The position numbers were made by a program, and so were the translations under genes. This document shows positions 1-64,000 of a DNA stretch of 64,000 bases, in pieces; the first letter of the stretch is position 1, and every line of letters starts with the position of its first letter. The notes beneath the pieces are model-generated. The model ran no database searches, was not told where the DNA came from, and worked only from the letters and a program-made list of their open reading frames with translations. The stretch lies in contig QKEV01000015.1 in NCBI GenBank assembly GCA_003252295.1, forward strand, positions 24,242 through 88,241, in the 5' to 3' direction. The stretch is from a bacterium. GTDB lineage: Bacteria; Patescibacteriota; Minisyncoccia; Phycocordibacterales; UBA12088.

Positions 1-140
1 ACCAAGGTGATATATTACAAGCTCACCCAGGAATAGATAAGCTTGGGGTCAGTGTTCGTCCATTCTGGAAAGGAAGCTTCCCAGAGTCGACTGATGATAT
101 TGTTGTGATTACAGAGCTTGACGAAAATACCACTTTCTGA
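1..140 (+). CDS. 3' end (about 45 aa) of an upstream gene, partial at window edge; possibly a methionine aminopeptidase C-terminus
   Basis: Frame 3 is open from the window start to TGA at 138-140 (…DDIVVITELDENTTF*). It lies directly upstream of infA, where map is often found. Too short to identify. Confidence 0.3.
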   Translation, partial: QGDILQAHPGIDKLGVSVRPFWKGSFPESTDDIVVITELDENTTF

Positions 141-160
141 TACTCTTTCTTCCACGCTCA

Positions 161-376
161 ATGCAGGATAAAACAGATAAGCAAATTGTAACAGGGACGG
201 TCGAGGAGGCACTCCCGAACGCACTTTTTCGTGTCATTACAGACGATGGTACGGAGGTGCTTGCTTATATTGCCGGCAAGATGCGTCTGCACCGTATTAA
301 AGTTTTAGTTGGAGACACGGTACAGTTACAGCTCGACCCATATGGTGGAAGAGCAAGAATTGTGCGAAGAAGTTAA
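161..376 (+). CDS. infA: translation initiation factor IF-1
   Basis: 71 aa with the S1-like motif KIVTGTVEEALPNALFRV…GKMRLHRIKVLVGD. Canonical position before rpmJ. Confidence 0.9.
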   Translation: MQDKTDKQIVTGTVEEALPNALFRVITDDGTEVLAYIAGKMRLHRIKVLVGDTVQLQLDPYGGRARIVRRS

Positions 377-385
377 AAAGAAGTT

Positions 386-502
386 ATGAAAGTACGTTCA
401 TCAATAAAGAAAAGAAGTCCAGATGACAAGATCGTGCGCAGGCGCGGTCGTTTGTATGTAATTAATAAAAAGCGCCCAAGGAATAAGCAGCGCCAAGGGT
501 AA
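386..502 (+). CDS. rpmJ: 50S ribosomal protein L36
   Basis: 38-aa [41 protein letters not shown], below the ORF-track cutoff. Classic L36 sequence and position between infA and rpsM. Confidence 0.85.
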
Positions 503-513
503 TAGTTTACAGT

Positions 514-897
514 ATGAGAATCGCAGGTATCACACTTCCAGATAATAAGAGAATGGAAATCGGTCTAACAGCCGTATATGGCGTTGGTCGCCCTCTCGCA
601 CAAGAGATATTAACTGAAGCAAAAATTGATTTTGGAAAGAAAGCTTCAGAACTTACTACTGAAGAGGAAAATACCATCAGAGGTATTATCGAAGAGAAGG
701 GGATTCTTATTGAAGGAGAACTTCGTCGTGAAGTTGGTTCACATATCAAACGTTTGAAGGATATTAACAGCTATCGTGGCAGTCGACACAAGAAGCACCT
801 TCCTGCTCGTGGTCAGCGTACCAAAACGAATGCACGTACATTGAAGGGTACAAAGAAGACTATGGGTAGTGGACGAAGGAAGGTTGAAAAGAAATAG
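514..897 (+). CDS. rpsM: 30S ribosomal protein S13
   Basis: MRIAGITLPDNKRMEIGLTAVYGVG…GQRTKTNARTLKG matches the S13 signature. Confidence 0.95.
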   Translation: MRIAGITLPDNKRMEIGLTAVYGVGRPLAQEILTEAKIDFGKKASELTTEEENTIRGIIEEKGILIEGELRREVGSHIKRLKDINSYRGSRHKKHLPARGQRTKTNARTLKGTKKTMGSGRRKVEKK

Positions 898-927
898 TAC
901 TTAATGCAATTGTTTACATAATAGATT

Positions 928-1362
928 ATGGGAAAGAAAAGAATCATAAGAAAACAGGGGACATCAGTAAACGAAGGACTTCGTTCTCGTGCGCTATCTC
1001 GTGCTGCTAAAAAGAAGATCGATAAAGGTACGCTTCATATTCAGGCAACCTACAATAACACTATTGTTACCCTCACCGACAAGCGAGGTAATTCGCTTAT
1101 GGCGAGTTCAAGTGGATGTCTTGGTTTCAAGGGTGCAAAGAAGAGTACACCATTTGCAGCAGCAAAGGTTGGTGAACTTGTTGCTGATAAGGCATTGCAG
1201 ATGGGTATGAAGGAGGTTGATGTTGTTATTCGAGGTGTAGGTGCTGGGCGAGAGGCAAGTATGCGCTCTTTCACAGCAAAGGGAATTTCAATTACCGGTA
1301 TTCGTGATGAGACACCGGTTCCATTTAATGGTCCACGTGCAAGGAAGCCACGTCGAGTTTAG
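928..1362 (+). CDS. rpsK: 30S ribosomal protein S11
   Basis: …ATYNNTIVTLTD…SSSGCLGFKGAKKSTPFAA…RPRR matches S11. Confidence 0.95.
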   Translation: MGKKRIIRKQGTSVNEGLRSRALSRAAKKKIDKGTLHIQATYNNTIVTLTDKRGNSLMASSSGCLGFKGAKKSTPFAAAKVGELVADKALQMGMKEVDVVIRGVGAGREASMRSFTAKGISITGIRDETPVPFNGPRARKPRRV

Positions 1363-1489
1363 TAGTAATAGTAGTAAGAGAGACTTTCAGTATGAAAACA
1401 AAAGCAACATATAAAGTATGTCGACGACTCGGCGCAGGAGTATTTGATAAGCAGGAGTATTTGATAAGTGTCAGACACAGAAGTACACC

Positions 1490-2029
1490 TTGAGTGAGGC
1501 ACGTCATGCAAAGAACGTGCGTGGTCGAGGAAGGAAGAATATTTCTGACTTTGGTAAGCAGCTTTTAGAGAAGCAACGTGTTCGTTTTGCATATGGTATT
1601 TCTGAGCGCCAGTTGAGCAGGTATGTTGAGGAGGCAAACCGTGTTGCTGTACTTGGAATTGATCCAAAGGTCCGATTAGTAGAACAACTTGAGTTACGAC
1701 TCGATAATGTTGTATACAAGCTCGGTTTTGCTCCTACACGTCGAGCAGCACGACAATTGGTGTCACATGGACACGTTGTTATTAATGGTGTTCGAAGTAC
1801 TGTGCCTAGCCATATGACAAAAGAAGGTGATATTATTACCGTTCGAGATCGAACTAAGAACCTTCCAGTCATGGAGCGTGTTAAAACAGGAGTTGAGGAA
1901 GTAGTACTTCCTGCATGGCTCACGTTTAACCTTAAGAAATTTGAGGCAAAAGTTGATGGCAAGCCAAACTTGGAGAATACAGAAATGCCTGGATCAGTTG
2001 CAGCTATTCTTGAGTACTACAGTAGGTAG
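1490..2029 (+). CDS. rpsD: 30S ribosomal protein S4
   Basis: …RQLSRYVEEANR…LESRLDNVVYKLGFA.TRR.ARQLVSHGH..ING matches the S4/S4-domain. The N-terminal start may lie further upstream on an alternative codon. Confidence 0.9.
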   Translation: MSEARHAKNVRGRGRKNISDFGKQLLEKQRVRFAYGISERQLSRYVEEANRVAVLGIDPKVRLVEQLELRLDNVVYKLGFAPTRRAARQLVSHGHVVINGVRSTVPSHMTKEGDIITVRDRTKNLPVMERVKTGVEEVVLPAWLTFNLKKFEAKVDGKPNLENTEMPGSVAAILEYYSR

Positions 2030-2081
2030 TAACATAAATTATTTTATTTTCATTATTAACGCTTAAAGTCATTGTTTTTGT

Positions 2082-3065
2082 ATGGACAACAACGTAGCAT
2101 TACCGTCAAAACCACGAGTCGTTACAGAGTCTGAAACCTCTGCGAGTTTTGAGATTGATGGTCTTTTCCCAGGGTATGGACACACCCTCGGTAACTCACT
2201 CCGAAGGATTATTTTGTCCTCACTTACTGGTGCTGCTGTAACTTCTGTAAAGATAGAGGATGTACCTCACGAGTTCTCAACCATTAGTGGTGTACAGGAG
2301 GACGTTATTACCATTCTTTTGAACCTAAAACGTGTTCGTTTCTCAATGACTGGAAATGAGCCACAGGTGCTCAAGCTTACCAAGAAGGGTACAGGAGTTG
2401 TTACAGCAAAGGATATTGAGACAACAGGACAGGTTGAGATATTAAATCCTGACCAACATATTGCTGAACTTACTGATAAGGGGGCAACACTTTCAATGGA
2501 AATAACGGTAGAGAAGGGACTTGGTTATGTACCACGTGAACTTCGCAGTGAGGAAAAAGCAGAGATTGGTATTATTCAACTTGATGCAACATTTACACCA
2601 ATCAGGCGTGTTAACTATGAAGTAGAAAACATGCGTGTTGGTGATCGAACAGATTTCAACAGACTTCGCATCTTTATTGAGACTGATGGTGCCATTACAC
2701 CACGTGAGGCGCTTGAACGTTCTATTGAGATCATGATTCATCAGCTCAAGGCAATTGTTGGTTTCAAGGATTCTCATGAAGAAGAGGTTGAGGAGAATGC
2801 AGCTGCTGAGATTGAGAAACCTGAACCAGTTCTTACTGCGCCAAAGCAGAAGGAGCAGGTTGATGCTGAGGTACTGAAGACACGTGTTGAATCACTTAAG
2901 CTTTCAACGCGAACGATAAGTGCTCTTGATCAAGCAAACATTCGTACCGTGGGTGGACTTGCTCGAAAGCGTGAAGAGGATATTCTTGCTATCGAGGGAC
3001 TTGGTATCAAGGGATTACAAGAAATAAAACGAGCTCTATCTGAGTTTGGAATAACACTTAGATAG
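2082..3065 (+). CDS. rpoA: DNA-directed RNA polymerase alpha subunit
   Basis: GNSLRRIILSSLTGAAVTSVKIEDVPHEFSTISGVQEDV plus a C-terminal aCTD (LSTRTISALDQANIRTVGGL). Canonical rpsD-rpoA-rplQ order. Confidence 0.95.
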   Translation: MDNNVALPSKPRVVTESETSASFEIDGLFPGYGHTLGNSLRRIILSSLTGAAVTSVKIEDVPHEFSTISGVQEDVITILLNLKRVRFSMTGNEPQVLKLTKKGTGVVTAKDIETTGQVEILNPDQHIAELTDKGATLSMEITVEKGLGYVPRELRSEEKAEIGIIQLDATFTPIRRVNYEVENMRVGDRTDFNRLRIFIETDGAITPREALERSIEIMIHQLKAIVGFKDSHEEEVEENAAAEIEKPEPVLTAPKQKEQVDAEVLKTRVESLKLSTRTISALDQANIRTVGGLARKREEDILAIEGLGIKGLQEIKRALSEFGITLR

Positions 3066-3101
3066 TTGAAAAACGTATAAGAATGAGTATACTCAAAGAC
3101 C

Positions 3102-3455
3102 ATGCTGCATCACAATAAAACAAGAAAATTTGGAAGGAAGCGTAACGTACGTACAGCGCTTATGCGTTCTCTGGCGCACAACCTCATTCTTGAAGAAAAG
3201 ATCATAACTACAGAGGCGAAAGCAAAGTCACTACGTCCGTACGTGGAGAAGCTCGTGACACATGCAAAAACTGACTCTGTCGCAAAACGACGTCTTGTGG
3301 AAGCACAGCTTGGAAATGATGTTGCAGCGACAAAGAAATTGTTTACAACACTTGGACCACGCTATGCTGAGCGGAACGGTGGTTATACACGTATCGTAAA
3401 GGTGGGTGTACGATCTGGGGATGCTGCAGTAAAAGCGTATATTGGATTTGTATAA
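3102..3455 (+). CDS. rplQ: 50S ribosomal protein L17
   Basis: MLHHNKTRKFGRKRNVRTALMRSLAHNLILEEKIITT…GGYTRIVKVG matches L17. Confidence 0.95.
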   Translation: MLHHNKTRKFGRKRNVRTALMRSLAHNLILEEKIITTEAKAKSLRPYVEKLVTHAKTDSVAKRRLVEAQLGNDVAATKKLFTTLGPRYAERNGGYTRIVKVGVRSGDAAVKAYIGFV

Positions 3456-3459
3456 AAGT

Positions 3460-3819
3460 ATGAGTGACATGAAAGAACAACACGTAATAGATGCATCAGG
3501 GAAGCGCCTCGGACGCGTAGCTACTGAAGTAGCAACCATTCTTATGGGTAAACATAAAGCTGATGCTGTAAAGAATACCGTAGCACCTGTTGAGGTGAAG
3601 GTAGAGCATGTGAGTAAGCTCCTTATTGATGAGAAAAAACGCAATGAGAAAGAGTATACGCATTACACTGGTCACCCTGGAGGTCTCCGCAAGATAAGTA
3701 TGCAGAAACTTATTGAGAAGAAAGGTTTTAGTGAAGTATTCAAGAAAGCAGTGTATGGCATGCTTCCAAGCAACCGACTACGTTCACAGCGTATGAAAAA
3801 TCTAATAGTAACAGAGTAG
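3460..3819 (+). CDS. rplM: 50S ribosomal protein L13
   Basis: …HVIDASGKRLGRVATEVATILMGKHK…YTGHPGGLRK matches L13. ATG at 3460 lies 4 nt after the rplQ stop; the ORF-track start at 3442 is TTG and overlaps rplQ. Confidence 0.9.
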   Translation: MSDMKEQHVIDASGKRLGRVATEVATILMGKHKADAVKNTVAPVEVKVEHVSKLLIDEKKRNEKEYTHYTGHPGGLRKISMQKLIEKKGFSEVFKKAVYGMLPSNRLRSQRMKNLIVTE

Positions 3820-3820
3820 T

Positions 3821-4222
3821 ATGGCAGATGATACACGATACATTGAAGCAGTAGGACGACGTAAGACATCAACATGTCGAGCACGTATAGTTCCTGCAAA
3901 AAAGATGGAAATAACTATTAATGGAAAAACTGTTGAAGAGTACTTTCCAACTGACACACTTCGAGCAAAGGTGCTACAACCGTTTAAGGTTGAAGGTCTT
4001 GAGACTGAGTTTACCGTTACTGTGCAGGTAAATGGTGGAGGTATTGCATCACAGTCAGAAGCTGTACGACACAGTATCGCTCGTGCACTTACTAAGTTTG
4101 AGGAGACACTACGAAAGCCACTCAAGGCTGAAGGGTACCTCAAACGTGATCCACGTATGAAGGAACGACGTAAGTTTGGTTTAAAGAAGGCACGACGTGC
4201 ACCACAGTGGAGCAAGCGATAA
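3821..4222 (+). CDS. rpsI: 30S ribosomal protein S9
   Basis: …GRRKTSTCRARIVPAKK…GGGIASQSEAVRHSIARAL…KRDPRMKERRKFGLKKARRAPQWSKR matches S9. Confidence 0.95.
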   Translation: MADDTRYIEAVGRRKTSTCRARIVPAKKMEITINGKTVEEYFPTDTLRAKVLQPFKVEGLETEFTVTVQVNGGGIASQSEAVRHSIARALTKFEETLRKPLKAEGYLKRDPRMKERRKFGLKKARRAPQWSKR

Positions 4223-4240
4223 TCAAATTATAATGCAACA

Positions 4241-4266
4241 AAAAAACCGGTACTGCCGGTTTTTTG
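4241..4266 (+). terminator. rho-independent terminator after rpsI
   Basis: A-run, then a CCGGTACTGCCGG hairpin, then TTTTTTGTT. Confidence 0.7.
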
Positions 4267-4268
4267 TT

Positions 4269-4305
4269 ATAAGTATTCAGGTGATAAATCACCTGAATAC
4301 TTATT
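4269..4305. repeat. perfect 17-bp-arm inverted repeat (ATAAGTATTCAGGTGAT-AA-ATCACCTGAATACTTAT)
   Basis: Read directly from the sequence. It sits between the rpsI terminator and the convergent minus-strand gene ending at 4453. Confidence 0.8.
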
Positions 4306-4452
4306 ATGTTTTTAACATAAATCTTTAATCTTTAGAACTTTCATATCTGAATGAAATTCAAGGCGCAAAGGAGCAAATAAGTGAGTCGTATAAATATACG
4401 GTGAGCTTATGAGCGACTGCAGCAACGATGAAGTTTGTCAGATATGAGAGTT

Positions 4453-5415
4453 CTAATCAAAGAGTTCTATCAAGTACGTATCTATCTCACGCTGTTCAAG
4501 GTCGTAGAAGTACTCATCATTCTTAAAGAGGTATCGTGCAAGATCTTTACCTACAAAACGCCAGTGCCATGGTTCGTACTCGTAGTACTCATTACCCTCA
4601 GGGTACGACATGGTAAAACCATACTTATAAGCATTTTTGAGGAGCCAGTTGTATGCCTCGGTGTTTTCAAAACCATCGAGTGCGCCGTTCAAGCCAGTTA
4701 CGGTAAAGTCTACTGTTGTTCCTAGTTGGTGCTCTGAGTAGCCTTGGTCAGCGGAGAAGGTATTAGCTCCTACACCATAGGTCGAGGTGTACATACCCTT
4801 CAAGGTACTCTGCTCATCGTAGGAGCGGTATCCAGAGAGTACGAGGATATCAACCCTGTCGTCGCGTGCTTCATCAAGAAGATCCTCGAGGTATGGCCAC
4901 ACTTCACTTGAAATACTCACTTCTTTACCGTTGTCATAGATGTACTTATCATCGAGGGCGGTAAGGTCTGCAGGTGCATAGTGTTCGTTGAGGAAGTATA
5001 CCTTAGAGTACTTCTGCAGTAGCTCAGGGTCAGTTGTGCTGAGTTTTTCAAGATCATCTACGCTATCAGTAAGCTTATCAAAGCTGCGATCATATTTTTT
5101 TAATGCATCTTGAATATCCTCTACGTCCTGCTGTCCCGCATAAATAGAGTCAGAAAGTTCAATAATACGTTGTTCAGTCGTTTCTGTGTTGTTTGTTACA
5201 TCAGTTTGAAGACCTGTAAGTATGTTTGAGGTTTCAATATTTGCTGTGTTAAGGGTGGTGATCTTGTCATACATGTAGTACGACGCTCCAAGCTGTGCAA
5301 CAGCAAGTACAGCGAGGGCGTAGAGTAATTTTGAATGTTCCATTGTACCCACTATTGTACCACTCAAGTAGAACGAGAACACCCCTCCTACAAAGTGTAG
5401 AAGGGGTGTTTTCAT
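4453..5415 (-). CDS. VanY-like D-alanyl-D-alanine carboxypeptidase (peptidase M15B), N-terminally membrane-anchored
   Basis: Motifs SGYRSYDEQ, SEHQLGTTVDF and EPWHWRFVG, typical of M15/VanY zinc peptidases. Hydrophobic N-terminus. Confidence 0.75.
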   Translation of the reverse strand: MKTPLLHFVGGVFSFYLSGTIVGTMEHSKLLYALAVLAVAQLGASYYMYDKITTLNTANIETSNILTGLQTDVTNNTETTEQRIIELSDSIYAGQQDVEDIQDALKKYDRSFDKLTDSVDDLEKLSTTDPELLQKYSKVYFLNEHYAPADLTALDDKYIYDNGKEVSISSEVWPYLEDLLDEARDDRVDILVLSGYRSYDEQSTLKGMYTSTYGVGANTFSADQGYSEHQLGTTVDFTVTGLNGALDGFENTEAYNWLLKNAYKYGFTMSYPEGNEYYEYEPWHWRFVGKDLARYLFKNDEYFYDLEQREIDTYLIELFD

Positions 5416-5423
5416 TCATAGTT

Positions 5424-6170
5424 TTACTTGTTGCCCTGTGCCGTCCTAATGTACCTTTCCATTGCACTGCTTCTTATTGTTGCAATAGGTATAAGAACAT
5501 ACTTAAAAGGAAATTTATCAGGATGAACAAGTTCTGACGAATCTTTTGCTGCTGCCATGGCAATAGCAAATGTTTGGTTTCCAACATTAACATTTGCCTC
5601 GTAGAGGAGCTGCATGAAGACTGCTTCCTCTTTGATCTCATCACCAAACTCATTTGCATTTTTGTCTATGTACTTTATCCAATCAGATTTGATTGGCATG
5701 AGGTCATAGAGATTGAGAGGTTTGGGTATGAGTGTTGTAGGCACCATGTAGAACACGTTCTTTACACCAAGTGCTGCACCATAACGGTCTACAATCAGAA
5801 GGTTGTTAACGTCACGTGGGAGCGTATTGAGTATCTCTTGGTGATTGAAAATATCCTCAAGAAAGAAGGGGAATTCACCAACACTGATCGGTGAAATAAA
5901 CATACTTCTTCCAGTTATGTTCATGCGATCTGTCTCTTCAAGAAACCTGATCAGGTTTCGAAGAGTGCCTTCGTCATACACTTCGGCAAGCTTGCCGGCA
6001 AGTACCTCCTTAAGAAAGGCGATGTTGTCTTTTGTTGCTGCTTTTACCTGCTGCTCTCGTGTCTGCTCTACTGTAGTTGCTTGCACATGTCCATCATTTA
6101 CTTGGGCGGTGTGCATGCTCTGACAAGAACACAGAGTAAAGACTAGTACGAGTAAAAGTGTATATTTCAT
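5424..6170 (-). CDS. lipoprotein of unknown function
   Basis: Signal peptide plus lipobox (LVLVFTLCSCQS). Co-directional with, and 9 nt upstream of, the VanY-like gene. Confidence 0.5.
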   Translation of the reverse strand: MKYTLLLVLVFTLCSCQSMHTAQVNDGHVQATTVEQTREQQVKAATKDNIAFLKEVLAGKLAEVYDEGTLRNLIRFLEETDRMNITGRSMFISPISVGEFPFFLEDIFNHQEILNTLPRDVNNLLIVDRYGAALGVKNVFYMVPTTLIPKPLNLYDLMPIKSDWIKYIDKNANEFGDEIKEEAVFMQLLYEANVNVGNQTFAIAMAAAKDSSELVHPDKFPFKYVLIPIATIRSSAMERYIRTAQGNK

Positions 6171-6342
6171 TGAATCTCCTCCTGTATATGTATGAATGAA
6201 ATTGAGAAATAACTGTATTTTGACTTACTATATAATACATTAAAATATGAATATGTCAATGTTACTCAGAGCACACAAGTGTTCATAAGGGAATCTGATT
6301 ATGGCTTAAAACAATGGTATACTGTTCTGATACAGTACGACC

Positions 6343-7431
6343 ATGATGGTAGATTTCATAAAAGTAATCAGCCCCACTGCAATAGCATTCTTCGTAGGGA
6401 TAGCAATCACCCCGATTGTTACGCATTACCTGTACAAGTACAAGTGCTGGAAGAAAAAGTCGGGAAAGGGAGGTGGCCTAGGGGGTGGCAAAACCCCTAT
6501 TTTTGATGAACTTCACAAAAATAAAGAAGTTGGTACACCGAGAATGGGTGGCATTGTTATCTGGGCTAGTGTGTTTATCACAACATTGAGCATCTGGCTC
6601 TTGAACAGGTACGTTGGTGGATCAGTACTTGAGAAGCTTGAGTTTATATCACAAAGTCAGACATGGTTACCACTCTTTGCACTTCTTGTTGGTGCAACTG
6701 TTGGTCTCGTGGATGATTTACTTGAAGTAAATGGGAACGGTAAGTACTTTGCTGGGGGGTTACCACTTTCAAGACGACTTCTTTTGGTGGGTACTTTTTT
6801 TGTGTTTGCTGGATACTGGTTTTACGACAAGCTTGATGTGTCAACAGTGTCAGTACCTTTTGATGGGGTGGTAGACCTTGGAGCATGGTTTATTCCATTC
6901 TTTGTTCTTGTGGGATTAGCAATATACGCAGGGGGTGTCATAGATGGTATTGATGGTCTCTCTGGTGGTGTGTTTGCTATTATCTTTGCATCGTACGGCA
7001 TCATTGCACTTGCACAACAGCAGATCGACCTCGCGACGCTTTGTGCTACAGTCGTTGGTGGTTTACTAGCGTTTCTCTGGTTCAACATTCCTCCTGCACG
7101 GTTTTACATGACGGAGACGGGTGTGATGGGACTCACACTCATGCTCACCATTACTGCTTTTATGACAGACACTATTGTTGATGGAGGGAAGGGGCTTGCA
7201 GTACTTCCAGTTATTGCTTTTCCACTCGTTGTGACTGTTCTTTCAAATATCATACAGGTAGGTTCAAAGAAGTTGAGAAAAGGAAAAAAGGTATTTCTTG
7301 TTGCACCTCTCCATCATCATTTTGAAGCACTCGGTTGGCCTGCATACAAGGTGACCATGCGCTACTGGGTACTTACCGCTGTTACTGCCTTTGTTGGGGT
7401 CACCATTGCACTCGCTGGTTCTCTTTTCTAA
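6343..7431 (+). CDS. mraY: phospho-N-acetylmuramoyl-pentapeptide transferase
   Basis: KKSGKGGG…KNKEVGTPRMGGIVIW, several TM segments, DDLLEV and ends with …PLHHHFE. MraY signature. Confidence 0.9.
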   Translation: MMVDFIKVISPTAIAFFVGIAITPIVTHYLYKYKCWKKKSGKGGGLGGGKTPIFDELHKNKEVGTPRMGGIVIWASVFITTLSIWLLNRYVGGSVLEKLEFISQSQTWLPLFALLVGATVGLVDDLLEVNGNGKYFAGGLPLSRRLLLVGTFFVFAGYWFYDKLDVSTVSVPFDGVVDLGAWFIPFFVLVGLAIYAGGVIDGIDGLSGGVFAIIFASYGIIALAQQQIDLATLCATVVGGLLAFLWFNIPPARFYMTETGVMGLTLMLTITAFMTDTIVDGGKGLAVLPVIAFPLVVTVLSNIIQVGSKKLRKGKKVFLVAPLHHHFEALGWPAYKVTMRYWVLTAVTAFVGVTIALAGSLF

Positions 7432-7432
7432 T

Positions 7433-8542
7433 ATGCCAAGAGCACCAAAAAAAATTGATAGACCGTACCTTTTTGCTGTGATCGCACTTACGGTTACGGG
7501 TATGTTTATTTTTAGTTCTGCCTCACTTGGCCTTATGGTGCGTGGAGGTAAGACATTTTCTGATCTTATTTTTTCTCAGTTTTTTCTTGGACTTGGAGGT
7601 GGTATCATCGCACTTTTAATACTTGTAAATATTCCATACCGTTCCTATCGTGCCGTAGCACCGTACCTCTTTGGTGTGTCACTTTTTTTAACCGCATTGG
7701 TGTTTGTGCCAATAATTGGCGTTGAGGCAAATGGTGCAAGGAGGTGGCTTGATCTCTTTGGTGTTTCCTTTCAACCTGCTGAATTTTTGAAAATCACATT
7801 TGTCCTTGCACTTGCTTGGTACTACAGTATGTACTACAGAAAAATGAACAGCATACAATACTCTCTTGGAGGGCTCTGTGGTGCACTCGGTGTTATGGCT
7901 ATCGTTCTCCTTTTACAACCTGACACAGGAACCTTCCTTATTCTTGCTTCAACAGGAGTAGCGATGGCAATGGGTGCAGGGGTACAGTTCAAGCACCTTG
8001 CACTCTTGGGCGTCGTTCTACTCATCGGTGTTGTACTTTTGGTGCTCATGCGACCATACCTGCTTGAGCGGGTAAAGACACTCATTGATCCCATGGGAGA
8101 TCCTGACGCGAGCTATCAGATAAAGCAATCACTCATTGGTATCGGTTCCGGAGGGTGGTTTGGTAGGGGGTATGGGCAGGGGGTGCAAAAGTTCAAGTAC
8201 CTACCTGAACCAAGTAGTGACTCTATTTTTAGTGTTGCTGCTGAGGAGTTTGGTTTTATGGGCTGTGTATTGTTTATACTTATGTATGCATTTCTTGCTA
8301 TACGGGGACTCTATATAGCGTCATGGGCACCTGACAGGTTTGGTGGACTAACGGTTATTGGAATTGTTATACTTATTGCAACTCAATCATTTATTAATAT
8401 TGGCTCAGTGGTTGGGCTTGTACCGTTTACTGGAGAGCCGTTGACATTTATTAGCCATGGAGGCACTGCACTCTTGTTTACCTTTATTGGAGTTGGGATA
8501 GTGCTTAACATATCGCGCTACAAGACGGTGCGACAAAACTAG
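7433..8542 (+). CDS. ftsW: FtsW/RodA/SpoVE-family peptidoglycan glycosyltransferase
   Basis: Multi-TM protein with GSGGWFGRGYGQGVQKFKYLPEPSSDSIFSVAAEEFGFMG (SEDS family). ATG at 7433 immediately follows the mraY stop; the ORF-track start at 7391 is an in-frame TTG. Confidence 0.85.
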   Translation: MPRAPKKIDRPYLFAVIALTVTGMFIFSSASLGLMVRGGKTFSDLIFSQFFLGLGGGIIALLILVNIPYRSYRAVAPYLFGVSLFLTALVFVPIIGVEANGARRWLDLFGVSFQPAEFLKITFVLALAWYYSMYYRKMNSIQYSLGGLCGALGVMAIVLLLQPDTGTFLILASTGVAMAMGAGVQFKHLALLGVVLLIGVVLLVLMRPYLLERVKTLIDPMGDPDASYQIKQSLIGIGSGGWFGRGYGQGVQKFKYLPEPSSDSIFSVAAEEFGFMGCVLFILMYAFLAIRGLYIASWAPDRFGGLTVIGIVILIATQSFINIGSVVGLVPFTGEPLTFISHGGTALLFTFIGVGIVLNISRYKTVRQN

Positions 8543-8545
8543 TGT

Positions 8546-9679
8546 ATGAAGATTGCATTTACAGGAGGTGGAACAGGTGGTCATTTTTACCCACTTATAG
8601 CAGTAGCAGAGGAGTTGAATGATATTGTTCAAAAGAAGAACCTTATCACTCCGGAGATGTACTATCTCTCCAATATGCCATATGACGAACGTGTACTTTT
8701 CGAAAATAAGATCGAGTATAAGCATGTGACAGCTGGGAAGATGCGTAAGTACTTTTCACTCAAGAATGGCTTTGATTTTTTTAAGACGCTCGTGGGGCTC
8801 CCAAGTGCAGTAGCACTACTGTTCAAAATGTATCCTGACGTCGTGTTTAGCAAAGGTGGGTATGTGTCGGTACCAGTGGTGTTTGCGGCGCGACTTTTAC
8901 GTATCCCCGTGTTCATTCATGATTCTGATGCAATACCAGGCAGAGCAAACCTGTGGGCGGGAAAGTTTGCGGCTCGTGTTGCAGTGAGCTATCCTGATGC
9001 TGCTGATTACTTCAAACATAAAGAACGAGTAGCATACGTAGGTAATCCTGTTCGTAGGAAGATGCAGCTACCTGCAACAACCGAGTCTCATGCACACTTC
9101 AACTTACTGCCTAGTATTCCAACCATACTCGTACTCGGTGGCTCTCAGGGTGCAGAACATATTAATAATACGATGCAGCAAGCACTCAGCGAGCTTCTCA
9201 ATAACTATCAAGTGATACATCAGGTAGGAAAGGCGAACTATGATGTATACAAGAGAATTATTGATATGGAACTACAGGATCATCCAAACATTTCTCGGTA
9301 CAAAGTGGTTCCATTTTTAGAAGAGCTTGACATGCGTAATGCTGCAGGATGTGCAGATCTTATTATTTCTCGTGCTGGGTCAGGATCTATCTTTGAAATG
9401 GCTTGTTGGGCAAAACCTGCGATACTTGTCCCAATACCTGAGAGTGTGAGTCGTGATCAACGTAAGAATGCGTATGCGTATGCGCGTACAGGTGCAGCTG
9501 AGGTGATTGAACAGGAGAACTTCACCCCGCATGTACTTGTCTCAGAGGTGACCAGGTTAATGCAAGATGCAGCGACACGGGAAAAAATGAAGGAGGGTGC
9601 AAAACAGTTTGCTAAACCAGAGGCAGCGCATGTGATAGCACAAGAACTTTTGAAAATGATGCTTGAGCATGAGAAGTAG
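8546..9679 (+). CDS. murG: undecaprenyl-PP-MurNAc-pentapeptide UDP-GlcNAc transferase
   Basis: MKIAFTGGGTGGHFYPLIAVAEEL… plus a C-terminal GT28 domain. Canonical ftsW-murG order. Confidence 0.9.
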   Translation: MKIAFTGGGTGGHFYPLIAVAEELNDIVQKKNLITPEMYYLSNMPYDERVLFENKIEYKHVTAGKMRKYFSLKNGFDFFKTLVGLPSAVALLFKMYPDVVFSKGGYVSVPVVFAARLLRIPVFIHDSDAIPGRANLWAGKFAARVAVSYPDAADYFKHKERVAYVGNPVRRKMQLPATTESHAHFNLLPSIPTILVLGGSQGAEHINNTMQQALSELLNNYQVIHQVGKANYDVYKRIIDMELQDHPNISRYKVVPFLEELDMRNAAGCADLIISRAGSGSIFEMACWAKPAILVPIPESVSRDQRKNAYAYARTGAAEVIEQENFTPHVLVSEVTRLMQDAATREKMKEGAKQFAKPEAAHVIAQELLKMMLEHEK

Positions 9680-9684
9680 TATCA

Positions 9685-10074
9685 GTGAGTAAAGTAGAAA
9701 AAGAATTTATGTCAGAAAAAGTAGCAACACCTATAGTACCGAGTCTAACAAGACTCTTTCACATGGAAACAGCACAAAGTGCACCATTTAACTATTTGTA
9801 TAATAAGAAGCATAGTGGTGAGTTTATTGTGTGTGTTGAAGACACAGATCAAGCACGAAGCAAGAAAGAGTATGAAGATGATTTTACATACGACGTCGTA
9901 AGGGATGCAGTATGGGAGTATGATGAAGAAGTAGGGAAGGGGGATGTGCTCTGGCTACTGCGTGTTGCACTCTCTGGCAAGGAACGTTCCCCTGGCCCAT
10001 TCTTACTTGCTGAGTCACTTGGAAAAGAGGAAACACTGACATGTATTCAAGGAGCAAGAGTGGTGTATAGCTAG
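9685..10074 (+). CDS. GluRS-like 129-aa mini-protein, possibly a gltX remnant
   Basis: N-terminal part resembles the GluRS catalytic start (…FIVCVEDTDQARS compared with FxLRIEDTDxxRS, with a degenerate HIGH region). The C-terminus (LWLLRVALSGKERSPGPFLLAESLGKEETL) resembles the GluRS anticodon-domain tail. The entire middle is absent. Confidence 0.45.
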   Translation: MSKVEKEFMSEKVATPIVPSLTRLFHMETAQSAPFNYLYNKKHSGEFIVCVEDTDQARSKKEYEDDFTYDVVRDAVWEYDEEVGKGDVLWLLRVALSGKERSPGPFLLAESLGKEETLTCIQGARVVYS

Positions 10075-10084
10075 TTAAAAACAT

Positions 10085-11419
10085 ATGTCGTACGTAGTGT
10101 ACAAAAAAATAGCAACACTCATGACACTATTTTCGTTAGTGTGTGTGCTTGCTCTTGGTACTGCGTTGCAGATTGTTGGTGCAGAAGAGAGTGTCAGTGA
10201 GTTACGTGATAAGATCTCTGAGAGTCAAAAGCAGCTCAAGCTCATTGAGGAAGAAATAAAGAAGTATGAGCAACAGTTGAACGAGGTTGGGGCTGAGAAG
10301 GCAACACTGCAGAGTGCTATTCGTGAACTTGACCTCTCTCGTGAGAAAGTGAAAGCAAACATTCGTGCAACCGAGGAAAAGATATCCTCAACGGATCTAG
10401 AGATTGAAGAGCTTGAACGAGAGATTTACATTAAGGAACTTGAGATAACAAAGAACATGGAGGCAGTTGCTGAGACCTTTAGAAGTGTTGATCAGACTGA
10501 GGGGCAGACGATAATAGAGGTGATACTCGGTCATGACTCTATGGCAGAAGTATGGGATGAGCTTGAAGAGCAGACGCTCTTACAAGACTCACTTCGTCAG
10601 TCAGTGCGTATCCTGAATGCTCTTAAGACTGAGTATGAGAAAGCAAAGAACAAATCACTGGTAAAACGAGGTGAGCTTCAGGAGCTGAATAACGAGTTGA
10701 CCGGTGAGCAGAAATCACTCACCAATACGATATATCAAAAAGATACACTGCTTGATCAAACAAAAAATGAAGAGGCGGAGTATCAGCGTGTTCTTGCAGA
10801 AAAGAAAGCTGCAAAGGAGCGATTTGAAAAAGAGATAAGTGATTACGAAGCAAAGCTCAAGTTTATTTTGGATCCATCAACCATACCAGCTGCAGGTAGC
10901 GGTGTTTTGAAGTGGCCGTTTGAGCCGAGTTACATGGCGGACTGTCCAAGCTACGCTTCAGCGCTTGGTAACCAGTACTGTCTAACACAGTACTTTGGTA
11001 ACACTGCATTTGCGCAGTCTGGAGCATACAATGGACAAGGGCATAATGGTGTAGACTTTAGGGCTCAGATTGGTACAAGGGTGAACGCAGCTCTTGGTGG
11101 TACGGTACAGGAAGTGAACTATATCGCAGCGCAGAACTGTCAGTATGGTAAGTGGGTTCTCATAAAGCACGGCAATGGTCTTACAACACTCTATGGACAC
11201 CTTTCATCAGTGAGTGTTTCCAAGGGACAGTCGGTTAGTACAGGACAGCTTATTGGATACAGCGGTAACACTGGCTACTCAACAGGACCACACCTACACT
11301 TTACGGTATATGCATCAGATGCTGTACAGTTCAAAGACTACACCTGTAACAGTGGTCCAACGGTAAAGGTGCCGGTATCTGCTTATACGGGATACTTGAA
11401 CCCACTTAACTACTTGTAA
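10085..11419 (+). CDS. coiled-coil M23 family metallopeptidase (EnvC-like)
   Basis: Signal/TM, roughly 250 aa of coiled coil, then a C-terminal M23 core GHNGVDFRA…LIKHGNGLTTLYGHLS…GNTGYSTGPHLHFTVY. Confidence 0.8.
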   Translation: MSYVVYKKIATLMTLFSLVCVLALGTALQIVGAEESVSELRDKISESQKQLKLIEEEIKKYEQQLNEVGAEKATLQSAIRELDLSREKVKANIRATEEKISSTDLEIEELEREIYIKELEITKNMEAVAETFRSVDQTEGQTIIEVILGHDSMAEVWDELEEQTLLQDSLRQSVRILNALKTEYEKAKNKSLVKRGELQELNNELTGEQKSLTNTIYQKDTLLDQTKNEEAEYQRVLAEKKAAKERFEKEISDYEAKLKFILDPSTIPAAGSGVLKWPFEPSYMADCPSYASALGNQYCLTQYFGNTAFAQSGAYNGQGHNGVDFRAQIGTRVNAALGGTVQEVNYIAAQNCQYGKWVLIKHGNGLTTLYGHLSSVSVSKGQSVSTGQLIGYSGNTGYSTGPHLHFTVYASDAVQFKDYTCNSGPTVKVPVSAYTGYLNPLNYL

Positions 11420-11443
11420 AAAACTTTTATAAGAGTAACGTAA

Positions 11444-11722
11444 TTGTATATGGATAAGGAACAAAAAAACTCACACCAAAATGAGGTGAAGAAAGAAATA
11501 CAAATACAAGTGCCACGTGACATGAAGCCAATGTATGCAAATAGCGTAAAAATAAATGTCACTGATGAAGAAGTGATGTTGCAGTTTGCATACCTTCGTC
11601 CTGATCAAGGTACTGGTGTCTTGGTTGGCGATATGGTGCTTTCGCCAAAGCATGCCATGCGTTTTCAGAAGGCACTTGATGAGACCTTAAAGAAACACTT
11701 TACCAGGCATCTACCTGAATAG
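11444..11722 (+). CDS. DUF3467 family small protein
   Basis: …IQVPRDMKPMYANSVKINVTDEEVMLQFAYLRP…LSPKHAMRFQKALDE matches the DUF3467 pattern known to me. Confidence 0.65.
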   Translation: MYMDKEQKNSHQNEVKKEIQIQVPRDMKPMYANSVKINVTDEEVMLQFAYLRPDQGTGVLVGDMVLSPKHAMRFQKALDETLKKHFTRHLPE

Positions 11723-11750
11723 TCTAAGGTGAACGTACGTACACATAAAG

Positions 11751-11786
11751 ATGAGCAGTGTCATATGTACTCTGCTCATTTTTTTA
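11751..11786 (+). terminator. rho-independent terminator
   Basis: ATGAGCAG…CTGCTCAT hairpin followed by TTTTTTT. Confidence 0.75.
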
Positions 11787-12116
11787 ATGATAAAAAATAG
11801 TTACTAAATATTGTGCGACATTAAAACAGGGGATTAAAAGGGTAGAGCAGAGTAAAACGGAGTAGTGCACTACCTCTAAGGTATGGTGTGGACCTGTTAG
11901 AGGTGTGTCATAGACTGGTGGTGTGATACATGTATGTAGACGTATAAAATATTTTTAAAAAAAGTGATCAAAAATTTCAGTAAAATAATTTTGTATGATT
12001 TTTGTACTGTGGATAACTACAGCACGCTTAGACGAGATATTTGGCTGTATTGTCCACTTTAATTCGTTTTACATATATTGTGCGAACCAATGTATATGCT
12101 ACAATAGCACTACCCT

Positions 12117-13088
12117 ATGAAGATTCATCGTAGTTCAGAGCCAATAATTGAGCACATTATTCCTTTTCTTGACTACTGTGAGGTTGAGAAAGGTCTCTCA
12201 CAAAATACGCAGAAGAATTATCACCAGTACCTCCAACTTTTTACAAAGTGGCTTAGAGAGACTGGTAATGACTCCCTACTCCCCCACCAACTTGAGGGTA
12301 GTCATATTTGGGACTATCGACTATACCTCGCTCGTAAGTATAAGACGTCGAGGGGCGACTATCTTACAAAGAAATCTCAAAACTACTACCTCATTGCTCT
12401 TCGCGCATTACTAACCTACCTCACTGATCGTGACATCGAGACACTACCTCCATCAAAGGTGAAGTTGGCAAAGCAAAAGACTGAGGAGACGATTTCTTTT
12501 CTTGAGGTACGCGACATCGAGAAGATGCTTGCGATACCTGATACAACGACGTCGGTAGGTCTTCGCAATAGAGCTATCATGGAACTGTTCTTCTCGTCTG
12601 GTATGCGTATTTCTGAGCTCGTAGCACTCGATGTGGACCAGGTATCGTTTCTTGGTGATGGTAGTACCACGAGGACCTATGAGCTCTCCATTGTTGGTAA
12701 AGGAAGTCATGTGCGAACTATTTTTATCTCACCTCGTGCTGCTGAGTGGTTGCGTACCTACATCAAGAAAGAACGTCACGATGTACACAGGCCGCTCTTT
12801 ATTAACTTCCGTTCGAACTCAAAGAGTAGACGCCTTACTGCTCGTTCTATACAGAAGATGATCTCTCGCTATGCAATACTGGCTGGGCTCTCAAAGAAAG
12901 TGACGCCACACACCTTGCGACATACCTATGCTACTGACCTACTCTCCCACGGAGCGGACCTGAGGAGCGTACAAGAGCTTTTAGGTCACAAGAATGTCTC
13001 TACTACACAGATTTACACACATGTCACCAACAAACGTCTACGTGACATACATGAAAAGTTCCATGGTGGCAGTGATATGGAGCAGTAA
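12117..13088 (+). CDS. tyrosine site-specific recombinase, XerC/XerD family
   Basis: N-terminal SAM-like domain (…FLDYCEVEKGLSQNTQKNY…) and catalytic R…HxxR…Y motifs (GMRISEL…HTLRHTYATDLL…LGHKNVSTTQIYTHV). Confidence 0.85.
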   Translation: MKIHRSSEPIIEHIIPFLDYCEVEKGLSQNTQKNYHQYLQLFTKWLRETGNDSLLPHQLEGSHIWDYRLYLARKYKTSRGDYLTKKSQNYYLIALRALLTYLTDRDIETLPPSKVKLAKQKTEETISFLEVRDIEKMLAIPDTTTSVGLRNRAIMELFFSSGMRISELVALDVDQVSFLGDGSTTRTYELSIVGKGSHVRTIFISPRAAEWLRTYIKKERHDVHRPLFINFRSNSKSRRLTARSIQKMISRYAILAGLSKKVTPHTLRHTYATDLLSHGADLRSVQELLGHKNVSTTQIYTHVTNKRLRDIHEKFHGGSDMEQ

Positions 13089-13181
13089 TGCTTGAATCCC
13101 CTACTGTTGTTACTAAAACAAATCAACCCCGGGCTGCATGTATGTAGCGCGGGGTTGTATAAAATTTCCTTCTCGTTGCAC

Positions 13182-13958
13182 CTACCAACAGGAGGAGTTT
13201 GTGAGAGTTTTATCAATACATGTAGTAACCATGCTCACATTGATCTCAGAGCGACGATACTCATGGTCTACTTTTGGTATTACTTGGAATATGAAATTCT
13301 TATTTTGCTGATCACAGTACTTTTGTATATCTTCAGGGGTGCAGGTACTGTCATGCTCTCCTGCAAAGACAAATACCGGAACCTGCACTATGTGTGATTC
13401 AAGCAGTATGTCATATCGTGAGAAGTCGAGTGCATATGTGTATGGTACTAAGTACTCTAAACTGTACGTTGGGTTGTTAGGTAGATCTCTATTTGAGACC
13501 TTTACACCCTTTTTCTTCCAAAGAGAAAGGGTGTGCTCTGTCATTGCTCTTTTTACGGAGGGCATGATAGCGATCACTGCTTGTGCCATTCCATATCGTG
13601 CGGCAAAGAGTATTGCACAAGTTCCGCCAAGTGAATGTCCGCCTACGACAAGGTGGGAATACACTCCCCTTGTTTTCATGTACTCAATAATGGAATTGAA
13701 GTCCTGAAGTGTTTGTGTTATTGAGTAGTTATCGATTCTGCCATCACTGCTCCATGTGCCTGTTGGGTCAAATGTGACCACAGTATACTCGTGCTTTCGG
13801 GATATGAGTTCAGCTATTCGTGTGAGTCCCAGGTAGTCTTTTGAGTCAAGGAATCCCGGACAGAGCACCAGTAGCTTGTTCGAGTTTCGCTCTGCAAAGT
13901 AAATCGTAATCCCAATGGTACCGCTGGTTCCAGGAATAGTCTGCTGTTTAATATCCAT
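13182..13958 (-). CDS. alpha/beta-fold hydrolase
   Basis: GHSLGG nucleophile elbow, with downstream D and H residues. Confidence 0.7.
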   Translation of the reverse strand: MDIKQQTIPGTSGTIGITIYFAERNSNKLLVLCPGFLDSKDYLGLTRIAELISRKHEYTVVTFDPTGTWSSDGRIDNYSITQTLQDFNSIIEYMKTRGVYSHLVVGGHSLGGTCAILFAARYGMAQAVIAIMPSVKRAMTEHTLSLWKKKGVKVSNRDLPNNPTYSLEYLVPYTYALDFSRYDILLESHIVQVPVFVFAGEHDSTCTPEDIQKYCDQQNKNFIFQVIPKVDHEYRRSEINVSMVTTCIDKTLTNSSCW

Positions 13959-14115
13959 TATCTCCCCCTTTTTTCTCTGAAGTTAAGAATTTTACTTTTT
14001 ATTATTGAACTAACCATTTATTACAATACAATATTATGTAATTTTGTCTAGTAATACAGTGCCATGATGCACAACAATCCGCCTAAGTAAAACATAGGCG
14101 GATGTTTGTGTAGTG

Positions 14116-14631
14116 CTACGTCGCACTGAGCCGTTTCTGAGATATGATAGTTTTCAGACGGATAAGCGATTGGTCAAACAACTTCTTGTACACTGGTGTC
14201 TTCTCTGTACTCTCAATAAATACAAACTTTGTGTCACCTAATATCAGAAGTTTTTCCAGGGCAATAGATACTTTTCGTTTTTGACCTCTCTTTCCAATAA
14301 ATACCACTTTGCCAGGTACTACATTTCCCCTTTCAAAGTAAGCTTCGCATTGGGACAGGTACCCTTCTAGTGTTGCAGAGTTTTGCTCGAGTACAATTTC
14401 TGCACATGCACCTTCTTGAAAAAGTAACTGGCAGGTGAGATCAGCTGCTGTTCCCGCAAGAGTGTTTCCAGAAACATCTTCTTTCTGCCCATTGAAGACA
14501 ATGTACTTTGTCTCTGCTTCGCTTTTCAGTACCTCCTGTACCGCTAACTTACATCGTTCAATGTGGTCCGCTGTAAGTTTGTTTGAAACGAACGTGTCAC
14601 CATACACAATCACTGCAAGTATCTCTTCCAT
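14116..14631 (-). CDS. DUF218/YdcF-like protein
   Basis: ILAVIVYGD…YIVFNGQ pattern resembles DUF218. This is a weak call. Confidence 0.35.
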   Translation of the reverse strand: MEEILAVIVYGDTFVSNKLTADHIERCKLAVQEVLKSEAETKYIVFNGQKEDVSGNTLAGTAADLTCQLLFQEGACAEIVLEQNSATLEGYLSQCEAYFERGNVVPGKVVFIGKRGQKRKVSIALEKLLILGDTKFVFIESTEKTPVYKKLFDQSLIRLKTIISQKRLSAT

Positions 14632-14701
14632 AGCACACCTCCCCTTTAGAGTGAAAACTATTTACTAGTTTTATAGTAAGACAGTGTTGCTGTTTGTCAA
14701 T

Positions 14702-14722
14702 GCTAGCTATAGGATAGCTAGC
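14702..14722. promoter_or_regulatory. 9-bp-arm palindrome GCTAGCTAT-AGG-ATAGCTAGC between the NUDIX gene and the DUF218 gene
   Basis: Perfect inverted repeat. On the minus strand it is followed by TTGACA…ACTATA/TATAAA promoter-like hexamers 5' of the gene starting at 14631. Confidence 0.4.
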
Positions 14723-15206
14723 TGTTTGTTGTCACCTCAGCACAGCGTACGAGTGAAAAGGTGTTTTCGACAATCCCTCCGTCTTTGCCAAAGAAAAAGG
14801 TTCCCTCAAAGCACTTCCCTTTGAGGAGTTCAGGAAGCCAGTAGATATCATCTGGCCACATGTCGTCATACGGTATGTCATCAACCTTGTACCAAACTGG
14901 TCGCATCTCTTCTGACTCTGTTGGCGTACCGGTGTAGTCTCTGGTGCCAAAAATATGCACCTCGAGGATCTCATCTGGTTTTTCGAGGAACCGAAACTCG
15001 AGTACACCGTGAGCCTTGAGGTTGGCAACAGTAACACCTGCCTCTTCCTCTGTCTCACGTATGGTTGCTTCTTCTATGGTTTCGCCCTCCTCTACCTTGC
15101 CTCCAAAGCCGTTCCATTTTCCCTCTCCGAAGCCACGCTTCTTCATGCCGAGGAGTACTCTATTCTTCTGGTGGAGTATGCATAGTGTGAGCACCCTCTT
15201 TTCCAT
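14718..15206 (-). CDS. NUDIX hydrolase, MTH1/NUDT1-like (oxidized-dNTP pyrophosphatase-like)
   Basis: Nudix box GFGGKVEEGETIEEATIRETEEEAGV. Long collinear similarity to human MTH1 (LLGMKKRGFG.G.WNGFGGKV…EMRP.W…DIPY.DMWPDD.YW.P.LL.K). Confidence 0.8.
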   Translation of the reverse strand: MEKRVLTLCILHQKNRVLLGMKKRGFGEGKWNGFGGKVEEGETIEEATIRETEEEAGVTVANLKAHGVLEFRFLEKPDEILEVHIFGTRDYTGTPTESEEMRPVWYKVDDIPYDDMWPDDIYWLPELLKGKCFEGTFFFGKDGGIVENTFSLVRCAEVTTNS

Positions 15207-15290
15207 ATATACAATGTAGCATTATTTATAAATACAACAAAGGTCTTATCAGTTGTACTGATAAGACCTTTTATTATCTGAAGTAGATAG

Positions 15291-15476
15291 TTATATATTT
15301 TCCCACCAAGGCATAAGGAGAGCTGCAGCACCAGTAAGCGGTAATACTATAGGACCGGAGATGATTCGTACAGGAAGTGATGCATTGGTCCAGAGGGGCC
15401 ATGCGTGATGTGCGGTGATACAAACCGGTACCACAACAACACCTGTCATAAATTTAAATATGATACTCCAGTTCAT
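15291..15476 (-). CDS. small membrane protein (61 aa), hypothetical
   Basis: Two hydrophobic segments. A bidirectional terminator hairpin (15238-15275, 11-bp arms plus T-run) lies just downstream. Confidence 0.3.
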   Translation of the reverse strand: MNWSIIFKFMTGVVVVPVCITAHHAWPLWTNASLPVRIISGPIVLPLTGAAALLMPWWENI

Positions 15477-15580
15477 ACTCGTTTAATGGATAACTAAAAA
15501 AGCACTCTTACGAGTGCTTTTTTAGGGGCTTCCAGCTAACCACTAAAAATACAATCGTGTATCTCTAGTATAGGATGCTT

Positions 15581-16030
15581 TTAGCGCATTGCAAGTAGGT
15601 TGTCGTTCCAACAAGCGCTCGATGCGCTCCATGGTTGCGTTCCCTCTTTTTCGTAAAGGTATCGAGCGTACGCGAGGTTGTCCTCTAGGTTCGTAAGCTC
15701 AAGTCCCATGTTTTCTGCCGTTTGCTCGTGGTAGTACTCATTGATCTGCATAACGCCGACATCTAATGGGTTTACTCTTCCACGAGTTACCAAGCCAGTA
15801 GTAGGATCAATGTGAGTAAAATGTGATTCACATCGAGCTACTTCTGCCATGATCGGTATATCTTCAAAATATGAACGTACTTCTTCTTCTACTGTGAGGT
15901 CTGAGTTAGCAAGTGCTATCCCCTTAACCTTTAGTATTTCTCCTTGTGCTGCGACTGTTTGAGTCTGCACATCAGTGTTTAATTCTATCGCAACAGTTGG
16001 TACCGTTAGAAAGGTTGAAGCTGCTGCCAC
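15581..16030 (-). CDS. lytic transglycosylase (SLT)-like domain protein, secreted
   Basis: AEVARCESHFTH…GVMQINEYYH resembles the SLT catalytic E-S…GLMQI motif. The listed start is GTG; an upstream in-frame signal-peptide-like stretch (IKIRLILGTIIAYGVAAAS) has no ATG, so the true start is uncertain. Confidence 0.45.
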   Translation of the reverse strand: MAAASTFLTVPTVAIELNTDVQTQTVAAQGEILKVKGIALANSDLTVEEEVRSYFEDIPIMAEVARCESHFTHIDPTTGLVTRGRVNPLDVGVMQINEYYHEQTAENMGLELTNLEDNLAYARYLYEKEGTQPWSASSACWNDNLLAMR

Positions 16031-16178
16031 TCCGTAAGCGATAATCGTGCCTAAAATAAGCCGTATCTTAATGGTAAGGACCCTGACGTATCAGGACCGC
16101 TTCAAATACTGTACACACGTTTTTTACCGAAAATAAAAAACTGCAGGTGTACTGCAGAAGCAGACACATTATAGCATT

Positions 16179-16203
16179 TTAACCCTTGACAGTCAAGGGT
16201 TAA
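16179..16203 (-). terminator. terminator hairpin for the minus-strand glucokinase/pgi operon
   Basis: TTAACCCTTGAC-A-GTCAAGGGTTAA perfect palindrome. A second hairpin, CTGCAGGTGTACTGCAG, flanked by an A/T-run sits at 16131-16157. Confidence 0.6.
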
Positions 16204-16262
16204 ATGTGGTGTAATGTTAGAAAATGAAGCGAAAAAAAAGCAAATAAATAGGTTTTAAGCCA

Positions 16263-17111
16263 TTATTTGTCTTTACGGATTTGCTGATTAACGTATACCA
16301 TGGCGCCGTAAAGTCCACCCATGTCCTCAAGTTTTGCTTTTTTTACAGCTGGTTTATCAGGATAAATACAGAGGATGTCATCGAGGTGTTCAGCTATCCT
16401 ATCTACCGGTATTGCAGGGTCACCTACTATCATAGAACCACCAAGAACAACTGAATTTGGTGCCCAATGTACGATAGTGTTGTTGAGCATGAAGGCGAGC
16501 CAACGAGAAAGTTGCTCCCAAACCTCTGGTTCCATCACCTCGTATGCTTTTTTATGAAAACGGTGCTCAGTTGCGGTTCCAGAAAGATAGTCTTGTGCGA
16601 CAACTGAATAGCACTCAGGACATGCAGACTTGTCAAAATCAATGATCTGGTGTCCTGGTTCAAAGTTATGGACACCCTTATCAAGATGTCCGTCAACTAT
16701 TCGTGTACCACCTACTCCTGTTGAGACAGTAATATAGGCCATTATTTTATCACCCTTCCCTGCACCATGATGCGCCTCGCCAAGTCCGACAATAGCAGTA
16801 TCATTGCGCATGTATACTGGGCATCCAAGTTTTGTACTCAGGTCCTGTACGAGTGGTTTCCCAGCCCAGTCTGGAAGATTTGGTGAGTTAATGAGCATGG
16901 TGTGTTCACTATCAACCGGACCGGCCACACCACCTCCTGCAGCTTCTATTGGTGTACCATCAGCGAGTTCCAAAATCTTTTCTGTAACAAGCGCTATACC
17001 TTCGTTATAGTCTTTTGGTGTGTCGAACTTAACAGGATCATCAAAACTGTTGCCATCGAGTGATATGACGACACGTGATTTTGTTCCTCCAATATCAAAA
17101 TATGCAAACAT
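16263..17111 (-). CDS. ROK-family sugar kinase (glucokinase-like)
   Basis: MFAYFDIGGTKSR… N-terminal ATPase motif, GLGEAHHGAG, and a Cys/His zinc motif (CPECYSV…H). Confidence 0.8.
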   Translation of the reverse strand: MFAYFDIGGTKSRVVISLDGNSFDDPVKFDTPKDYNEGIALVTEKILELADGTPIEAAGGGVAGPVDSEHTMLINSPNLPDWAGKPLVQDLSTKLGCPVYMRNDTAIVGLGEAHHGAGKGDKIMAYITVSTGVGGTRIVDGHLDKGVHNFEPGHQIIDFDKSACPECYSVVAQDYLSGTATEHRFHKKAYEVMEPEVWEQLSRWLAFMLNNTIVHWAPNSVVLGGSMIVGDPAIPVDRIAEHLDDILCIYPDKPAVKKAKLEDMGGLYGAMVYVNQQIRKDK

Positions 17112-17116
17112 ACATG

Positions 17117-18415
17117 TTATTTATCGAGTAATCTACGGACCTCTTTTTTATACATTTCAACTGCTGGTTGATCAAAAGCATTTACATCAAATATTTGAGC
17201 AAGGTACATGATAGCTACCATGTGTAGTGCCATGAATGCTCCAAGTTCACGCTCATTTATCTCAGCTAGTTCGATCGAAATGTATGGCAAACCATGGTTT
17301 TCGTATGTTTTTTGTACGCCACGTAGTATAGCGGTCATAACATCACCATCTTGCTTTTCTTCAAGTACTTCAAGCATGAAAGGTGAATCTTTTATGAATG
17401 ACCCACCTTTTTTATTCCAGACACTTGGAGCACTTACAAAGGTAGTAAAGCGATCATTGTGTCCTCCAAACACGAGTTGTCCAACTGAATGTAGGTCTAT
17501 AGAACCGATCTCAACTGTGGGTGTAAAGCCAATCTTGGTACCATCTTTACGCTCCTTACCAATAGATTCGGCAAGTAGTTGGCGGTACCACTTTCCAAGT
17601 GTCTCAAGTTCAGGGTGCCATATGAAGAGTTCGTGTACACGTGAACCTTGCAAGTATGCCTCAAATAGGTACGCTGCTATAACAGCAGCACTGGAAGCTT
17701 TTTCGGGTGCAACAGATGCACTTATGGCACGTTGTGCGCCAAGCATGAATGCTTTTGTGTCAAAGCCAAGTAGAGCGAGTGGTACAAGGCCGACAGCAGT
17801 AAAGACTGAAAAGCGTCCACTAACCATACTTGGGAAGCTGATGACTGATATGTTTTTTTCTGTTGCTGACCTTGCCAGTGGACTTTCTGCATCGGTGATA
17901 ACAATGGTCTGTTCACTAGCTTCTTTGGTGCCATAATGTTGCACCAATATCTCATAGAGTATATTTGCGTTTGCAATGGTTTCGGTTGTGTTTCCTGATT
18001 TACTTATCACAACGAGAGCAATCTCTTTTGGATTCTTGTGTGAGGTGACAACCTCGTTTAAGGCAGCTAGCAGTTTTGGTTCGATAGTATTTGCGGTGAT
18101 GAGTCTTGGTGTTGCCTCACTTGTAATGTCATGATGACCACGAAGTGCATCATATACTGCACGGGTACCCATATCACTTCCACCAATACCAACAAGGAGT
18201 ACTGTTTTTACATCAGATCCAAATCTCTTCAACTCCTCCAGTACCTCGTCGTGCCTTTTGGTGTCAAAAGGAATTCTGAGGGATGCTTCAGGATTTGAGT
18301 AGGTCTCGTCAAGAATGACTTGCTCAAGGTGTTTTTTGTAGGTTTTAAGCATCTGCAGGTGTGCGAGCACCATGTTCTCTGAAGCTTTATCTGCATGTTG
18401 TGTATGTATTTCCAT
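17117..18415 (-). CDS. pgi: glucose-6-phosphate isomerase
   Basis: GIGGSDMG, SKSGNTTET and GGRFSV motifs of the PGI family. Confidence 0.9.
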   Translation of the reverse strand: MEIHTQHADKASENMVLAHLQMLKTYKKHLEQVILDETYSNPEASLRIPFDTKRHDEVLEELKRFGSDVKTVLLVGIGGSDMGTRAVYDALRGHHDITSEATPRLITANTIEPKLLAALNEVVTSHKNPKEIALVVISKSGNTTETIANANILYEILVQHYGTKEASEQTIVITDAESPLARSATEKNISVISFPSMVSGRFSVFTAVGLVPLALLGFDTKAFMLGAQRAISASVAPEKASSAAVIAAYLFEAYLQGSRVHELFIWHPELETLGKWYRQLLAESIGKERKDGTKIGFTPTVEIGSIDLHSVGQLVFGGHNDRFTTFVSAPSVWNKKGGSFIKDSPFMLEVLEEKQDGDVMTAILRGVQKTYENHGLPYISIELAEINERELGAFMALHMVAIMYLAQIFDVNAFDQPAVEMYKKEVRRLLDK

Positions 18416-18428
18416 ACTATACTATCTA

Positions 18429-19199
18429 TTACTTTTCGGTTACCTTGTCTGTATCTTCGTTGTTCCCATTACCGTCAAGTTCTTTTATGAGCTTGTATGC
18501 TTCGTCAGCAGAATCAACAATATGGAAGAGCGCTATATCGTCTTTCCCGATAGTTTTGTGCTCTTCATAGAGTGTGTGTGTAAACCAGTCAATGAGTGGC
18601 TGCCAATACCCTTTTCCGAGGAGAATAATAGGCACTTTAGTTATTTTCCCTGTTTGAATAAGTGTTACCAGTTCAAAGAACTCATCGAGTGTACCAAAGC
18701 CACCTGGGAAGTAGATGTATACTTCGCTAGCAAATGAAAGCATCACCTTTCTTGTAAAGAAGAAGGTAAAAGTTTCAGAATCAGTAACATAGCTGTTGAG
18801 TCTTTGCTCATGTGGCAGCTTAATGTTCAAGCCGACTGAGTGAGCCCCTGCTTCATATGCTCCCTTGTTTGCGGCTCCCATAATACCACCACCACCTCCA
18901 GTAATAATCGTAAAACCATCCTTACCAAGTAGGTAGCCAAGTTTTTGTGACTCTTGGTACCAGTGACTGTCAGGTAGTGAACGTGCTGAACCAAATACGG
19001 TTGCTGCAAGCTTGTATTTTCGTAAAAGGTCAAAACCTGAGACGAACTCAGCCATTATTCTAAAAATTCTCCATGATGTAGCAGATACATCCTCTTCCCC
19101 TTGCTGAAGAAGCTCATGCTCCGGTGAGCGTAGTTTTGTATTTTTTGGATCCATGTAGGTAGAGTATAGCATGGTGTACTGGGTCATTTTTTTCTCCAC
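18429..19199 (-). CDS. LOG-family protein (cytokinin riboside 5'-monophosphate phosphoribohydrolase-like, TIGR00730)
   Basis: TGGGGGIMGAANKGA…PGGFGTLDEFFE signature. Confidence 0.8.
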   Translation of the reverse strand: MEKKMTQYTMLYSTYMDPKNTKLRSPEHELLQQGEEDVSATSWRIFRIMAEFVSGFDLLRKYKLAATVFGSARSLPDSHWYQESQKLGYLLGKDGFTIITGGGGGIMGAANKGAYEAGAHSVGLNIKLPHEQRLNSYVTDSETFTFFFTRKVMLSFASEVYIYFPGGFGTLDEFFELVTLIQTGKITKVPIILLGKGYWQPLIDWFTHTLYEEHKTIGKDDIALFHIVDSADEAYKLIKELDGNGNNEDTDKVTEK

Positions 19200-19325
19200 G
19201 TGTGAGTAATGAGTGCAAAAGCGATGTATTGACAGTATGTATGTATATGTTGTATAAAATTAAGCAGGAAATAGTTTCGACTTTATTAGACAAGACAACA
19301 TTACCTATTACAGGAGGAGAAACAA

Positions 19326-19805
19326 GTGAAAAAAATGACACAAAAGTTATCAGGGCTTTCTCTAAGTGTGTGTATTGTTTTGCTTTTGACCTGCAGTGTG
19401 TATGCAGATGAATGCAAGAGGGTGGAGACACATGCTTGTCTGCAGCAAAAGGTTAAGTACGTTGTACTCATTTTTGATGAAGAACAGCTAGAGACAATGG
19501 CTACCATTAGTCAAATTACGTTGCGATTTCACGCTGACCACCAGAGACCATGTATATGGTATCCATCATGCATCGAACGGTACGACGGTACCCACAACAT
19601 AGTAGCAGATATACGTTTTAACGATATCAATGTTACTGTTAGTGAAATTTGCAACCGTGTTGTTTCTGAAGCCTACAATCACTTAAAGCCAACCAACTGC
19701 GTCGTGGTTTTTCGTAATGAGCAAGAGTATGCTCAAGTGATGAAGGTTTCGGAGTTTGGTCTGAGTAGTGCAGAAGTTTCTGTGCTGAAGGTTGAAATAA
19801 TGTAG
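19326..19805 (+). CDS. secreted Cys-rich hypothetical protein
   Basis: GTG start preceded by a GGAGGAG SD. Signal peptide, then about 8 Cys residues. Confidence 0.5.
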   Translation: MKKMTQKLSGLSLSVCIVLLLTCSVYADECKRVETHACLQQKVKYVVLIFDEEQLETMATISQITLRFHADHQRPCIWYPSCIERYDGTHNIVADIRFNDINVTVSEICNRVVSEAYNHLKPTNCVVVFRNEQEYAQVMKVSEFGLSSAEVSVLKVEIM

Positions 19806-19814
19806 CACAACTTT

Positions 19815-19855
19815 ATGCTGCCAGTTTTACAAAACTGGCAGCATGTTTGTTTTAG
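19815..19855. terminator. bidirectional rho-independent terminator
   Basis: ATGCTGCCAGTTTT-AC-AAAACTGGCAGCAT hairpin with T-runs on both strands, between convergent genes. Confidence 0.8.
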
Positions 19856-20298
19856 CAATTCGTGCAGAGCGTATTCCCTGCACTTACCCATGCACCAATG
19901 CCTCCTTGAAGGTCGACGACGTTGGTGAAGCCAAGTGACTCCATGAACATGAGTGTCTGACCACTCCTGTTTCCTGAACGGCAGTAGATTGCGTAGGGTG
20001 TGTTCTTATTGAGTTGTGAAATCTTGTCGCTAAAGTCTCCGGCATAGAAATCTATATTTTGTGCTCCTGCAATATGTCCCTCAGCGTATTCTTCCGGGGT
20101 ACGAACATCAATAATGGTTCTGTTATTCTTGGTTTCGTTTGCAAAATCAAGTGCTCCAACGCTTGCTATCATGCTCTTTGTTTCGTTAGTGGTGTGTGCT
20201 TGTAATGAGACGGTATCTGTTTTGATGAGGGCGTAACCGATAAAACCTACTGAAAATGCTAATGCTGCTAAGGTGAGTTTCTTTTCCATAGAGTACAA
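19852..20298 (-). CDS. rhodanese-domain sulfurtransferase, membrane-anchored/secreted
   Basis: Active-site loop CRSGNRS. N-terminal hydrophobic segment. Confidence 0.7.
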   Translation of the reverse strand: MYSMEKKLTLAALAFSVGFIGYALIKTDTVSLQAHTTNETKSMIASVGALDFANETKNNRTIIDVRTPEEYAEGHIAGAQNIDFYAGDFSDKISQLNKNTPYAIYCRSGNRSGQTLMFMESLGFTNVVDLQGGIGAWVSAGNTLCTNC

Positions 20299-20303
20299 GT
20301 TGG

Positions 20304-20894
20304 TTATGAAAAGTCTGGCACTTCATGTGCATTGAATTCATCTAGTAATTTTTTCCCATACAGGAGTCGGTGTGCCATTTCTGCATGGTAGAGCGCACCG
20401 GTTAGAGCGTTGTGTGGTTCCGGTTCCTCAGGCATACCGAGGTAGGTTGCTATAGTTTCAATGTTGAGTGCACTGTGTCGTTTGGCAATAGGTACCTCTT
20501 TTCCGTGTAAGACGTAGTGCATGTACGCAAGGGAGTGCGTATCAATGGTGCGGTGTGCAAATGGGTAGTTGTAGCCAGCTCGCAGGCAGGCAGCCTTCAC
20601 ATAGTCACGGTCAAACGACACATTTTGTCCTAAGAACGTTTGGTCTTCAATCCCCTCTGCCCAGGTGAGGAACTGTGCAATGAGCTGTGCTTCCGTTTCC
20701 TTGGTATCATCAGTTGCCTCATCCTCGGTAAAGCCACAAACAGCAATAGCCTCTGGGTCTATGTGTGCACCCTCCCAAGCCTGACATTCAAGATAGATGC
20801 GATTTTTAGGGTTATTAAAATCAAGTGCTCCTAATGAGAGAATGGAGTGTTTTTCGTAGTTGGTGCCGGTGGCTTCAATATCTATAACAATCAT
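20304..20894 (-). CDS. DEDDh 3'-5' exonuclease (DnaQ-like fold)
   Basis: VIDIEATG (Exo I), FDRDYV (Exo II) and H…ALTGA…D (Exo III) motifs. Confidence 0.75.
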   Translation of the reverse strand: MIVIDIEATGTNYEKHSILSLGALDFNNPKNRIYLECQAWEGAHIDPEAIAVCGFTEDEATDDTKETEAQLIAQFLTWAEGIEDQTFLGQNVSFDRDYVKAACLRAGYNYPFAHRTIDTHSLAYMHYVLHGKEVPIAKRHSALNIETIATYLGMPEEPEPHNALTGALYHAEMAHRLLYGKKLLDEFNAHEVPDFS

Positions 20895-20917
20895 GTGCCC
20901 TATTCTAACATATTTAT

Positions 20918-21292
20918 TTACTCTAACCCTTTACAGTTTGCTGCTGGGCGATATCCTGCTTTTTCTGCTTCTTCTTTTGATGCAAACCACACCTTATTCT
21001 CTTCTTTAATGCGTTGTGCTCCTGAGCACCATGGAAAATGGTATACTGAGCCATTTTTACTTGCTACAATAGTTCCTGATGATACTTCATTTATGTCATC
21101 TGAGATGATTGTGTCTGTATTGTAAATGATCGGGGTGGCACTCTCACAAGAAAGTATACTTGCTTTACTGTTTGTTTGAGCAGAAAGTCTACCGAGACCA
21201 AATGACAAGACCCCTAAGAGTGCAATAAGGAGTATGAGAGCAGTATTTATACCCTTGCGCGAGTAGAGTATCTCTGGTATGTTATTGACCAC
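20918..21292 (-). CDS. membrane-anchored protein with a C-terminal Cys/His mini-domain
   Basis: N-terminal TM. C-terminus YHFPWCSGAQRIKEENKVWFASKEEAEKAGYRPAANC has a YH.P.C…GYRP..C pattern that recurs at the C-termini of secreted bacterial proteins. Confidence 0.45.
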   Translation of the reverse strand: MVNNIPEILYSRKGINTALILLIALLGVLSFGLGRLSAQTNSKASILSCESATPIIYNTDTIISDDINEVSSGTIVASKNGSVYHFPWCSGAQRIKEENKVWFASKEEAEKAGYRPAANCKGLE

Positions 21293-21350
21293 GTTAGGGA
21301 TAGTATAGCAGAGTATTGTCTGCTTCCCTGTAATGAAAAGATAAAGACAT

Positions 21351-21623
21351 ATGGCACATAGAAAAGCTGGAGGTTCAGCAAAAAACCTAAAGGATTCAAA
21401 CCCAAAATACTTGGGTACGAAGCTCTACGCTGGACAGAAGGCGAAGGCTGGTTCAGTGATCGTTCGTCAGCGTGGTACCAAGATCATGGCTGGTAAAAAC
21501 ACAGATACTGGCAAAGATCACACAATTTTTGCACTTAAAGAGGGTACTGTTTCTTTCAGGGAGGTAAGAAAGACACGTTTTGACGGAAAGACTTCAATGA
21601 AGAAGGTGGTAGATGTACTCTAA
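21351..21623 (+). CDS. rpmA: 50S ribosomal protein L27
   Basis: [22 protein letters not shown]…[17 protein letters not shown] matches L27. Confidence 0.9.
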
Positions 21624-21635
21624 GGAAAATACATG

Positions 21636-21678
21636 ATTACAATAAAAAAGACGCTTAATGCGTCTTTTTTATTGTAAT
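21636..21678. terminator. bidirectional terminator with a perfect 19-bp-arm inverted repeat
   Basis: ATTACAATAAAAAAGACGC-TTAAT-GCGTCTTTTTTATTGTAAT between convergent rpmA and rplI. Confidence 0.8.
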
Positions 21679-21695
21679 GGGTAGTTTGAGTACCG

Positions 21696-22148
21696 TTAGT
21701 CTTCCTCTTTTGTTACCTCAACAGTAATAGTTGCTTTAATACCTAATACTTCAATGTCTACCTGATGTTCCCCTACTTCTCCAAGTGGTGAATCAAGTAA
21801 AATAGCAGTTTCTGCAAGTTCTATACTGAGTTGCTCTTTGAGAGCTTCAGAAACATCTGCACGATGGAGTTTCTTGTAGAGGTGCCCTTGATCATCACAT
21901 TTGGTTGCGATAGTGACCTTTGCTTCCTCACCAAGTGTCTCAAATTTTTCTTTGAGAGCTGCTACACGTGCCTCCTCTTCTGCACGAAGTGCTTCACGCT
22001 TCTTCTCTAGTTCTGCTACGCGTGCGTCAGTTGCAGGTTCTGCAAGACCTCTCGGGTAGAGAAAATTGTTGGCATAACCATTGGCTACATCCACTACGTC
22101 ATACTGACGTCCAACACGTGGTATATCTTGTGTAAGTATTACTTTCAT
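21696..22148 (-). CDS. rplI: 50S ribosomal protein L9
   Basis: MKVILTQDIPRVGRQYDVVDVANGYANNFLYPRGLA matches the L9 N-domain. Start taken at the internal ATG (22148). Confidence 0.9.
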   Translation of the reverse strand: MKVILTQDIPRVGRQYDVVDVANGYANNFLYPRGLAEPATDARVAELEKKREALRAEEEARVAALKEKFETLGEEAKVTIATKCDDQGHLYKKLHRADVSEALKEQLSIELAETAILLDSPLGEVGEHQVDIEVLGIKATITVEVTKEED

Positions 22149-22175
22149 ACGATCGTTTTTAGTGTGCAAAGCATA

Positions 22176-23480
22176 CTACTCTATTTCGTCCATTGCTTCA
22201 ACTGTTTCCGGTGTCTGAGTTTCTTCTTCAGTTACCGCCTGTATATCAACCTCTTCCCCTTGTGTATCCTGCGTCAGGTCCTCCAGGTTACCGGTGTTGA
22301 GGTAATATACCGCAGCTTCGAGTTGTGGATCTGCTTCTGCTTCAATATCTTCACGTGTTATATCTATCTCAAGATCAGGAGCGAGACCAACTTGAGAAAT
22401 GGAATTGCCGTTTGGTGTAAGCCAGCGTGCAACAGTTATCTTTATTGAGGTATCGTCAGTAACATTGACGAGTTCCTGTACTGAACCTTTGCCAAAGGTG
22501 TTCTTACCGATGAGTACCGCACGGCCGTGTTCACGAAGTGCTCCAGCGAGTATCTCAGAAGCACTTGCTGAACCACCATCTATGAGAACTGCTATCGTGA
22601 AGTCATCTTCAGAGAGATTGTATCCTTTTGAACGATGTGTGTAAGGTTCGGCAGTATCACCGTAGTCTTCAATAACAACTGTTTTGCCGAGTGGTAAAAA
22701 CCAGCTCGCTATTTCAACTGCTGCATCAAGGTAGCCGCCAGGATTACCGCGAAGGTCGAGGAGTAACTTATCTGATCCAGAAGCAACAAAATCTCTGAGT
22801 GCGGTGCGCATTTCCTTTGTCGCAGTAGCGCCAAAGTTGTAAAGTGCAATAGTAAAGATACCATCATCACGAAGTTCAGCGTGAATGGTTGGTATTTCAA
22901 TGGTGTCACGAATGATTTCAATATCAAGGAATTCGTTTTCCCCCTCACGAGCGATGGTGAGTGTAACTGTTGTTCCTACCTCACCTCGTATGATAGCCAC
23001 TGCTTCATCAGTGGACATGTTTTGTGTTGAGATACCATCAACACTTACGATGTAGTCACCAGAGAGGAGACCTGCTTCATCAGCAGGAGTTCCCTTGAGT
23101 GGTGCTATGACAGTAAGTAGTCCATCACGGATACCCATCTCTATACCTATTCCACCAAAGCTTCCCTCTATGTCCTCTTCAAACTGTCGTGATTCTTCAG
23201 GAGGAAAGAAGACGGTGTATGGGTCATCATATGAACTTGCCAACCCTTTGATAATCCCCCATACATGATCTTTGGTTGTGAATGTTTCCGTTGTTGATGC
23301 AGGGACAAATTTTTCTTCAAGAAGTCTCCATGCTTCCCACATTGGTGCAAGGTCAGCATTATACTCATTTGGTGTTACTGTCGATGTTGGTGCCTGTACT
23401 TTTTCTCCTGCAACAAAACCGAGCGTAAAAGAAAATGCAATGACTGCAAGTGTATAGAACCCCTTTTCAGTTGTCTTCAT
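22176..23480 (-). CDS. C-terminal processing peptidase (S41, Ctp/Prc-like) with PDZ domain
   Basis: LDLRGNPGG, GGSASASE and FGKGSVQ motifs. N-terminal TM anchor. Start taken at MKTTEKG. Confidence 0.85.
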   Translation of the reverse strand: MKTTEKGFYTLAVIAFSFTLGFVAGEKVQAPTSTVTPNEYNADLAPMWEAWRLLEEKFVPASTTETFTTKDHVWGIIKGLASSYDDPYTVFFPPEESRQFEEDIEGSFGGIGIEMGIRDGLLTVIAPLKGTPADEAGLLSGDYIVSVDGISTQNMSTDEAVAIIRGEVGTTVTLTIAREGENEFLDIEIIRDTIEIPTIHAELRDDGIFTIALYNFGATATKEMRTALRDFVASGSDKLLLDLRGNPGGYLDAAVEIASWFLPLGKTVVIEDYGDTAEPYTHRSKGYNLSEDDFTIAVLIDGGSASASEILAGALREHGRAVLIGKNTFGKGSVQELVNVTDDTSIKITVARWLTPNGNSISQVGLAPDLEIDITREDIEAEADPQLEAAVYYLNTGNLEDLTQDTQGEEVDIQAVTEEETQTPETVEAMDEIE

Positions 23481-23578
23481 AGGTAATATGGTACCACATA
23501 ATACTCTCAACACTTACTCACATTACTTGTGGGGTAATACCTTAGTCCTTTGGTATACTATATGTAATTAGTTTCAGT

Positions 23579-24496
23579 ATGATTACGAGACAGACACATG
23601 GTGAACTTGTTTGGGTGGACGTAGTTTCTCCAACAGGTGAAGAGGTTCGTGAACTTATGGAAGAGTTCACACTTGATCCGCTCATTGCGGAGGAGCTTAT
23701 GGTTCCTTCCGTACGTAACAGGGTAGATGCACGAGATGACTACTTTTATGCAGTATTTCACTTCCCTACCTTCAAGCATTTGCATGATGTTGCTTCTGAG
23801 CCACTCGAACTTGACTTTATTGTTGGTAAAAAATGGATCATTACTGCGCGCTACGTCAAGATCGACCCATTGCATCAGTTTTCAAAATTATTTGAGATCG
23901 AAACTATTTTGAATCGTAAGGAAATGGGTGAGCATGCTGGAAACGTGTTCTACTACATGTTGAACGAGCTCTACAAGACCCTCTTTGATGAGCTCATGCA
24001 TATAAGTGCTCGTCTTGATGTTGCCGAGGAACGTATTTTTGAAGGGTATGAACAAGAGATGGTGAGAGAACTTTCTAATATCAGTCGTGACCTTTTGAAC
24101 TATAAGCAGGCACTCGATGTGCATGAGGGTATGCTTCACTCACTTGAAACACCGGGTGTTGCCCTCTTTGGGTATGAGTATGCACGCAGTATCCGCAACG
24201 TAGCTGGTGAGTATACGCGTCTTGATAATGCACTTCGAAGTAACACAGCATCTCTTCAAGAGCTACGTGACACGAACAACTCACTCTTGAGTACGAAACA
24301 AAATGAGATAATGCAGATCTTTACCATCATGGCGTTCGTCACCTTCCCTCTTTCCCTCATTGCTTCTGTGTTTGGAATGAACTCAATACACATGCCTATC
24401 ATTGGAAATGAGTGGGATTTTTGGATCATAGTTGGCATCATGTTTGCAGCAGCAACTGCCTTTTTTGCCTTCTTCCGATACAAAAAATGGATTTAG
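23579..24496 (+). CDS. corA: Mg2+/Co2+ transporter CorA
   Basis: Cytoplasmic domain followed by two C-terminal TM segments carrying the GMN motif (…SVFGMNSIHMP…). Confidence 0.85.
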   Translation: MITRQTHGELVWVDVVSPTGEEVRELMEEFTLDPLIAEELMVPSVRNRVDARDDYFYAVFHFPTFKHLHDVASEPLELDFIVGKKWIITARYVKIDPLHQFSKLFEIETILNRKEMGEHAGNVFYYMLNELYKTLFDELMHISARLDVAEERIFEGYEQEMVRELSNISRDLLNYKQALDVHEGMLHSLETPGVALFGYEYARSIRNVAGEYTRLDNALRSNTASLQELRDTNNSLLSTKQNEIMQIFTIMAFVTFPLSLIASVFGMNSIHMPIIGNEWDFWIIVGIMFAAATAFFAFFRYKKWI

Positions 24497-24586
24497 TTGC
24501 TACAAGCTGTTGCTGTTTACACTAAGGACGAAGCACTCCCCTTCTTCCTTTTATTTTTTTATTCCTAGCTATATACTGCACATAAC

Positions 24587-26068
24587 ATGATCCCAATACT
24601 TTTTACAGGTTCGGTAGATGCCACACAGGACGCAAAACCACCTTTGAAACTCTTTAACACCCTTTCTCGAGAAAAGGAGATTTTTACTCCGCTCAAGGAC
24701 GATTATGTACGAATGTACAACTGTGGACCAACAGTGTATGACAGGATACACATTGGGAATCTTCGAGCATTTGTGTTTGCTGATATACTACGCCGCGCTT
24801 TTCTTTTGAATGGGTACAAGGTGATGCAGGTGATGAATATTACTGACGTTGGCCACCTCACCTCAGATGCTGATGAGGGTGATGATAAGATGAGTCTTGC
24901 GGTTAAGCGTTCAGGGAAAGAACTTACACTCGCATCAATGTATGAGGTTGCTACTGAGTTCATGGAGTACTTTCTTGAAGATGTTGATGCGCTCAATATT
25001 AAACGACCGAGTGTTATCCCACGAGCGTCTGAGCATATAACTGGAGACATTGCACTCATTGATACCCTTATGCAAAAAGAATATGCCTATGAGACGAGTG
25101 ATGGAGTGTACTTTGATACCACACGCTTTAAAGAGTACGGGAAGCTTGGTGGAATGGATCTGAAGGGTCAGAAATCAGGAGCACGAGTTGCAGTGAATGA
25201 AGAAAAACGAAATCCTGTTGACTTTGCTCTCTGGAAGAAAAATGATGAACTTGGGTGGGATAGTCCTTGGGGTAAGGGTTTCCCTGGTTGGCATATAGAG
25301 TGTTCTGCGATGGCAATGGAGTATCTCGGTAAGGAGATAGATGTGCATACAGGCGGTATTGATCTTTCAGGAACACATCACAACAATGAGATAGCACAGA
25401 GTGAGTGTGCCACAGGTAGACCGTTTGCGCATTACTGGATGCATAATGAGTATGTGAGTATAGAGGGGTCAAAGATCGGTAAATCACTTGGTAATGCGGT
25501 GGCACTCAAACAGCTTATAGAGCATGGTTACAATCCACTCGCTTACCGGTACTGGCTCTTAACGGGTCACTATCGTACAAAGGTAAACTTTAGCTTTACT
25601 GCTCTTGATGCATCACAGAAAGCACTCACTCGATTGTACCGGTACTTTGCTGAGTATCTTCGCAAGGCGCGTGGTGGAACTATTAGTGAGGAGTACGCTC
25701 TTCGTCTCCTAGAGGCTGTGAACGATGATCTGGATACACCTCGTGCACTTGCACTCCTCTGGGAACTTGTAAAAGATGAAGCGATCATTCCTCAAGATAA
25801 ACGTGCAACACTGCTTCATTTTGACAAGGTGCTTGGTCTTGGTTTACTTGCGCTTGCAAAGAAAGATGCTGAAGCGGTTTCGGTTTCCGTGGAAGGTACC
25901 GTTTCCCTCGACGAGCTTTCTGAAGAGGTACAGCAACTCGTAGAAGATCGTGAGGTGGCAAGAAAAGAGAAAGACTGGAACAGAGCTGATGCACTCCGTG
26001 ATGAACTCAAGGAAAAAGGTTTTGAAGTGAAAGATGGAGAAGACGGTCCTAAGGTAGTGCGGGTCTAG
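24587..26068 (+). CDS. cysS: cysteinyl-tRNA synthetase
   Basis: YNCGPTVYDRIHIGN (HIGH region), KIGKSLGN (KMSKS), and the Cys-binding WHIECS. The true start may be the in-frame TTG at 24644 (LKLFNTLSR…). Confidence 0.9.
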   Translation: MIPILFTGSVDATQDAKPPLKLFNTLSREKEIFTPLKDDYVRMYNCGPTVYDRIHIGNLRAFVFADILRRAFLLNGYKVMQVMNITDVGHLTSDADEGDDKMSLAVKRSGKELTLASMYEVATEFMEYFLEDVDALNIKRPSVIPRASEHITGDIALIDTLMQKEYAYETSDGVYFDTTRFKEYGKLGGMDLKGQKSGARVAVNEEKRNPVDFALWKKNDELGWDSPWGKGFPGWHIECSAMAMEYLGKEIDVHTGGIDLSGTHHNNEIAQSECATGRPFAHYWMHNEYVSIEGSKIGKSLGNAVALKQLIEHGYNPLAYRYWLLTGHYRTKVNFSFTALDASQKALTRLYRYFAEYLRKARGGTISEEYALRLLEAVNDDLDTPRALALLWELVKDEAIIPQDKRATLLHFDKVLGLGLLALAKKDAEAVSVSVEGTVSLDELSEEVQQLVEDREVARKEKDWNRADALRDELKEKGFEVKDGEDGPKVVRV

Positions 26069-26137
26069 CTATTGAATATACCAATGAACATACCTGTGGT
26101 TGTTCATTGGTACTCTGTGTGCTGTATGAAAGGAGTA

Positions 26138-27496
26138 CTACTCCTCCTTCCCTATCTCAAGTCGCTTTGCAAGGAGCGGTGTAAGCGGTGGTTCGATGAT
26201 GAGTGTGTAGAGCATAACCCATACACCGATTGAGAAGATGAGTTCAATGTGGTGTGTAAATCCTGAAGCGAAGATGTAGAGCATAAGCACTGCTGCAATA
26301 GCCCCTGTTTCTCGAATGAATGAGAGAAAGAGCACTTCTCTCCATGAGAGGAGTGAATGTTTAGCGATCATCCATGGCAGAAGTGAAATGTAGACAACAA
26401 GAGGACGGACAAAAAACATAAAGGCGATAGACGCGAAGGTGCCGATGAATATAACATTTGGTTGTGCAAGTGTTGCGAGTGGTACGAGTGCACCAAGGAG
26501 GATGAACACCGTTGGACGCAAGAGTTTTTCCACTAAGCTTTCAAAGAAGAGGTGTACCTCGCGAGCTCGGTGATGTACTTCGTATGTGAGTCCGGCAACA
26601 AATGCAGCGAGAAAACCAGCGCCAGGAATGAGAGAGCCAAGTGCGAGACAAAGTATTGGTACAGAGATAAAGAGCGCAGGATCAGACCAGTGTTTCTTGC
26701 CGACAGTCTCACCCCAAGTTCGTAGTATCCATCCGCCAAGAAGACCAACCATGATACCCCAAACAGTAACCACAGAGAAAAAATCGAGAGCGGTACGTGA
26801 AAATAGTGTAGAAAATTCTTCACTCACTGAGTAGGTTGCAGTTGTTGCGGTGGCACCGAGTGCGGCAATAAGGAAGAAACGTGTAATAACCATACCCACA
26901 ACATCATTCACTGCGCTTTCAGAAACGGCTATATCTTTTAAGAACGGTCGTTTAAAGTGTAGGTGCTCAAGTGTTGGAAGTATGGTTGTTGGGTCTATTG
27001 ATGAGAGAATTGCTGCAATAAGAATGAGAGATATGGCTGATATGTTAAAGCCATATAGTGCAGTAATAACTGAAAGGATCACTGCAAAAATAAGTACACT
27101 GAGCATTGTTCCAAGAAGTGACAGTGTTGCTATTGGTGCAAAATACTTCTTAAAGTTCTTTACCGGGACAGTTATACCAGCAGTAAACAGGATAAATGCA
27201 GCAAATAGTTCAATGAGTACAAGAAGTGCATTTTTATCAGAGAGGAGGTAGTGGAATGGTGTTTGCAGTGCTATACCAAAGAGGATTGCCCATGCAAACA
27301 GTGGCATGGTGACATACTTCTCAATGCGCGTTATTCCTATTGCCACAAGGAGAAGGAGTGAGATTGAAAAGTAAAATCCTGCAGGTGATAGAGCGAGTGT
27401 CTCTGTAAAGAACGGTGAGGTTTTTGTTGCTAAAGAGAGTCCAAACATGAGGACAAGAAGCAGTATTGTTGGGAAGTATTTATTGAGTGTTTTCAT
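26138..27496 (-). CDS. monovalent cation/H+ antiporter (CPA1 Na+/H+ exchanger family)
   Basis: About 12 TM helices. Topology and conserved-Asp region typical of Na+/H+ exchangers. Confidence 0.7.
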   Translation of the reverse strand: MKTLNKYFPTILLLVLMFGLSLATKTSPFFTETLALSPAGFYFSISLLLLVAIGITRIEKYVTMPLFAWAILFGIALQTPFHYLLSDKNALLVLIELFAAFILFTAGITVPVKNFKKYFAPIATLSLLGTMLSVLIFAVILSVITALYGFNISAISLILIAAILSSIDPTTILPTLEHLHFKRPFLKDIAVSESAVNDVVGMVITRFFLIAALGATATTATYSVSEEFSTLFSRTALDFFSVVTVWGIMVGLLGGWILRTWGETVGKKHWSDPALFISVPILCLALGSLIPGAGFLAAFVAGLTYEVHHRAREVHLFFESLVEKLLRPTVFILLGALVPLATLAQPNVIFIGTFASIAFMFFVRPLVVYISLLPWMIAKHSLLSWREVLFLSFIRETGAIAAVLMLYIFASGFTHHIELIFSIGVWVMLYTLIIEPPLTPLLAKRLEIGKEE

Positions 27497-27524
27497 AGGT
27501 ACATAATAATAATTAATGTGCGCT

Positions 27525-30293
27525 CTATCCTATGCCATAGCGCATTTGAACTTGACGTTCAATTTCTGATAATGGTTTTCCATATTTTTGCAGTGACAGC
27601 TGCTTTATGTGTAGGGCACGTTCAGGACTCTTTGCGGGACCAGGTGGCACAAGAATCGAAAATGGTTTTTGTGGTACTCCGTTTGCGAGGATCTTTACAT
27701 AAGCATTACGGTTCTCAATATTCATGATATCTTGGGCAGCAAAAACTGGTTGGAACTGAGTCTGTAAAAATTCTGCATCTTCAGCACCGACACGGAATGT
27801 TGCAAGTGATCCGACGTTACCAAAAATTGAATCACGAATACCTGGGTCGATTTGTGCAATGAACTGGTGAGCTATATTGAGTGAAAGTTTATACTTTCTT
27901 GCCTCAGAAAGTATTGCTGAAATAGAGTCAGTGGTAATGTTTTGAAACTCATCAATGTAGAGATGAAATGCTGGAAGGTCGGTTGCAAGAGCATCAACTC
28001 GGGAAAGTGCAGCCATGAGTATTTTCCCAACGAGTACCATACCAAGAAGGTTTGCGTTTATCTCTCCCAACTTACCTTTACTCAGGTTGACGAGGAGTAT
28101 CTTTCGAGAATCCATCACTTCGCGCATGAGGAAGCTGCTCTTTTGTTGGGCAATGATCGGTCGCATGATGTCGTTTGCGGTGAAGATATCAAATTTATTA
28201 GTGATGTACGGCACCATGTTTTGGAGTGATGCTTCACCTTGTGCCTTTGTTGCAATTTCACGCCAGAATTGATTTACTATCGGATTTTTACTGCGTGCAA
28301 GTTTTACCTCACGGTACTTTGCATCTGCAAGTACTCGGGATATATCAAGCATGGTGCTTCCTGTACTTGGGTCCTCAAGTACGAGAGCAGTTGCATTTCT
28401 GAAGTACTGTTCAAATGCAGGTCCCATACTTTCAGGAGTTCCAGCGTAGAGTTTCTTGAATATAGAAAAAAGCTCGTTAATGACGAAGGTTTTTTGCTCT
28501 GGGTAACGTGCATCATACTCCAGCATGTTGAGACCGATGACGTGTTGTGTGTTTGTTGGATCAAAGTAGATGACATCGTCCATACGATGTTCAGGTATTG
28601 ATGCGAGTACATCTTCTATGTCTGAACCATGTGGGTCGATGAAGCATACTCCATCCCCTGCCTCGATATCCTGCTGTATGAGGTTTTTCATGAAGTATGT
28701 TTTACCAGTACCAGTTTGTCCTATGATGTAGAGATGACGCAAGCGGTCCTCTGGAGTGAGGTATGCTTTTGTTTCAACACCTCTAAAGTGGTTGCTGCCA
28801 AGCAGTGTGCCGCTCGTAGGTAAGCCAATAGGGGCCGGTGCTTCTGCCGTGCGACTTCGTTTCAATTGCGGTGTAGCTGCAAGCGAATGAGATGGGAAAT
28901 GTATGAGTCCAGTAAGTTCAGCAAGGGAAAGTGGCATACTCTGCTTGCTTGAGAATTCACGAAAGGTGTACTGATGTGCAAGCTTCCTTGCTTTGCTACC
29001 TGCCAAACGTTCAAACCGCATGCGGTTACCGTTTGCATTGTAGAACTGATTAAAGGAACTCTCTATATCTCGAAGTATAGTTTCGGATCGTTCCATGGTG
29101 GCGGCACTTGCCACTAGACGAATATTAACCTCAGGTATTGCTGTAGCAAGTTTTTTACGTATCTGCTCAACGAGTGTTTGGTCAACGTGTGGCGGTTCTT
29201 CAGGTGTTTCAGGTTTTTTTTGTGTTGAAAGTATGTCTTTAAAGGTATGTAGCACTTCAGCGGTAAAATCTTTCGGTGTTTCTTTTATTGCTTGAGAAAG
29301 TGATTTTCCTTTTTCGATTTTTTCTAGAACTTTTTGACAGTACTTTTTGTGTCCGCTGCCAACAGGGTTTACGATAAACTGTACAGCAGCTCCCTCTCCG
29401 ACGGTTGCTATTTTGGTGAGTGTGTTCACTAAGGTTGAGAGCGGGTCATGATCAAATTCCGTGTAGTCTTTGAGAGGAAGCAAGTAGGGGTGTTTGAGAG
29501 TTGCATACGAGACTGCATAGGCACCATCATGGAGGAACACATTGTAGTCGTTTGGGGCAAGGTGGGCACGTGCTCGGGGAAATGTTGAAAGCAGCTGTTT
29601 TTCAAACAGGTCCTCCTTGTCTCTCGGTACTGCAAGATAGAAGACAATATCTTCTCGCTCACCTGAAACAGCAACTTCAATGGAAAAGTAACGATCCCCT
29701 TTTGTCTTGAGTTCTGTGTCAACTGAAAACATGCCAAGGTAGAATTGCTCCATTACTGAGATGGTTTCCTTGAGTGTCTTCTGCCCCTCTTCAGGTGTTG
29801 GTTCTGGGAGTGTTACCTCAAAGAGTGTCATATTGAGAACATTCCAGAGCGGTGTTTTTTCCTTGATCTGTGGTGTGTCGTGGTATCTTGCAACGTACTG
29901 CACGAGCGCACGATGAAAATCATCTTCTAGGTGGGGATTTTGCATACGCTCGGCAACGGTGAGTGCATTCTTTATTCCCTTTTCCTCAAGTATTCCCAAA
30001 AGCTCTTCCATCACTTGATCATCCTTGTCTGGACTGAGTTCAAAATCACGAAGGATTGAATCAACCTCATTGTTACTTACTGCATGTGATTCATGGAGCA
30101 CCTCATGACTTGGCTGTTCTTTGTAGTTTTGGAGTTCTTCATAGATGAGTGCATTCTTTTCTGGAGTGTGACCCGCAGTCTTAAGCTGACGCTCTTTCTC
30201 AGCGACTTGGGCACGCAAAAATGCAATCTCCTCAGCAGGTGATGTAAAACGCTTATCACCACGCTCGGGATGTTCTCCGAACGGTTCTGGCAT
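27525..30293 (-). CDS. soluble TraD/TraG/VirD4-like (type IV coupling protein family) P-loop ATPase, 922 aa
   Basis: Walker A IIGQTGTGKTYF, …FIDPHG…, Walker B HLYIDEFQN, and a C-terminal …SLNIAHQFIAQ… block, matching the T4CP/TrwB architecture. There are no N-terminal TM helices and there is a roughly 480-aa N-terminal extension. Confidence 0.55.
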   Translation of the reverse strand: MPEPFGEHPERGDKRFTSPAEEIAFLRAQVAEKERQLKTAGHTPEKNALIYEELQNYKEQPSHEVLHESHAVSNNEVDSILRDFELSPDKDDQVMEELLGILEEKGIKNALTVAERMQNPHLEDDFHRALVQYVARYHDTPQIKEKTPLWNVLNMTLFEVTLPEPTPEEGQKTLKETISVMEQFYLGMFSVDTELKTKGDRYFSIEVAVSGEREDIVFYLAVPRDKEDLFEKQLLSTFPRARAHLAPNDYNVFLHDGAYAVSYATLKHPYLLPLKDYTEFDHDPLSTLVNTLTKIATVGEGAAVQFIVNPVGSGHKKYCQKVLEKIEKGKSLSQAIKETPKDFTAEVLHTFKDILSTQKKPETPEEPPHVDQTLVEQIRKKLATAIPEVNIRLVASAATMERSETILRDIESSFNQFYNANGNRMRFERLAGSKARKLAHQYTFREFSSKQSMPLSLAELTGLIHFPSHSLAATPQLKRSRTAEAPAPIGLPTSGTLLGSNHFRGVETKAYLTPEDRLRHLYIIGQTGTGKTYFMKNLIQQDIEAGDGVCFIDPHGSDIEDVLASIPEHRMDDVIYFDPTNTQHVIGLNMLEYDARYPEQKTFVINELFSIFKKLYAGTPESMGPAFEQYFRNATALVLEDPSTGSTMLDISRVLADAKYREVKLARSKNPIVNQFWREIATKAQGEASLQNMVPYITNKFDIFTANDIMRPIIAQQKSSFLMREVMDSRKILLVNLSKGKLGEINANLLGMVLVGKILMAALSRVDALATDLPAFHLYIDEFQNITTDSISAILSEARKYKLSLNIAHQFIAQIDPGIRDSIFGNVGSLATFRVGAEDAEFLQTQFQPVFAAQDIMNIENRNAYVKILANGVPQKPFSILVPPGPAKSPERALHIKQLSLQKYGKPLSEIERQVQMRYGIG

Positions 30294-30356
30294 ACCACAA
30301 GTATACCAAGAAGAAGTGGTTGATTTTTTTGTTTACAGAGTGGCGTGTGGACACTA

Positions 30357-31367
30357 CTATTTTGCGATCATGCTGCGCTTGTAGGTGTTGAGATGTGTGA
30401 GTGCGATACCGGTACCTCGTGCGACGCACAGTGGTGCATGTTCAGCAAGCGTTGCCCGTACTCCTGCTCTACGGAAGATGAGTTCTGGCAGGTTTCGTAA
30501 CTGACTTGTACCACCGGTCATGATGATACCGCGGTCGATAATGTCTGCAGCAAGTTCAGGTGGTGTCTCCTGCAGTACGTACTTAATAGCATCGATCATT
30601 TCAGTAAGCTCTTTCTTTGTTGCCTTTACTACCTCATTGGTGCCTATTTCCGTTGTTTTTGGTAGTCCTGAGATAACATCACGTCCCTTTACCTCCATGG
30701 TAAGCTCTTCTTCAACTGGCAGTGCTGAACCGACATTTATCTTTATCTCCTCAGCAGTTTTCTCTCCTATTGCCATGTTGTGGGTTTTTTTGACGTAGTC
30801 TTGTATAGCATGATCAAGTCGGTTGCCTGCACACTTCACTGACGTTGATGCAACAATACCACCAAGTGAGATAACAGCTACATCAATGGTGCCGCCGCCA
30901 ATATCGGTTACGATGTGTCCTCGTGGTTCTTGGATAGGAATGCCGGCACCAATAGCTGCAAGTACCGGTTCTTTCACGACGTAGGCGTTCTTTGCGCCGG
31001 CTTTTACTGCTGCTTCTATAACAGCACGTCGTTCCGTTGAGGTGACGCCTGCTGGAACGGAGAGAATAACGTCTGGTTTAAAGTAGTTGAAACGACCAAG
31101 TGCTTTTTTTATGTAGTATGAGAGCATTGCTTCAGTAACACGGTAGTTTGCAATAACGCCATCCTTCATCGGTTTGTAGGCAACAATACTGTCAGGTGTT
31201 TTACCCACCATGATCTTAGCGTCAGCGCCAACCGCAAGAATTTTTTTGTCTTCCAGTGAGACAGCAACCACGGATGGTTCATTCAAGACGACACCCTTCT
31301 CAGGGACGTATACGAGCGTGGTGGTGGTGCCTAGGTCTATGCCAAGTTTTGGTGTGAAGAACGACAT
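30357..31367 (-). CDS. mreB: rod shape-determining protein MreB
   Basis: GIDLGTTTTLVY…DIGGGTIDVAVISLGG…MTGGTSQLRNL actin-fold motifs. Length 336 aa. Confidence 0.9.
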   Translation of the reverse strand: MSFFTPKLGIDLGTTTTLVYVPEKGVVLNEPSVVAVSLEDKKILAVGADAKIMVGKTPDSIVAYKPMKDGVIANYRVTEAMLSYYIKKALGRFNYFKPDVILSVPAGVTSTERRAVIEAAVKAGAKNAYVVKEPVLAAIGAGIPIQEPRGHIVTDIGGGTIDVAVISLGGIVASTSVKCAGNRLDHAIQDYVKKTHNMAIGEKTAEEIKINVGSALPVEEELTMEVKGRDVISGLPKTTEIGTNEVVKATKKELTEMIDAIKYVLQETPPELAADIIDRGIIMTGGTSQLRNLPELIFRRAGVRATLAEHAPLCVARGTGIALTHLNTYKRSMIAK

Positions 31368-31502
31368 GTAGTGTTAGCTAGCATATAGGGAAAATGAAAA
31401 CTAATCCAGTACCTAAGGGAGTAGAGAATCTTGACAAGTGTGTAAAATAACGTGTTTTACTCAATTCTTGACGACTAAGTACTGTTGTGCGATTCACAAT
31501 AG

Positions 31503-32858
31503 ATGACAGGCAACAAATGTGTATGGTGCTACAATAGGTTCATGACGTCACAACAAAAACAAATGATCTTTACCGTTAACGGCGGTAAAAAATTACATGG
31601 TGAGGTGACCGTTGATGGATCAAAGAATGGTTCTGTTGGGTTGCTTGCAGCTTCTTTGTTAAATCGTGCACCAACCACATATACGAATATTCCTAAAATT
31701 GAGGAGGTAAATAGATTACTGGAGGTACTTGAGTCTATCGGGATGAGTTGCGTATGGGAAAATGGTGCTCTTACGTTGGTGCCTCCTCAAAAGTACAATC
31801 TTGATTCACTTAATATTGAGGCTGCAAAAAAAACGCGATCAATACTCATGTTTATTGGTCCTTTGATACATTTGCTTAAGAATTTTTCATTACCGCATTC
31901 CGGTGGTTGCAAACTTGGGAACCGTACCGTGCGTCCGCACTTTTACGCCCTTGAGAGACTCGGTGTAAAGATACACACCGATGATACTGCTTGGCAGGTT
32001 TCAAGAGGTGTTCTCAAACCTGCTGAAATAGTGATGTATGAATCGAGTGATACAGCGACCGAGAATGTCATCATGGCTGCTGCACTTGTTCCTGGAAAAA
32101 CCACCATCAAGTATGCTTCTGCAAACTACATGGTTCAGGAGCTCTGTTTTTTCTTGGAGGATTGCGGTATTAAGATTGAAGGGATTGGTACCACAACACT
32201 TGTGGTACATGGTAAAAAGAGTATCGATAAACCATTGGTTTACAATATTTCCGAAGACCCTATCGTGACCATGATGTATCTTTCGGCAGCTATTGTAACA
32301 AGATCGAGTGTCACCATTAAACGTGCACCAATAGAGTTTCTCGAACAGGAACTTCTCGTTTTGGAGAAAATGGGTTTCAAGTACGAGATACTAAAACGTT
32401 ACACCTCAAAGAATAAACGCACAAAGCTCGTTGACCTTAAGACGAAACCATCCAGACTCACAGCGCCACTTGATAAAGTGCATGCACGACCGTATCCGGG
32501 ACTCAACACGGACAACCTCCCCTTCTTTGCTGCCATTGCAACACAGGCTGAAGGGACGACACTCATCCACGACTGGATATTTGAAAAACGAGCTCTATAC
32601 TTCACCGACCTAGATAAGCTCGGGGCAGATACTATGCTTGCAGATCCACACAGGATTTATATTGAAGGACCTACAGAGTTACGTGCAAATGAGCTTGTTG
32701 CTCCCCCTGCACTACGTCCAGCAGTAGTGCTTCTTGTTGCCATGCTTGCTGCGAAAGGTACATCTATATTACGGAACGTGTATCCGATCAATCGCGGATA
32801 TGAGGATATTGTTGGGAAGCTACGGTCAATTGGGGCAGATATTTCAATTACAAACTAG
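31503..32858 (+). CDS. murA: UDP-N-acetylglucosamine 1-carboxyvinyltransferase
   Basis: EPT-fold motifs (…GSKNGSVGLLAASLL…) and the catalytic Cys region (…LPHSGGCKLGNRTVRPH…). The true start is probably an internal Met (MTSQQ/MIFTVNGG). Confidence 0.9.
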   Translation: MTGNKCVWCYNRFMTSQQKQMIFTVNGGKKLHGEVTVDGSKNGSVGLLAASLLNRAPTTYTNIPKIEEVNRLLEVLESIGMSCVWENGALTLVPPQKYNLDSLNIEAAKKTRSILMFIGPLIHLLKNFSLPHSGGCKLGNRTVRPHFYALERLGVKIHTDDTAWQVSRGVLKPAEIVMYESSDTATENVIMAAALVPGKTTIKYASANYMVQELCFFLEDCGIKIEGIGTTTLVVHGKKSIDKPLVYNISEDPIVTMMYLSAAIVTRSSVTIKRAPIEFLEQELLVLEKMGFKYEILKRYTSKNKRTKLVDLKTKPSRLTAPLDKVHARPYPGLNTDNLPFFAAIATQAEGTTLIHDWIFEKRALYFTDLDKLGADTMLADPHRIYIEGPTELRANELVAPPALRPAVVLLVAMLAAKGTSILRNVYPINRGYEDIVGKLRSIGADISITN

Positions 32859-32906
32859 CAAAACCTCAAGATTTTGAGTACCAAAAAACATGCTACTATG
32901 TGAGCT

Positions 32907-34799
32907 ATGTTTACGGTAACCGTAGTACCAATTTCACGTGGGAGCAACATATCAGAACTCACCTACTACAGCAGTGTGGCGTACCCACAAGGGTCTTTCA
33001 TTTATGTACCAGTTCGTAGCACTGAACGTCTTGCACTCGTTCTTTCGTGTAGTGAGGTAAAAAAGGTAAAAGCAACGTTACGTAATCGATCATTTGCACT
33101 GAAGAAGGTACGGAAACAAAAAAGTAAACAGTTGGTAACGCAAGAATTTGTTCGTGCTGTTGAGACAGTTGCAAAAAAACACGCAGCAAGTGTCGGTGCA
33201 GTACTTTTTTCAGTGGTTCCTAAAGCACTCATGGATTTTGCTGAAAGTATTGGTGAGACGGTGGAAGTAGCAAAACCAAAATTGAGAGGTTACATTGTGC
33301 CACGCCTCTACCAAGGGTTAGCAAAGAGTAGGGTTGAGTTTTACAAAACCTCGATACGTGAGGCGTTTGCTGCAGGTGGTTCAGTGTTTCTCATGGTACC
33401 AACCATTGCTGACGGTGAGCGTGTTCAAAGTGAACTTTGTAACGGTATTGAGAAATACTCTTTTTTCCTTCACGGTGGTGTATCAAAGAAAAAGCAGCAA
33501 ACAATGGTGCAGAATATTTTACAGTCTGAGCACCCAGTACTTGTTATTGCTCCATACCAGTACCTGTCTCTGCCGCGTCACGATCTTGTTACAGTGATCG
33601 TTGAACGTGAAGGTTCTCCGTTATATCGTTCACGTACTCGTCCTTTCGTGGATGCACGAGTATTGGCACATGAACTTGCTGCTGAGATCGGTGGTCAGCT
33701 TTTCTTGGCTGATCTCCCACTTCGTATTGAGAGTGTCTACATGCGTTCACTTGGTGAGTATGAAGAGATCGTAACAGGTGATCATAGGATGCATTTCCCC
33801 ACAAAAGTAGAGCTATTGAACTTACAAGGAACTACCACTTCAAGTGATAAACGTTTTCAAGCAATCGATGGTTCATTGTTTGATAAGATTCGAGACACAG
33901 GTCTTCATGGAGGACGCACCTTTTTGTATGTTGCAAGACGAGGTCTTTCTCCAGTAACACTTTGTCAGGATTGTGGAACAGTGGTGAAGTGTAATGAGTG
34001 TGGTGTCTCAGTGGTACTGCACCATGGAAGCAGTGAGAATCACTTTCTCTGTCATTCGTGTGGTGCACTCCGTCATGCACGAGAGCGGTGCAGTAACTGC
34101 ACAAGCTGGAGACTTGCAGCTTTCGGTATAGGAACAGAGTTGGTGGAGCAAGAGGTAAAAGAAGTACTACCAAAACGTGACGTTTTTGTTATCTCAAGTG
34201 ATACAGTAAAAACCCATAAGCAAGCAGATGCTGTTGTTCAAGAGTTCTACAAGACACCGAAATCAGTGCTCGTTGGTACAGAGATGGCGCTACCTTACCT
34301 CACGAAACATGTCCCCCTTGTTGGTGTTGCTTCGTTGGATTCCCTTCTCTCTCTTGCAAGTTGGAACATATATGAACGCATTGCGGCAACACTAACCCGT
34401 TTGCGCGAGATAGCGGGAGAAGAACTTGTCGTGCAGACGAGGTGTCCAGAAGCAGAAGTGCTCCGTAAGGTGATGAGTGGCAACTTTTCTGGTTTTTATA
34501 AAGATGAATTGGAGGTGCGAAAGATACTCGGCTACCCTCCATATACAGTCCTCTTGAAGGTCTCCTATACGGGTACACAGGAGTTGGTTGAGCAAAAAAT
34601 GAAGGAAGCTGTTGAACATCTAAAACCTTATGAACTCATACTATTTTCTCGTTTTCTTCAAGCTCCAGGTGGTAAGCATACATTGCATGGTTTTCTTAGG
34701 GTTGAGCGTGAGTCATGGCCTGATGCAGGTCTGCTCGACCGTTTACTCTCCTTACCGCCGAGCTATCAGGTCTCTGTTGATCCGGACAGTATCTTGTAG
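32907..34799 (+). CDS. priA: primosomal protein N' (PriA)-like, ATPase motifs degenerate
   Basis: Collinear with PriA, including the Cys-rich zinc-binding insert (CQDCG…CNECG…CHSCG…CSNC). Walker A aligns as QGLAKSRV rather than GxTGSGKT, and Walker B as VIVEREGS rather than VIDEEHD. Confidence 0.7.
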   Translation: MFTVTVVPISRGSNISELTYYSSVAYPQGSFIYVPVRSTERLALVLSCSEVKKVKATLRNRSFALKKVRKQKSKQLVTQEFVRAVETVAKKHAASVGAVLFSVVPKALMDFAESIGETVEVAKPKLRGYIVPRLYQGLAKSRVEFYKTSIREAFAAGGSVFLMVPTIADGERVQSELCNGIEKYSFFLHGGVSKKKQQTMVQNILQSEHPVLVIAPYQYLSLPRHDLVTVIVEREGSPLYRSRTRPFVDARVLAHELAAEIGGQLFLADLPLRIESVYMRSLGEYEEIVTGDHRMHFPTKVELLNLQGTTTSSDKRFQAIDGSLFDKIRDTGLHGGRTFLYVARRGLSPVTLCQDCGTVVKCNECGVSVVLHHGSSENHFLCHSCGALRHARERCSNCTSWRLAAFGIGTELVEQEVKEVLPKRDVFVISSDTVKTHKQADAVVQEFYKTPKSVLVGTEMALPYLTKHVPLVGVASLDSLLSLASWNIYERIAATLTRLREIAGEELVVQTRCPEAEVLRKVMSGNFSGFYKDELEVRKILGYPPYTVLLKVSYTGTQELVEQKMKEAVEHLKPYELILFSRFLQAPGGKHTLHGFLRVERESWPDAGLLDRLLSLPPSYQVSVDPDSIL

Positions 34800-34851
34800 A
34801 AAGTCATGTTTTGTGTTGCCGAAGCAGCAATGAGCGTGTATCATCTCGAAT

Positions 34852-35379
34852 ATGAAGGAAATAGTACAACTTGGCGAGCACGAGGCGCTTCGTATGAAAG
34901 CACAAGACGTGCCTCTTAAAGATATACAGAGTAAAAAAATACAGGACATCATTGCTGACATGAAAGAGACGCTTGAAAAAGAACCTGACGGTGCTGCGCT
35001 TGCTGCACCACAGATCGGTGTACCACTGCGTATTTTCTTACTCGCTGAGAAGGTGTTTGGGGTTGATAGCTCACATAAGGCAGCGAGCAAGGATCCACAT
35101 CTTGTATTTATAAACCCTGTCATTATTAAGCGTTCTGGCAAGAAGGCGCTCATGGATGAAGGATGTCTTTCTCTGCGAGGTAAGTATGGCACAATACAAC
35201 GTTCTACTAATGTGACCGTTGAGGCGTATGATGAGCATGGTAAGAAGTTTACCCGTGGTGCAGGAGGACTGCTTGCACAAGCGTTTCAGCATGAATGTGA
35301 TCACTTTGATGGTGTGCTTTTCTGTGATGGTGCAAAAGAGCTCTGGGATGTTGATATGTCAGAGCAAAAGAAAAATTAG
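34852..35379 (+). CDS. def: peptide deformylase
   Basis: GVPLRIF…EGCLS…HECDHFDG metal-binding motifs. Confidence 0.9.
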   Translation: MKEIVQLGEHEALRMKAQDVPLKDIQSKKIQDIIADMKETLEKEPDGAALAAPQIGVPLRIFLLAEKVFGVDSSHKAASKDPHLVFINPVIIKRSGKKALMDEGCLSLRGKYGTIQRSTNVTVEAYDEHGKKFTRGAGGLLAQAFQHECDHFDGVLFCDGAKELWDVDMSEQKKN

Positions 35380-35385
35380 TTTTGC

Positions 35386-36249
35386 ATGAAAGATATACGA
35401 ATAGCGTTTTTTGGAACACCAGAACTTGCCGTGTATGTGCTCGATGAGTTAAAGCGTGGGGGTATTGCACCTGCGCTTGTAGTTACGGCTCCGGACAGGA
35501 AGGCGGGCAGGAAACTTGTACTCACCCCTCCTCCAGTAAAGGTGTGGGCAGAAGAGTATGACATTGAGGTTTTGCAACCCGAGTCGTTAAAAAATAGTGA
35601 TGAGTTGGAGATACTCAAGAATAGCGAATGGGACCTTTTTATTGTTGCTGCGTACACAATATTTCTTCCAAAATATCTACTGGAACTTCCAAAGTATGGT
35701 GTACTCAACGTACACCCTTCCCTTTTGCCAAAGTTGCGTGGACCTTCACCAATTCGCACTGCTATTCGAGATGATCTTGAAGATGAAACGGGTGTGAGTG
35801 TTATCCTTCTTGATGAGGAAATGGATCATGGACCTATTGTGGCACAAGCTACTGTGGAGCTTCCCGAGTGGCCAGTACAAGGAAGAGTGCTCGATGAACT
35901 TCTCTTTCGTGAGGGAGGGCGTTTATTGCTTGAGGTGATACCAGAGTGGGTGAAGAAAACCATAACACCAGACCCACAGGAGCATGGGCAAGCAACGTAT
36001 ACACAACAGATAGCAAAAGCTGATGGAGAACTGCATCTTGATGGTGATGCGTATGAAAACTACTGTAAGTACTGTGCCTACGATGGTTGGCCTGGTGTCT
36101 TCTTCTTTGAGGAACGAAATGGTAAAACAGTGCGTGTGAAGGTCACAGACGCACTGTTTGAGAATGGTCAATTTTTAATACAGAGAGTTATACCAGAGGG
36201 TAAAAAAGAGATGTCGTACACTGATTGGATGAGAAATGCCGACGACTAG
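35386..36249 (+). CDS. fmt: methionyl-tRNA formyltransferase
   Basis: Follows def. Formyltransferase N-domain (…NVHPSLLPKLRGPSPI…) plus C-domain. Confidence 0.9.
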   Translation: MKDIRIAFFGTPELAVYVLDELKRGGIAPALVVTAPDRKAGRKLVLTPPPVKVWAEEYDIEVLQPESLKNSDELEILKNSEWDLFIVAAYTIFLPKYLLELPKYGVLNVHPSLLPKLRGPSPIRTAIRDDLEDETGVSVILLDEEMDHGPIVAQATVELPEWPVQGRVLDELLFREGGRLLLEVIPEWVKKTITPDPQEHGQATYTQQIAKADGELHLDGDAYENYCKYCAYDGWPGVFFFEERNGKTVRVKVTDALFENGQFLIQRVIPEGKKEMSYTDWMRNADD

Positions 36250-36608
36250 GCGGTTTCGCGAATCATCTTCTTGAGCACACGTGCCCCTCCCCTCTTTTGC
36301 GTTTCGTGCTTTCCCTTGTCTACTTTGAGCGCTTGCAGTATGTCGTCTTTTACTTTGTCGATAGCTTTTTCAAAGGTTGGCTCATCTTTGCTTACTCGGT
36401 ATATTCTACCTTCAGCTTCTAGGGTTACCTCTGCTGTGTACACATCTCCTGTTTGATGCTTTGGGTCTTTGCGAAATTCAACGTAACAAACGGCTGCTTC
36501 AACACTCTTTTCATCAAGTAGCTTTGAAAAAGCTGCTAGTTTGGTTTCTGCGTATGCTTTAAGTTTTTCGTCAGCGTCAGTACCGGTAAACTTTATGTTT
36601 GTTTTCAT
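36246..36608 (-). CDS. hpf: ribosome hibernation promoting factor (HPF/RaiA)
   Basis: MKTNIKFTGTDADEKLKAYAETKL… matches the beta-alpha-beta-beta-beta-alpha HPF pattern. Confidence 0.75.
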   Translation of the reverse strand: MKTNIKFTGTDADEKLKAYAETKLAAFSKLLDEKSVEAAVCYVEFRKDPKHQTGDVYTAEVTLEAEGRIYRVSKDEPTFEKAIDKVKDDILQALKVDKGKHETQKRGGARVLKKMIRETA

Positions 36609-36612
36609 AGTA

Positions 36613-36876
36613 TTAACTATTACTTAATAATTGATACGTCTTTGAAGGTGTTTGTGCTCCTTTTATGAGTCGTAGCATATTGGGCATACATTTGAGCTCT
36701 TGTGCCACGAGTTCACGTACCCGTCTATTTGCAAGTCCTCGTTCTGCTTTTTCTTTTACGGTTATGTAAAAGGTTTCGTTTCTTATGGTAACTGTTTCTC
36801 TCTTTGCATTAGTTACTACGCGTACGTGAAGGTACTTTCTTTCATTCTCTGTGTTTTTAGTTTTGTTGACGTTCAT
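36613..36876 (-). CDS. DUF167 (YggU) family protein
   Basis: …KAERGLANRRVRELVAQELKCMPNMLRLIKGAQTPSK fits the DUF167 C-terminal consensus (KAN..L..FL…V.L..G.TSR.K). Confidence 0.6.
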   Translation of the reverse strand: MNVNKTKNTENERKYLHVRVVTNAKRETVTIRNETFYITVKEKAERGLANRRVRELVAQELKCMPNMLRLIKGAQTPSKTYQLLSNS

Positions 36877-37456
36877 ATGTTCCCATGAGTTCCCCTTGAG
36901 AGAGAATGTGTCCTTTCATGAGCTCCAAAACCTCCTCTTTTGTTGCTCCTTCTTCAAGTCTCAAAATAGTGTCGAGTGCATATACTTTAAAGAAGTAGCG
37001 ATGTTCTCTGTCAGGTGGACATGGTCCAGTATAGGTGAGTCCTTGTGAGGTAGTGATACCTGGAGTTGAAGTTGGTGCTTCGCCTTCACCGATGCGTAGT
37101 GTGTTAGGTGGAATATTGAAAAGTACCCAATGGTTCCACATACCATCTTCTCGAAGGTTTGTAGGAACATCAGGGTCTTCCATGATGAGTGCGAGAGATG
37201 TTGCATTCTCTGGTATGTTATCAATAGCGAGCGGTGGAGAAATGTTCTCACCATCACAGGTGTATTTTTCTGGGATAGTGTGTTCGTTAGCAAAGGCAGG
37301 AGAGCGAATAATAAGGTCGTTCATAGGCAGTACGTTATCGCTAGTAAGAGGTGCTTGTAGACTTTGTTCCTGCTCTTCTGTGTGTTCAAGAGTGTAGTAG
37401 ATGCCGTATATGAGTACTAGGAAGCCAAGTCCTTGTAGCATCCATGCTGTTCGCAT
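36857..37456 (-). CDS. YbhB/YbcL-type PEBP (Raf-kinase-inhibitor-like) protein, membrane-anchored
   Basis: HRYFFKVYALD and surrounding PEBP motifs. Start taken at MRTAWML (37456). Confidence 0.75.
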   Translation of the reverse strand: MRTAWMLQGLGFLVLIYGIYYTLEHTEEQEQSLQAPLTSDNVLPMNDLIIRSPAFANEHTIPEKYTCDGENISPPLAIDNIPENATSLALIMEDPDVPTNLREDGMWNHWVLFNIPPNTLRIGEGEAPTSTPGITTSQGLTYTGPCPPDREHRYFFKVYALDTILRLEEGATKEEVLELMKGHILSQGELMGTYERQQN

Positions 37457-37526
37457 AGTTATAGTATAGCAGAGAAAAATGTAAACCCGAACCATTGCAT
37501 GGCCCGGGTTTATTGTTCTGTAATAT

Positions 37527-37667
37527 CTAACAGATTATGGGAACCTGAATAGATCCTAACTCCCACATACGACGTTCTTCTTCTGCTGAAATTCCTGTGC
37601 AGGCAGTACGTACTTCATCGTCTGTTGTGGGTACTTTCTTCTCTTCTGTTGGTCCTTCTTGCATCAT
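37527..37667 (-). CDS. 46-aa small ORF (MMQEGPTEEKKVPTTDDEVRTACTGISAEEERRMWELGSIQVPIIC)
   Basis: Below the ORF-track cutoff. Very strong SD (AAAGGGGGAA) 5 nt before ATGATG. Protein-like composition. Lies just upstream, on the same strand, of the PEBP gene. Confidence 0.35.
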   Translation of the reverse strand: MMQEGPTEEKKVPTTDDEVRTACTGISAEEERRMWELGSIQVPIIC

Positions 37668-37910
37668 TTCCCCCTTTCATTTCTGTTTTTGTTGAAGATT
37701 TTCTAGTGTTCAGTCCGATGACAACCATACAGTATGTTACATATCATGTCAATGGTTTATCCACAGAAATGTATTGACATATATATAATCAAGTGCTACT
37801 TTATCGCTAGTTCTGTACATTGTTAACAGAATGCTACATTTAGTTTACTTGGACAAAGGTGTCCATTTACTGGCCAAAACTGGTCACAAAAAACGAAACG
37901 GAGGTGCACA

Positions 37911-38969
37911 ATGAAGAGATGGAGGGTGTTTTTTGCAGTAATCCTGTCGCTGTTTCTTACAGCAGGTATGTCGTTTGCAGGTGGGAAAGTGCAGGGACCG
38001 ACCCAGAATGGGTCGATTCACCACAACAATACTACTATTGTAGAAGGTGGTGGTGATATCACAAACACCAACACCACAGATCAGGTTGTTGATGTTGTGA
38101 ATAATGTTGCTACCCCTACCACGGTCAACACTGAGACGAATTTTGGTCTCAATAACGACGTTGAAGGCGGTGATGCGATTAGTCTTGCAGGTGGTGGTGC
38201 AGGTGGTGCAGGTGGTGCAGGTGGAACAGGTGTCGGTTATGCAATCGTGGATCAAAGTGGAAATAAGACGTACTCCGTAAATTTCCCACTTTCACCAGGT
38301 GTTGCGCAATCGATTGCACCAGACATGTACGTTCCGGATACAATTCACTGGAACTTCAGACCACCAACCTTTCAGTTTTACACTGGAGAGACCGGTAGTA
38401 ATACCACCGAGGTTGAAATTGTAGAAAAAAGTGGTGTTTTTTACAACAAGCCACCGGAAAAATGCGATTGGAAAGGAGCTGTGTTTCTTGGAAAAGTGCT
38501 TCTTGAACCTACTTTTGATACTCCCTACGAGCGGATTGCATACATCCCTGTTCCAGGGGCAGCAAAACCGTTGAGTTCAGAGATGATGAGGATGGCCGGT
38601 AAGCATAATGGTCCTGCCGAGCTTGAGATGTTTATTCTCGATATGGCACAAAAGCATTGTGCAAACATTATCCTCAACATTGGTGCAGGTACTCGTAAAG
38701 ATCTTGAGGCCTTTACAACAAGCAAGGCTCTTGGTAACGCCGGCAGTGTTGCTCATGCTGCAGAAACTGCGCTTGGTATGACCGTGACACCTGGTATGGG
38801 TAATGGACATGGTGAGACCATCACCTCATCCGAGTACTATCGTCAGTTCCGGATGTTCCAAGTTCCGGATGATTTTGACTGGAAAACGCTTCAGGTTTTT
38901 GTCATCCAGAAACCTGAAGAGGACAAGGCAGATACAGAAACGGCAGTTGACGTGAAGAAAGTCAAATAA
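37911..38969 (+). CDS. secreted hypothetical protein with a Gly-rich (GGAGGAGGAGGTG) repeat
   Basis: SD-like AACGGAGGTG before the ATG. Signal peptide (AVILSLFLTAGMSFA). Contains a 9-bp DNA repeat (GGTGGTGCA) about 3.5 times at 38191-38228. Confidence 0.55.
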   Translation: MKRWRVFFAVILSLFLTAGMSFAGGKVQGPTQNGSIHHNNTTIVEGGGDITNTNTTDQVVDVVNNVATPTTVNTETNFGLNNDVEGGDAISLAGGGAGGAGGAGGTGVGYAIVDQSGNKTYSVNFPLSPGVAQSIAPDMYVPDTIHWNFRPPTFQFYTGETGSNTTEVEIVEKSGVFYNKPPEKCDWKGAVFLGKVLLEPTFDTPYERIAYIPVPGAAKPLSSEMMRMAGKHNGPAELEMFILDMAQKHCANIILNIGAGTRKDLEAFTTSKALGNAGSVAHAAETALGMTVTPGMGNGHGETITSSEYYRQFRMFQVPDDFDWKTLQVFVIQKPEEDKADTETAVDVKKVK

Positions 38970-39000
38970 TGCCAGGTAAATAAAAACGAGAGGTCATGAA

Positions 39001-39147
39001 ATGGTAAAGAAAACGCTAACAGTACTTATACTCTTTGGAGTACTTCTTTCAGTTGCTGCTTGCGGCCGCCCTTCTGGTGAGATTCATGAAGTGCAAATGC
39101 ATATTCCCGGTAATACGCCGGTAGTACTGCAACCCGTTAATAACTAG
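39001..39147 (+). CDS. 48-aa lipoprotein (MVKKTLTVLILFGVLLSVAACGRPSGEIHEVQMHIPGNTPVVLQPVNN)
   Basis: Below the ORF cutoff. SD GAGAGG. Signal peptide plus lipobox (SVAAC). Strong terminator follows directly. Confidence 0.4.
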   Translation: MVKKTLTVLILFGVLLSVAACGRPSGEIHEVQMHIPGNTPVVLQPVNN

Positions 39148-39166
39148 CACGCATTCTGTTCAGGTG

Positions 39167-39200
39167 CCCCCGATCACGTAGTGGTCGGGGGTTGTTTTTA
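39167..39200 (+). terminator. rho-independent terminator
   Basis: CCCCCGATCACGTAGTGGTCGGGGG hairpin followed by TTGTTTTTA. Confidence 0.8.
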
Positions 39201-39213
39201 ATTAAAATACAAA

Positions 39214-39269
39214 AGAGGTCTAAGATGTCGTAACATCCTAGACCTCTTATTTGGCATTTAAAGCCAAAT
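39214..39269 (-). terminator. tandem hairpins downstream of the minus-strand gene ending at 39298
   Basis: AGAGGTCTA…TAGACCTCT (9-bp arms) and ATTTGGC-ATTTAAA-GCCAAAT (7-bp arms). Confidence 0.5.
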
Positions 39270-39297
39270 TGTGATGCCGGCATTCCAGCGCAATAGA

Positions 39298-39720
39298 TCA
39301 GAAAAAAGAATTAAAGCTTGCCTGTGACGTGGCGATTGCGTTGCCGGTGACAGCAACACTCGTTCCAAGTAAAAACGTTCCACCATCAAAGTCTGCCTGC
39401 ATTGCAGTAGCCGCTTGGGCTGGACCATTTGCCTGTGAAAACGTAAGTGCGTCTATGTAGGCAAGTCCTGCCTTGATGTCGGTAACAGCAAGGGCATTTA
39501 ACGCTGTAGCTGTGCCACCAAGCGAAATACCTCTTGATTCCAGGTCTGCGATGGTGATGGTGTGATCCGTTACAATAGAGCCAAATACGCCAATCTCAAC
39601 TCCGCCTCTGTCAGCAGATATGGAAGTTGTAATAGTACCCACATCTGATGCGAAAGCAGCGACTGCCATGACAGTTGTCATCAGAATCGATGTAAGCAAA
39701 ATATTGATCGTTTTCTTCAT
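39298..39720 (-). CDS. secreted Ala/Gly/Thr-rich small protein, hypothetical
   Basis: Start taken at MKKTINILL (39720) with an AGGAGG SD. Signal peptide. Low-complexity A/G/T-rich mature region. Confidence 0.5.
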   Translation of the reverse strand: MKKTINILLTSILMTTVMAVAAFASDVGTITTSISADRGGVEIGVFGSIVTDHTITIADLESRGISLGGTATALNALAVTDIKAGLAYIDALTFSQANGPAQAATAMQADFDGGTFLLGTSVAVTGNAIATSQASFNSFF

Positions 39721-39996
39721 TTCAAACCTCCTGTGAGAGATGAATTGTGCCACAGCGGCAAGTTGAAGAGGTGCAACTACTTGTTGCACAACCCCTTCCC
39801 AAACGAAAATTCTAAAAAACAAAAACTGTTTGAAATCTACTAAATTTTTTATATTGGTCAATATTGCAATTAATAATTGTTATGTTCTTGTGTTTTCTTG
39901 TATGTATGTACTAAATAAGCCATTTCTCCCAAGTTGTTTTTTAAAAACTTATTGTATTGAAATGTGGACAATAGGTTTGCTGGTTAGTCTAGAAAA

Positions 39997-40020
39997 CCCT
40001 CAGCCAAAAGCGGCTGAGGG
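39997..40020 (-). terminator. terminator for the minus gene 40039-40482
   Basis: CCCTCAGCC-AAAAG-CGGCTGAGGG hairpin with a T-run on the minus strand. Confidence 0.7.
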
Positions 40021-40038
40021 TGTGCTACAGGTTAAGGA

Positions 40039-40482
40039 TTAGTGGAACACTGCATTGACCCATCCGCTAGAGAATGCGGTACCAGAGCCGACAGTATAAG
40101 TACGAGTAATGATGTTGGTAGTAGTGTAAGTGTTTGGTGTGTGGATAAACATGCTGTTTTTACCAAAAGCACTTGCCGCACCAAAACCAGGGTTCACATG
40201 AGTGAAAGCACTGCTTTTTGCTGCGATCATCATGGTGCCGTACCATTCTCCAAAGTATTGCCTGTTGTTGAGCAAACTTTGACCGTTGAGTGCTGACCCA
40301 CAAGATTCCATAAAACCAATAGCGCTCATGTTCGAGGCGCTCAAGCCGGCAACTGACTTAGCGTTTGCAAAGCCAATTCCCCCAATGTTGAGTTCCTGTG
40401 TTGCGGAACCTAATACACCGGCTTGAGCTGATGCAGCCAAGGCGAAAGTCACTCCAATTGCAAACATAAAAGCTTTTTTCAT
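40039..40482 (-). CDS. secreted small protein, hypothetical
   Basis: Signal peptide MKKAFMFAIGVTFALAASAQA. Gly/Ala/Ser-rich. Same style as the 39298-39720 protein, so possibly paralogous. Confidence 0.5.
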   Translation of the reverse strand: MKKAFMFAIGVTFALAASAQAGVLGSATQELNIGGIGFANAKSVAGLSASNMSAIGFMESCGSALNGQSLLNNRQYFGEWYGTMMIAAKSSAFTHVNPGFGAASAFGKNSMFIHTPNTYTTTNIITRTYTVGSGTAFSSGWVNAVFH

Positions 40483-40790
40483 GTGTTTTCTCCATACATT
40501 TTTTTGAGTTAAACTACAATTTATACTTCAAGTTTCGCATGTTGGTTGCCAACCAGTATGGGCAGGTCCCCCCTTCCCTGTGTATTAACGAACAAACCAG
40601 AGGCCATACTACCCGGTATGACTCTATTATGTCAAACAAAACGTGTGTTTTTATGTTGCAGAATATGCCGTGAACATGTACAATCATCCCTAGTTTCGAA
40701 AGAAACAATACGTTCTGCGCCGTGTCCTTCGTGGCCATACATAACTTTAGTGAAGTGGGAGTAAAGAAGGAGTTGCGTAGAAACCAGCAT

Positions 40791-40863
40791 TCCGCGGTAG
40801 CTCAGCTGGTAGAGCGATCGGCTGTTAACCGATTGGTCGCAGGTTCGAGTCCTGCCCGCGGAG
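40791..40863 (+). tRNA. tRNA-Asn (anticodon GTT)
   Basis: Cloverleaf read by hand: acceptor TCCGCGG/CCGCGGA; D-arm GCTC-AGCTGGTA-GAGC; anticodon arm ATCGG-CTGTTAA-CCGAT; variable loop TGGTC; T-arm GCAGG-TTCGAGT-CCTGC; discriminator G. CCA is not encoded. Confidence 0.9.
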
Positions 40864-40867
40864 CAAC

Positions 40868-40916
40868 TAGAAAAGCACTATTCTTAGTGCTTTTCTGCGT
40901 ATAAGGGGAACGGGAA
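40868..40916 (+). repeat. copy 1 of a 49-bp direct repeat (contains terminator hairpin AAAAGCACTATTCTTAGTGCTTTT)
   Basis: TAGAAAAGCACTATTCTTAGTGCTTTTCTGCGTATAAGGGGAACGGGAA recurs at 45903-45951 with 3 mismatches. Confidence 0.85.
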
Positions 40917-40940
40917 TAGAACTTTTGTTATACTTTGCGT

Positions 40941-41489
40941 ATGAAAGCACCAAATATTGAAACAAACTCTTACCTAATAAGACCCTTTAAAACTAGCGAT
41001 GCGGAACTATGGCAGAAGTGGGATATAGACCCAGAAGTTCAGGCATTTATGCCTGAACCATTTAATGAAGTGCAAGATATTGAAGAGCAATACAAATACA
41101 TTGAAGAATGTGAAGCTGATGAAGAAGGGTGCTACTGGTCAATTGAGACTAAAAACGGAACTACTATCGGTACGGTGGCACTTACAGAGATCAATGAGTA
41201 TCACAAAATTGCCAACCTTGGTATAGTGATCGGTGATAAAAACCACTGGGGCAAGGGAGTTGCAACTGAGGTAATTACTGCCATAGTTGCACACGCATTT
41301 GAACAACTACATCTTTGCAGGATCAGTGCTGAAGTTGAAGAAGGGAACGTGGGAATGATAAAGGTTTTTAAAAAGGTTGGGTTTAAACAAGATGGACTTT
41401 TGGAATCAGCACGTCTGAAGAATACAAAACGTATCAATGTCCACCATTTTGGTTTTGTTAAACCTTCATGCAAAGTTAAATCAAAATAA
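40941..41489 (+). CDS. GNAT-family N-acetyltransferase (RimJ/RimL-like)
   Basis: …IGTVALTEINEYHKIANLGIVIGDKNHWGKGVATEVITAIVAHAFEQL… acetyl-CoA binding motifs. ATG at 40941; the ORF-track start is TTG at 40935. Confidence 0.8.
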   Translation: MKAPNIETNSYLIRPFKTSDAELWQKWDIDPEVQAFMPEPFNEVQDIEEQYKYIEECEADEEGCYWSIETKNGTTIGTVALTEINEYHKIANLGIVIGDKNHWGKGVATEVITAIVAHAFEQLHLCRISAEVEEGNVGMIKVFKKVGFKQDGLLESARLKNTKRINVHHFGFVKPSCKVKSK

Positions 41490-41590
41490 TCAGATTACTT
41501 TTCCCTCCATCGCCCGAATGAACATCAACTGATTGTACATGCCCGTCATGTACTTTCCGTCACCCAGAATGCTTATAATAGCGTCATGTT

Positions 41591-41632
41591 CGCGGAGCTT
41601 GATAAAGCACGTTCAGAAATGAACGTGCTTTT
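41591..41632 (+). repeat. tRNA-3'-end-like element (CGCGGAGCTTGATAAA) plus hairpin AAAGCACGTTC-AGAAAT-GAACGTGCTTT
   Basis: Same GCGGAGC core as the tRNA-Asn 3' end, again followed by a hairpin and T-run. GCGGAGCTTGATAAA recurs at 44592-44606. Confidence 0.6.
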
Positions 41633-41646
41633 GGTATAGTTTGGGT

Positions 41647-42441
41647 ATGGAAGCGATACTTATAACAATAGGACTATTTGTCAGAACCATACAACTACTA
41701 TTACCTGGTTTCTCAAAAATTGATGTTGCAAATATCTTTATTGCAATCGTTGCTGGATTATTTCTTGCGGGCAAGGCAGGAGCAATATTAGCTTTTCCAT
41801 TTGGTTTTGCCCTAATTATTGCTTTATTTTATAAAAATAAAATTTTACCAACAATTACCGAAGGGACTTTATTTTTATACGCTGTAGTTGCAACATATAT
41901 TGCTGTCAGGGACATTGAGTCATTTTCAGCACTATCTAGCACTTATTTAATATTGCTTTTGTTTCTTTCACTTTACGTACTTGTGGGTTTTTACCTTTGT
42001 GTAACAAAAACGAAAGTGCCATCCTTTTTGCAAATCATTTTAATGGTATTTTTTCTTTCAAATGCAATTTATATCGCGTACCAAAGTAGTCTAGTGTTTC
42101 TCATTACTGATAGTTCACCTTTAACACATTTATTGATTGGATATTTTGGTCTCTATTTTATAAGTCACATTTTGTATATCCTCGCCTTAATCCCACTTCC
42201 TGGGAAACATCAATCTTTTAAAGATAGGATGAAAGAGGTGAGAAAACACGCTCAATTCCTAGAAAAGAAATATTCGGATAAAGATATCAATATTAAAAAT
42301 ACTCTAGGTCTTGTTGCTGTAATTATATTGGCCTTCTCCTATAATTATTTCTACAATGATTGGATTACTAGTGTTGTATTACTCCTTATTATAGGTGGCT
42401 ACTTAGCCGCACCAAATAATTTTAAGTTATTAAGCAAATAA
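41647..42441 (+). CDS. polytopic membrane protein, hypothetical
   Basis: About 7 predicted TM helices. No confident family match. Confidence 0.5.
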   Translation: MEAILITIGLFVRTIQLLLPGFSKIDVANIFIAIVAGLFLAGKAGAILAFPFGFALIIALFYKNKILPTITEGTLFLYAVVATYIAVRDIESFSALSSTYLILLLFLSLYVLVGFYLCVTKTKVPSFLQIILMVFFLSNAIYIAYQSSLVFLITDSSPLTHLLIGYFGLYFISHILYILALIPLPGKHQSFKDRMKEVRKHAQFLEKKYSDKDINIKNTLGLVAVIILAFSYNYFYNDWITSVVLLLIIGGYLAAPNNFKLLSK

Positions 42442-42477
42442 TTTATTTTACTCAATTCAACCTCTATCTTTTTCCAA

Positions 42478-42549
42478 TTCAGAGTTCTGAACTTGTCCAG
42501 CACGGGAGCAATAAGAAAAAACAGTATCGTCTTGATACTGTTTTTTCTT
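42478..42549 (+). repeat. island repeat unit R1 (TTCAGAGTTCTGAACTTGTCCAGCACGGGAGCAAT) plus perfect 16-bp-arm hairpin
   Basis: AGTTCtGAACT palindrome followed by a degenerate tRNA 3' end (CGGGAGCAA), then AAGAAAAAACAGTATC-GTCTT-GATACTGTTTTTTCTT. Homologous units occur at 43297-43332 and 49373-49404. Confidence 0.75.
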
Positions 42550-42680
42550 ATCTCGCTATCATGGTCACGGACTCGAACCTATGGACCACATTTTCAAGGA
42601 GTGGAGCGACCATGAAAATGTAGGATCTCGACCATAGGGAGAGGCGAGTCCTGCTTGTGCGTCGAAACGAAGTGAAGGAG

Positions 42681-42723
42681 TGCCCGCGGAGCAATTGACA
42701 ATACCACTATCTAGTGGTATTGT
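42681..42723 (+). promoter_or_regulatory. tRNA-3'-end copy (TGCCCGCGGAGCAA) fused to a sigma70-like promoter TTGACA-N17-TATTGT with an embedded operator palindrome
   Basis: -35 TTGACA at 42695-42700, -10 TATTGT at 42718-42723, 17-nt spacer. Perfect IR AATACCACT-ATCT-AGTGGTATT at 42700-42721. The AAGGAGG SD and ATG at 42756 follow. Confidence 0.7.
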
Positions 42724-42755
42724 TTGTTTAGTTAGCCTTTTGAAAAGGAGGAAGG

Positions 42756-43172
42756 ATGGAAACAATATATGCGATACTAAAAACATTAAAAAGTTTTGGG
42801 TCAGCAAAAGATGTTCCTTTTAGAAAAAGGTCACCTCAGGAAATCATCAGCTCGGGAGTATTTAGTGGATGTTCTGATGTAGCACTTGCTTTTGCGTATC
42901 TGTGCAAGAGTTCAGAGATAAGGGTTCATATTGTTGATACTTTTGACAAAATAATGTTCTCCAAAACCCTAGGTATGGAAGGTATAACAGGGCATGTGTA
43001 TTGTCAGGTATTTAATTCCGATGACACCTGGGTCATGGTTGACCCAACAGTAGGTGCCGTTGATGTTGATATCTGCTCGGATGGACGTGTCCCTATTGTG
43101 TCATACCTAGACAACAGTAAGCTCCTTTCATATGAAGAACTGTGTTTTATAAAAAGTACCTTTCAGGACTAG
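42756..43172 (+). CDS. transglutaminase-like (Cys-His-Asp) core mini-protein, 138 aa
   Basis: Cys in SGCSDVALAFAYLCK, His in GHVYCQVF and Asp in WVMVDPT, in the order and spacing of the transglutaminase-like cysteine peptidase core. Confidence 0.5.
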   Translation: METIYAILKTLKSFGSAKDVPFRKRSPQEIISSGVFSGCSDVALAFAYLCKSSEIRVHIVDTFDKIMFSKTLGMEGITGHVYCQVFNSDDTWVMVDPTVGAVDVDICSDGRVPIVSYLDNSKLLSYEELCFIKSTFQD

Positions 43173-43173
43173 C

Positions 43174-43215
43174 CCGCCCACAACGAAAACCGTTGGAGGG
43201 CGGTTTTCTTTTTAT
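43174..43215 (+). terminator. rho-independent terminator
   Basis: CCGCCCACAACG…CGTTGGAGGGCGG hairpin followed by TTTTCTTTTTAT. Confidence 0.7.
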
Positions 43216-43296
43216 GCAAAGGAGTTCTGAACTACTCTATTTTTAAATAACTCAAAAAACATACCTTGTTTCAATTCACGTTGTATTCTCTTCCAG

Positions 43297-43360
43297 TTCA
43301 CAGTTCTGAACTTGTCCAGTACGGGGAGCAATTGACAATACCACTATCTAGTGGTATTGT
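43297..43360 (+). promoter_or_regulatory. island repeat unit R3 plus promoter/operator module (second copy)
   Basis: TTCACAGTTCTGAACTTGTCCAGTACGGGGAGCAAT, then TTGACA (43332-43337), N17 containing AATACCACT-ATCT-AGTGGTATT, then TATTGT (43355-43360). Near-identical to 42681-42723. A further AGTTCTGAACT lies at 43213-43223. Confidence 0.75.
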
Positions 43361-43428
43361 TTTGTTTGGCTAAAGTCTGTTCCTACGGTAATTGAATCAC
43401 AAATCATTTAGCATGCTTGGAGGAATAA

Positions 43429-43938
43429 ATGAAAAGTATAGAATATACTGAAATTGCTGGTCATGATAATCTGAATAAGTTTTTAAACGACAGAAATAAA
43501 ATTATCTTAGAATGCAACGATGCGATTCGTAAAGTTGCTAACAAGTTAATTATCAAAGCGAAAGATGAAAGGATTACACTCTGCCGGTTACCTTTGAAAG
43601 CAGTGTTGTTTCGCACAAAAGAAGACCGTGAAGCTAAACGTAATAACACTTTCATCAACTATGGTGAGTATCATGTGGATGAACTTGAACTGTATTACGT
43701 GGAATTTTTTGTACACAACGAAGCAAGAGTTGCTGGCAATATAGGACTCATTATTTCTGGAAAACAGCCAGATCGAACTACAGGTGATTTTAGTTATATT
43801 TGTGGTTTCGAGGATTTTGATTACGTTGATTTGTCATGGGGAAAGAACTGGTTCTTTTTAAACAAAAATGACTATTTTACGTTTAAGGAAGTAGTCTTGA
43901 ATTTTAAAAAGGAACTACCCTCTTGCGTAGTGCAGTAA
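43429..43938 (+). CDS. hypothetical protein (169 aa), island cargo
   Basis: GGAGG SD. No recognisable family. Confidence 0.45.
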   Translation: MKSIEYTEIAGHDNLNKFLNDRNKIILECNDAIRKVANKLIIKAKDERITLCRLPLKAVLFRTKEDREAKRNNTFINYGEYHVDELELYYVEFFVHNEARVAGNIGLIISGKQPDRTTGDFSYICGFEDFDYVDLSWGKNWFFLNKNDYFTFKEVVLNFKKELPSCVVQ

Positions 43939-43952
43939 AATACGTACAAAAA

Positions 43953-43990
43953 ACCTGTCTAGTAGCCTGTCTCTGGACAGGTTACTTTTT
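43953..43990 (+). terminator. rho-independent terminator
   Basis: ACCTGTC…GACAGGT hairpin followed by TACTTTTTAT. Confidence 0.6.
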
Positions 43991-44015
43991 ATATACACGT
44001 TCGAACATCGTCCCA

Positions 44016-44056
44016 CGCTCGGAGCAATTGACAATACAGTAGTAAAATGACATTGT
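44016..44056 (+). promoter_or_regulatory. island unit R4: CGCTCGGAGCAAT plus TTGACA and a degenerate -10
   Basis: Same GGAGCAATTGACAATAC junction as R2 and R3. The downstream -10 region has diverged (CATTGT/TTGTTA). Confidence 0.5.
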
Positions 44057-44125
44057 TAATTTTGGATAATTTCTGTTTTTTACTATGTAATAAATTTAAA
44101 AAACTTTTGAAAACATGAGGTTGTT

Positions 44126-44296
44126 ATGAATCGACGAAGTGACAAGTTTTGTGCTCCACCACCAACATCTCGTTCCTATCCAGGTAAGGGTAGTTATCAG
44201 ATGGAATGTTTAAGGCGCAACGCAATAATCAAACTTCAGTTTGTTGTTGTAGCAGTTGTCATAGTAGCTATTTTGGTTACCCTGCCTTTTTTGTAA
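44126..44296 (+). CDS. 56-aa small protein with C-terminal TM helix (MNRRSDKFCAPPPTSRSYPGKGSYQMECLRRNAIIKLQFVVVAVVIVAILVTLPFL)
   Basis: Below the ORF cutoff. GAGG SD 5 nt upstream. Tail-anchored topology. Confidence 0.35.
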   Translation: MNRRSDKFCAPPPTSRSYPGKGSYQMECLRRNAIIKLQFVVVAVVIVAILVTLPFL

Positions 44297-44528
44297 GTTT
44301 TGGTCGTTTGTATGTTTGTAGACAGAAACTATTAAGCCGCTTAGGAAGATGTAATCCAAGCGGCTTTAATTTGTAAAATATAACTGAATAATGGGGTCTG
44401 ACCCCGTTTCATAAAAGGTGACTGACCCCTTTTTTCCTTGCTGTTTCTCTCTAACAAGGACCAGGAAAATTTTCTGGCCCTTTTGCGTTACAAGTGTCTT
44501 AGGGGTAAACCGCTTTGTTTAATCAATG

Positions 44529-44584
44529 AATGAACATGCCATGCCTGCCCGGCACCCTTTGTGGTGTCTCGGGGCATGTTCATT
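44529..44584. repeat. perfect 12-bp-arm inverted repeat (AATGAACATGCC…GGCATGTTCATT) with a 32-nt GC-rich loop
   Basis: Lies in the 350-nt non-coding stretch 44297-44647, which also holds hairpins at 44334-44366 and 44393-44436. The tRNA-3'-like TGCGGAGCTTGATAAA follows at 44591. Confidence 0.6.
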
Positions 44585-44647
44585 GGATGCTGCGGAGCTT
44601 GATAAAAAAACATATAAAATAAATGTTATTGGTGTATTATAGGATAT

Positions 44648-44776
44648 ATGAAATTTGAAGAAGTGCATTACCAAGAGCCGGTTCCAGAAATGGAAAGTTT
44701 TGAAAAAGTTGACGACTTTCTTGAAAATGAAGAAGGGGTCCTTGCAACTCTTCGTAAAAAAACAAAAAAGAGGTGA
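44648..44776 (+). CDS. 42-aa acidic small protein (MKFEEVHYQEPVPEMESFEKVDDFLENEEGVLATLRKKTKKR)
   Basis: Protein-like frame. Its stop TGA sits inside the GAGGTGA SD of the next ORF, consistent with translational coupling. Preferred over the overlapping K-rich frame that the ORF track starts at 44655. Confidence 0.35.
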   Translation: MKFEEVHYQEPVPEMESFEKVDDFLENEEGVLATLRKKTKKR

Positions 44777-44780
44777 TAAC

Positions 44781-44948
44781 TTGGAAGCAGTAAATGTAGA
44801 ACACAAAGAAGATTTAGTTCTTGGTTTTGTTGGACCTCTAACTGATGAATTTTCTTCACAGATGCAACCGCACAATGCAGAAAATTTTGGCTGCGTAGAC
44901 TGTATTGATTGTGTATGTGATGTAGGTCCTTGCGATTGCGACACTTAA
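44781..44948 (+). CDS. 55-aa Cys/Asp-rich peptide (…SQMQPHNAENFGCVDCIDCVCDVGPCDCDT), candidate modified-peptide precursor or metal-binding peptide
   Basis: TTG start 5 nt after the GAGGTG SD. Six Cys alternating with Asp in the last 18 residues, preceded by a leader-like region. Confidence 0.4.
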   Translation: MEAVNVEHKEDLVLGFVGPLTDEFSSQMQPHNAENFGCVDCIDCVCDVGPCDCDT

Positions 44949-45032
44949 GTCGCTTAAAAGTTAATCTCAACATACTGGCCATTTTCTTTGGCCAGTATTA
45001 TTTTATAATCAAATAAACATTTTAAAAAGATA

Positions 45033-45722
45033 ATGAGCAAGGTCATATTTGGCACTAATAAAGACAAAGATTTCAGAAACCATCTTATACAGCTGAGATG
45101 GCGAAATAAAACTGGTTTTACGTATTCTCCAGCAGAAAGTGAGTACTTTGATTCTCTGGAGAGATGTAAGGATGAGCTTGAGCAATGGAAGCTGTTTGAA
45201 GATTACTCACGTGAGTATTATTTGGAGGACAATAAACAGACAATTAATTCTGTTTTAAGTTATTTTCAAACATTGTGGAATAATGTTGAAGAAGTGTATG
45301 TTAAAAAAATGGAAGAAATGCACAATAAAGTATTTCCTTACAAAACAGTTTATGGTTATTTGTCTACGTCGCCAGGTGGCTGGGGCTTCAATTTAAATAA
45401 AAAAAACCCTTGGTTTGCATGTCCCAATAAAAAGAATGACAAGTTCCTAAAAGTTGCAATGCATGAACTCATGCATGGTTTTTTTATTGAATATTTTAGA
45501 GATGACTTAAAAGAAAAATACCGTTTAACTGACAACAAACTTTGGGATATTCAAGAGTCATTAACGGTGCTTCTAAATATTGAATTAGGTGATATTCTGC
45601 CTCACAAAGACTTGGGGTATCCACAACACAAAGAGTTACGCGAAGAAGTTAAGTCGGTATGGTTAGAGACAAGTGATATTGATGAGGTCCTGCGACGTGC
45701 AAGTCAATTTACTAAAGGGTAA
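45033..45722 (+). CDS. HExxH-motif protein, putative zinc metallopeptidase-like (229 aa)
   Basis: AMHELMHGFF is the only recognisable motif. No signal peptide. An A8 homopolymer lies in the CDS at 45399-45406. Confidence 0.5.
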   Translation: MSKVIFGTNKDKDFRNHLIQLRWRNKTGFTYSPAESEYFDSLERCKDELEQWKLFEDYSREYYLEDNKQTINSVLSYFQTLWNNVEEVYVKKMEEMHNKVFPYKTVYGYLSTSPGGWGFNLNKKNPWFACPNKKNDKFLKVAMHELMHGFFIEYFRDDLKEKYRLTDNKLWDIQESLTVLLNIELGDILPHKDLGYPQHKELREEVKSVWLETSDIDEVLRRASQFTKG

Positions 45723-45902
45723 TACCTTTGACTATTTTGTTTATACAAACGAAATGTGTTTGTAATTATTAAAAACTAATTTTAGTTGTTCTCTAACGAT
45801 AAATTTTGTTGTTGTAATGCTGATGCAACAGGACTTCTTTCCAGTTTTCTTTCCCATTCTACCCAGTTCACGTTTATAAAGGTGCTTAGGTGTTGGAGCC
45901 CT

Positions 45903-45951
45903 TAGAAAAGCACTATTCTTAGTGCTTTTCTGCGTATAGGGGGAACAGGAT
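45903..45951 (+). repeat. copy 2 of the 49-bp direct repeat
   Basis: 46 of 49 positions identical to 40868-40916. Preceded by a GGAGCC tRNA-end-like remnant. Confidence 0.85.
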
Positions 45952-46059
45952 TTGAACCATACTAAATACTATATAGTAAATATAACAATATTATGCTAAA
46001 ACACAGGTAGAAAAATAAATGACCACAATACCTAATATCAAATATGGAGGTTGTTGCAT

Positions 46060-47232
46060 ATGCAAACTGATCAAGTTTTGTCGGCACTGTACGAGTGTTT
46101 TCGTGGGAAGGGTTGGAGGTTATATACCTGCACTACATGTAATAATCTCATTTTCTCAAAAAATGCGAAAACACTTTGTTGGAGAAGGAAAGAATGTGGG
46201 CAAGAAAAAAAGTTTTTGTCATTACCAAAACAGAAAGCGATGGTAGTTCCGGGGCAAATCAAGGATGTAATAGAAAAAGCTGCTACAAAAAAGGGTTACA
46301 ATCGCGTGGAAAGTATTCCACTTACCGCTAACCATGGGAAAACAGATTTAATTATTGCTGGTGTACAGCTGTATAACGATGTAATTCATGGGAAAGCAAT
46401 ACAATCTTGCTTTCCTGACCGTTGTGTAATATCTCAACCGTGTGTACGGATGCAGTTTGCTGATAAGGTTGGTAAAGTAGATGGTATTTCGACCGCATTT
46501 GTAAACACATGTACCGAGCACGTTGGAGCTACGGTTGTCGAACATGCATTTGCCGTGGATTTTTGGCTAGACGTGCTTTCATGCCTTGGTTTGCATGTGT
46601 GTGATGTGTCGCTGGTATATCGTACAAAGAAACGAAATTGGGGGACAGGTGATTTTCTTTCCCATGATTTATTTTTTATGTATGGTGATTTAGAACTGGG
46701 TGATGCTTCCTATGCAGTTGTCCCAACTAGGTGTGCAGGTGGTTCAGGGGTATTGCAGATTAGTGACGTAGGCTTTGGGGTAGAACGAATCGGATGGGCA
46801 ATCAATAAAACTGATACGTACTATGACGTGTTACAACCATGGGACATGCAGTATACGACAGAAGTTAACGATCTGTACCGTACACTTACGTTACTTGCTA
46901 TGACCGGTGTTAAACCTGGACCAAAAGGTGCAGGGTTACAGTTTCGTCGCCTTGCAAAACAATTATACCTTCTGACTCCAAACATCTTTTCATTTGGTCT
47001 TGTAAGTTACTATTTTCGGTATTGGGGTTCGTTTACGACATGTCTTTGTGGATTAGAAGTTTCTTCTTCTGTAATTTCTCGCGAGTATGATAGGTTGCGT
47101 AACAATGGGATCGCAAGTAACAATAATTGGCCTGCCCCAAAAAATGATGAGAGTACAGAAGAATACCTTGAAAGAATGGTGTATAGTAAAATAGTAACTC
47201 CCAGTGAGTTGCGTAAGATGTACACACCATGA
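46060..47232 (+). CDS. alanyl-tRNA-synthetase catalytic-core paralog (class IIc fold) with N-terminal Cys-rich zinc-ribbon-like segment; lacks tRNA-recognition, editing and C-Ala domains
   Basis: Collinear with the AlaRS N-domain. VIEKAATKKGYNRVESIPL…DLIIAGVQ compares with F…KGH.V.SS.LVP.NDPTLLFTNAGM. SQPCVRMQF compares with TSQ.C.RAGG. ISDVGFGVERIGWAINKTDTYYDVL compares with VDTGMGLERLAAVLQ…SNYD.DLF (motif 3). About 390 aa against about 870 aa for AlaRS. ATG at 46060 with a GGAGG SD. Confidence 0.6.
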   Translation: MQTDQVLSALYECFRGKGWRLYTCTTCNNLIFSKNAKTLCWRRKECGQEKKFLSLPKQKAMVVPGQIKDVIEKAATKKGYNRVESIPLTANHGKTDLIIAGVQLYNDVIHGKAIQSCFPDRCVISQPCVRMQFADKVGKVDGISTAFVNTCTEHVGATVVEHAFAVDFWLDVLSCLGLHVCDVSLVYRTKKRNWGTGDFLSHDLFFMYGDLELGDASYAVVPTRCAGGSGVLQISDVGFGVERIGWAINKTDTYYDVLQPWDMQYTTEVNDLYRTLTLLAMTGVKPGPKGAGLQFRRLAKQLYLLTPNIFSFGLVSYYFRYWGSFTTCLCGLEVSSSVISREYDRLRNNGIASNNNWPAPKNDESTEEYLERMVYSKIVTPSELRKMYTP

Positions 47233-47918
47233 AAAAACAAAAACTAAAGCTATACTTGTCTGGGGGTGGTGACGAAACACAGTCATTCGCCCTCGACAAG
47301 CTTTTTTTTACTTCAATTCCTGAAAATGGAAAGGTTTTGTATATACCTATAGCTTTACGTGGTCACAAACTCTTTTTAAATGCACATATGTGGTTTTCTG
47401 GTGTAGTAAAGAAACATGGTCGTGATGATATACAGGTTGTGCGTTGTGATGATGTTGACACAATAACAATTAAGAAAATATCTCTGTATGATGCTGTGTA
47501 TATAGGTGGAGGAAATACTTGGTCACTTATAAAAGAAGTATCTGAAGCTGGTTTTGATGAAGTGTTAAAAAAATATATAACAGAAGGAGGGGTGGTATAC
47601 GGCGGGAGTGCTGGTGCAATTCTTCTTGGCACTTGTATTGATACAAGTGATGATGAAAATGTTGTGAAATGGAATAATATAAATGGATTAGATCTTATTT
47701 CTCCTTACTCAGTGGTTTGTCACTATACGGAAGTCATGGAGAAACGATATTCTGGTTGGGCAAACAAACATGGACCTATTATTTGCATTCCTGAAAATGC
47801 AGGGATGTACACAGAAGGTAACAGTTTGGTAAATTGTGGTAACGGTATGATAACCGTTTTTGATACTTCTGGAAAAAAAATAGAATACTCTGCAAATGAG
47901 TGCTTAATGTTCGAATAA
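47229..47918 (+). CDS. peptidase S51 family (dipeptidase E / cyanophycinase-like)
   Basis: VYIGGGNTWSLI, GGSAGAILL (Ser nucleophile) and a downstream His, collinear with PepE. Start overlaps the AlaRS-like stop (ATGA). Confidence 0.75.
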   Translation: MKKQKLKLYLSGGGDETQSFALDKLFFTSIPENGKVLYIPIALRGHKLFLNAHMWFSGVVKKHGRDDIQVVRCDDVDTITIKKISLYDAVYIGGGNTWSLIKEVSEAGFDEVLKKYITEGGVVYGGSAGAILLGTCIDTSDDENVVKWNNINGLDLISPYSVVCHYTEVMEKRYSGWANKHGPIICIPENAGMYTEGNSLVNCGNGMITVFDTSGKKIEYSANECLMFE

Positions 47919-47923
47919 ACTGT

Positions 47924-47952
47924 AAAAGCACTTCGGGTATCGAAGTGCTTTT
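47924..47952. terminator. bidirectional terminator
   Basis: AAAAGCACTTCG-GGTAT-CGAAGTGCTTTT between the convergent S51 gene and the SAM-synthetase gene. Confidence 0.8.
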
Positions 47953-47968
47953 ATTGTCAAACCAGTTC

Positions 47969-49225
47969 TCAGTAAAGGATGCATTTACCTTCAATGATTT
48001 CCTGAGAAAGAACAGAAAGGTTTTTCATAGTATCAATGTAAATATCTTTCACTGTATCTTCGTGCCTCCCGAGTAGTTTGGGTCTGTTTATTTCTATAGA
48101 AGCCATCCAAGGATCATCCAGGTTTCTGCCCATCTGGGATGTGATAAACACCTTACATTCTGTGTTTATTGCATTGAATACATTGTCCGCAATTCTTTGT
48201 GCTGCTGCTGTGTACAGTTTTCCAACATGGTAAATAGGATTTTTGCCACAACATGCCTCCATACTCATGTTTCTTGTAAACGGGATAATGCCGTTATGTC
48301 GGTTCCCTCGACCTACCACACCTTCGTCACCGCTTTCGATGGCACTTCCTATGGCAGTTAAGTAAAAATCTTGACGAGCCGCATTATCACGAGTATTTAA
48401 CTCAACTGAGTAGTTGTAGTACGGATACATTGTCTTTGCGTGTCCCAGTATTATCTCTGAAACCTCTTGAAGAGATTTGCGATAAAAAACCAGGGAGTTT
48501 GTATACGCAGCGACAAATGGTATACATGCGGTGATTTTTACGTTTCTGCCATTTCTTACTGACATAACCTTGATGTCAGTACCAACATAAGGATGCTCCT
48601 TTTTAAAACCCTTAAATTCGTTGAGTTGGTTTTCGATAGCAATGGTAAGTAGTTCTATTTCGCTTAACGGAGCATACGCCACAGCAGTTGAAGTGTCGTT
48701 GGAGCGGAGATCATTGTCGTGATAACGGGCAAATTTTATGTTCGGTACTGTAAAAAAATGCCCGCGTTCATTTTTTGTATTACCGTCCTTGCTATGTACA
48801 ACCCCCGGTCCGGGTGCCATATGAGTGTTGTCAATAATTGTTAGCCATTGTTCAACGTCAAGGAGCGGCATTACAGCTTTAAAGTGTTTCTTTGCAGCAT
48901 TGCTCGCGATATCAAGATAAGGTACCTCGCGTCCTTCAAAGTCTTTAGTAAAACGACAGTTCAGGTATAGGTGTATCGGACGTTCCATAAATCCTTTACC
49001 AAACTGAACGTGTGAGGCTCCTCCAGCAAGTGCAATTTTGTCCACCATGTGTCGTAACACCACACCGTGTTCATTAAGAGTGTATTGTGAATATGCCTGT
49101 GAAATTTTTTCAGCAATTGTGTCACAGAGTGTGTCTGGGTGACCTATTCCCTTTCGTTCCACCACCTCAAACGGTGTTTCTGAGCAAAGTGTGTTTTGTT
49201 GAGCAATAACTGTAAAATTGTTCAT
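47969..49225 (-). CDS. S-adenosylmethionine synthetase, archaeal type (MAT)
   Basis: ERKGIGHPDTLCDTIAE N-terminal motif and overall collinearity with the archaeal AdoMet synthetase family, not bacterial MetK. Confidence 0.8.
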   Translation of the reverse strand: MNNFTVIAQQNTLCSETPFEVVERKGIGHPDTLCDTIAEKISQAYSQYTLNEHGVVLRHMVDKIALAGGASHVQFGKGFMERPIHLYLNCRFTKDFEGREVPYLDIASNAAKKHFKAVMPLLDVEQWLTIIDNTHMAPGPGVVHSKDGNTKNERGHFFTVPNIKFARYHDNDLRSNDTSTAVAYAPLSEIELLTIAIENQLNEFKGFKKEHPYVGTDIKVMSVRNGRNVKITACIPFVAAYTNSLVFYRKSLQEVSEIILGHAKTMYPYYNYSVELNTRDNAARQDFYLTAIGSAIESGDEGVVGRGNRHNGIIPFTRNMSMEACCGKNPIYHVGKLYTAAAQRIADNVFNAINTECKVFITSQMGRNLDDPWMASIEINRPKLLGRHEDTVKDIYIDTMKNLSVLSQEIIEGKCILY

Positions 49226-49372
49226 CGTATCTCTCCTTTAGGTTTCCTTGATTGTGAGCTTCTCTTTTCTGCACCTGTAATAACACGTTTATTTTACTAT
49301 TTCAATAGTAGAGCTTTGTCTTCGGTAAGTGCAATACATAAACTTTGTATATTTTTTTGCACTGTCTTTCAC

Positions 49373-49437
49373 TTCACAGTTCTGAACTTGTCCAAGAGTG
49401 GGAGTAAAGAGATTAAGCACCAGAAATGGTGCTTTTT
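49373..49437 (+). repeat. island repeat unit R5 (…TTCACAGTTCTGAACTTGTCCAAGAGTGGGAG…) plus hairpin AGCACCAGAAATGGTGCTTTTT
   Basis: Third full copy of the AGTTCTGAACTTGTCCA element with a degenerate tRNA-end segment, again followed by a terminator-like hairpin. Confidence 0.7.
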
Positions 49438-49463
49438 AATATCAGCTTAAAAATTACGATATA

Positions 49464-49492
49464 TTGACAAAATAGATATTTATGATTATATA
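49464..49492 (+). promoter_or_regulatory. sigma70-like promoter TTGACA-N17-TATATA for lemA
   Basis: Hexamers at 49464-49469 and 49487-49492. About 80 nt upstream of the lemA start. Confidence 0.55.
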
Positions 49493-49571
49493 TCAAAGGT
49501 TTTGTCATGGTGACACTTTCATGGAGATGGTGCACCACTTTTCAAAAAACATATAGAAAAAGGGGAAACAC

Positions 49572-50162
49572 ATGAACAAAGTGCTCGTAGGACTTCTTGT
49601 AATCGTTGCAGTGGTTGTAGTAACCGTTTGGACTGGCTACAATGGCATCGTAACGAAGGATGAGGATGTCAGTAAGTCGTGGAGCGAAGTACAAAATCAG
49701 CTTAAACGGCGGTCAGACCTTATTCCAAATCTTGTTAAGACCGTTGAAGAGTATGCAAAGCATGAGCGCGGTGTGTTCAATGAGGTTACCGAGGCTCGAG
49801 CAAAAGTTTCGCAGGCGATCAACATCAATGCATCAGACCTGGCAAACAACCCTATGTTGCAAAAGCAACTCAGTGAAGCTCAGCAAAGCTTGAATGCTTC
49901 CCTGAGCCGACTCATTGCAGTATCGGAAAACTATCCAGATCTCAAAGCGAACCAAAACTTCCTCAAGCTCCAAGATGAGCTTGCTGGGACGGAAAATAGG
50001 ATTGCGGTTGCACGTGGTCGTGCTATTGATTCGACGAACAGCTACAATGCTTCCCGTCGCCGGTTCCCTGTAAATCTGCTTGCAAACTTCTTTGGTTTCG
50101 GAGCCAAAGAGTATTACAAAGCAGAGGAGAGTGCTCAGGCGGTGCCGGTTGTATTCAACTGA
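49572..50162 (+). CDS. lemA: LemA family protein
   Basis: N-terminal TM, then a LemA-like domain (…WSEVQNQLKRRSDLIPNLV…YNASRRRFP…). Confidence 0.8.
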   Translation: MNKVLVGLLVIVAVVVVTVWTGYNGIVTKDEDVSKSWSEVQNQLKRRSDLIPNLVKTVEEYAKHERGVFNEVTEARAKVSQAININASDLANNPMLQKQLSEAQQSLNASLSRLIAVSENYPDLKANQNFLKLQDELAGTENRIAVARGRAIDSTNSYNASRRRFPVNLLANFFGFGAKEYYKAEESAQAVPVVFN

Positions 50163-50182
50163 ACCACAACAGGAGGGGTGAT

Positions 50183-51028
50183 ATGAAGTTTCGGTCTATT
50201 ATGACGATCGTGATCGCATTTTGCACATTCACGTTCGCTACGGCATCAATTGCTGCATCGGTTCCAAAGCTCACGGGGCACGTAAATGATTACGCTGGTC
50301 TCATGAGTAAGGAGCAACGTGCTGTGCTTGAACAGACGCTGACGGATCTCGAAAAACGTACCACCGCACAGGTTGCCATCCTCACGGTCAAAAACCTTAA
50401 TGGTGAAGACCTTGAGGATTACTCAATCAATGTTGCAAGTACCTGGAAACTCGGTCAAAAGGATGTCGATAATGGCCTCCTTATCCTCTATACGGTACAG
50501 GAAGATAAGTACAGAGTAGAGGTGGGTTACGGACTTGAGGGCGGTATTCCTGACGGTAAGGCGGGTGACATTATCCGTCAAAAGCTACGTGCACATGCTG
50601 ACCCATCAAAAGGTCTTCATGATTTTTCTGCAGGGTTCAATGCTGCTGTGCAGTCAATCTCAGACATAATTACCAAAGAGTACGCTAAAGATCCAACCGG
50701 AAAGAGTCTTGCAAAAGATACTAGTGGTGAAAAATTGATCTTCGTTCTTATTGCCATTGCCCTTGTTGCAAATGTTGTGGGACTACTTACTGGTGAAATA
50801 CCTGGTACGATCATAGGTTGTGGTATAGGGTTCACTGGAGCGTGGCTGCTCGGATATGCTTTGTTTGGATACATTATGTTAGCTTTGCTTGGGGCCATTT
50901 GTGGTTTTGTCGGAAGAGAAGTATCCGTTGTTGATATTGCTCTAAGTAGTAGCTCAGGCGGTGGCGGTTTAGGCGGCGGATTCAGTGGCGGCGGTGGCGG
51001 TTTCGGCGGTGGCGGCGCAAGCGGTTGA
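50183..51028 (+). CDS. TPM-domain (YgcG/TLP18.3-like) protein with C-terminal TM and Gly-rich tail
   Basis: Signal peptide, TPM domain (…GHVNDYAGLMS…AQVAILTV…), TM helices, GGGGFGGGG tail. Classic LemA-TPM pairing. Confidence 0.8.
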   Translation: MKFRSIMTIVIAFCTFTFATASIAASVPKLTGHVNDYAGLMSKEQRAVLEQTLTDLEKRTTAQVAILTVKNLNGEDLEDYSINVASTWKLGQKDVDNGLLILYTVQEDKYRVEVGYGLEGGIPDGKAGDIIRQKLRAHADPSKGLHDFSAGFNAAVQSISDIITKEYAKDPTGKSLAKDTSGEKLIFVLIAIALVANVVGLLTGEIPGTIIGCGIGFTGAWLLGYALFGYIMLALLGAICGFVGREVSVVDIALSSSSGGGGLGGGFSGGGGGFGGGGASG

Positions 51029-51050
51029 TGTTAAATCTTTTTCTTTTTAA

Positions 51051-51080
51051 AAAGGCCAGGAGCATGCTCTTGGCCTTTTA
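51051..51080 (+). terminator. rho-independent terminator
   Basis: AAAGGCCAGG…CTTGGCCTTT hairpin followed by TATGTTTCTTTTTTT. Confidence 0.7.
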
Positions 51081-51569
51081 TGTTTCTTTTTTTAAAAATG
51101 CTATATATCGACAAATAAAACATTGTTGTACATTATCTCCAGGAACCGTAGTTTACATAGCACTTTAAATATTTTTTTGGGAGGATATATGTCTGCCGTA
51201 ACTACAATAATTCGTCTGTCTCAAAACAGTGTCAATGATCTGTTTGCAAGGCAGGAGCGTGTCTTGTCATGAGTAACGATGAAACAACTCTAGATGTTAA
51301 AGTTGATCTTACCAGGTATAGGATTGTTTTTTTTCCACTCTGATGAACTTCATGACAACTTCAGTATGCCAGAAGGAAAATATGACAGGGTAAGGTTGAT
51401 TAAAAAATCTTCAAACAGAAAGCGGTTAGTAAAAGAGACGAGTGATAATGTTATGATGAAGTGATCATTACTAAAAGTAGCGACACAAACCCACTAATAA
51501 GAGCAGTACTCTCATTAGCGGGTTTTCTTTTACGTATGGTTATTTCATGATTAAGACTGTTGATTTTGT

Positions 51570-51941
51570 TTAACTTTTCTTGCTAATAAACAAGAAAAGT
51601 AATGACACTACAATCAGTGGGATACCAACCATAAAGTAGTACACTGAGTATGTTGTGTCTGCTCCAGCAATATCTATGACACCTTGGTACATACTGCCAA
51701 CAGTGAGTGTTGCCACCCCGGCATTGTATAGGTTGTACGAAACTCTTTCATACTCACCTCTGAAGTAGAGTGCTGTGTACACACCTACACCAAGGACAAG
51801 TGGGTACAGAAAAGCAAGTCGCATGCTGTTTGATATGACACCGTGTCCAAGGTACGAGTAGACATTACTAAAAACTATGCAGAAGAGTGTTACTGCTGAG
51901 TACACCATGATTGTTTTTTTAAGTGTCTTCTTTGTGTTCAT
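51570..51941 (-). CDS. small polytopic membrane protein, hypothetical
   Basis: Four predicted TM segments. Upstream of, and co-oriented with, the glycan genes. Confidence 0.45.
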   Translation of the reverse strand: MNTKKTLKKTIMVYSAVTLFCIVFSNVYSYLGHGVISNSMRLAFLYPLVLGVGVYTALYFRGEYERVSYNLYNAGVATLTVGSMYQGVIDIAGADTTYSVYYFMVGIPLIVVSLLFLFISKKS

Positions 51942-51943
51942 GT

Positions 51944-52891
51944 TTAGTATCCGATGTAAATAATGTCACTCACAGCCCGCTCACCTATACCGTGTCCAGA
52001 TGTTGGGTTGTTCACAACCTCACCATTAAAGATCATGGTAGATGAACCACCTCCATCTAAGTTGTACGCAACGGTGCATCCATAATCCTGCATGATTGTC
52101 GCGAGCTCATAGAGTGAAAGACCAGCACTGGCGCTCGTTCGTCCATCAGAGACCACAAATATGTAGTGTTGTGGATCGATCATGCCGATTGCTGTTCTCG
52201 GGTTACTGTTCATGGATCGTGAGGATACCTCTGAGTTGGTGTCCACGGTGAGTTCCCCTTCTACTATGAGACTTGGTCCAAAGGAGTATATCTGTACTGC
52301 TCCATCATTGAGAAGTTCTTCTGCATCAGTACTACTTTCGTCAACAACAGCAAAGCTACCATCGCTATAAATGACCAGATCTTCCGTACCATCACTTTGA
52401 GCTGTGCTTCGATATAGAACGCCATTTCGAAGCACAAAGCCATTGTTTCTAAAGCCGTAGTAGTCTCCATTTATTGCTAAGATGGCATTGTGGTTACTTG
52501 CTATAGTGGAAGTGTGTTCACTGATATTTCTACCGTAGCTATTTTCAGCAAATGCACTCTGCAGGTACTCAACACTGCTCACCTGAACATCAGCAATGTA
52601 CACCTCTGTATCGTACTCATTGACCGTGTGTAGTGTAATCTGTATGTTTTCATCCGCATATGTTGTATCCGTTATTGTTGCTTCATTGGTAGTCACTTCG
52701 GATGTTGCACCTATTGCTGTGCTGTTTGTTGTGTCAGTGTAGGCGAGTGTTTGTGTATTCTCTTTTGACACCTCAACCACTTCGTACCTCTGCACAATCA
52801 CAAAGGTGCTCAATAAGAACCAAACAGTTATTGTTGCAAGGAGTAGTGTGTATGTAATACCAAATATGCTTTTGTATCGTATAGGTTCCAT
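51944..52891 (-). CDS. phosphodiester glycosidase family protein (DUF2233/NAGPA-like), membrane-anchored
   Basis: NGDYYGF…RTAIGM…DGGGSS motifs. N-terminal TM. Confidence 0.65.
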   Translation of the reverse strand: MEPIRYKSIFGITYTLLLATITVWFLLSTFVIVQRYEVVEVSKENTQTLAYTDTTNSTAIGATSEVTTNEATITDTTYADENIQITLHTVNEYDTEVYIADVQVSSVEYLQSAFAENSYGRNISEHTSTIASNHNAILAINGDYYGFRNNGFVLRNGVLYRSTAQSDGTEDLVIYSDGSFAVVDESSTDAEELLNDGAVQIYSFGPSLIVEGELTVDTNSEVSSRSMNSNPRTAIGMIDPQHYIFVVSDGRTSASAGLSLYELATIMQDYGCTVAYNLDGGGSSTMIFNGEVVNNPTSGHGIGERAVSDIIYIGY

Positions 52892-52907
52892 GATGGTTCT
52901 TGTCGTG

Positions 52908-53975
52908 TTAATAAGCTTTTCTGCTGAATACCCAGTTTTTTTGAATCATAAAATTTGTCATAAACAGTACGAGGTCAACAAACATCTTGATGAACAGTAG
53001 TACAAATTTTGATGCACCGAACAATGCATTAAGGAGACTCGTTGCTATACCACTCACAAACATTTGAACACTAAATAGTGCGAAATATTTTTTCGACTCA
53101 GTTCCGGTGTTCTGTGAGTCCTTCTTTTCAAACGTCCATACTTTATTTAGGGTGAAATTGTAAGCACCGGAAAGAAGACGTGCCAAAATAGTTGAGAGGA
53201 TAATCGCATTGCCGACACTGATAACGTTAACCAGAAGGATGAAGAGTGTCACATCAAGAACAGCGGAAGAAAGCGATGAGAACACGTTCCGAAAAAAAGT
53301 TTTGTATATGCTATATGAGTCACTTAAGAACCGGAAGTGTGTCGTCCAGTCGGCATCGTAGATTGTGCTGATATCTACAGTTGTGTACGTAATGTCATGT
53401 TTGCACATGCTCTCTAGGAAGCGCATTTCGTAGTCATACCTGCTTCCTGGAACATTGAGTGCAAATGGGATGTACCTGCTTGGGATACCTCGTAAACCTG
53501 TTTGTGTGTCTTTTAAATCCTTTCCAGTTTTCAGTTTGAAGTACAGTGAAGAAAAAGAGTTCCCTATCTTGCTGGTGACGGGCATATTCTTGTTGTCAAA
53601 TTTTCTGGTACCCAAAACAACAGTGTCATTTTTCAACACTTCTTGCGCAACGTTTTTAATATCTTGTGGTGCATGCTGTCCATCGCCGTCAGCAGTAACA
53701 ATAACAGTGATATTTTTTTGGTTTTCAGAAATACGCTGTATTCCGGTTTTTAAAGCATCTCCCTTACCCCTGTTGACTGGGTGATGAGAAACATCACAGC
53801 CAAGTTCTTCAAGTTCACAAAAAATACTCTCGGAGATGTTGTTTGAGCCATCGTTCACGATGTATATGTTATACATGCCGATATCCATTAGTCGTTTTAC
53901 CAAGGCAACTAGTTTTGTATCTGGGTTTAATGTTGGAATGAGTACTGCTACATTTTTCATAAGCAATGAGAGCAT
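52908..53975 (-). CDS. family-2 glycosyltransferase fused to a GtrA-like C-terminal membrane domain
   Basis: GT2 N-domain (…IPTLNPD…VNDGS…DGDGQH…) followed by 4 TM helices of GtrA type. Confidence 0.8.
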   Translation of the reverse strand: MLSLLMKNVAVLIPTLNPDTKLVALVKRLMDIGMYNIYIVNDGSNNISESIFCELEELGCDVSHHPVNRGKGDALKTGIQRISENQKNITVIVTADGDGQHAPQDIKNVAQEVLKNDTVVLGTRKFDNKNMPVTSKIGNSFSSLYFKLKTGKDLKDTQTGLRGIPSRYIPFALNVPGSRYDYEMRFLESMCKHDITYTTVDISTIYDADWTTHFRFLSDSYSIYKTFFRNVFSSLSSAVLDVTLFILLVNVISVGNAIILSTILARLLSGAYNFTLNKVWTFEKKDSQNTGTESKKYFALFSVQMFVSGIATSLLNALFGASKFVLLFIKMFVDLVLFMTNFMIQKNWVFSRKAY

Positions 53976-54130
53976 ATATCACTGCTCTCATTGCTCTAGT
54001 ACGTACGTTTGCACCACGGTCTTTCATATCAGACTTTAGAAATATTGACTAATATATAAAATATTGTATAAATAAATACGGTACATAGTGAGAATATAGC
54101 TATATTACCCTCAACCAAAGGAGTGTTGAT

Positions 54131-54304
54131 ATGGAATCAAAAGCAATCAAAGAATTTACGGTAAGAGAAGGAAGTGTCGGTACCTACTACAAGATCGAAG
54201 TGTTATTTCGTGGTAAGGTTGTTGATACGTTTTTTAAACCCACTATGAAAGAAGCACAGTCAGCGTTTGAGAATGCTGGATACATAGCGGTTGTAAGTAA
54301 ATGA
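54131..54304 (+). CDS. 57-aa small protein, hypothetical
   Basis: AAGGAG SD 7 nt upstream. Below the ORF cutoff. Protein-like composition. Confidence 0.35.
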   Translation: MESKAIKEFTVREGSVGTYYKIEVLFRGKVVDTFFKPTMKEAQSAFENAGYIAVVSK

Positions 54305-54332
54305 CCCCAGCAAATTCTTGTGGAGAAATTGT

Positions 54333-54530
54333 ATGGATTTTACAGAAAAAATGGCTATAAAAGCCAATACAAGAAGAAAGAAGGGGCGAAGGTGGAAGAG
54401 AAACCCCGGCAGTTGGACCAATGAGGAAAAAGAGTTATTTACCCTGCTTACCGTTGGATATCTGACTGCAAGTGGTTACCGCTGTGAGTACGATATTCAC
54501 GGTTTTACAGGAAATGTATCACCAGCATAA
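54333..54530 (+). CDS. 65-aa small basic protein, hypothetical
   Basis: Start taken at MDFTEKM. Followed by a strong terminator (54534-54581, CCTGCCC…GGGCAGG plus T-run). Confidence 0.3.
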   Translation: MDFTEKMAIKANTRRKKGRRWKRNPGSWTNEEKELFTLLTVGYLTASGYRCEYDIHGFTGNVSPA

Positions 54531-54687
54531 AAACCCTGCCCTGAGACCTGTCTCCGGGCAGGTTTCTTTTTTCACACCCTTGACTATCTTTTTTGAAATT
54601 CTATACTCGGCAAAGTGAGTTTTTTGAAAGTGCTAAACTAAAAGATCTATCAACAATGCATTGCTATCAACTACAGAGAGGTTGCCA

Positions 54688-54996
54688 ATGGAAGAATATT
54701 TTAAAAAAGTGGATGACTGCATACATGAGTTGCTAAACAAGAACCAGTATTGGACACATGAAAAAAAGATACGAGATCAAATAAGGATAATTAAGGGAGG
54801 TAATTTTGTTACAGATGAACTAGTTGAACGTATCTTTAACTATCGATCTGAGTCCGCTCTTGATATTTGGCAATTTCGGAGAGGTCTTGTTGATATCTGC
54901 AATGACTTATCAGTAGAACTTCCCAAGGACCCACACACCTTTGCTGTTTTTGTTGATTATTTGTTCCATATGGAGGATGTTGATGCACTCATTTGA
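54688..54996 (+). CDS. hypothetical protein (about 102 aa)
   Basis: Start taken at MEEYF. No family recognised. Confidence 0.35.
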   Translation: MEEYFKKVDDCIHELLNKNQYWTHEKKIRDQIRIIKGGNFVTDELVERIFNYRSESALDIWQFRRGLVDICNDLSVELPKDPHTFAVFVDYLFHMEDVDALI

Positions 54997-55062
54997 TTTT
55001 TCATGAAAGAGCAAGAGTTTTTAGATAAAGTAGTTTTTATTGAATAGAATGAATAAGTAACA

Positions 55063-55090
55063 GGCGCCAGTTTGAAACTGGCGCCGTTTT
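55063..55090. terminator. bidirectional terminator
   Basis: GGCGCCAGTTTGAAACTGGCGCC hairpin followed by GTTTT, between convergent small genes. Confidence 0.7.
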
Positions 55091-55104
55091 GCTACTTACG
55101 TAGT

Positions 55105-55281
55105 TTAACTTTTTTGTTTTGCCTTTGCACAAGCTTTTTCAAAGGCTTTTTGTGATGCCTCTGGTGTACTACCATGACCGGTATGAACACCATTGGTGGT
55201 TTTATTACCATTCTCAATGTTGAAAATGATAACACCTGACTCTTTGGTTGTGCGGACGTCGTGAGCTTTCTTGTTAGACAT
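55105..55281 (-). CDS. 58-aa small protein (MSNKKAHDVRTTKESGVIIFNIENGNKTTNGVHTGHGSTPEASQKAFEKACAKAKQKS)
   Basis: Below the ORF cutoff. Strong SD AAGGAGACAAAC before the ATG. Terminator downstream. Confidence 0.35.
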   Translation of the reverse strand: MSNKKAHDVRTTKESGVIIFNIENGNKTTNGVHTGHGSTPEASQKAFEKACAKAKQKS

Positions 55282-55619
55282 GTTTGTCTCCTTTCATTGA
55301 GGTTGTACTACTTGATGCAGTATGCCCCATGCAAACTACACCAACCCTGCTTTTTTGACGACTGCATTTGGTGTACTGCTTTTTTTAACGACTCACGATC
55401 GTTCCGACCAAAAATATTAACTATTTATGACACTATCATTGTCATAAATTATGTCAATAATTTTTTAAGTCCCCAACAGAGGTGGGTCGTCGAGGATTTA
55501 TTTTATATTTGCTTTTTTACTGATCAGTAGTTTTAAGTAAGAGTAAAGAGTAGAGACTACCCTTCACTTTTTGTACAAAATAGTCGGTGTGTTGTGGTAA
55601 CACACCGACTATGTAGTTG

Positions 55620-56894
55620 CTATTTAGCTGCCCCCGCAATAAGCCTGTTCTTTCTAAACCAGGTAAACGGAACAACTACAATTCCCTCCTCGGTGACGGT
55701 AAAACCTCTTTCTCGATCACGATCGTGATCGAGACCAATTTCCGTACCTTTTGGTACGATAAGTCGTTGGTGTGGTCTCAGGTACGGGTCACTCACAAGA
55801 ATTGTCTTGTGCAGCGAACAATCAGACTCTATCGTTACCTGTGAGGGTATGATAGATGTAATAACCTTGCAACCCTCTTGCACGTTAACAGATATACCTA
55901 GTGTTGTGTACAACAAGTACGAATCAACAATAATGCATCCGTTTGGCACCATTGAGTTGAGTATTGAACTGCTATCCCTTTTGCCGCTACCAAACTTACT
56001 GGGCGCTGCCATGTAGTCACGAGGTGGTATCCTGAAAATATCGGAATACAAGTTCAGGGATGGGTTGTCAGAGCAAAAATTCTGATGTTCCTCCCAATAT
56101 GCCTTGATTGTTCCAACATCACGCCAGTACGGCTGCTGACCATCGACCATAGTTTCGCTAAACGGAAAGGCGTACACCTTTTTTCCATCAGCGATCATTT
56201 TTGGCACGATATCTTTACCGAAATCATGGTCTGAGGTTGGGTCAGCGGCATCGGCTTTCAGGTATCGTTCAAGTACTTTTTTCTTGAAGCAGTACACACC
56301 CATGGAACAAAATGCATGTCCAGGGTTACCTTGTACTTCAACAGGAACAGAAGGTTTTTCCGTAAAACCATAGATCTTGTTGTTTTGATCTGCTTCAATC
56401 ACACCGAACGCTTTTGCATCCTGAACAGGAACCGTAATTGCCATTACAGAAAGATCAGCACCACGTTCTCTGTGGAATTGCTCAAAGGCACTAAAATCTG
56501 CTTTGTAAATATGATCTCCCGAAACGATCATTACTGTTTCGTATCCGGCTGCATGATGAATGTGCTGCCATACAGCATCGGCAGTACCAGAGAACTCATT
56601 TCTCCCACATCGTCCTTCGGGACACAGTGTTTGAATATACACCCCTCCCCCAGGTCGTCTTGGAAAAACAGCATCAATGTGCTCAGTCAACGAAACGGCA
56701 TTCTTTTGAACAAGAACACCTATGTCTCGCAAACCAGAGTAAAACAGCGACCACATGACGAAGTCAAAAATGACATACACACCCAGAAATGGCACTGCCG
56801 GTTTGGCATACATCTCCGTGAGTGGTGATAGTCTGCTGCCTGCTCCACCTGCAAGTGCAAATGTTTTTACAGTATTCAGTAGCTTGTTGTGCAT
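55620..56894 (-). CDS. glgC: glucose-1-phosphate adenylyltransferase
   Basis: LAGGAGSRL…AKPAVPF nucleotidyl-transferase motif and a C-terminal left-handed beta-helix. Confidence 0.85.
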   Translation of the reverse strand: MHNKLLNTVKTFALAGGAGSRLSPLTEMYAKPAVPFLGVYVIFDFVMWSLFYSGLRDIGVLVQKNAVSLTEHIDAVFPRRPGGGVYIQTLCPEGRCGRNEFSGTADAVWQHIHHAAGYETVMIVSGDHIYKADFSAFEQFHRERGADLSVMAITVPVQDAKAFGVIEADQNNKIYGFTEKPSVPVEVQGNPGHAFCSMGVYCFKKKVLERYLKADAADPTSDHDFGKDIVPKMIADGKKVYAFPFSETMVDGQQPYWRDVGTIKAYWEEHQNFCSDNPSLNLYSDIFRIPPRDYMAAPSKFGSGKRDSSSILNSMVPNGCIIVDSYLLYTTLGISVNVQEGCKVITSIIPSQVTIESDCSLHKTILVSDPYLRPHQRLIVPKGTEIGLDHDRDRERGFTVTEEGIVVVPFTWFRKNRLIAGAAK

Positions 56895-57184
56895 CGTACA
56901 CCCCCTTTTTTTGAATATTATTGCAACTTCTATAAATTACTATGCTGTGAAAATTATACAATTATTTTACAAATAGTCAATTAGTAACAACTACTCTCTT
57001 TAAAAATAAATTAAGTATGGAGGAGTGATCACTAATTCATAAATAGACTTCTCTGTTTAAAAGTTTTGAACAGTGTTCTGAAAATATGACCAAAATACAA
57101 CACAAACTGTACTATACTTGTATATGTACACAAATTTATTAGTTAATATTCCGTAATTTTTTCAATTACGCATAATTACTACTC

Positions 57185-59467
57185 ATGAATAAACTAGCAC
57201 CTCAAAAGATACTTTTTCTTGCTGGTATTGTCAGTGCCCTGATCCTTGTTGGATCTATCGGGTACGTAAATCACGAAAAGGTTAAGCAGCAGGAGTATGT
57301 TGCTTCTGTTATTAACTCACAGTTGGCAAAAGACAAAACAACCTCTGATGACGGGAAGGTATTTCCAACAGTAAGTCTTGAAGGACGGGCACATCTAGAT
57401 GATGCTGTTGCACGTCTTGGTGATAAGTTGCCAGAAGTTGCAGCTTGGTACGGCTACTCACCTGCCAGTCTCAGGACCATGTTAAAAAACGATCACTCAC
57501 TATGGCTTGATAAAGAAGCGCATTTGTATTACGCGGAAGATGTCCCAGAAGGTATAGAAACAGTGAGTTCAGCTACAGAAAGTATAGCGATTGGTTCACT
57601 CTATCCACTTGAGGATACTTTTAAGCTTCACAGTAATCCTGATGCAAAAAATGTTATCTATCTTGATTTTGATGGAATGCTTATTTCAGGCACCATGTGG
57701 AACACAAGTGACAACTCAGGAGAGGATATTGATGCTCCGGCTTGGGATATTGATGGTGATACGTCTACATTTGGTACCACTGAACGTGAGCGCATACAAC
57801 GGATTTGGCAACGAGTTGCTGAAGATTACGCACCGTTTAATGTGGATGTCACAACAGAACAACCTCCTCTTGATAGAATTCAACGGACTTCAACTTCGGA
57901 TGAGTACTACGGTACTGTTGCTCTCATCAGCCCGATTTCTAGCTACTTTGGCAACTACGGAGGTATTGCATATGTTGGTATATACAACATGACAAATAAC
58001 ATCTTTTATCAACCAGCACTAGTTTTTTCTGAGAAACTACAGAACAATGAAAAGTATATTGCGGAGGCTATATCACATGAGGTTGGTCATAATTTTGGTC
58101 TTTCACATGATGGAACAACTGATGGAACTAGTTACTATGGTGGTTCAGGAGTATGGGCGCCTATCATGGGCAGTAGTTACTACAAAAAAATAACTCAATG
58201 GAGTAAGGGAGAGTATCCACTTGCAAACAATACTCAAGATGATATCTCCATCATTGCTTCTAAGGGTCCTTCAGTTCTTGTTGATGATTGCGGCAGCACA
58301 CTTTCATCAGCGTGTATTCTTGGTTACAGTAGTGGTTCTGTGTTTGCAGATGGACTTATCGAACGTGCAGGTGATACTGATTTCTACTCATTTATGAGTG
58401 ATGCAGGATCTATGTCAATCACAGTAACCATGCACCCATCTGCTCCAAACCTAAATGCTCGAGTAAAACTTCTTGATGGAAGTGGAAATACTATTGCGAC
58501 TGCTTCTGATAGCTATACTTCGGTGGTACTTACTGCAACCGTAGAGAGTGGCACCTACTACATATCAGTACAGGGTGTTGCTGGAGCTGATTTTACTAAC
58601 TATGCGAGTTTGGGTCAGTACCAGATAAGTGGTACGGTAAACTACACAGGTAGTATGCCTCCAGTGGCAACAGCATCAGCAAATGTTACCTCAGGAAAAG
58701 CACCACTCACTGTTGATTTTTCAAGTGATGGTTCGTATGATCCTGATGGCCTCATTTCTTCTTACACTTGGTCCTTCGGTGATGGAGCAACTTCAAATGA
58801 AGTGAATCCAACACATATATTTACAGCAAGCGGTACCTACTCTGTGTCGTTAACCGTAACTGATGAGGAAGGTTTCAGTAGCTCAGACTCTGTTACTGTT
58901 TCAGTTACCAACAACGCTCCTGTTGCTGAAGTGACTGCGTCTCCTATACGTGGAAATATTCCTCTTGAAGTAGCTTTCGATGGTACTGACTCATATGACG
59001 TGGATGGAACGATTGTTGCATATGATTGGGTCTTTGGTGATGGTATGCGAGGTTCTGGTATGACGATTACACACACCTATGAAGCAGCAGGAACTTTCGT
59101 AGCGCAGCTTACGGTTACCGATAATGAGGGTGTTTCAAACTCTGCACCAGTAACCATTTCTGTTGTTGACCTGAATGCTGTTGCTGCTCCGACAGACCTG
59201 GCTGCTGTAAATGAAAGAAAGACAAGCAACGTTAACCTTACCTGGACTGACAATGCAGATAACGAGACGAGTTATGAGGTGTACCGTGCACTCTACGTAC
59301 GGAAAGCGACACCGAGCTACACGCTCATGGCTACACTTTCTGCTGACAGTGAGAGCTACAGTGAGACAACTCCGGGCAGTGGAACGTACCTCTACTACGT
59401 ACGTGCTGTGAATGCTACTGCTCAAACTGAAGCAGTGTCTGAAACTGTTAGTGTCAGAATAAAGTAA
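57185..59467 (+). CDS. secreted metzincin-type zinc metalloprotease with tandem PKD domains and a C-terminal FN3-like domain
   Basis: Signal/TM. HEVGHNFGLSHDG (HExxHxxGxxH). Two PKD repeats (…WSFGDGATS…; …WVFGDGMRG…). Terminator at 59491-59520. Confidence 0.8.
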   Translation: MNKLAPQKILFLAGIVSALILVGSIGYVNHEKVKQQEYVASVINSQLAKDKTTSDDGKVFPTVSLEGRAHLDDAVARLGDKLPEVAAWYGYSPASLRTMLKNDHSLWLDKEAHLYYAEDVPEGIETVSSATESIAIGSLYPLEDTFKLHSNPDAKNVIYLDFDGMLISGTMWNTSDNSGEDIDAPAWDIDGDTSTFGTTERERIQRIWQRVAEDYAPFNVDVTTEQPPLDRIQRTSTSDEYYGTVALISPISSYFGNYGGIAYVGIYNMTNNIFYQPALVFSEKLQNNEKYIAEAISHEVGHNFGLSHDGTTDGTSYYGGSGVWAPIMGSSYYKKITQWSKGEYPLANNTQDDISIIASKGPSVLVDDCGSTLSSACILGYSSGSVFADGLIERAGDTDFYSFMSDAGSMSITVTMHPSAPNLNARVKLLDGSGNTIATASDSYTSVVLTATVESGTYYISVQGVAGADFTNYASLGQYQISGTVNYTGSMPPVATASANVTSGKAPLTVDFSSDGSYDPDGLISSYTWSFGDGATSNEVNPTHIFTASGTYSVSLTVTDEEGFSSSDSVTVSVTNNAPVAEVTASPIRGNIPLEVAFDGTDSYDVDGTIVAYDWVFGDGMRGSGMTITHTYEAAGTFVAQLTVTDNEGVSNSAPVTISVVDLNAVAAPTDLAAVNERKTSNVNLTWTDNADNETSYEVYRALYVRKATPSYTLMATLSADSESYSETTPGSGTYLYYVRAVNATAQTEAVSETVSVRIK

Positions 59468-59556
59468 ACAGTACTCGTAAAAAACAAAAACCTCCCGAAA
59501 CATGCGGGAGGTTTTTGTTTGTACCACACACCATGTACTGTGTGTATACTTACCTT

Positions 59557-60057
59557 ATGAAGCACATCATCGTCAATGACTCAATGCAAGAGTACTCATA
59601 CGTGCTTACTGAAAAGGTTGGTACAAACTTTCATCCTGACTTTACACCTCATCTTACCCCTCAGGAAATGCTCGAGCTTGGTGTCTTTGGTGGTCTCTAC
59701 ATGAGTGATGTTCCAGATGAGTTCCCTTCCCTTTGGTTTGAACATGCGAAGTTGTCACGCGATGGGAAACAACATAAGGAACTGAACTATTTTCATGTGC
59801 TAGCCAGTCAACCACTTGCGGTGTGGCGTGCAAAAGGGTGGATACATACTGATGATCCACGAGGGTGGTTCCAATGGTACTGCCGTTACTACCTAGGACG
59901 CAGACATGAGGATGACGATCGACAGATACGGCGGTGGAAAGCGATGCAGAGACATGTGGCGCAAGTGGTTCAAAATTGTCGAGTTGGTGATGAGTTTTGT
60001 AGACCACGGCAACGGCAAGCGTTGCTTCAATGGGCTTATGATTCGCGTAGATTGTAG
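59557..60057 (+). CDS. hypothetical protein (W/R-rich, about 166 aa)
   Basis: Start taken at MKHIIV. Conserved-looking …KGWIHTDDPRGWFQWYCRYYLGRR… block but no family recalled. Confidence 0.4.
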   Translation: MKHIIVNDSMQEYSYVLTEKVGTNFHPDFTPHLTPQEMLELGVFGGLYMSDVPDEFPSLWFEHAKLSRDGKQHKELNYFHVLASQPLAVWRAKGWIHTDDPRGWFQWYCRYYLGRRHEDDDRQIRRWKAMQRHVAQVVQNCRVGDEFCRPRQRQALLQWAYDSRRL

Positions 60058-60146
60058 TTCTACACGTACACTTCTTTACAAGTCATAATAAAAGCTGTAT
60101 TTTCAAAAAAGAGTTACTAAACTTTACTTCTATTGGGAGGTGCGTT

Positions 60147-60569
60147 ATGAGTGCAAACATAGTGCCTGTAGAACATGGAAGGTATTTGGCTGACAAGAAG
60201 GTAGCAATGAGTGATGCAACAGGATTTCTTACACAAACACATGTTGACAACTTTGCATGGCAGGCAAAGTTAGGGTTGAGTGCAGGTTTACAGGGGAGAG
60301 AGTTTTCGAGAAATGATGTAGAGCGGGTAAAAGTGTTCCTTGTAGAGGTGTTTGGTGTACAGGTGACCAATGTCAGCTATGCGAAGGCATTTGGTCAACG
60401 TAACTTTTACTATATCGGTCATGTGCAAGACAATGCAGGGTTGCGGCTTGTGGGAGTTGACCAACGGTTTGAAGATGTTTTTGAACGTGTAAAAAGATTG
60501 GTAGAGATAGGAGAGTTCACAAATAGAGATGCGTCTGAAATGATGATTAATATCTCAAATAACTACTGA
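60147..60569 (+). CDS. hypothetical protein (140 aa)
   Basis: Protein-like composition. No family recognised. Confidence 0.4.
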   Translation: MSANIVPVEHGRYLADKKVAMSDATGFLTQTHVDNFAWQAKLGLSAGLQGREFSRNDVERVKVFLVEVFGVQVTNVSYAKAFGQRNFYYIGHVQDNAGLRLVGVDQRFEDVFERVKRLVEIGEFTNRDASEMMINISNNY

Positions 60570-60679
60570 CATGAAAGGTTGCAATGAATGATGAAGCACG
60601 TTGATGAGCCATCCTGGTTGTACACAGGGTGGCTCATTTTTTAATGAAAGTATGTTGTTATAGTATCGTCTGTAAAACT

Positions 60680-61774
60680 ATGGATAAAGGAAAACAAAAC
60701 ATGGAGGATATTGGTTACAGTGCCTTTTTTGAGACGGAACGTGAGAAGCTGGGTCTTATCGATTTCCCTGTTGCACGAGTTGTTGCTGAACATAGAGAGT
60801 TGTACAGGGTGTTGACTGAGCAGGGTGAGCTAGAGGCACGGGTAACCGGTAAGAGGACTTTTGAGGCAACAGGTAGAGAGGACTTCCCTGCTGTTGGTGA
60901 TTTTGTGGTGCTTGATAAGGTGGAAAATGATAAGGCAGTGATACATGAGATCCTACCGAGGAAGACGGTGCTCAAAAGGAAGCGCGGAAACGGTGAAGTA
61001 CAGGTTATTGCAACAAATGTAGACACTGCTTTTATTGTGGAGTCTTTAAACCGTGACTACAGTGTAAACCGTTTTGAGCGGTACTGCGCTATAGCTCGGG
61101 ATAGCGGTATAGTACCTGTTGCTGTACTCAATAAAACTGACCTCATCTCACTTGAGGACAAAGAAGAAAAGGTTAGAGAGCTAAAAGAACGCTTGGGTGA
61201 AGATGTTATTGTGATATGTACGAGCATTGAAACTGGTGAAGGTGTTAATGAACTTGATGCATGTATTACTGCTGGTGCAACGTACTGTTTCCTTGGTTCA
61301 TCTGGTGTTGGTAAATCCTCACTTATTAACGCACTCATTGGTAAAGATGTGCTGGAGGTGCGAGAGATAGGTGAGCAGACAGGTAGAGGTAAACATACCA
61401 CAGTACAGCGTGAAATGTTTTTCTTAGAACATGGTGGAATCCTTATAGACAATCCAGGGGTGCGAGAAGTGGGGCTCACTGACATGCAAGCAGGTATTGG
61501 AGAACAGTTTGCGGTGCTTGAGCAGCTTGGTAAGAAGTGTAAGTTTGCTGACTGTACCCACAGGCATGAACCGGGATGTAAGCTACGCGGTGCAATGGAA
61601 GCAGGACTCATTAATGAGGGTGAGTATGAAAACTATCTTTCCTTAAGGAAAGAAACTGAGCATTTTAGTATGACTGATCAAGAACGAAGAAAGAAAGATA
61701 AGAAATTCGGTAAGTTTCTACAGGTGACAAAAAAAGATCTAAAGCGGATGCATCACAAAGATTACGATCTCTAG
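60680..61774 (+). CDS. rsgA: ribosome small-subunit-dependent GTPase A
   Basis: OB-fold N-terminus, circularly permuted GTPase (NKTDL…GSSGVGKSSLINAL…DNPG) and a C-terminal C…C.H…C zinc finger. Confidence 0.85.
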   Translation: MDKGKQNMEDIGYSAFFETEREKLGLIDFPVARVVAEHRELYRVLTEQGELEARVTGKRTFEATGREDFPAVGDFVVLDKVENDKAVIHEILPRKTVLKRKRGNGEVQVIATNVDTAFIVESLNRDYSVNRFERYCAIARDSGIVPVAVLNKTDLISLEDKEEKVRELKERLGEDVIVICTSIETGEGVNELDACITAGATYCFLGSSGVGKSSLINALIGKDVLEVREIGEQTGRGKHTTVQREMFFLEHGGILIDNPGVREVGLTDMQAGIGEQFAVLEQLGKKCKFADCTHRHEPGCKLRGAMEAGLINEGEYENYLSLRKETEHFSMTDQERRKKDKKFGKFLQVTKKDLKRMHHKDYDL

Positions 61775-61870
61775 CATCGGTACTACACTCTTGACATATA
61801 GTGAAATCACTTGTACTTTATTGTAAGGAAAAGGGATACTGTTTTCAACTACCAAAAAAGAGGAGGAGTA

Positions 61871-62203
61871 ATGTTAATTATTATCTGCTCAGTAGGTAAC
61901 ATCCAGTCAATGGTTGGAATATTGCAACGTTTACCACGTTCTGGTTGTTGTATCGTGGTATCGCAAGAAGAGCAAACTTCTGAGGCGGTAAAACAGATGG
62001 AACCTATGAATATAGATTTCGTAAGTTCATTATCAGAGTTACCCGATATCTCAGATATGTGTAGGGTAATTTCTGCAGGTGAATCACTACCAGTTGAAAT
62101 CGTTCGTATGACCACTCGAAGACGTTGCTATGTTGATGTAGCAGTGGATTGCTCAGATCCGTTCTTATTTAAGAGGCGAATATTCCGGTATCGCCAGCCA
62201 TAG
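61871..62203 (+). CDS. hypothetical protein (about 110 aa)
   Basis: Very strong SD AAGAGGAGGAGTA directly before the ATG at 61871. Terminator hairpin at 62221-62256. Confidence 0.4.
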   Translation: MLIIICSVGNIQSMVGILQRLPRSGCCIVVSQEEQTSEAVKQMEPMNIDFVSSLSELPDISDMCRVISAGESLPVEIVRMTTRRRCYVDVAVDCSDPFLFKRRIFRYRQP

Positions 62204-62371
62204 TTTTTACCCATTTTTTACAAGACTGCATTCATGCAGTCTTGTCTTGTTTTATGTAATTTTTGTTGACAAGTATGTATACCTGTTGGGGTATATATAA
62301 AACCTGAAAGAAAAGTATGTTCGGTGCGTAGTAATAGGGGCGGTACCCAAGTTAAAAATAACAAACATACA

Positions 62372-62782
62372 ATGAAAACAAAAAACACACTTGCAGTAGG
62401 AGCACTTGCTCTGCCACTACTACTAGGTGCGGGAGCTATGACTGCTTCAGCGTACCAGGGAGATTACACGGTACAAGGACCTATGTACGATGAAGATCGT
62501 CATGAGGCTATGGAAGCGGCATTCGAAAATCTTGATTATGATGCATGGCTTGAGCTCATGGATGGACGTGGACGTATCACGGACATTATTGATAGTGAAG
62601 AGGACTTTGAACTCTTTGCAGAAGCTCATGAGGCAGCTGAAGAGGGTGACTACGATACAGCTGCAGAGATTCGTGAAGAGCTTGGTCTAGGAAATGGAGC
62701 TGGAATGGGTGCAGGATGCACTGGTGAAGGAAATGGTACAAGAGGAGGTCGTGGTATGGGTTACAGACAGAACCAAGGATAG
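62372..62782 (+). CDS. secreted acidic small protein, hypothetical
   Basis: Start taken at MKTKNTLAVGALALPLLLGAGAMTASA (signal peptide). Gly-rich C-terminus. Bidirectional terminator at 62812-62840. Confidence 0.45.
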   Translation: MKTKNTLAVGALALPLLLGAGAMTASAYQGDYTVQGPMYDEDRHEAMEAAFENLDYDAWLELMDGRGRITDIIDSEEDFELFAEAHEAAEEGDYDTAAEIREELGLGNGAGMGAGCTGEGNGTRGGRGMGYRQNQG

Positions 62783-62859
62783 TATCAGTTCATAATCAAA
62801 TACATAAATATAAAAACCTCTCAGAATGAGAGGTTTTTATATGTTTTTTGTGAATTTTC

Positions 62860-63969
62860 CTAGTCTTCAAGTTCTATTTCAACTTCGTTTGAGTAGGTGC
62901 CACACTCAGTACCGCCAATGTACTCACAGACGCGTACGTAGTAGGTACCAGCACCATCAAACGCATCAAGGATAGCATCATCTCTTGAGCTGCTGTCATA
63001 TGAGAGGAGTTCATCACTATCTCGTGTTGGATAGGTTGGGTTTTCGTCCATAGACCAGACCACCTTGAATCCTTTTTTCGCGGTTCCATCGGTTTCCCAT
63101 TCAACCTCATTGTTGCTGTTCCCTACTTCAAGATCGATTGCATCAACGTAAGAAGTGTATTCTGATTCAAGTTCTATTTCAACTTCGTTTGAGTAAGCAC
63201 CACATTTGCTGCTGCCAAGATTTTCACAAACTCGTACGTAGTAAGTGCCTGGACCATCAAAAGCGTAGAGGGTTCTTCCACCACCATCTTTGCTGTAGCT
63301 AAGTAGTGACTTGTCGCCGTCACGTGTTGGATAGGTTGGGTTTTCGTCCATAGACCAGACCACCCTAAACCCCTTTTTAGAAGGTTCACTAGATTCCCAA
63401 GTGATGGTTGCTTCATCCTCATCTTCTACCTGAAGGGTGATTTCGATAGAATCCTCATTTGTATCCTCATCTGCGTCTTCATTGTCATCAGTCTCTTCCT
63501 CATCGTCACTCTTGTTGAGCTGTTCACGTTTTTGCTCCTGTTCTTGCTTTCTAAGTGCTATACAGTTGTGATACTGCTCTTGCATCATTGATCGAGTTTG
63601 TGGACCAACGATACCTACCTGATCAATACCATATTTCTCCTGGTATCGCTTAACCGCCTTTTCAGTGAGAGGACCAAAGTATCCTGTGATCTGCCCCTCA
63701 GGGTAAATACTTAGGTCAGACGCAAGGAATTCCTGAAGTTGTGTTACTTCGTCACCTTGTGATCCGAGTTGCAAAGCATTTTTAAATTGTCCGTATGCGC
63801 AAAGGTTGCCTGTTTCGGTATCACTTGATGTGTCCTCTCCATCCTCATCTTCTTCTTGACCAGCTGCGTACTCACGAGCCAAATCAGCTTTATCTTCTGG
63901 GATAATGTTGAGTGCAACGAGCATTTCAATGAGGCTCGAAATATTCACCGTGTCTGCCCTCGCCTGCAC
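62860..63969 (-). CDS. peptidoglycan-binding (PG_binding_1-like) protein with two tandem roughly 95-aa repeats; N-terminus may extend beyond the window
   Basis: …LQEFLASDLSIYPEGQITGYFGPLTEKAVKRYQ… PG-binding motif. An acidic linker. Two repeats (KKGF[RK]VVWSMDENPTYPTRD…YYVRVCE…CG.YSNEVEIELE). Listed start is GTG; the frame continues open to the window edge. Confidence 0.6.
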   Translation of the reverse strand: MQARADTVNISSLIEMLVALNIIPEDKADLAREYAAGQEEDEDGEDTSSDTETGNLCAYGQFKNALQLGSQGDEVTQLQEFLASDLSIYPEGQITGYFGPLTEKAVKRYQEKYGIDQVGIVGPQTRSMMQEQYHNCIALRKQEQEQKREQLNKSDDEEETDDNEDADEDTNEDSIEITLQVEDEDEATITWESSEPSKKGFRVVWSMDENPTYPTRDGDKSLLSYSKDGGGRTLYAFDGPGTYYVRVCENLGSSKCGAYSNEVEIELESEYTSYVDAIDLEVGNSNNEVEWETDGTAKKGFKVVWSMDENPTYPTRDSDELLSYDSSSRDDAILDAFDGAGTYYVRVCEYIGGTECGTYSNEVEIELED

Positions 63970-64000
63970 GGCACTTGGCTGAAGTGCGTACGTACACGCA

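Follow-up and report, generated by a model that had tools for sequence, protein, structure and literature searches.

Two very short open reading frames lie head to tail in the 64-kb stretch of patescibacterial DNA analysed here (hereafter "the window"), and the second of them ends in a run of alternating cysteine and aspartate residues. The question raised by this locus is whether the two frames form a functional, translationally coupled pair, as proposed in a first-pass annotation of the DNA, and which enzymes, if any, would act on the Cys/Asp-rich peptide. The answer that we consider probable is that the second frame (ORF B) encodes the precursor of a rare peptide family associated with a radical-SAM/SPASM (rSAM/SPASM) enzyme and an HExxH protein, that this module is truncated in the window so that the precursor has been orphaned, and that the first frame (ORF A) is incidental. 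The features of the pair are the following:

44648–44776, + strand: ORF A, from ATG at 44648 to TGA at 44774–44776, 42 aa, a locus-specific orphan.
44770–44776, + strand: Shine-Dalgarno sequence (SD) of ORF B, GAGGTGA, whose TGA doubles as the ORF A stop codon.
44781–44948, + strand: ORF B, the precursor peptide gene, with a TTG start and TAA at 44946–44948, 55 aa; the leader spans approximately residues 1–37.
44814–44840, + strand: leader motif of ORF B, L-V-L-G-F-V-G-P-L, (nearly) invariant across the peptide family.
44892–44945, + strand: Cys/Asp core of ORF B, residues 38–55.

The coordinates of both frames, the SD with its embedded TGA, and the six-cysteine tail had all been described in the first-pass annotation and were reproduced here. 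The ORF A stop codon and the TTG of ORF B are separated by 4 nt (TAAC). Long ORFs of the window read normally with translation table 11, and the alternative code used by some CPR lineages, in which UGA encodes glycine, is irrelevant at this position, as a TAA directly follows the TGA of ORF A.

The 18 C-terminal residues of ORF B, CVDCIDCVCDVGPCDCDT, include 6 Cys and 5 Asp, in the order C-V-D-C-I-D-C-V-C-D-V-G-P-C-D-C-D. Cys-richness by itself arises by chance and was common in off-frames of the window in a six-frame scan. Across all six frames of the 64-kb window, only ORF B includes 18 consecutive stop-free residues with 6 or more Cys and 4 or more Asp, a composition that occurred in 0/30 shuffled windows. 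No signal peptide was detected in the ORF B peptide, and no family was assigned to ORF A, ORF B, or the homologous peptides by Pfam and NCBIfam scans, including 0 NCBIfam families at E ≤ 0.01–0.1 for the window peptide and two of its homologues (P0002 and P0003).

Relatives of ORF B were nevertheless recovered, amounting to about a dozen sequences, mostly from metagenome-derived genomes of Patescibacteria (CPR). Among 5.8 billion protein clusters, a word-indexed search returned 3 matches, namely the window peptide itself and two peptides of 54–55 aa. Four more (P0019–P0022) came from an exhaustive HMMER profile search over 1.84 billion representatives, in which the window peptide was recovered at E = 3.6e-29. 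Two other profile matches, P0018 and P0023, were rejected as false positives, these being repetitive proteins in which the leader-like motif alone was matched. Six-frame reading of the DNA upstream of close HExxH protein homologues (see below) revealed an unannotated peptide copy in front of every one of them, and a validated degenerate DNA pattern identified 4 further copies in metagenome contigs. The resulting set of ORF B homologues includes P0002, P0003, and P0019–P0022, along with unannotated copies in loci L004/5, L006, L009, L011, and L042–L045. In L004 and L005, an antisense 105-aa ORF is annotated in place of the peptide gene. Genes of about 55 aa from this family are thus routinely overlooked or mis-started in annotation. 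Neither the core pattern nor the AlaRS-like protein encoded further downstream in the window was matched in a scan of viral contigs, which hence gave no evidence of a phage-borne module.

P0002, P0003, P0019, and others can be aligned with the window peptide over its full length, and the family consensus combines a leader motif LxLGF(V/I)G with a C-terminal core ...VDCIDCV(x5)CxCD(T/L/V/I), the N-terminal half of the core being variable within the family. Cys and Asp occur in the cores at a ratio of approximately 1:1 (9:9, 8:8, 7:6, and 6:6 in relatives, 6:5 in the window). The low Cys count of the window core (6) was considered as a sign of decay and dismissed, since L006 also includes 6 Cys and P0021 only 5. 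Lack of frame conservation in related sequences had been put forward as the observation that would refute a peptide gene at this position: the reading frame is instead intact in all of the 11 or more related sequences, and pairwise comparisons of the last 18 codons gave pN values of 0.00–0.14 vs pS values of 0.4–1 overall, with core values of 0.05–0.10 for pN and about 0.8–1 for pS, i.e., synonymous sites are essentially saturated. By this comparison of codons, ORF B qualifies as a genuine conserved gene under strong purifying selection. The proposal that ORF B specifies a ribosomally synthesised precursor, built from a leader followed by a Cys/Asp core, is thereby borne out, with the peptide family, the conserved frame, and the linkage to an rSAM enzyme in other genomes all in agreement.

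The homologues also define the start of the gene. TTG 44781 aligns exactly with the ATG of the homologues (GAGGTGATAACTTG in the window vs GAGGTGATGATATG in L006), which identifies two longer gene calls as artefacts, i.e., a 97-aa ORF beginning at 44655, which is a read-through artefact, and a 73-aa annotated version of the window peptide with an upstream start (P0001). The lysine-rich frame from 44655 had already been dismissed as a mistranslation in the first-pass annotation, and the aligned starts confirm this view.

The evidence for ORF A is of a different kind. This frame, with an acidic N-terminal part and a K-rich tail, matched nothing other than itself among the 5.8 billion protein clusters, and tblastn against 41 loci returned no match. 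No ORF ending in the SD was found upstream of the peptide gene in the related loci inspected, and four of these (L001, L002, L004, and L006) include an SD of the form (A)AGAGGTGAT or GGAGGTGA located 6–9 nt before the ATG, all without ORF A. Homology between the window and related loci starts only around 44753, inside ORF A, so that the final ~8 codons of ORF A (…LRKKTKKR*) correspond to a conserved A-rich pre-SD/SD segment and the remainder lies outside of the homologous block. The stop codon of ORF A thus falls inside the SD of ORF B because the SD sequence is conserved, and not as a designed coupling device.

These comparisons do not sustain the earlier description of a "translationally coupled pair", as ORF A has no homologues and is missing upstream of every related peptide gene, nor the use of the stop-in-SD arrangement as a coupling feature, as GAGGTGA(T) is conserved in loci that do not include ORF A. 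A deliberate coupled unit, with ORF A serving as an accessory, immunity, or chaperone peptide and its termination promoting the start of ORF B, still draws support from the overlap of its stop codon with the SD, from the 4-nt gap to a weak TTG start that could profit from re-initiation, and from a gene-like codon usage: at 0.42 bits per codon, ORF A exceeds 407/407 spurious stop-free stretches of similar length in the window, and scores above 85% of the true in-frame windows of 42 codons. However, ORF A is unique to the window locus, the other family members start with ATG and have no upstream ORF, the SD/TGA sequence is ancestral, and the SD of ORF A itself is weak (AGGA, 3 nt from its ATG), all of which makes such a unit clearly unlikely in our view. 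RNA-level features of the region were also unremarkable: the predicted fold of the ORF A region was nothing special (z = −0.03), an Rfam scan of 40.5–50 kb identified only a tRNA-Asn and no riboswitch or leader RNA upstream of ORF B, and a sigma-70 promoter scan returned 6 sites vs 7.0 in shuffled sequences, the single + strand site (44700–44728) being located inside ORF A. Retaining ORF A as incidental to the peptide gene, we regard it as either a small gene that is young or orphan, or what remains of the 5' part of a gene disrupted at a cassette junction; it may have arisen, or been kept, at the left edge of an imported segment. Given its codon usage, ORF A may nevertheless be translated and be of some importance. 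If it is translated, its termination could help initiation at the weak TTG of ORF B.

Downstream of ORF B, the part of the locus shared with related genomes includes three further elements:

44972–44998, + strand: intrinsic-terminator/attenuator hairpin, ACTGGCCA...TGGCCAGT with a U-rich tail, between ORF B and the HExxH gene.
45033–45722, + strand: HExxH protein gene, 229 aa, zincin/gluzincin-like fold, conserved partner of the peptide.
45723–45761, + strand: stump of the HExxH–rSAM spacer, with TTGACT at 45728–45733, aligned with five related spacers.

The hairpin was called by a terminator scan, folds with z = −4.4 (0/200 shuffles fold as well), and its stem is invariant in 7/7 aligned loci. 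This arrangement is the classic one for a precursor transcript in excess over the enzyme transcript, which would be its likely function here. The HExxH protein of the window is 51–61% identical to the partners encoded in 7 loci. It has the zincin catalytic fold, and its residues H144, E145, H148, and E175 do not vary among 14 sequences; from the sequence, we infer E175 to be the third metal ligand. Similarity to known families was minimal: the only Pfam match was to PF11667 (DUF3267, putative zincin peptidase), obtained with the L001 orthologue at E = 0.022 and 15.5 bits vs a cut-off of 27.1, and NCBIfam, including the HExxH-modification domain (IPR026337 type), returned none at E ≤ 0.01 for the window protein or E ≤ 0.1 for the L001 orthologue. 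A profile of the family detected no relative among PDB sequences, a match to TIM13 being spurious. The family is small, with 14 proteins in the cluster database, and scans of one genome per species identified 33 loci, nearly all from Patescibacteria (including Paceibacterota, Saccharibacteria, Adlerbacteria, and Nomurabacteria), along with a few DPANN archaea. Together with features such as an archaeal-type SAM synthetase gene in the window, this distribution points to a CPR origin of the DNA.

The enzyme missing from this picture was found in the relatives. In every related locus long enough, the peptide gene is followed by the hairpin, the 229-aa HExxH protein, and a 443-aa rSAM/SPASM enzyme, which provides the maturase that the first-pass annotation had looked for in the window. 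This peptide–HExxH–rSAM order was observed in L001, L002 (where the contig ends within the third gene), L004/L005/L043, L006/L010, L009, L011/L044, and L045. The complete triad of L004/L043 lies beside a tRNA-Ser and a serine recombinase. The 443-aa enzyme matches the Pfam domains Radical_SAM, Fer4_12, and SPASM, and displays a CxxxCxxC motif at residue 19, a SPASM Cx2Cx5Cx3C motif at 301, and 14 invariant Cys; with CxxxCxxC located at residue 19, it therefore does not include an N-terminal peptide-recognition (RRE) domain. Its best NCBIfam matches are SPASM maturases for RiPPs or cofactors, including NirJ2, AhbD, MftC, GeoRSP, ScmE, WgkB, PapB, AlbA, and others, none of which reached the curated cut-off. 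With no match near a cut-off, the enzyme therefore represents an uncharacterised clade. Two distant HExxH loci (L016 and L031, the latter from a Pacearchaeota MAG) encode the same triad with unrelated Cys/Asp-rich peptides, which strengthens the functional link between the three genes. We thus propose the combination of a Cys/Asp peptide, an HExxH protein, and an rSAM/SPASM enzyme as a new candidate family of radical-SAM-modified peptides (RiPPs).

What chemistry might this candidate family perform? A complete module would comprise the precursor gene, the attenuating terminator hairpin, the 229-aa HExxH zincin-fold protein, and the 443-aa rSAM/SPASM enzyme. The LxLGF(V/I)G motif of the leader, presumed to be a docking element for the modifying enzymes, would first position the peptide on them; the rSAM/SPASM enzyme would then cross-link the alternating Cys and Asp, most likely through thioethers from Cys-S to Asp-C-beta, and the HExxH protein would finally cut off the leader, or else hydroxylate the core. 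Several characterised systems inform these steps. QhpD, an rSAM/SPASM enzyme, forms thioethers between Cys and the side chains of Asp or Glu in QhpC, the small Cys/Asp-containing gamma subunit of quinohemoprotein amine dehydrogenase. QhpC differs from the peptides described here in that it carries a CTQ cofactor and forms part of an enzyme, its gene lying in a dehydrogenase operon; genes of that sort are absent at this locus. SCIFF peptides (six cysteines in forty-five residues, processed by CteB/Tte1186-type maturases) are similar in size (approximately 45–55 aa), in their Cys-rich C-terminus, and in the adjacent rSAM/SPASM gene. However, their cores are rich in Cys, Thr, and Gly and originate from Clostridia, whereas the family described here has alternating Cys and Asp and is found in CPR; NCBIfam yields no match for the peptide, and none at the equivalog cut-off for the rSAM enzyme.

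Ranthipeptides of the freyrasin type (PapA/PapB) display a leader, a C-terminal core in which Cys and Asp are equally numerous, and an rSAM/SPASM partner, as in the candidate family. The precursors are unrelated in sequence to PapA, however, and the spacing in their cores is C-x-D or C-D (n = 1 or 0) and not C-x3-D. PapB makes Cys–Asp thioethers, joining the Cys sulfur to C-beta of Asp, and accepts Cys-Xn-Asp with n = 0–6 (PMC9413430); given this tolerance, the spacing observed here is compatible with PapB-type chemistry. Unlike PapB (NF047865), the family enzyme, without an RRE domain, scores 70.2 bits against a cut-off of 340; further differences from PapA/PapB include the extra conserved HExxH partner, the confinement of the family to CPR/DPANN, and the absence of the maturase in the window. 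By analogy, the family would work like a ranthipeptide without belonging to the PapB family. The Cys:Asp ratio of about 1:1, considered along with the chemistry of PapB and QhpD, suggests Cys–Asp thioethers in the peptides, and makes a densely thioether-bridged product our best guess. Against thioethers as the only option, the rSAM enzyme scores higher on NirJ2, AhbD, and MftC (124, 108, and 91 bits, respectively) than on PapB.

A peptide that would act unmodified, as a small metal-binding or disulfide-rich Cys/Asp peptide that the HExxH protein only trims, is in our estimate very unlikely. Alternating Cys and Asp would be good soft and hard metal ligands, and the window copy does persist without an rSAM gene, but the strict family-wide linkage to an rSAM/SPASM enzyme argues for an enzymatically modified native product, and neither a signal peptide nor a nearby transporter or metal-homeostasis gene was found.

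With enzymatic cross-linking as the preferred reading, the HExxH protein is presumed to be a leader peptidase, and alternatively an Fe/alpha-ketoglutarate hydroxylase. The pairing of an rSAM enzyme with a zincin-fold HExxH protein is also observed in ChlB/ChlH triceptides, PflC/PosC, and BpmH, and Asp is a known hydroxylation target of alpha-ketoglutarate-dependent HExxH systems (PMC12636437). Following these examples, the HExxH protein might be an Fe(II)/alpha-ketoglutarate oxygenase which, like ChlH, PflC, or BpmH, introduces beta-hydroxyl groups into the core, on Asp or on other residues, once cross-linking is complete. This role appears rather unlikely to us. Unlike in ChlH-type systems, the partner is a separate 229-aa HExxH protein without a sequence match, and the core is devoid of the aromatics needed for cyclophanes.

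Within the window itself, the third gene of the module is absent. No ORF of at least 150 aa includes a CxxxCxxC motif, and tblastn of the rSAM protein from a related locus against the 64-kb window recovered neither a match nor a remnant, in agreement with the first-pass observation that the window holds no radical-SAM maturase. A Pfam scan of approximately 30 window proteins likewise revealed no LanB/C-type enzyme. Translated homology with the related loci (tblastx) is confined to 44753–45761, and ceases about 40 nt past the HExxH stop codon, at the end of the spacer stump, after which the window diverges. The precursor, the hairpin, and the HExxH protein of the triad are thus present in the window, while the adjacent rSAM gene is not. 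No invariant residue is missing from the peptide core or from the HExxH protein, and both genes are fully intact, a state compatible with ongoing function as much as with a recent loss of the rSAM gene. The window peptide is most likely an orphaned precursor, which would not be matured in cis.

Maturation in trans, by an enzyme of the same rSAM/SPASM family encoded elsewhere in the genome, would instead make this locus a second, functional source of precursor. Unlinked additional precursor genes are a common feature of RiPP systems, and the intact core, leader motif, and invariant HExxH residues, along with the retention of the SD and the terminator, are all consistent with such a scenario. 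We consider it unlikely, however, because the rSAM gene is directly adjacent in all other loci, there is no second copy within 64 kb, CPR genomes are small, and the start codon has been weakened from ATG to TTG.

The position of the truncated module within the window offers a context for the missing gene, along with another set of candidate enzymes. The relevant features are the following:

40791–40922, + strand: tRNA-Asn (40791–40864) and copy 1 of repeat D3 (40860–40922), anchor of the cassette array.
44021–44077, + strand: copy 3 of repeat D1, GGAGCAATTGACAATAC... followed by a hairpin, left cassette boundary.
45895–45957, + strand: copy 2 of repeat D3, GGAGC followed by the hairpin AGAAAAGCACTA-TTCT-TAGTGCTTTTCT, right cassette boundary.
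46051–47232: AlaRS-catalytic-like protein.
47229–47918: S51-like protein.

The tRNA-Asn was called by both ARAGORN and Rfam, and the 13-mer of its 3' end, GCCCGCGGAGCAA, recurs exactly at 42682. Copy 2 of repeat D3 is 89% identical over 63 nt to 40860–40922, the copy which abuts the tRNA-Asn, and the 36-nt exact core of the repeat is found at these two places only in the 64 kb. The three copies of repeat D1 (at 42688, 43325, and 44021) align with the tRNA-Asn 3'-end/hairpin module, and modules resembling a tRNA 3' end (GGAGCA) followed by a hairpin were located near 42506, 42692, 43330, 44026, and 49401. GC content is 0.355–0.39 over 42–48 kb vs approximately 0.43 elsewhere in the window. We interpret the 42–48 kb block as imported DNA arranged as small cassettes in tandem next to tRNA-Asn, with the peptide/HExxH pair as one cassette (approximately 44027–45899) and the genes for the AlaRS-like protein, the S51-like protein, and an archaeal-type SAM synthetase as the next one (approximately 45900–49401). 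Arrays of tRNA-linked tandem islands or cassettes are known, e.g., tycheposon-type islands, which similarly carry small low-GC cargo cassettes beside a tRNA, with copies of the tRNA 3' end among the repeats that separate them. Unlike these islands, the window array does not include an integrase or recombinase, and its repeat units also carry terminator hairpins.

The genes following ORF B had been described as the HExxH protein and then the AlaRS-like/S51 pair, and this description was reproduced here. The first of these neighbours is a true partner of the peptide, but the linkage to the AlaRS-like/S51 pair does not hold: homologues of the AlaRS-like, S51, and SAM-synthetase proteins were found in none of 45 related loci, and the pair lies beyond the repeat boundary. 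The hypothesis that the AlaRS-like ligase and the S51-like enzyme have replaced the rSAM enzyme as tailoring enzymes, which could be entertained given that they are encoded on the same strand within 330 nt of the HExxH gene and that ATP-dependent ligase-like enzymes act on peptides in other systems, is for the same reason extremely unlikely, all the more so as the repeat separating the pair from the HExxH gene carries a terminator hairpin.

A leader–core precursor associated with an rSAM/SPASM maturase and a protease-like partner is a well-known kind of system. Here, however, the precursor family, the HExxH family, the rSAM clade, the core of alternating Cys and Asp, and the restriction to CPR match no curated model, and a limited literature search, in which absence is not proof, identified no paper on a Cys/Asp peptide–HExxH–rSAM family. 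The window copy would then be a maturase-less relic or satellite of this module. More tentatively, and as a possibility to which we would give well under even odds, the family may constitute a new RiPP class essentially confined to ultra-small episymbionts (Patescibacteria and some DPANN), with up to 9 Cys–Asp cross-links in approximately 27 residues and carried as tRNA-linked cargo, of which the window would represent a maturase-less state, perhaps with a newly coupled ORF. If true, this would amount to an unusually dense cross-linked cage. To our knowledge, hardly any secondary-metabolite-like peptides have been described in CPR bacteria, and the tiny genomes of this group are generally considered to hold little beyond essential and host-interaction genes. 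As a conserved and mobile three-gene module, the family offers a compact and easily synthesised target for enzyme discovery, in which the SPASM maturase clade and the HExxH partner are both new, and it may point to molecules involved in the interaction between episymbionts and their hosts.

The peptide cassette belongs to a tandem array adjoining tRNA-Asn, whose boundaries are marked by repeats (D1, n = 3; D2, n = 3; D3, n = 2) that combine a GGAGCA sequence resembling the tRNA 3' end with a hairpin. The exact 3' 13-mer of tRNA-Asn occurs a second time at 42682, and no integrase was found within the array (40791-49401), which resembles tRNA-targeted island arrays. Its features in the window are as follows:

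40791-49401: tandem array of small low-GC cassettes
42452-42506, 43271-43325 and 49347-49401: repeat D2, containing the palindrome AGTTCTGAACT
42756-43172: single-gene cassette, 138-aa protein weakly matching the transglutaminase core and falling narrowly short of the cut-off (E = 1.6e-4)
43429-43938: single-gene cassette, 169-aa protein, no family match
~44529-44585: GC-rich hairpin with an 11-bp stem (fold z = -2.25)
46051-47918: AlaRS-like 393-aa and S51/GATase-like 229-aa proteins, genes overlapping by 4 nt
47969-49225, minus strand, opposite the AlaRS-like/S51 pair: archaeal-type SAM synthetase (PF01941)

Each single-gene cassette is preceded on its 5' side by a D1 copy. The AlaRS-like, S51/GATase-like and SAM synthetase genes together form the cassette adjoining the peptide cassette. 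Within the 393-aa protein, the AlaRS signature is limited to the N-terminal catalytic domain (TIGR03683, E = 1.8e-10, far below cut-off). Upstream of ORF A, the 42-aa reading frame, approximately 700 nt (43939-44647) contain no credible ORF. The GC-rich hairpin lies in this stretch, as do repeated GACCCC motifs near 44400-44430; the stretch could encode a small RNA or be what is left of a decayed gene. In related loci, an (A)GTTCTTT motif related to the D2 palindrome lies 3' of a -10-like box in the peptide and radical-SAM (rSAM) promoters, and this motif may serve both promoters as a common operator or as a 5' element of their transcripts.

The complete triad of precursor, HExxH protein and rSAM enzyme lies, in L004 and L006, in variable neighbourhoods resembling defence islands, which is consistent with a horizontally mobile module:

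L004, 3234-4831: tRNA-Ser, serine recombinase, EcoRI-type methylase
L006, 1-3742 and 8147-13225: type I restriction-modification genes, N4/N6 methylases

In public annotation, the real 56-aa precursor is replaced by a 105-aa antisense ORF in both L004 (7653-7970, minus strand) and the related locus L005 (127-444, minus strand); the window counterparts of these spurious ORFs lie at 44668-44982 and 44519-44944, both on the minus strand. Two distant HExxH/rSAM loci encode small Cys/Asp(Glu)-rich ORFs that differ from the family precursors:

L016, 1495-1644: ...NCYTCDCGDGCDGYGNDCVSCDSDD
L031 (Pacearchaeota MAG), 9829-9993: ...EKCDDGNCDEPCSGGCPLF...

These ORFs hint at a wider superfamily of Cys/Asp(Glu)-rich peptides in CPR (Patescibacteria) and DPANN genomes that gene callers have overlooked.

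Follow-up and report, generated by a model that had tools for sequence, protein, structure and literature searches.

Why would a bacterium of the Patescibacteriota keep an alanyl-tRNA synthetase (AlaRS) shortened to 390 aa, with its gene overlapping that of a peptidase-like hydrolase? The question is raised by a 64,000-nt stretch of contig QKEV01000015.1 (hereafter, the window), for which an earlier note had proposed a truncated AlaRS paralogue that acts, together with an S51-family neighbor, on a non-tRNA acceptor.

The AlaRS-like protein and its S51 partner

The AlaRS-like protein (here AlaL) is encoded on the forward strand at 46060..47232; the 390-aa ORF originally described was confirmed. 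We preferred the ATG at 46060 over a TTG at 46051 because a Shine-Dalgarno sequence, GGAGG, is found on the same strand at 46046..46050, 9 nt ahead of the former. By sequence comparison, AlaL is a diverged AlaRS paralogue of the archaeal type. As the earlier note had recognized, it aligns with the AlaRS aminoacylation domain. Its catalytic fold is of class II and of the AlaRS type, and the arginines of motifs 2 and 3 are present. It scores below the cut-offs of PF01411 (19.7 versus 30.3 bits), TIGR00344 (30.2 versus 457) and TIGR03683 (39.7 versus 744.7).

The catalytic core (46237..46845, forward strand), delimited by alignment of the family and by alignment to 2ztg and 3wqy, contains the motifs 'AGVQ' (Q103), 'QPCVR' with the motif-2 residue R130 (nt 46447-46449) and 'GFGVER' with the motif-3 residue R243 (nt 46786-46788). 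Also invariant or nearly so are F147, W194, G214 and D236 (nt 46765-46767), the last being the equivalent of Asp235, which binds the alpha-amino group in E. coli AlaRS. In an alignment of 89 diverse family members, Arg130, Arg243, Asp236, Phe147, Gln103 and Gln126 did not vary, while Gly238 was kept in 86/89 and Trp194 in 85/89. The alignment also confirmed that positions of the Ala-adenylate pocket are altered, and most family members have Asp at the position of E. coli AlaRS N212. Compared with the solved AlaRS sequences that we aligned, 'FEM' is changed to 'FVN' and 'DTG.GLER' to 'SD(I/V)GFGLER', and the 'GPCxE'-type loop is lost; these three motifs are common to all of those solved sequences and to AlaRSs in general.

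Outside the core, AlaL has neither an editing domain nor a C-Ala domain, and two earlier claims about its ends needed correction. The Cys-rich N-terminus, taken for an extra segment, is the normal zinc-ribbon region of archaeal AlaRS: its four-Cys, zinc-ribbon-like motif (46129..46197, forward strand) comprises C24, C27, C40 and C46, which align with 'RKRCPKCGKHFW..CGDPPC'. A subfamily of about 329 aa from Bacilli is devoid of this motif. Nor has everything for tRNA recognition been lost, because residues ~267-390 form a helical domain of six helices (46858..47229, forward strand) whose start aligns with the tRNA-recognition (Mid1) helices of AlaRS (A. fulgidus 339-392; E. coli 234-321), the 'SN.G.G' loop being part of the alignment. 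The Asn of the corresponding 'NKG.G' loop is common in the family and is replaced by Pro in the window protein; this may be the Asn position of the Asn/Asp pair that reads G3:U70, and no equivalent of Asp450 can be assigned from the sequence. Neither the window nor 1.24 Mb of related loci, reaching up to 10 kb on either side of the hits, contained a second AlaRS-like ORF. On indirect grounds, we consider it unlikely that this gene is the only alaS of the organism.

The TGA stop of AlaL shares letters, in the overlap ATGA, with the start codon of a 229-aa ORF (47229..47918, forward strand), as previously reported. Its product matches PF03575 with 80.6 bits (cut-off, 23.9), which substantiates its assignment to S51, and can be aligned to PepE (1fy2) and to 7c9b. 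The catalytic triad of Ser127 (nt 47607-47609), His165 (nt 47721-47723) and Glu189 (nt 47793-47795) is conserved in, respectively, 73/73, 73/73 and 70/73 homologues. Both genes are adjacent in 34-36 of 41 loci, the pairwise distances of their products correlate (r=0.94), and a natural AlaL–S51 fusion exists (P0102); together with the ATGA overlap, these data support the proposal that they constitute a functional pair. We also found fusions of S51 to a GT-B glycosyltransferase in two loci (L066 and L068). Both kinds of fusion argue for consecutive steps in one pathway; the suggestion that S51 acts in trimming or immunity received no specific support. Downstream, a hairpin with a 13-bp stem (47923..47953) occupies the space between two convergent stop codons and is a candidate bidirectional terminator.

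A three-gene unit with a methionine adenosyltransferase

The second of these stop codons belongs to an archaeal-type methionine adenosyltransferase (MAT) of 418 aa, encoded on the reverse strand (47969..49225) and convergent to the pair. It matches PF01941 with 343 bits (cut-off, 27) but stays below the cut-off of the NCBIfam equivalog (319.5 versus 481). Taking the residue roles established for the archaeal enzyme TkMAT (PMC3853416), the catalytic His29 and the ribose-binding Asp177 and Asp280 are conserved. Conversely, the ligands of the methionine carboxylate, His62 and Asn64 in TkMAT, are replaced by R58 and M60 (nt 49046-49054), a substitution present in 48 of 71 module MATs, including that of the window. 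The gating loop of module MATs, in turn, has an insertion of 11-16 aa (at about nt 48740-48787 in the window) and is devoid of the canonical Asp-Leu pair (Asp144/Leu145 of TkMAT). In one genome (L103), a gene for bacterial MetK lies at a distance of 4.4 kb from that of the module MAT, indicating that the latter enzyme is dedicated to the module.

To quantify linkage, we gathered a non-redundant set of 86 loci, drawn from Patescibacteria, DPANN archaea and reduced Bacilli, and restricted counts to the 33 loci with at least 4 kb of flank on each side. A MAT gene was found within 5 kb of the AlaL gene in 33/33 loci. For S51, this held in 29/33 and, in the form of a fusion, in one more; for a seryl-tRNA synthetase (SerRS) gene, it held in 12/33, across three phyla. 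This linkage of MAT, S51 and AlaL is maintained through several different gene orders. As a reverse check, three MAT homologues were picked from contigs outside our AlaL list, and all three adjoin an AlaL–S51 pair. AlaL, S51 and MAT are thus a conserved three-gene unit in tiny-genome bacteria and archaea, with MAT as the most constant partner of AlaL. The neighborhood survey that had been recommended hence bore out the recurrence of S51 (29-30/33), but not that of the Cys/Asp-rich peptide gene, and brought up MAT and SerRS, neither of which had been anticipated. We found no description in the literature of the AlaL family or of the gene trio. Grouping at 50% identity divides the family into no fewer than 264 clusters, and those whose source names we saw were all called 'hypothetical'. 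The family is rare and scattered: a pattern scan located it in 63 of 185,579 species genomes.

Further fusions join AlaL to a class I SAM-binding domain of the methyltransferase fold (P0199 and P0213) and to a C-terminal domain of 280 aa with no Pfam or PDB match (P0181). The larger loci contain accessory genes, such as those for inositol-3-phosphate synthase (8 loci; mycothiol INO1 model, E=1.5e-115), GT4-like transferases (about 13 loci), radical-SAM(/SPASM) enzymes (8-9 loci), an IolG-like dehydrogenase with an aminotransferase, a polysaccharide deacetylase and PIG-L. In L042, the genes form a five-gene operon in the order MIPS-MAT-AlaL-S51-GT, and some members of the family are located in sugar, cyclitol and NRPS-type clusters. 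Aminotransferases were confined to loci without S51 (4/6 versus 0/49; Fisher p=4e-5), but phylogeny confounds this complementarity, since the loci devoid of S51 come largely from a single subclade. A RelA/SpoT gene heads the operon in Bacilli, and some loci have housekeeping surroundings (SerRS, L1/L11, NusG, Rel). The pairwise distances of AlaL run parallel to those between SerRS sequences (r=0.97), suggesting vertical inheritance; the SerRS neighbors look like ordinary housekeeping copies, and their co-transfer with the module was not supported, as they are only 33-41% identical between phyla. No carrier protein (PP-binding) appeared among the Pfam-annotated neighbors in loci L001-L006, L070, L071, L073, L078 and L100-L104, contrary to the analogy drawn earlier with ligases that charge such acceptors, and no dedicated tRNA gene recurred near the module in 60 loci. 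The window itself contains the minimal three-gene form, with no glycosyltransferase, inositol gene, SAM-consuming enzyme or SerRS beside it.

The module had been placed in a tRNA-adjacent island. That island is an array of cassettes bounded by a 63-nt direct repeat, which contains an exact core of 35 nt where chance would yield 0: the first copy (40860-40922) begins in the 3' end of a tRNA-Asn gene and the second (45895..45957, forward strand) closes the array 100 nt upstream of AlaL. The module lies outside the array because the second copy marks its end, and the GC content of AlaL and MAT (41%) is close to that of the flanks (42-44%), as compared with 36% in the cassettes; membership of the island was thus ruled out. 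The proposed connection with a peptide gene fared no better, since the att-like second copy of the repeat lies in between, neither that gene nor the island recurs in more than 100 related loci, and the cassette proteins, among them those of the 97-aa Cys/Asp-rich ORF and a 229-aa ORF, lack counterparts there. As for other origins, PADLOC gave no match to a defence system for the three module proteins or the cassette proteins, and no relative was found among viral contigs. Rfam matches were limited to the tRNA-Asn, and a sub-threshold Phe leader (E=0.21) was dismissed, leaving no candidate for riboswitch or leader control.

Possible roles of the module

A non-translational role, as the earlier note had envisaged, is the best reading of AlaL. 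From its homology and fold, its conserved catalytic residues, the linkage of the three genes, the fusions and the accessory genes, we favor, with a probability of roughly 40%, that AlaL is a catalytically competent aminoacyl ligase working with an S51 amidohydrolase and a dedicated MAT supply of SAM. AlaL would activate a small amino acid as the aminoacyl-adenylate, the likeliest by size being Ser, Ala or Gly since AlaL preserves most of the AlaRS pocket, and would pass it to a non-tRNA amine. A compound derived from inositol or an amino sugar is the probable acceptor in the fuller operons, an extrapolation from a minority of loci, given that the three-gene form of the window has no GT or inositol genes. 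S51, as obligate partner, would most likely free the acceptor amine by deacylation or else proofread the product, and the MAT would supply the SAM that a putative step in the same pathway consumes stoichiometrically. Such logic would resemble that of mycothiol and bacillithiol, in which a GT4 glycosyltransferase and a deacetylase are followed by an ATP-dependent ligase derived from an aminoacyl-tRNA synthetase (aaRS). The Mid1-like domain with its AlaRS-type loop, the recurrent SerRS and the RelA/SpoT of Bacilli suggest, nevertheless, that a tRNA may still be involved.

A simple supply of SAM is not an obvious cause of the 100% MAT linkage, of a MAT kept beside MetK, or of the altered ligands and gating loop. 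In a rather unlikely variant, the AlaL enzyme would use SAM directly as a substrate and not as a general cofactor, with S51 as the matching hydrolase or proofreader. Three forms are possible: SAM could be the acceptor, yielding aminoacyl-SAM, modified either at ribose hydroxyls that mimic tRNA A76 or, with SAM in the adenylate pocket in the manner of AcmF, at the methionine amine; SAM could itself provide the amino-acid moiety for activation and ligation; or the remodelled MAT could adenosylate the product of the ligase.

It is rather unlikely that the module operates like AcmD, AcmE and AcmF, with AlaL moving the aminoacyl group from the aminoacyl-tRNA of SerRS, or of another aaRS, to an adenosine-type acceptor. 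In such a scheme, the adenylate pocket would hold SAM or a SAM-derived nucleoside made by way of the MAT, and S51 would be the counterpart of AcmE, removing the aminoacyl group. There is a precedent: AcmF takes alanine from the Ala-tRNA produced by AcmD to sulfamoyl-adenosine and AcmE hydrolyses the product (PMC12945691). These three roles could be filled here, too, by an aaRS, by a truncated AlaRS-like protein and by a hydrolase. The scheme would also account for both the SerRS adjacency and the obligate MAT, and for AlaL the Mid1-like domain with its loop is retained. However, AcmF lost residues for the activation of ATP and alanine (N219Q, D232E), whereas the activation residues of the AlaL family are invariant; the SerRS genes are of housekeeping type, a dedicated tRNA gene is missing, and about 60% of the loci, including the window, have no SerRS. 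Less probable still is the activation of an amino acid derived from SAM (azetidine-2-carboxylate, 1-aminocyclopropane-1-carboxylate, or homoserine or its lactone), for which the MAT would give the stoichiometric precursor. This would leave S51 without a role, and the core module holds no candidate SAM cyclase or lyase, although it would explain why the MAT linkage is constant and why a second MAT occurs next to MetK. Known azetidine-2-carboxylate synthases share the class I methyltransferase fold, and the SAM-binding domain fused to two AlaL members has as best PDB match the TYW2-type aminocarboxypropyl transferase MJ1557 (E=3.5e-4), but this match spans the generic SAM-binding motif only, too little to assign an AzeJ-like identity. 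AlaRS accommodates azetidine-2-carboxylate itself in its active site and activates it (PMC5741666).

We deem it very unlikely that AlaL is a working mini-AlaRS for translation, be it the sole one in these reduced genomes or one half (alpha) of a split enzyme, with S51 as a trans-acting deacylase that replaces editing. AlaL misses every curated AlaRS cut-off by a wide margin, the AlaRS motifs are changed, and the family is rare and scattered, being also present in Bacilli, which as a rule have a canonical alaS. The occurrence of other members in sugar, cyclitol and NRPS-type clusters and the transferase fusions do not fit translation either, and the MAT link would be left unexplained. Nonetheless, mini-AlaRSs do exist, in Tupanvirus (PMC10036535) and as AlaRS-alpha of N. 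equitans, and AlaL retains the catalytic residues and the Mid1-like domain, as well as, in some loci, housekeeping surroundings and an apparently vertical inheritance alongside SerRS. Lastly, the obligate linkage would agree with a non-catalytic regulatory or sensor subunit that ties MAT activity to amino-acid status, as HisZ does for HisG, but this is highly improbable: the catalytic arginines and the amino-group-binding Asp are strictly conserved, S51 would have no role, and the best 150 of the 264 representatives (E<=1e-30) include no AlaL–MAT fusion, yet fusions to S51, SAM-binding and 280-aa domains occur.

Significance and comparison with known systems

The unannotated AlaL family and its module span the divide between bacteria and archaea and reside in the organisms with the smallest genomes, namely Patescibacteria, DPANN and RF39-like gut Bacilli. 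Because these organisms discard almost all biosynthesis yet keep the module, largely vertically, it likely matters for their physiology or their dealings with hosts. To our knowledge, AlaL would be only the second non-translational paralogue of the AlaRS catalytic core, after AcmF. That it is paired without exception with a remodelled SAM synthetase dedicated to the module, even where a normal MetK is nearby, points towards SAM-linked chemistry that has gone unrecognised, for which the module offers a concrete, cloneable system. Were any of the SAM-substrate forms true, it would represent a new kind of SAM chemistry and CPR, DPANN and reduced gut Bacilli would possess a private archaeal-type MAT for it.

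Several known proteins share parts of this design. S51 has the fold and Ser-His-Glu triad common to peptidase E (PepE) and cyanophycinase, but falls below the equivalog cut-offs for both (63.5 versus 156 bits and 28 versus about 126-126.6 bits, respectively) and is fused or coupled to AlaL or a glycosyltransferase. SerRS-like amino acid:carrier-protein ligases, AsnA, EpmA/PoxA and GluQRS are likewise class II or truncated aaRS cores with an acceptor other than the tRNA 3' end, although they derive from other parent synthetases and none is linked to MAT or S51. The enzymes of Tupanvirus and Nanoarchaeum equitans are true synthetases for tRNA-Ala and display the canonical motifs of AlaRS, unlike AlaL, with its failed AlaRS models, changed motifs and MAT/S51 module.

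The ligases MshC and BshC, with MshA/BshA (GT4), MshB/BshB (deacetylase) and Ino1, offer a parallel in logic, since the amine that a deacetylase exposes on the GT4 product receives an amino acid from an ATP-dependent ligase of aaRS descent, and the L042 operon has an inositol-phosphate synthase too. MshC is not homologous to AlaL, because it is a class I CysRS paralogue. Additionally, the deacetylases of these pathways are metal-dependent LmbE/PIG-L enzymes and not S51, the pathways have no MAT, and most module loci, including the window, have no GT and inositol genes.

The closest comparison is with AcmF, from ascamycin biosynthesis, which is likewise derived from AlaRS and truncated to the aminoacylation and tRNA-recognition part, the recognition domain being matched only partly in AlaL. 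AcmF is also non-translational and is encoded with an aaRS (AcmD, an AlaRS) and a hydrolase (AcmE), its acceptor being adenosine-based (PMC12945691). In contrast to its lost activation residues, D236, R130, R243 and F147 are invariant in the AlaL family. AcmF is of bacterial type, from Streptomyces, and is partnered by an alpha/beta hydrolase, whereas AlaL is of archaeal type, with an N-terminal Zn ribbon, occurs in Patescibacteria, DPANN and reduced Bacilli, and is partnered by S51. The obligate archaeal-type MAT further sets the module apart from the AcmF system.

An AlaRS-core family of archaeal type

The window ORF at 46060..47232 (+), with a GGAGG Shine-Dalgarno sequence 9 nt upstream, belongs to a new, unannotated family of AlaRS cores that is firmly tied to a dedicated SAM synthetase of archaeal type (methionine adenosyltransferase, MAT) and an S51 hydrolase in CPR (Patescibacteria), DPANN archaea and reduced Bacilli. 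Its 390-aa product scored weakly with Pfam tRNA-synt_2c (19.7 bits; cut-off 30.3), while the NCBIfam archaeal AlaRS model matched residues 12-142 (E=1.8e-10) and A. fulgidus AlaRS matched colinearly over residues 52-261. The A1 profile, built from 29 family members, matched A. fulgidus AlaRS over residues 11-268 (E=8.4e-19), P. horikoshii AlaRS (E=6.6e-12) and, over residues 234-321, E. coli AlaRS fragments. From the NCBIfam, A. fulgidus and A1 matches, the protein is, judged by its sequence, a real AlaRS derivative of archaeal type, in agreement with the kinship proposed in the earlier note.

Neither an editing domain nor a C-Ala domain is present, and the second half of the tRNA-recognition domain is probably missing as well. 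However, the earlier view that everything serving tRNA recognition is lost did not hold: residues 267-390 comprise six helices, and the start of this helical domain ('D…R…L…GV…NKG.GLQFRR') aligns to the opening helices of the domain by which AlaRS recognises tRNA, with the 'SN.G.G' loop included. Nor is the N-terminal Cys-rich segment an extra; its motif (C24, C27, C40, C46) aligns to 'RKRCPKCGKHFW…CGDPPC' of archaeal AlaRS and is inherited.

Among 89 sequences from all lineages, Q103, Q126-P127, R130 (motif 2), F147, G214, D236, G240-x-E242-R243 (motif 3) and W322 were invariant, and T95, N149, W169, W194, G238 and F239 were at least 93% conserved. From the alignments, we take D236 to be Asp235 of E. 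coli AlaRS, which holds the alpha-amino group, and G238, W194 and R130 to be its Gly237, Trp170 and Arg69, respectively. 'FEM' of all solved AlaRS sequences aligned is replaced by 'FVN', and the Cys-containing 'W..GG…GPC.E' loop of the solved AlaRSs by 'WGTG.F…ELF'; in most members Asp takes the place of Asn212, and the Val214 position is Ala, Ser or Thr. To our knowledge, AlaRSs in general also have the motifs from which the family departs. Conserved catalytic residues together with changed pocket motifs make the enzyme look like an active adenylate former, whose pocket would be altered yet still small.

A word-indexed search returned 94 clusters, every one named 'hypothetical protein', and when 1.84 billion representatives were searched exhaustively with an HMM, 431 passed E≤1e-10, of which 264 also passed E≤1e-30. 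None of the top 150 of the 264 exceeded 674 aa, and nearly all were 320-440 aa long. A Bacilli subfamily (~329 aa, without the Zn ribbon) adds 133 further clusters from gut and rumen MAGs. Scanning one genome per species yielded 63 loci, from Patescibacteria, DPANN archaea, uncultured Bacilli, 'Tenericutes' and Clostridia. There were no relatives in the viral contigs searched and no match to PADLOC models, and a literature search found no description of the family.

Linkage of the AlaRS-like, S51 and MAT genes

In the window, the ATG of the S51 gene (47229..47918, +; 229 aa) is overlapped by the AlaRS-like TGA stop as ATGA, as noted earlier, and the MAT gene (47969..49225, -; 418 aa) is convergent to both, with a 13-bp hairpin between it and the S51 gene. 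We surveyed neighbourhoods by tblastn and ORF clustering in 104 loci (1.24 Mb total), across which the AlaRS-like, S51 and archaeal-type MAT (PF01941) genes travel together. Linkage was counted in the 86 non-redundant loci, split by flank length. Where flanks were at least 4 kb on both sides (33 loci), MAT lay within 5 kb in 33, S51 in 29 plus one S51-glycosyltransferase fusion, and SerRS in 12; with at least 2.5 kb on both sides (41 loci), the counts were 39, 34 plus two fusions, and 16. The finding stands and gains interest beyond the two-gene pair of the earlier note: the association with S51 holds (29/33), but the real unit has three genes, with MAT in 33/33.

Gene order is AlaRS-like>S51> <MAT in Paceibacteria, the window included, MAT>AlaRS-like>S51> in Bacilli, many DPANN and other CPR, and AlaRS-like>MAT> or MAT>…>AlaRS-like in other clusters; S51 is inverted in some DPANN loci. 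Linkage has thus outlasted rearrangement, indicating that it is under selection. Starting from MAT gave the same link: the best 120 MAT homologues were 52-60% identical, and many lay on contigs whose lengths match those of AlaRS-like hits; three on contigs absent from the AlaRS-like list were all (3/3) flanked by S51, SerRS and an unannotated ORF of ~390 aa (327-394 aa as called). Pairwise distances of the AlaRS-like proteins correlated with those of S51 (r=0.94), MAT (r=0.83) and SerRS (r=0.97), which fits mostly vertical co-inheritance, the correlations being inflated by common phylogeny. In several Patescibacteria (loci L100, L101, L102 and L005) the module sits amid mobile or defence-type genes (recombinases, N6/N4 methylase, SLFN/AlbA_2, RhuM, SMODS nucleotidyltransferase), yet its distances track SerRS.

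Natural fusions link the module proteins mutually and to other enzymes: AlaRS-like–S51 (protein P0102), S51–GT-B glycosyltransferase (loci L066 and L068), AlaRS-like–class I SAM-binding (methyltransferase-fold) domain (P0199 and P0213) and AlaRS-like with a 280-aa domain that has no Pfam or PDB match (P0181). No fusion to MAT was seen among the best 150 of the 264 AlaRS-like representatives.

The earlier note had placed the pair inside a tRNA-adjacent island and linked it to a Cys/Asp-rich peptide gene nearby; neither link was supported. Four small cassettes in an array (40860-45957), inserted at the 3' end of tRNA-Asn (40791-40864; the one tRNA gene that ARAGORN found in the window), fill the 5 kb up to the module. 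The array is bounded by the two copies of a 63-nt direct repeat (40860-40922 and 45895-45957), of which 35 nt match exactly. Each cassette junction carries 'CGGAGCAA', a remnant of the tRNA 3' end, and then a hairpin; at the internal junctions (~42688, 43325 and 44021), 'CGGAGCAATTGACAATAC' is repeated with a hairpin. A second repeat, of 55 nt, lies at 42452/43271. The cargo comprises a GNAT (40935-41489), a membrane protein (41641-42441), a transglutaminase-like protein (42756-43172), the 97-aa Cys/Asp-rich ORF (44655-44948), a 169-aa ORF and a 229-aa ORF with a weak zincin-like match; no integrase was seen in 40860-45957. GC content is 36.4% in the cassettes, 41.0% in the AlaRS-like gene and 41.4% in MAT, near the 42-44% of the flanks. 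Because the module begins 100 nt past the last repeat and no cassette gene recurs with it in related loci, the Cys/Asp-rich ORF is unrelated to it.

Elsewhere in the window, a 922-aa protein (27525-30293, -) matches HerA/DUF87, TrwB/VirD4-type coupling protein and TraG-D_C and is perhaps an ATPase for conjugation or DNA uptake. Another protein, of 760 aa (57185-59467, +), combines two PKD domains with a reprolysin-like metallopeptidase domain, so that a protease that is secreted or sits at the surface is probable.

Partner enzymes and accessory genes

The module MAT is dedicated and remodelled. That of the window aligns over its whole length to M. jannaschii MAT (E=2.5e-66), keeping catalytic H29 and the ribose-binding Asp residues D177 and D280. 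In T. kodakarensis MAT, His62 and Asn64 are the methionine-carboxylate ligands (PMC3853416); these positions are Arg/Met in 48 of 71 module MATs (CPR and Bacilli; window nt 49046-49054, minus strand), the remainder retaining 'LHHNFDK'. All 71 carry a gating-loop insertion of 11-16 residues, with R154 and F158 conserved (window 48740-48787, minus strand), that none of the five solved archaeal MATs has; the loop also does not retain its Asp-Leu pair. In a reduced Bacilli genome (L103, a 935-kb contig) with the operon Rel>MAT>AlaRS-like>S51, an ordinary bacterial MetK (S-AdoMet_synt_N/M/C, 'GHPDKTCD') is encoded at 15429-16583, 4.4 kb from the module MAT, which is there a second, specialised copy. 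Two unrelated SAM synthetase types thus occur within one small genome.

The S51 identity of the 229-aa protein was confirmed: it clearly passed the Pfam model, and the triad Ser127-His165-Glu189 is conserved. Its nearest solved relatives are PepE enzymes, and it scores under the PepE and cyanophycinase equivalog cut-offs. One Bacilli locus (L104) has two additional S51 paralogues 9 kb upstream.

Fuller operons include inositol-3-phosphate synthase (MIPS) in eight loci (Pfam E=6e-27; NCBIfam mycothiol_INO1 E=1.5e-115), L042 having the order MIPS>MAT>AlaRS-like>S51>GT, and GT4-like transferases 3' of the S51 or AlaRS-like gene in ~13. An IolG-like dehydrogenase with an aminotransferase occurs in L070/L076 and L073, DegT in L071 and L077, a polysaccharide deacetylase in L071, and a PIG-L (MshB/BshB-family) deacetylase gene directly after S51 in L103. 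Radical-SAM or SPASM genes were found in L046, L069, L071, L072, L073, L077, L091 and L094; the co-directional cluster in L073 (3997-11170) combines radical SAM/SPASM, a methanogen-type SerRS (tRNA_bind_4 N-domain), MAT, DegT aminotransferase, IolG-like dehydrogenase and AlaRS-like genes. Aminotransferases were confined to S51-less loci (4/6 vs 0/49, Fisher p=4e-5), a test that overstates independence because these loci are phylogenetically related. A RelA/SpoT homologue heads the operon in Bacilli, the order in reduced Bacilli (L104 7268-13791; L103 7284-11709; L053-L055, L057) being RelA/SpoT homologue>MAT>AlaRS-like>S51(>SerRS>HAD phosphatase).

An NRPS condensation-domain neighbour was found at one locus (L078, 3451-8585), where the AlaRS-like gene precedes a stand-alone condensation-domain protein and a TauD-type dioxygenase, with no MAT or S51 within the available flank. 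This suggests that the AlaRS-like protein of L078 is an amino-acid-activating enzyme of a peptide-like pathway.

Possible function and known systems

The best-supported reading, with a probability of about 0.4, is that the AlaRS-like protein is a non-translational aminoacyl ligase working with S51 and a private MAT. The enzyme would form the adenylate of a small amino acid and pass the amino acid to an amine, which would be on a cyclitol or amino sugar where context is informative; S51 would act as an amidohydrolase exposing or proofreading the acceptor, and the MAT would feed a SAM-dependent step. We rate it no higher because the window has the three-gene core without sugar genes, and plain SAM supply explains the MAT findings poorly.

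The main rival, which we consider unlikely, resembles AcmD/AcmE/AcmF (AlaRS, hydrolase and truncated AlaRS-like transferase of ascamycin biosynthesis): the adjacent SerRS would supply aminoacyl-tRNA as donor, and the acceptor would be a nucleoside of SAM type sitting in the adenylate pocket. Such a scheme explains SerRS, MAT and the retained helical domain, but the activation residues, being preserved, speak against it. It is less probable still that the enzyme activates a small amino acid derived from SAM, even if one such compound, azetidine-2-carboxylate, fits AlaRS (PMC5741666). A true mini-AlaRS, with S51 as trans-editor, is very improbable given the altered motifs, the failure in curated models, the rarity and scatter of the family, its presence in Bacilli and its biosynthetic surroundings, and a HisZ-like regulatory role is hardly credible.

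The re-use of aaRS paralogues for aminoacyl transfer is known already; an AlaRS-like variant with a link to SAM is not. As a scheme, the ligase proposed here has its parallel in how mycothiol and bacillithiol are made (GT4, deacetylase, aaRS-derived ligase, Ino1), although the module enzymes share no homology with MshB or MshC of the mycothiol pathway. The one truncated AlaRS-like enzyme characterised so far, AcmF, no longer has its activation residues (PMC12945691), whereas the family described here has kept them.
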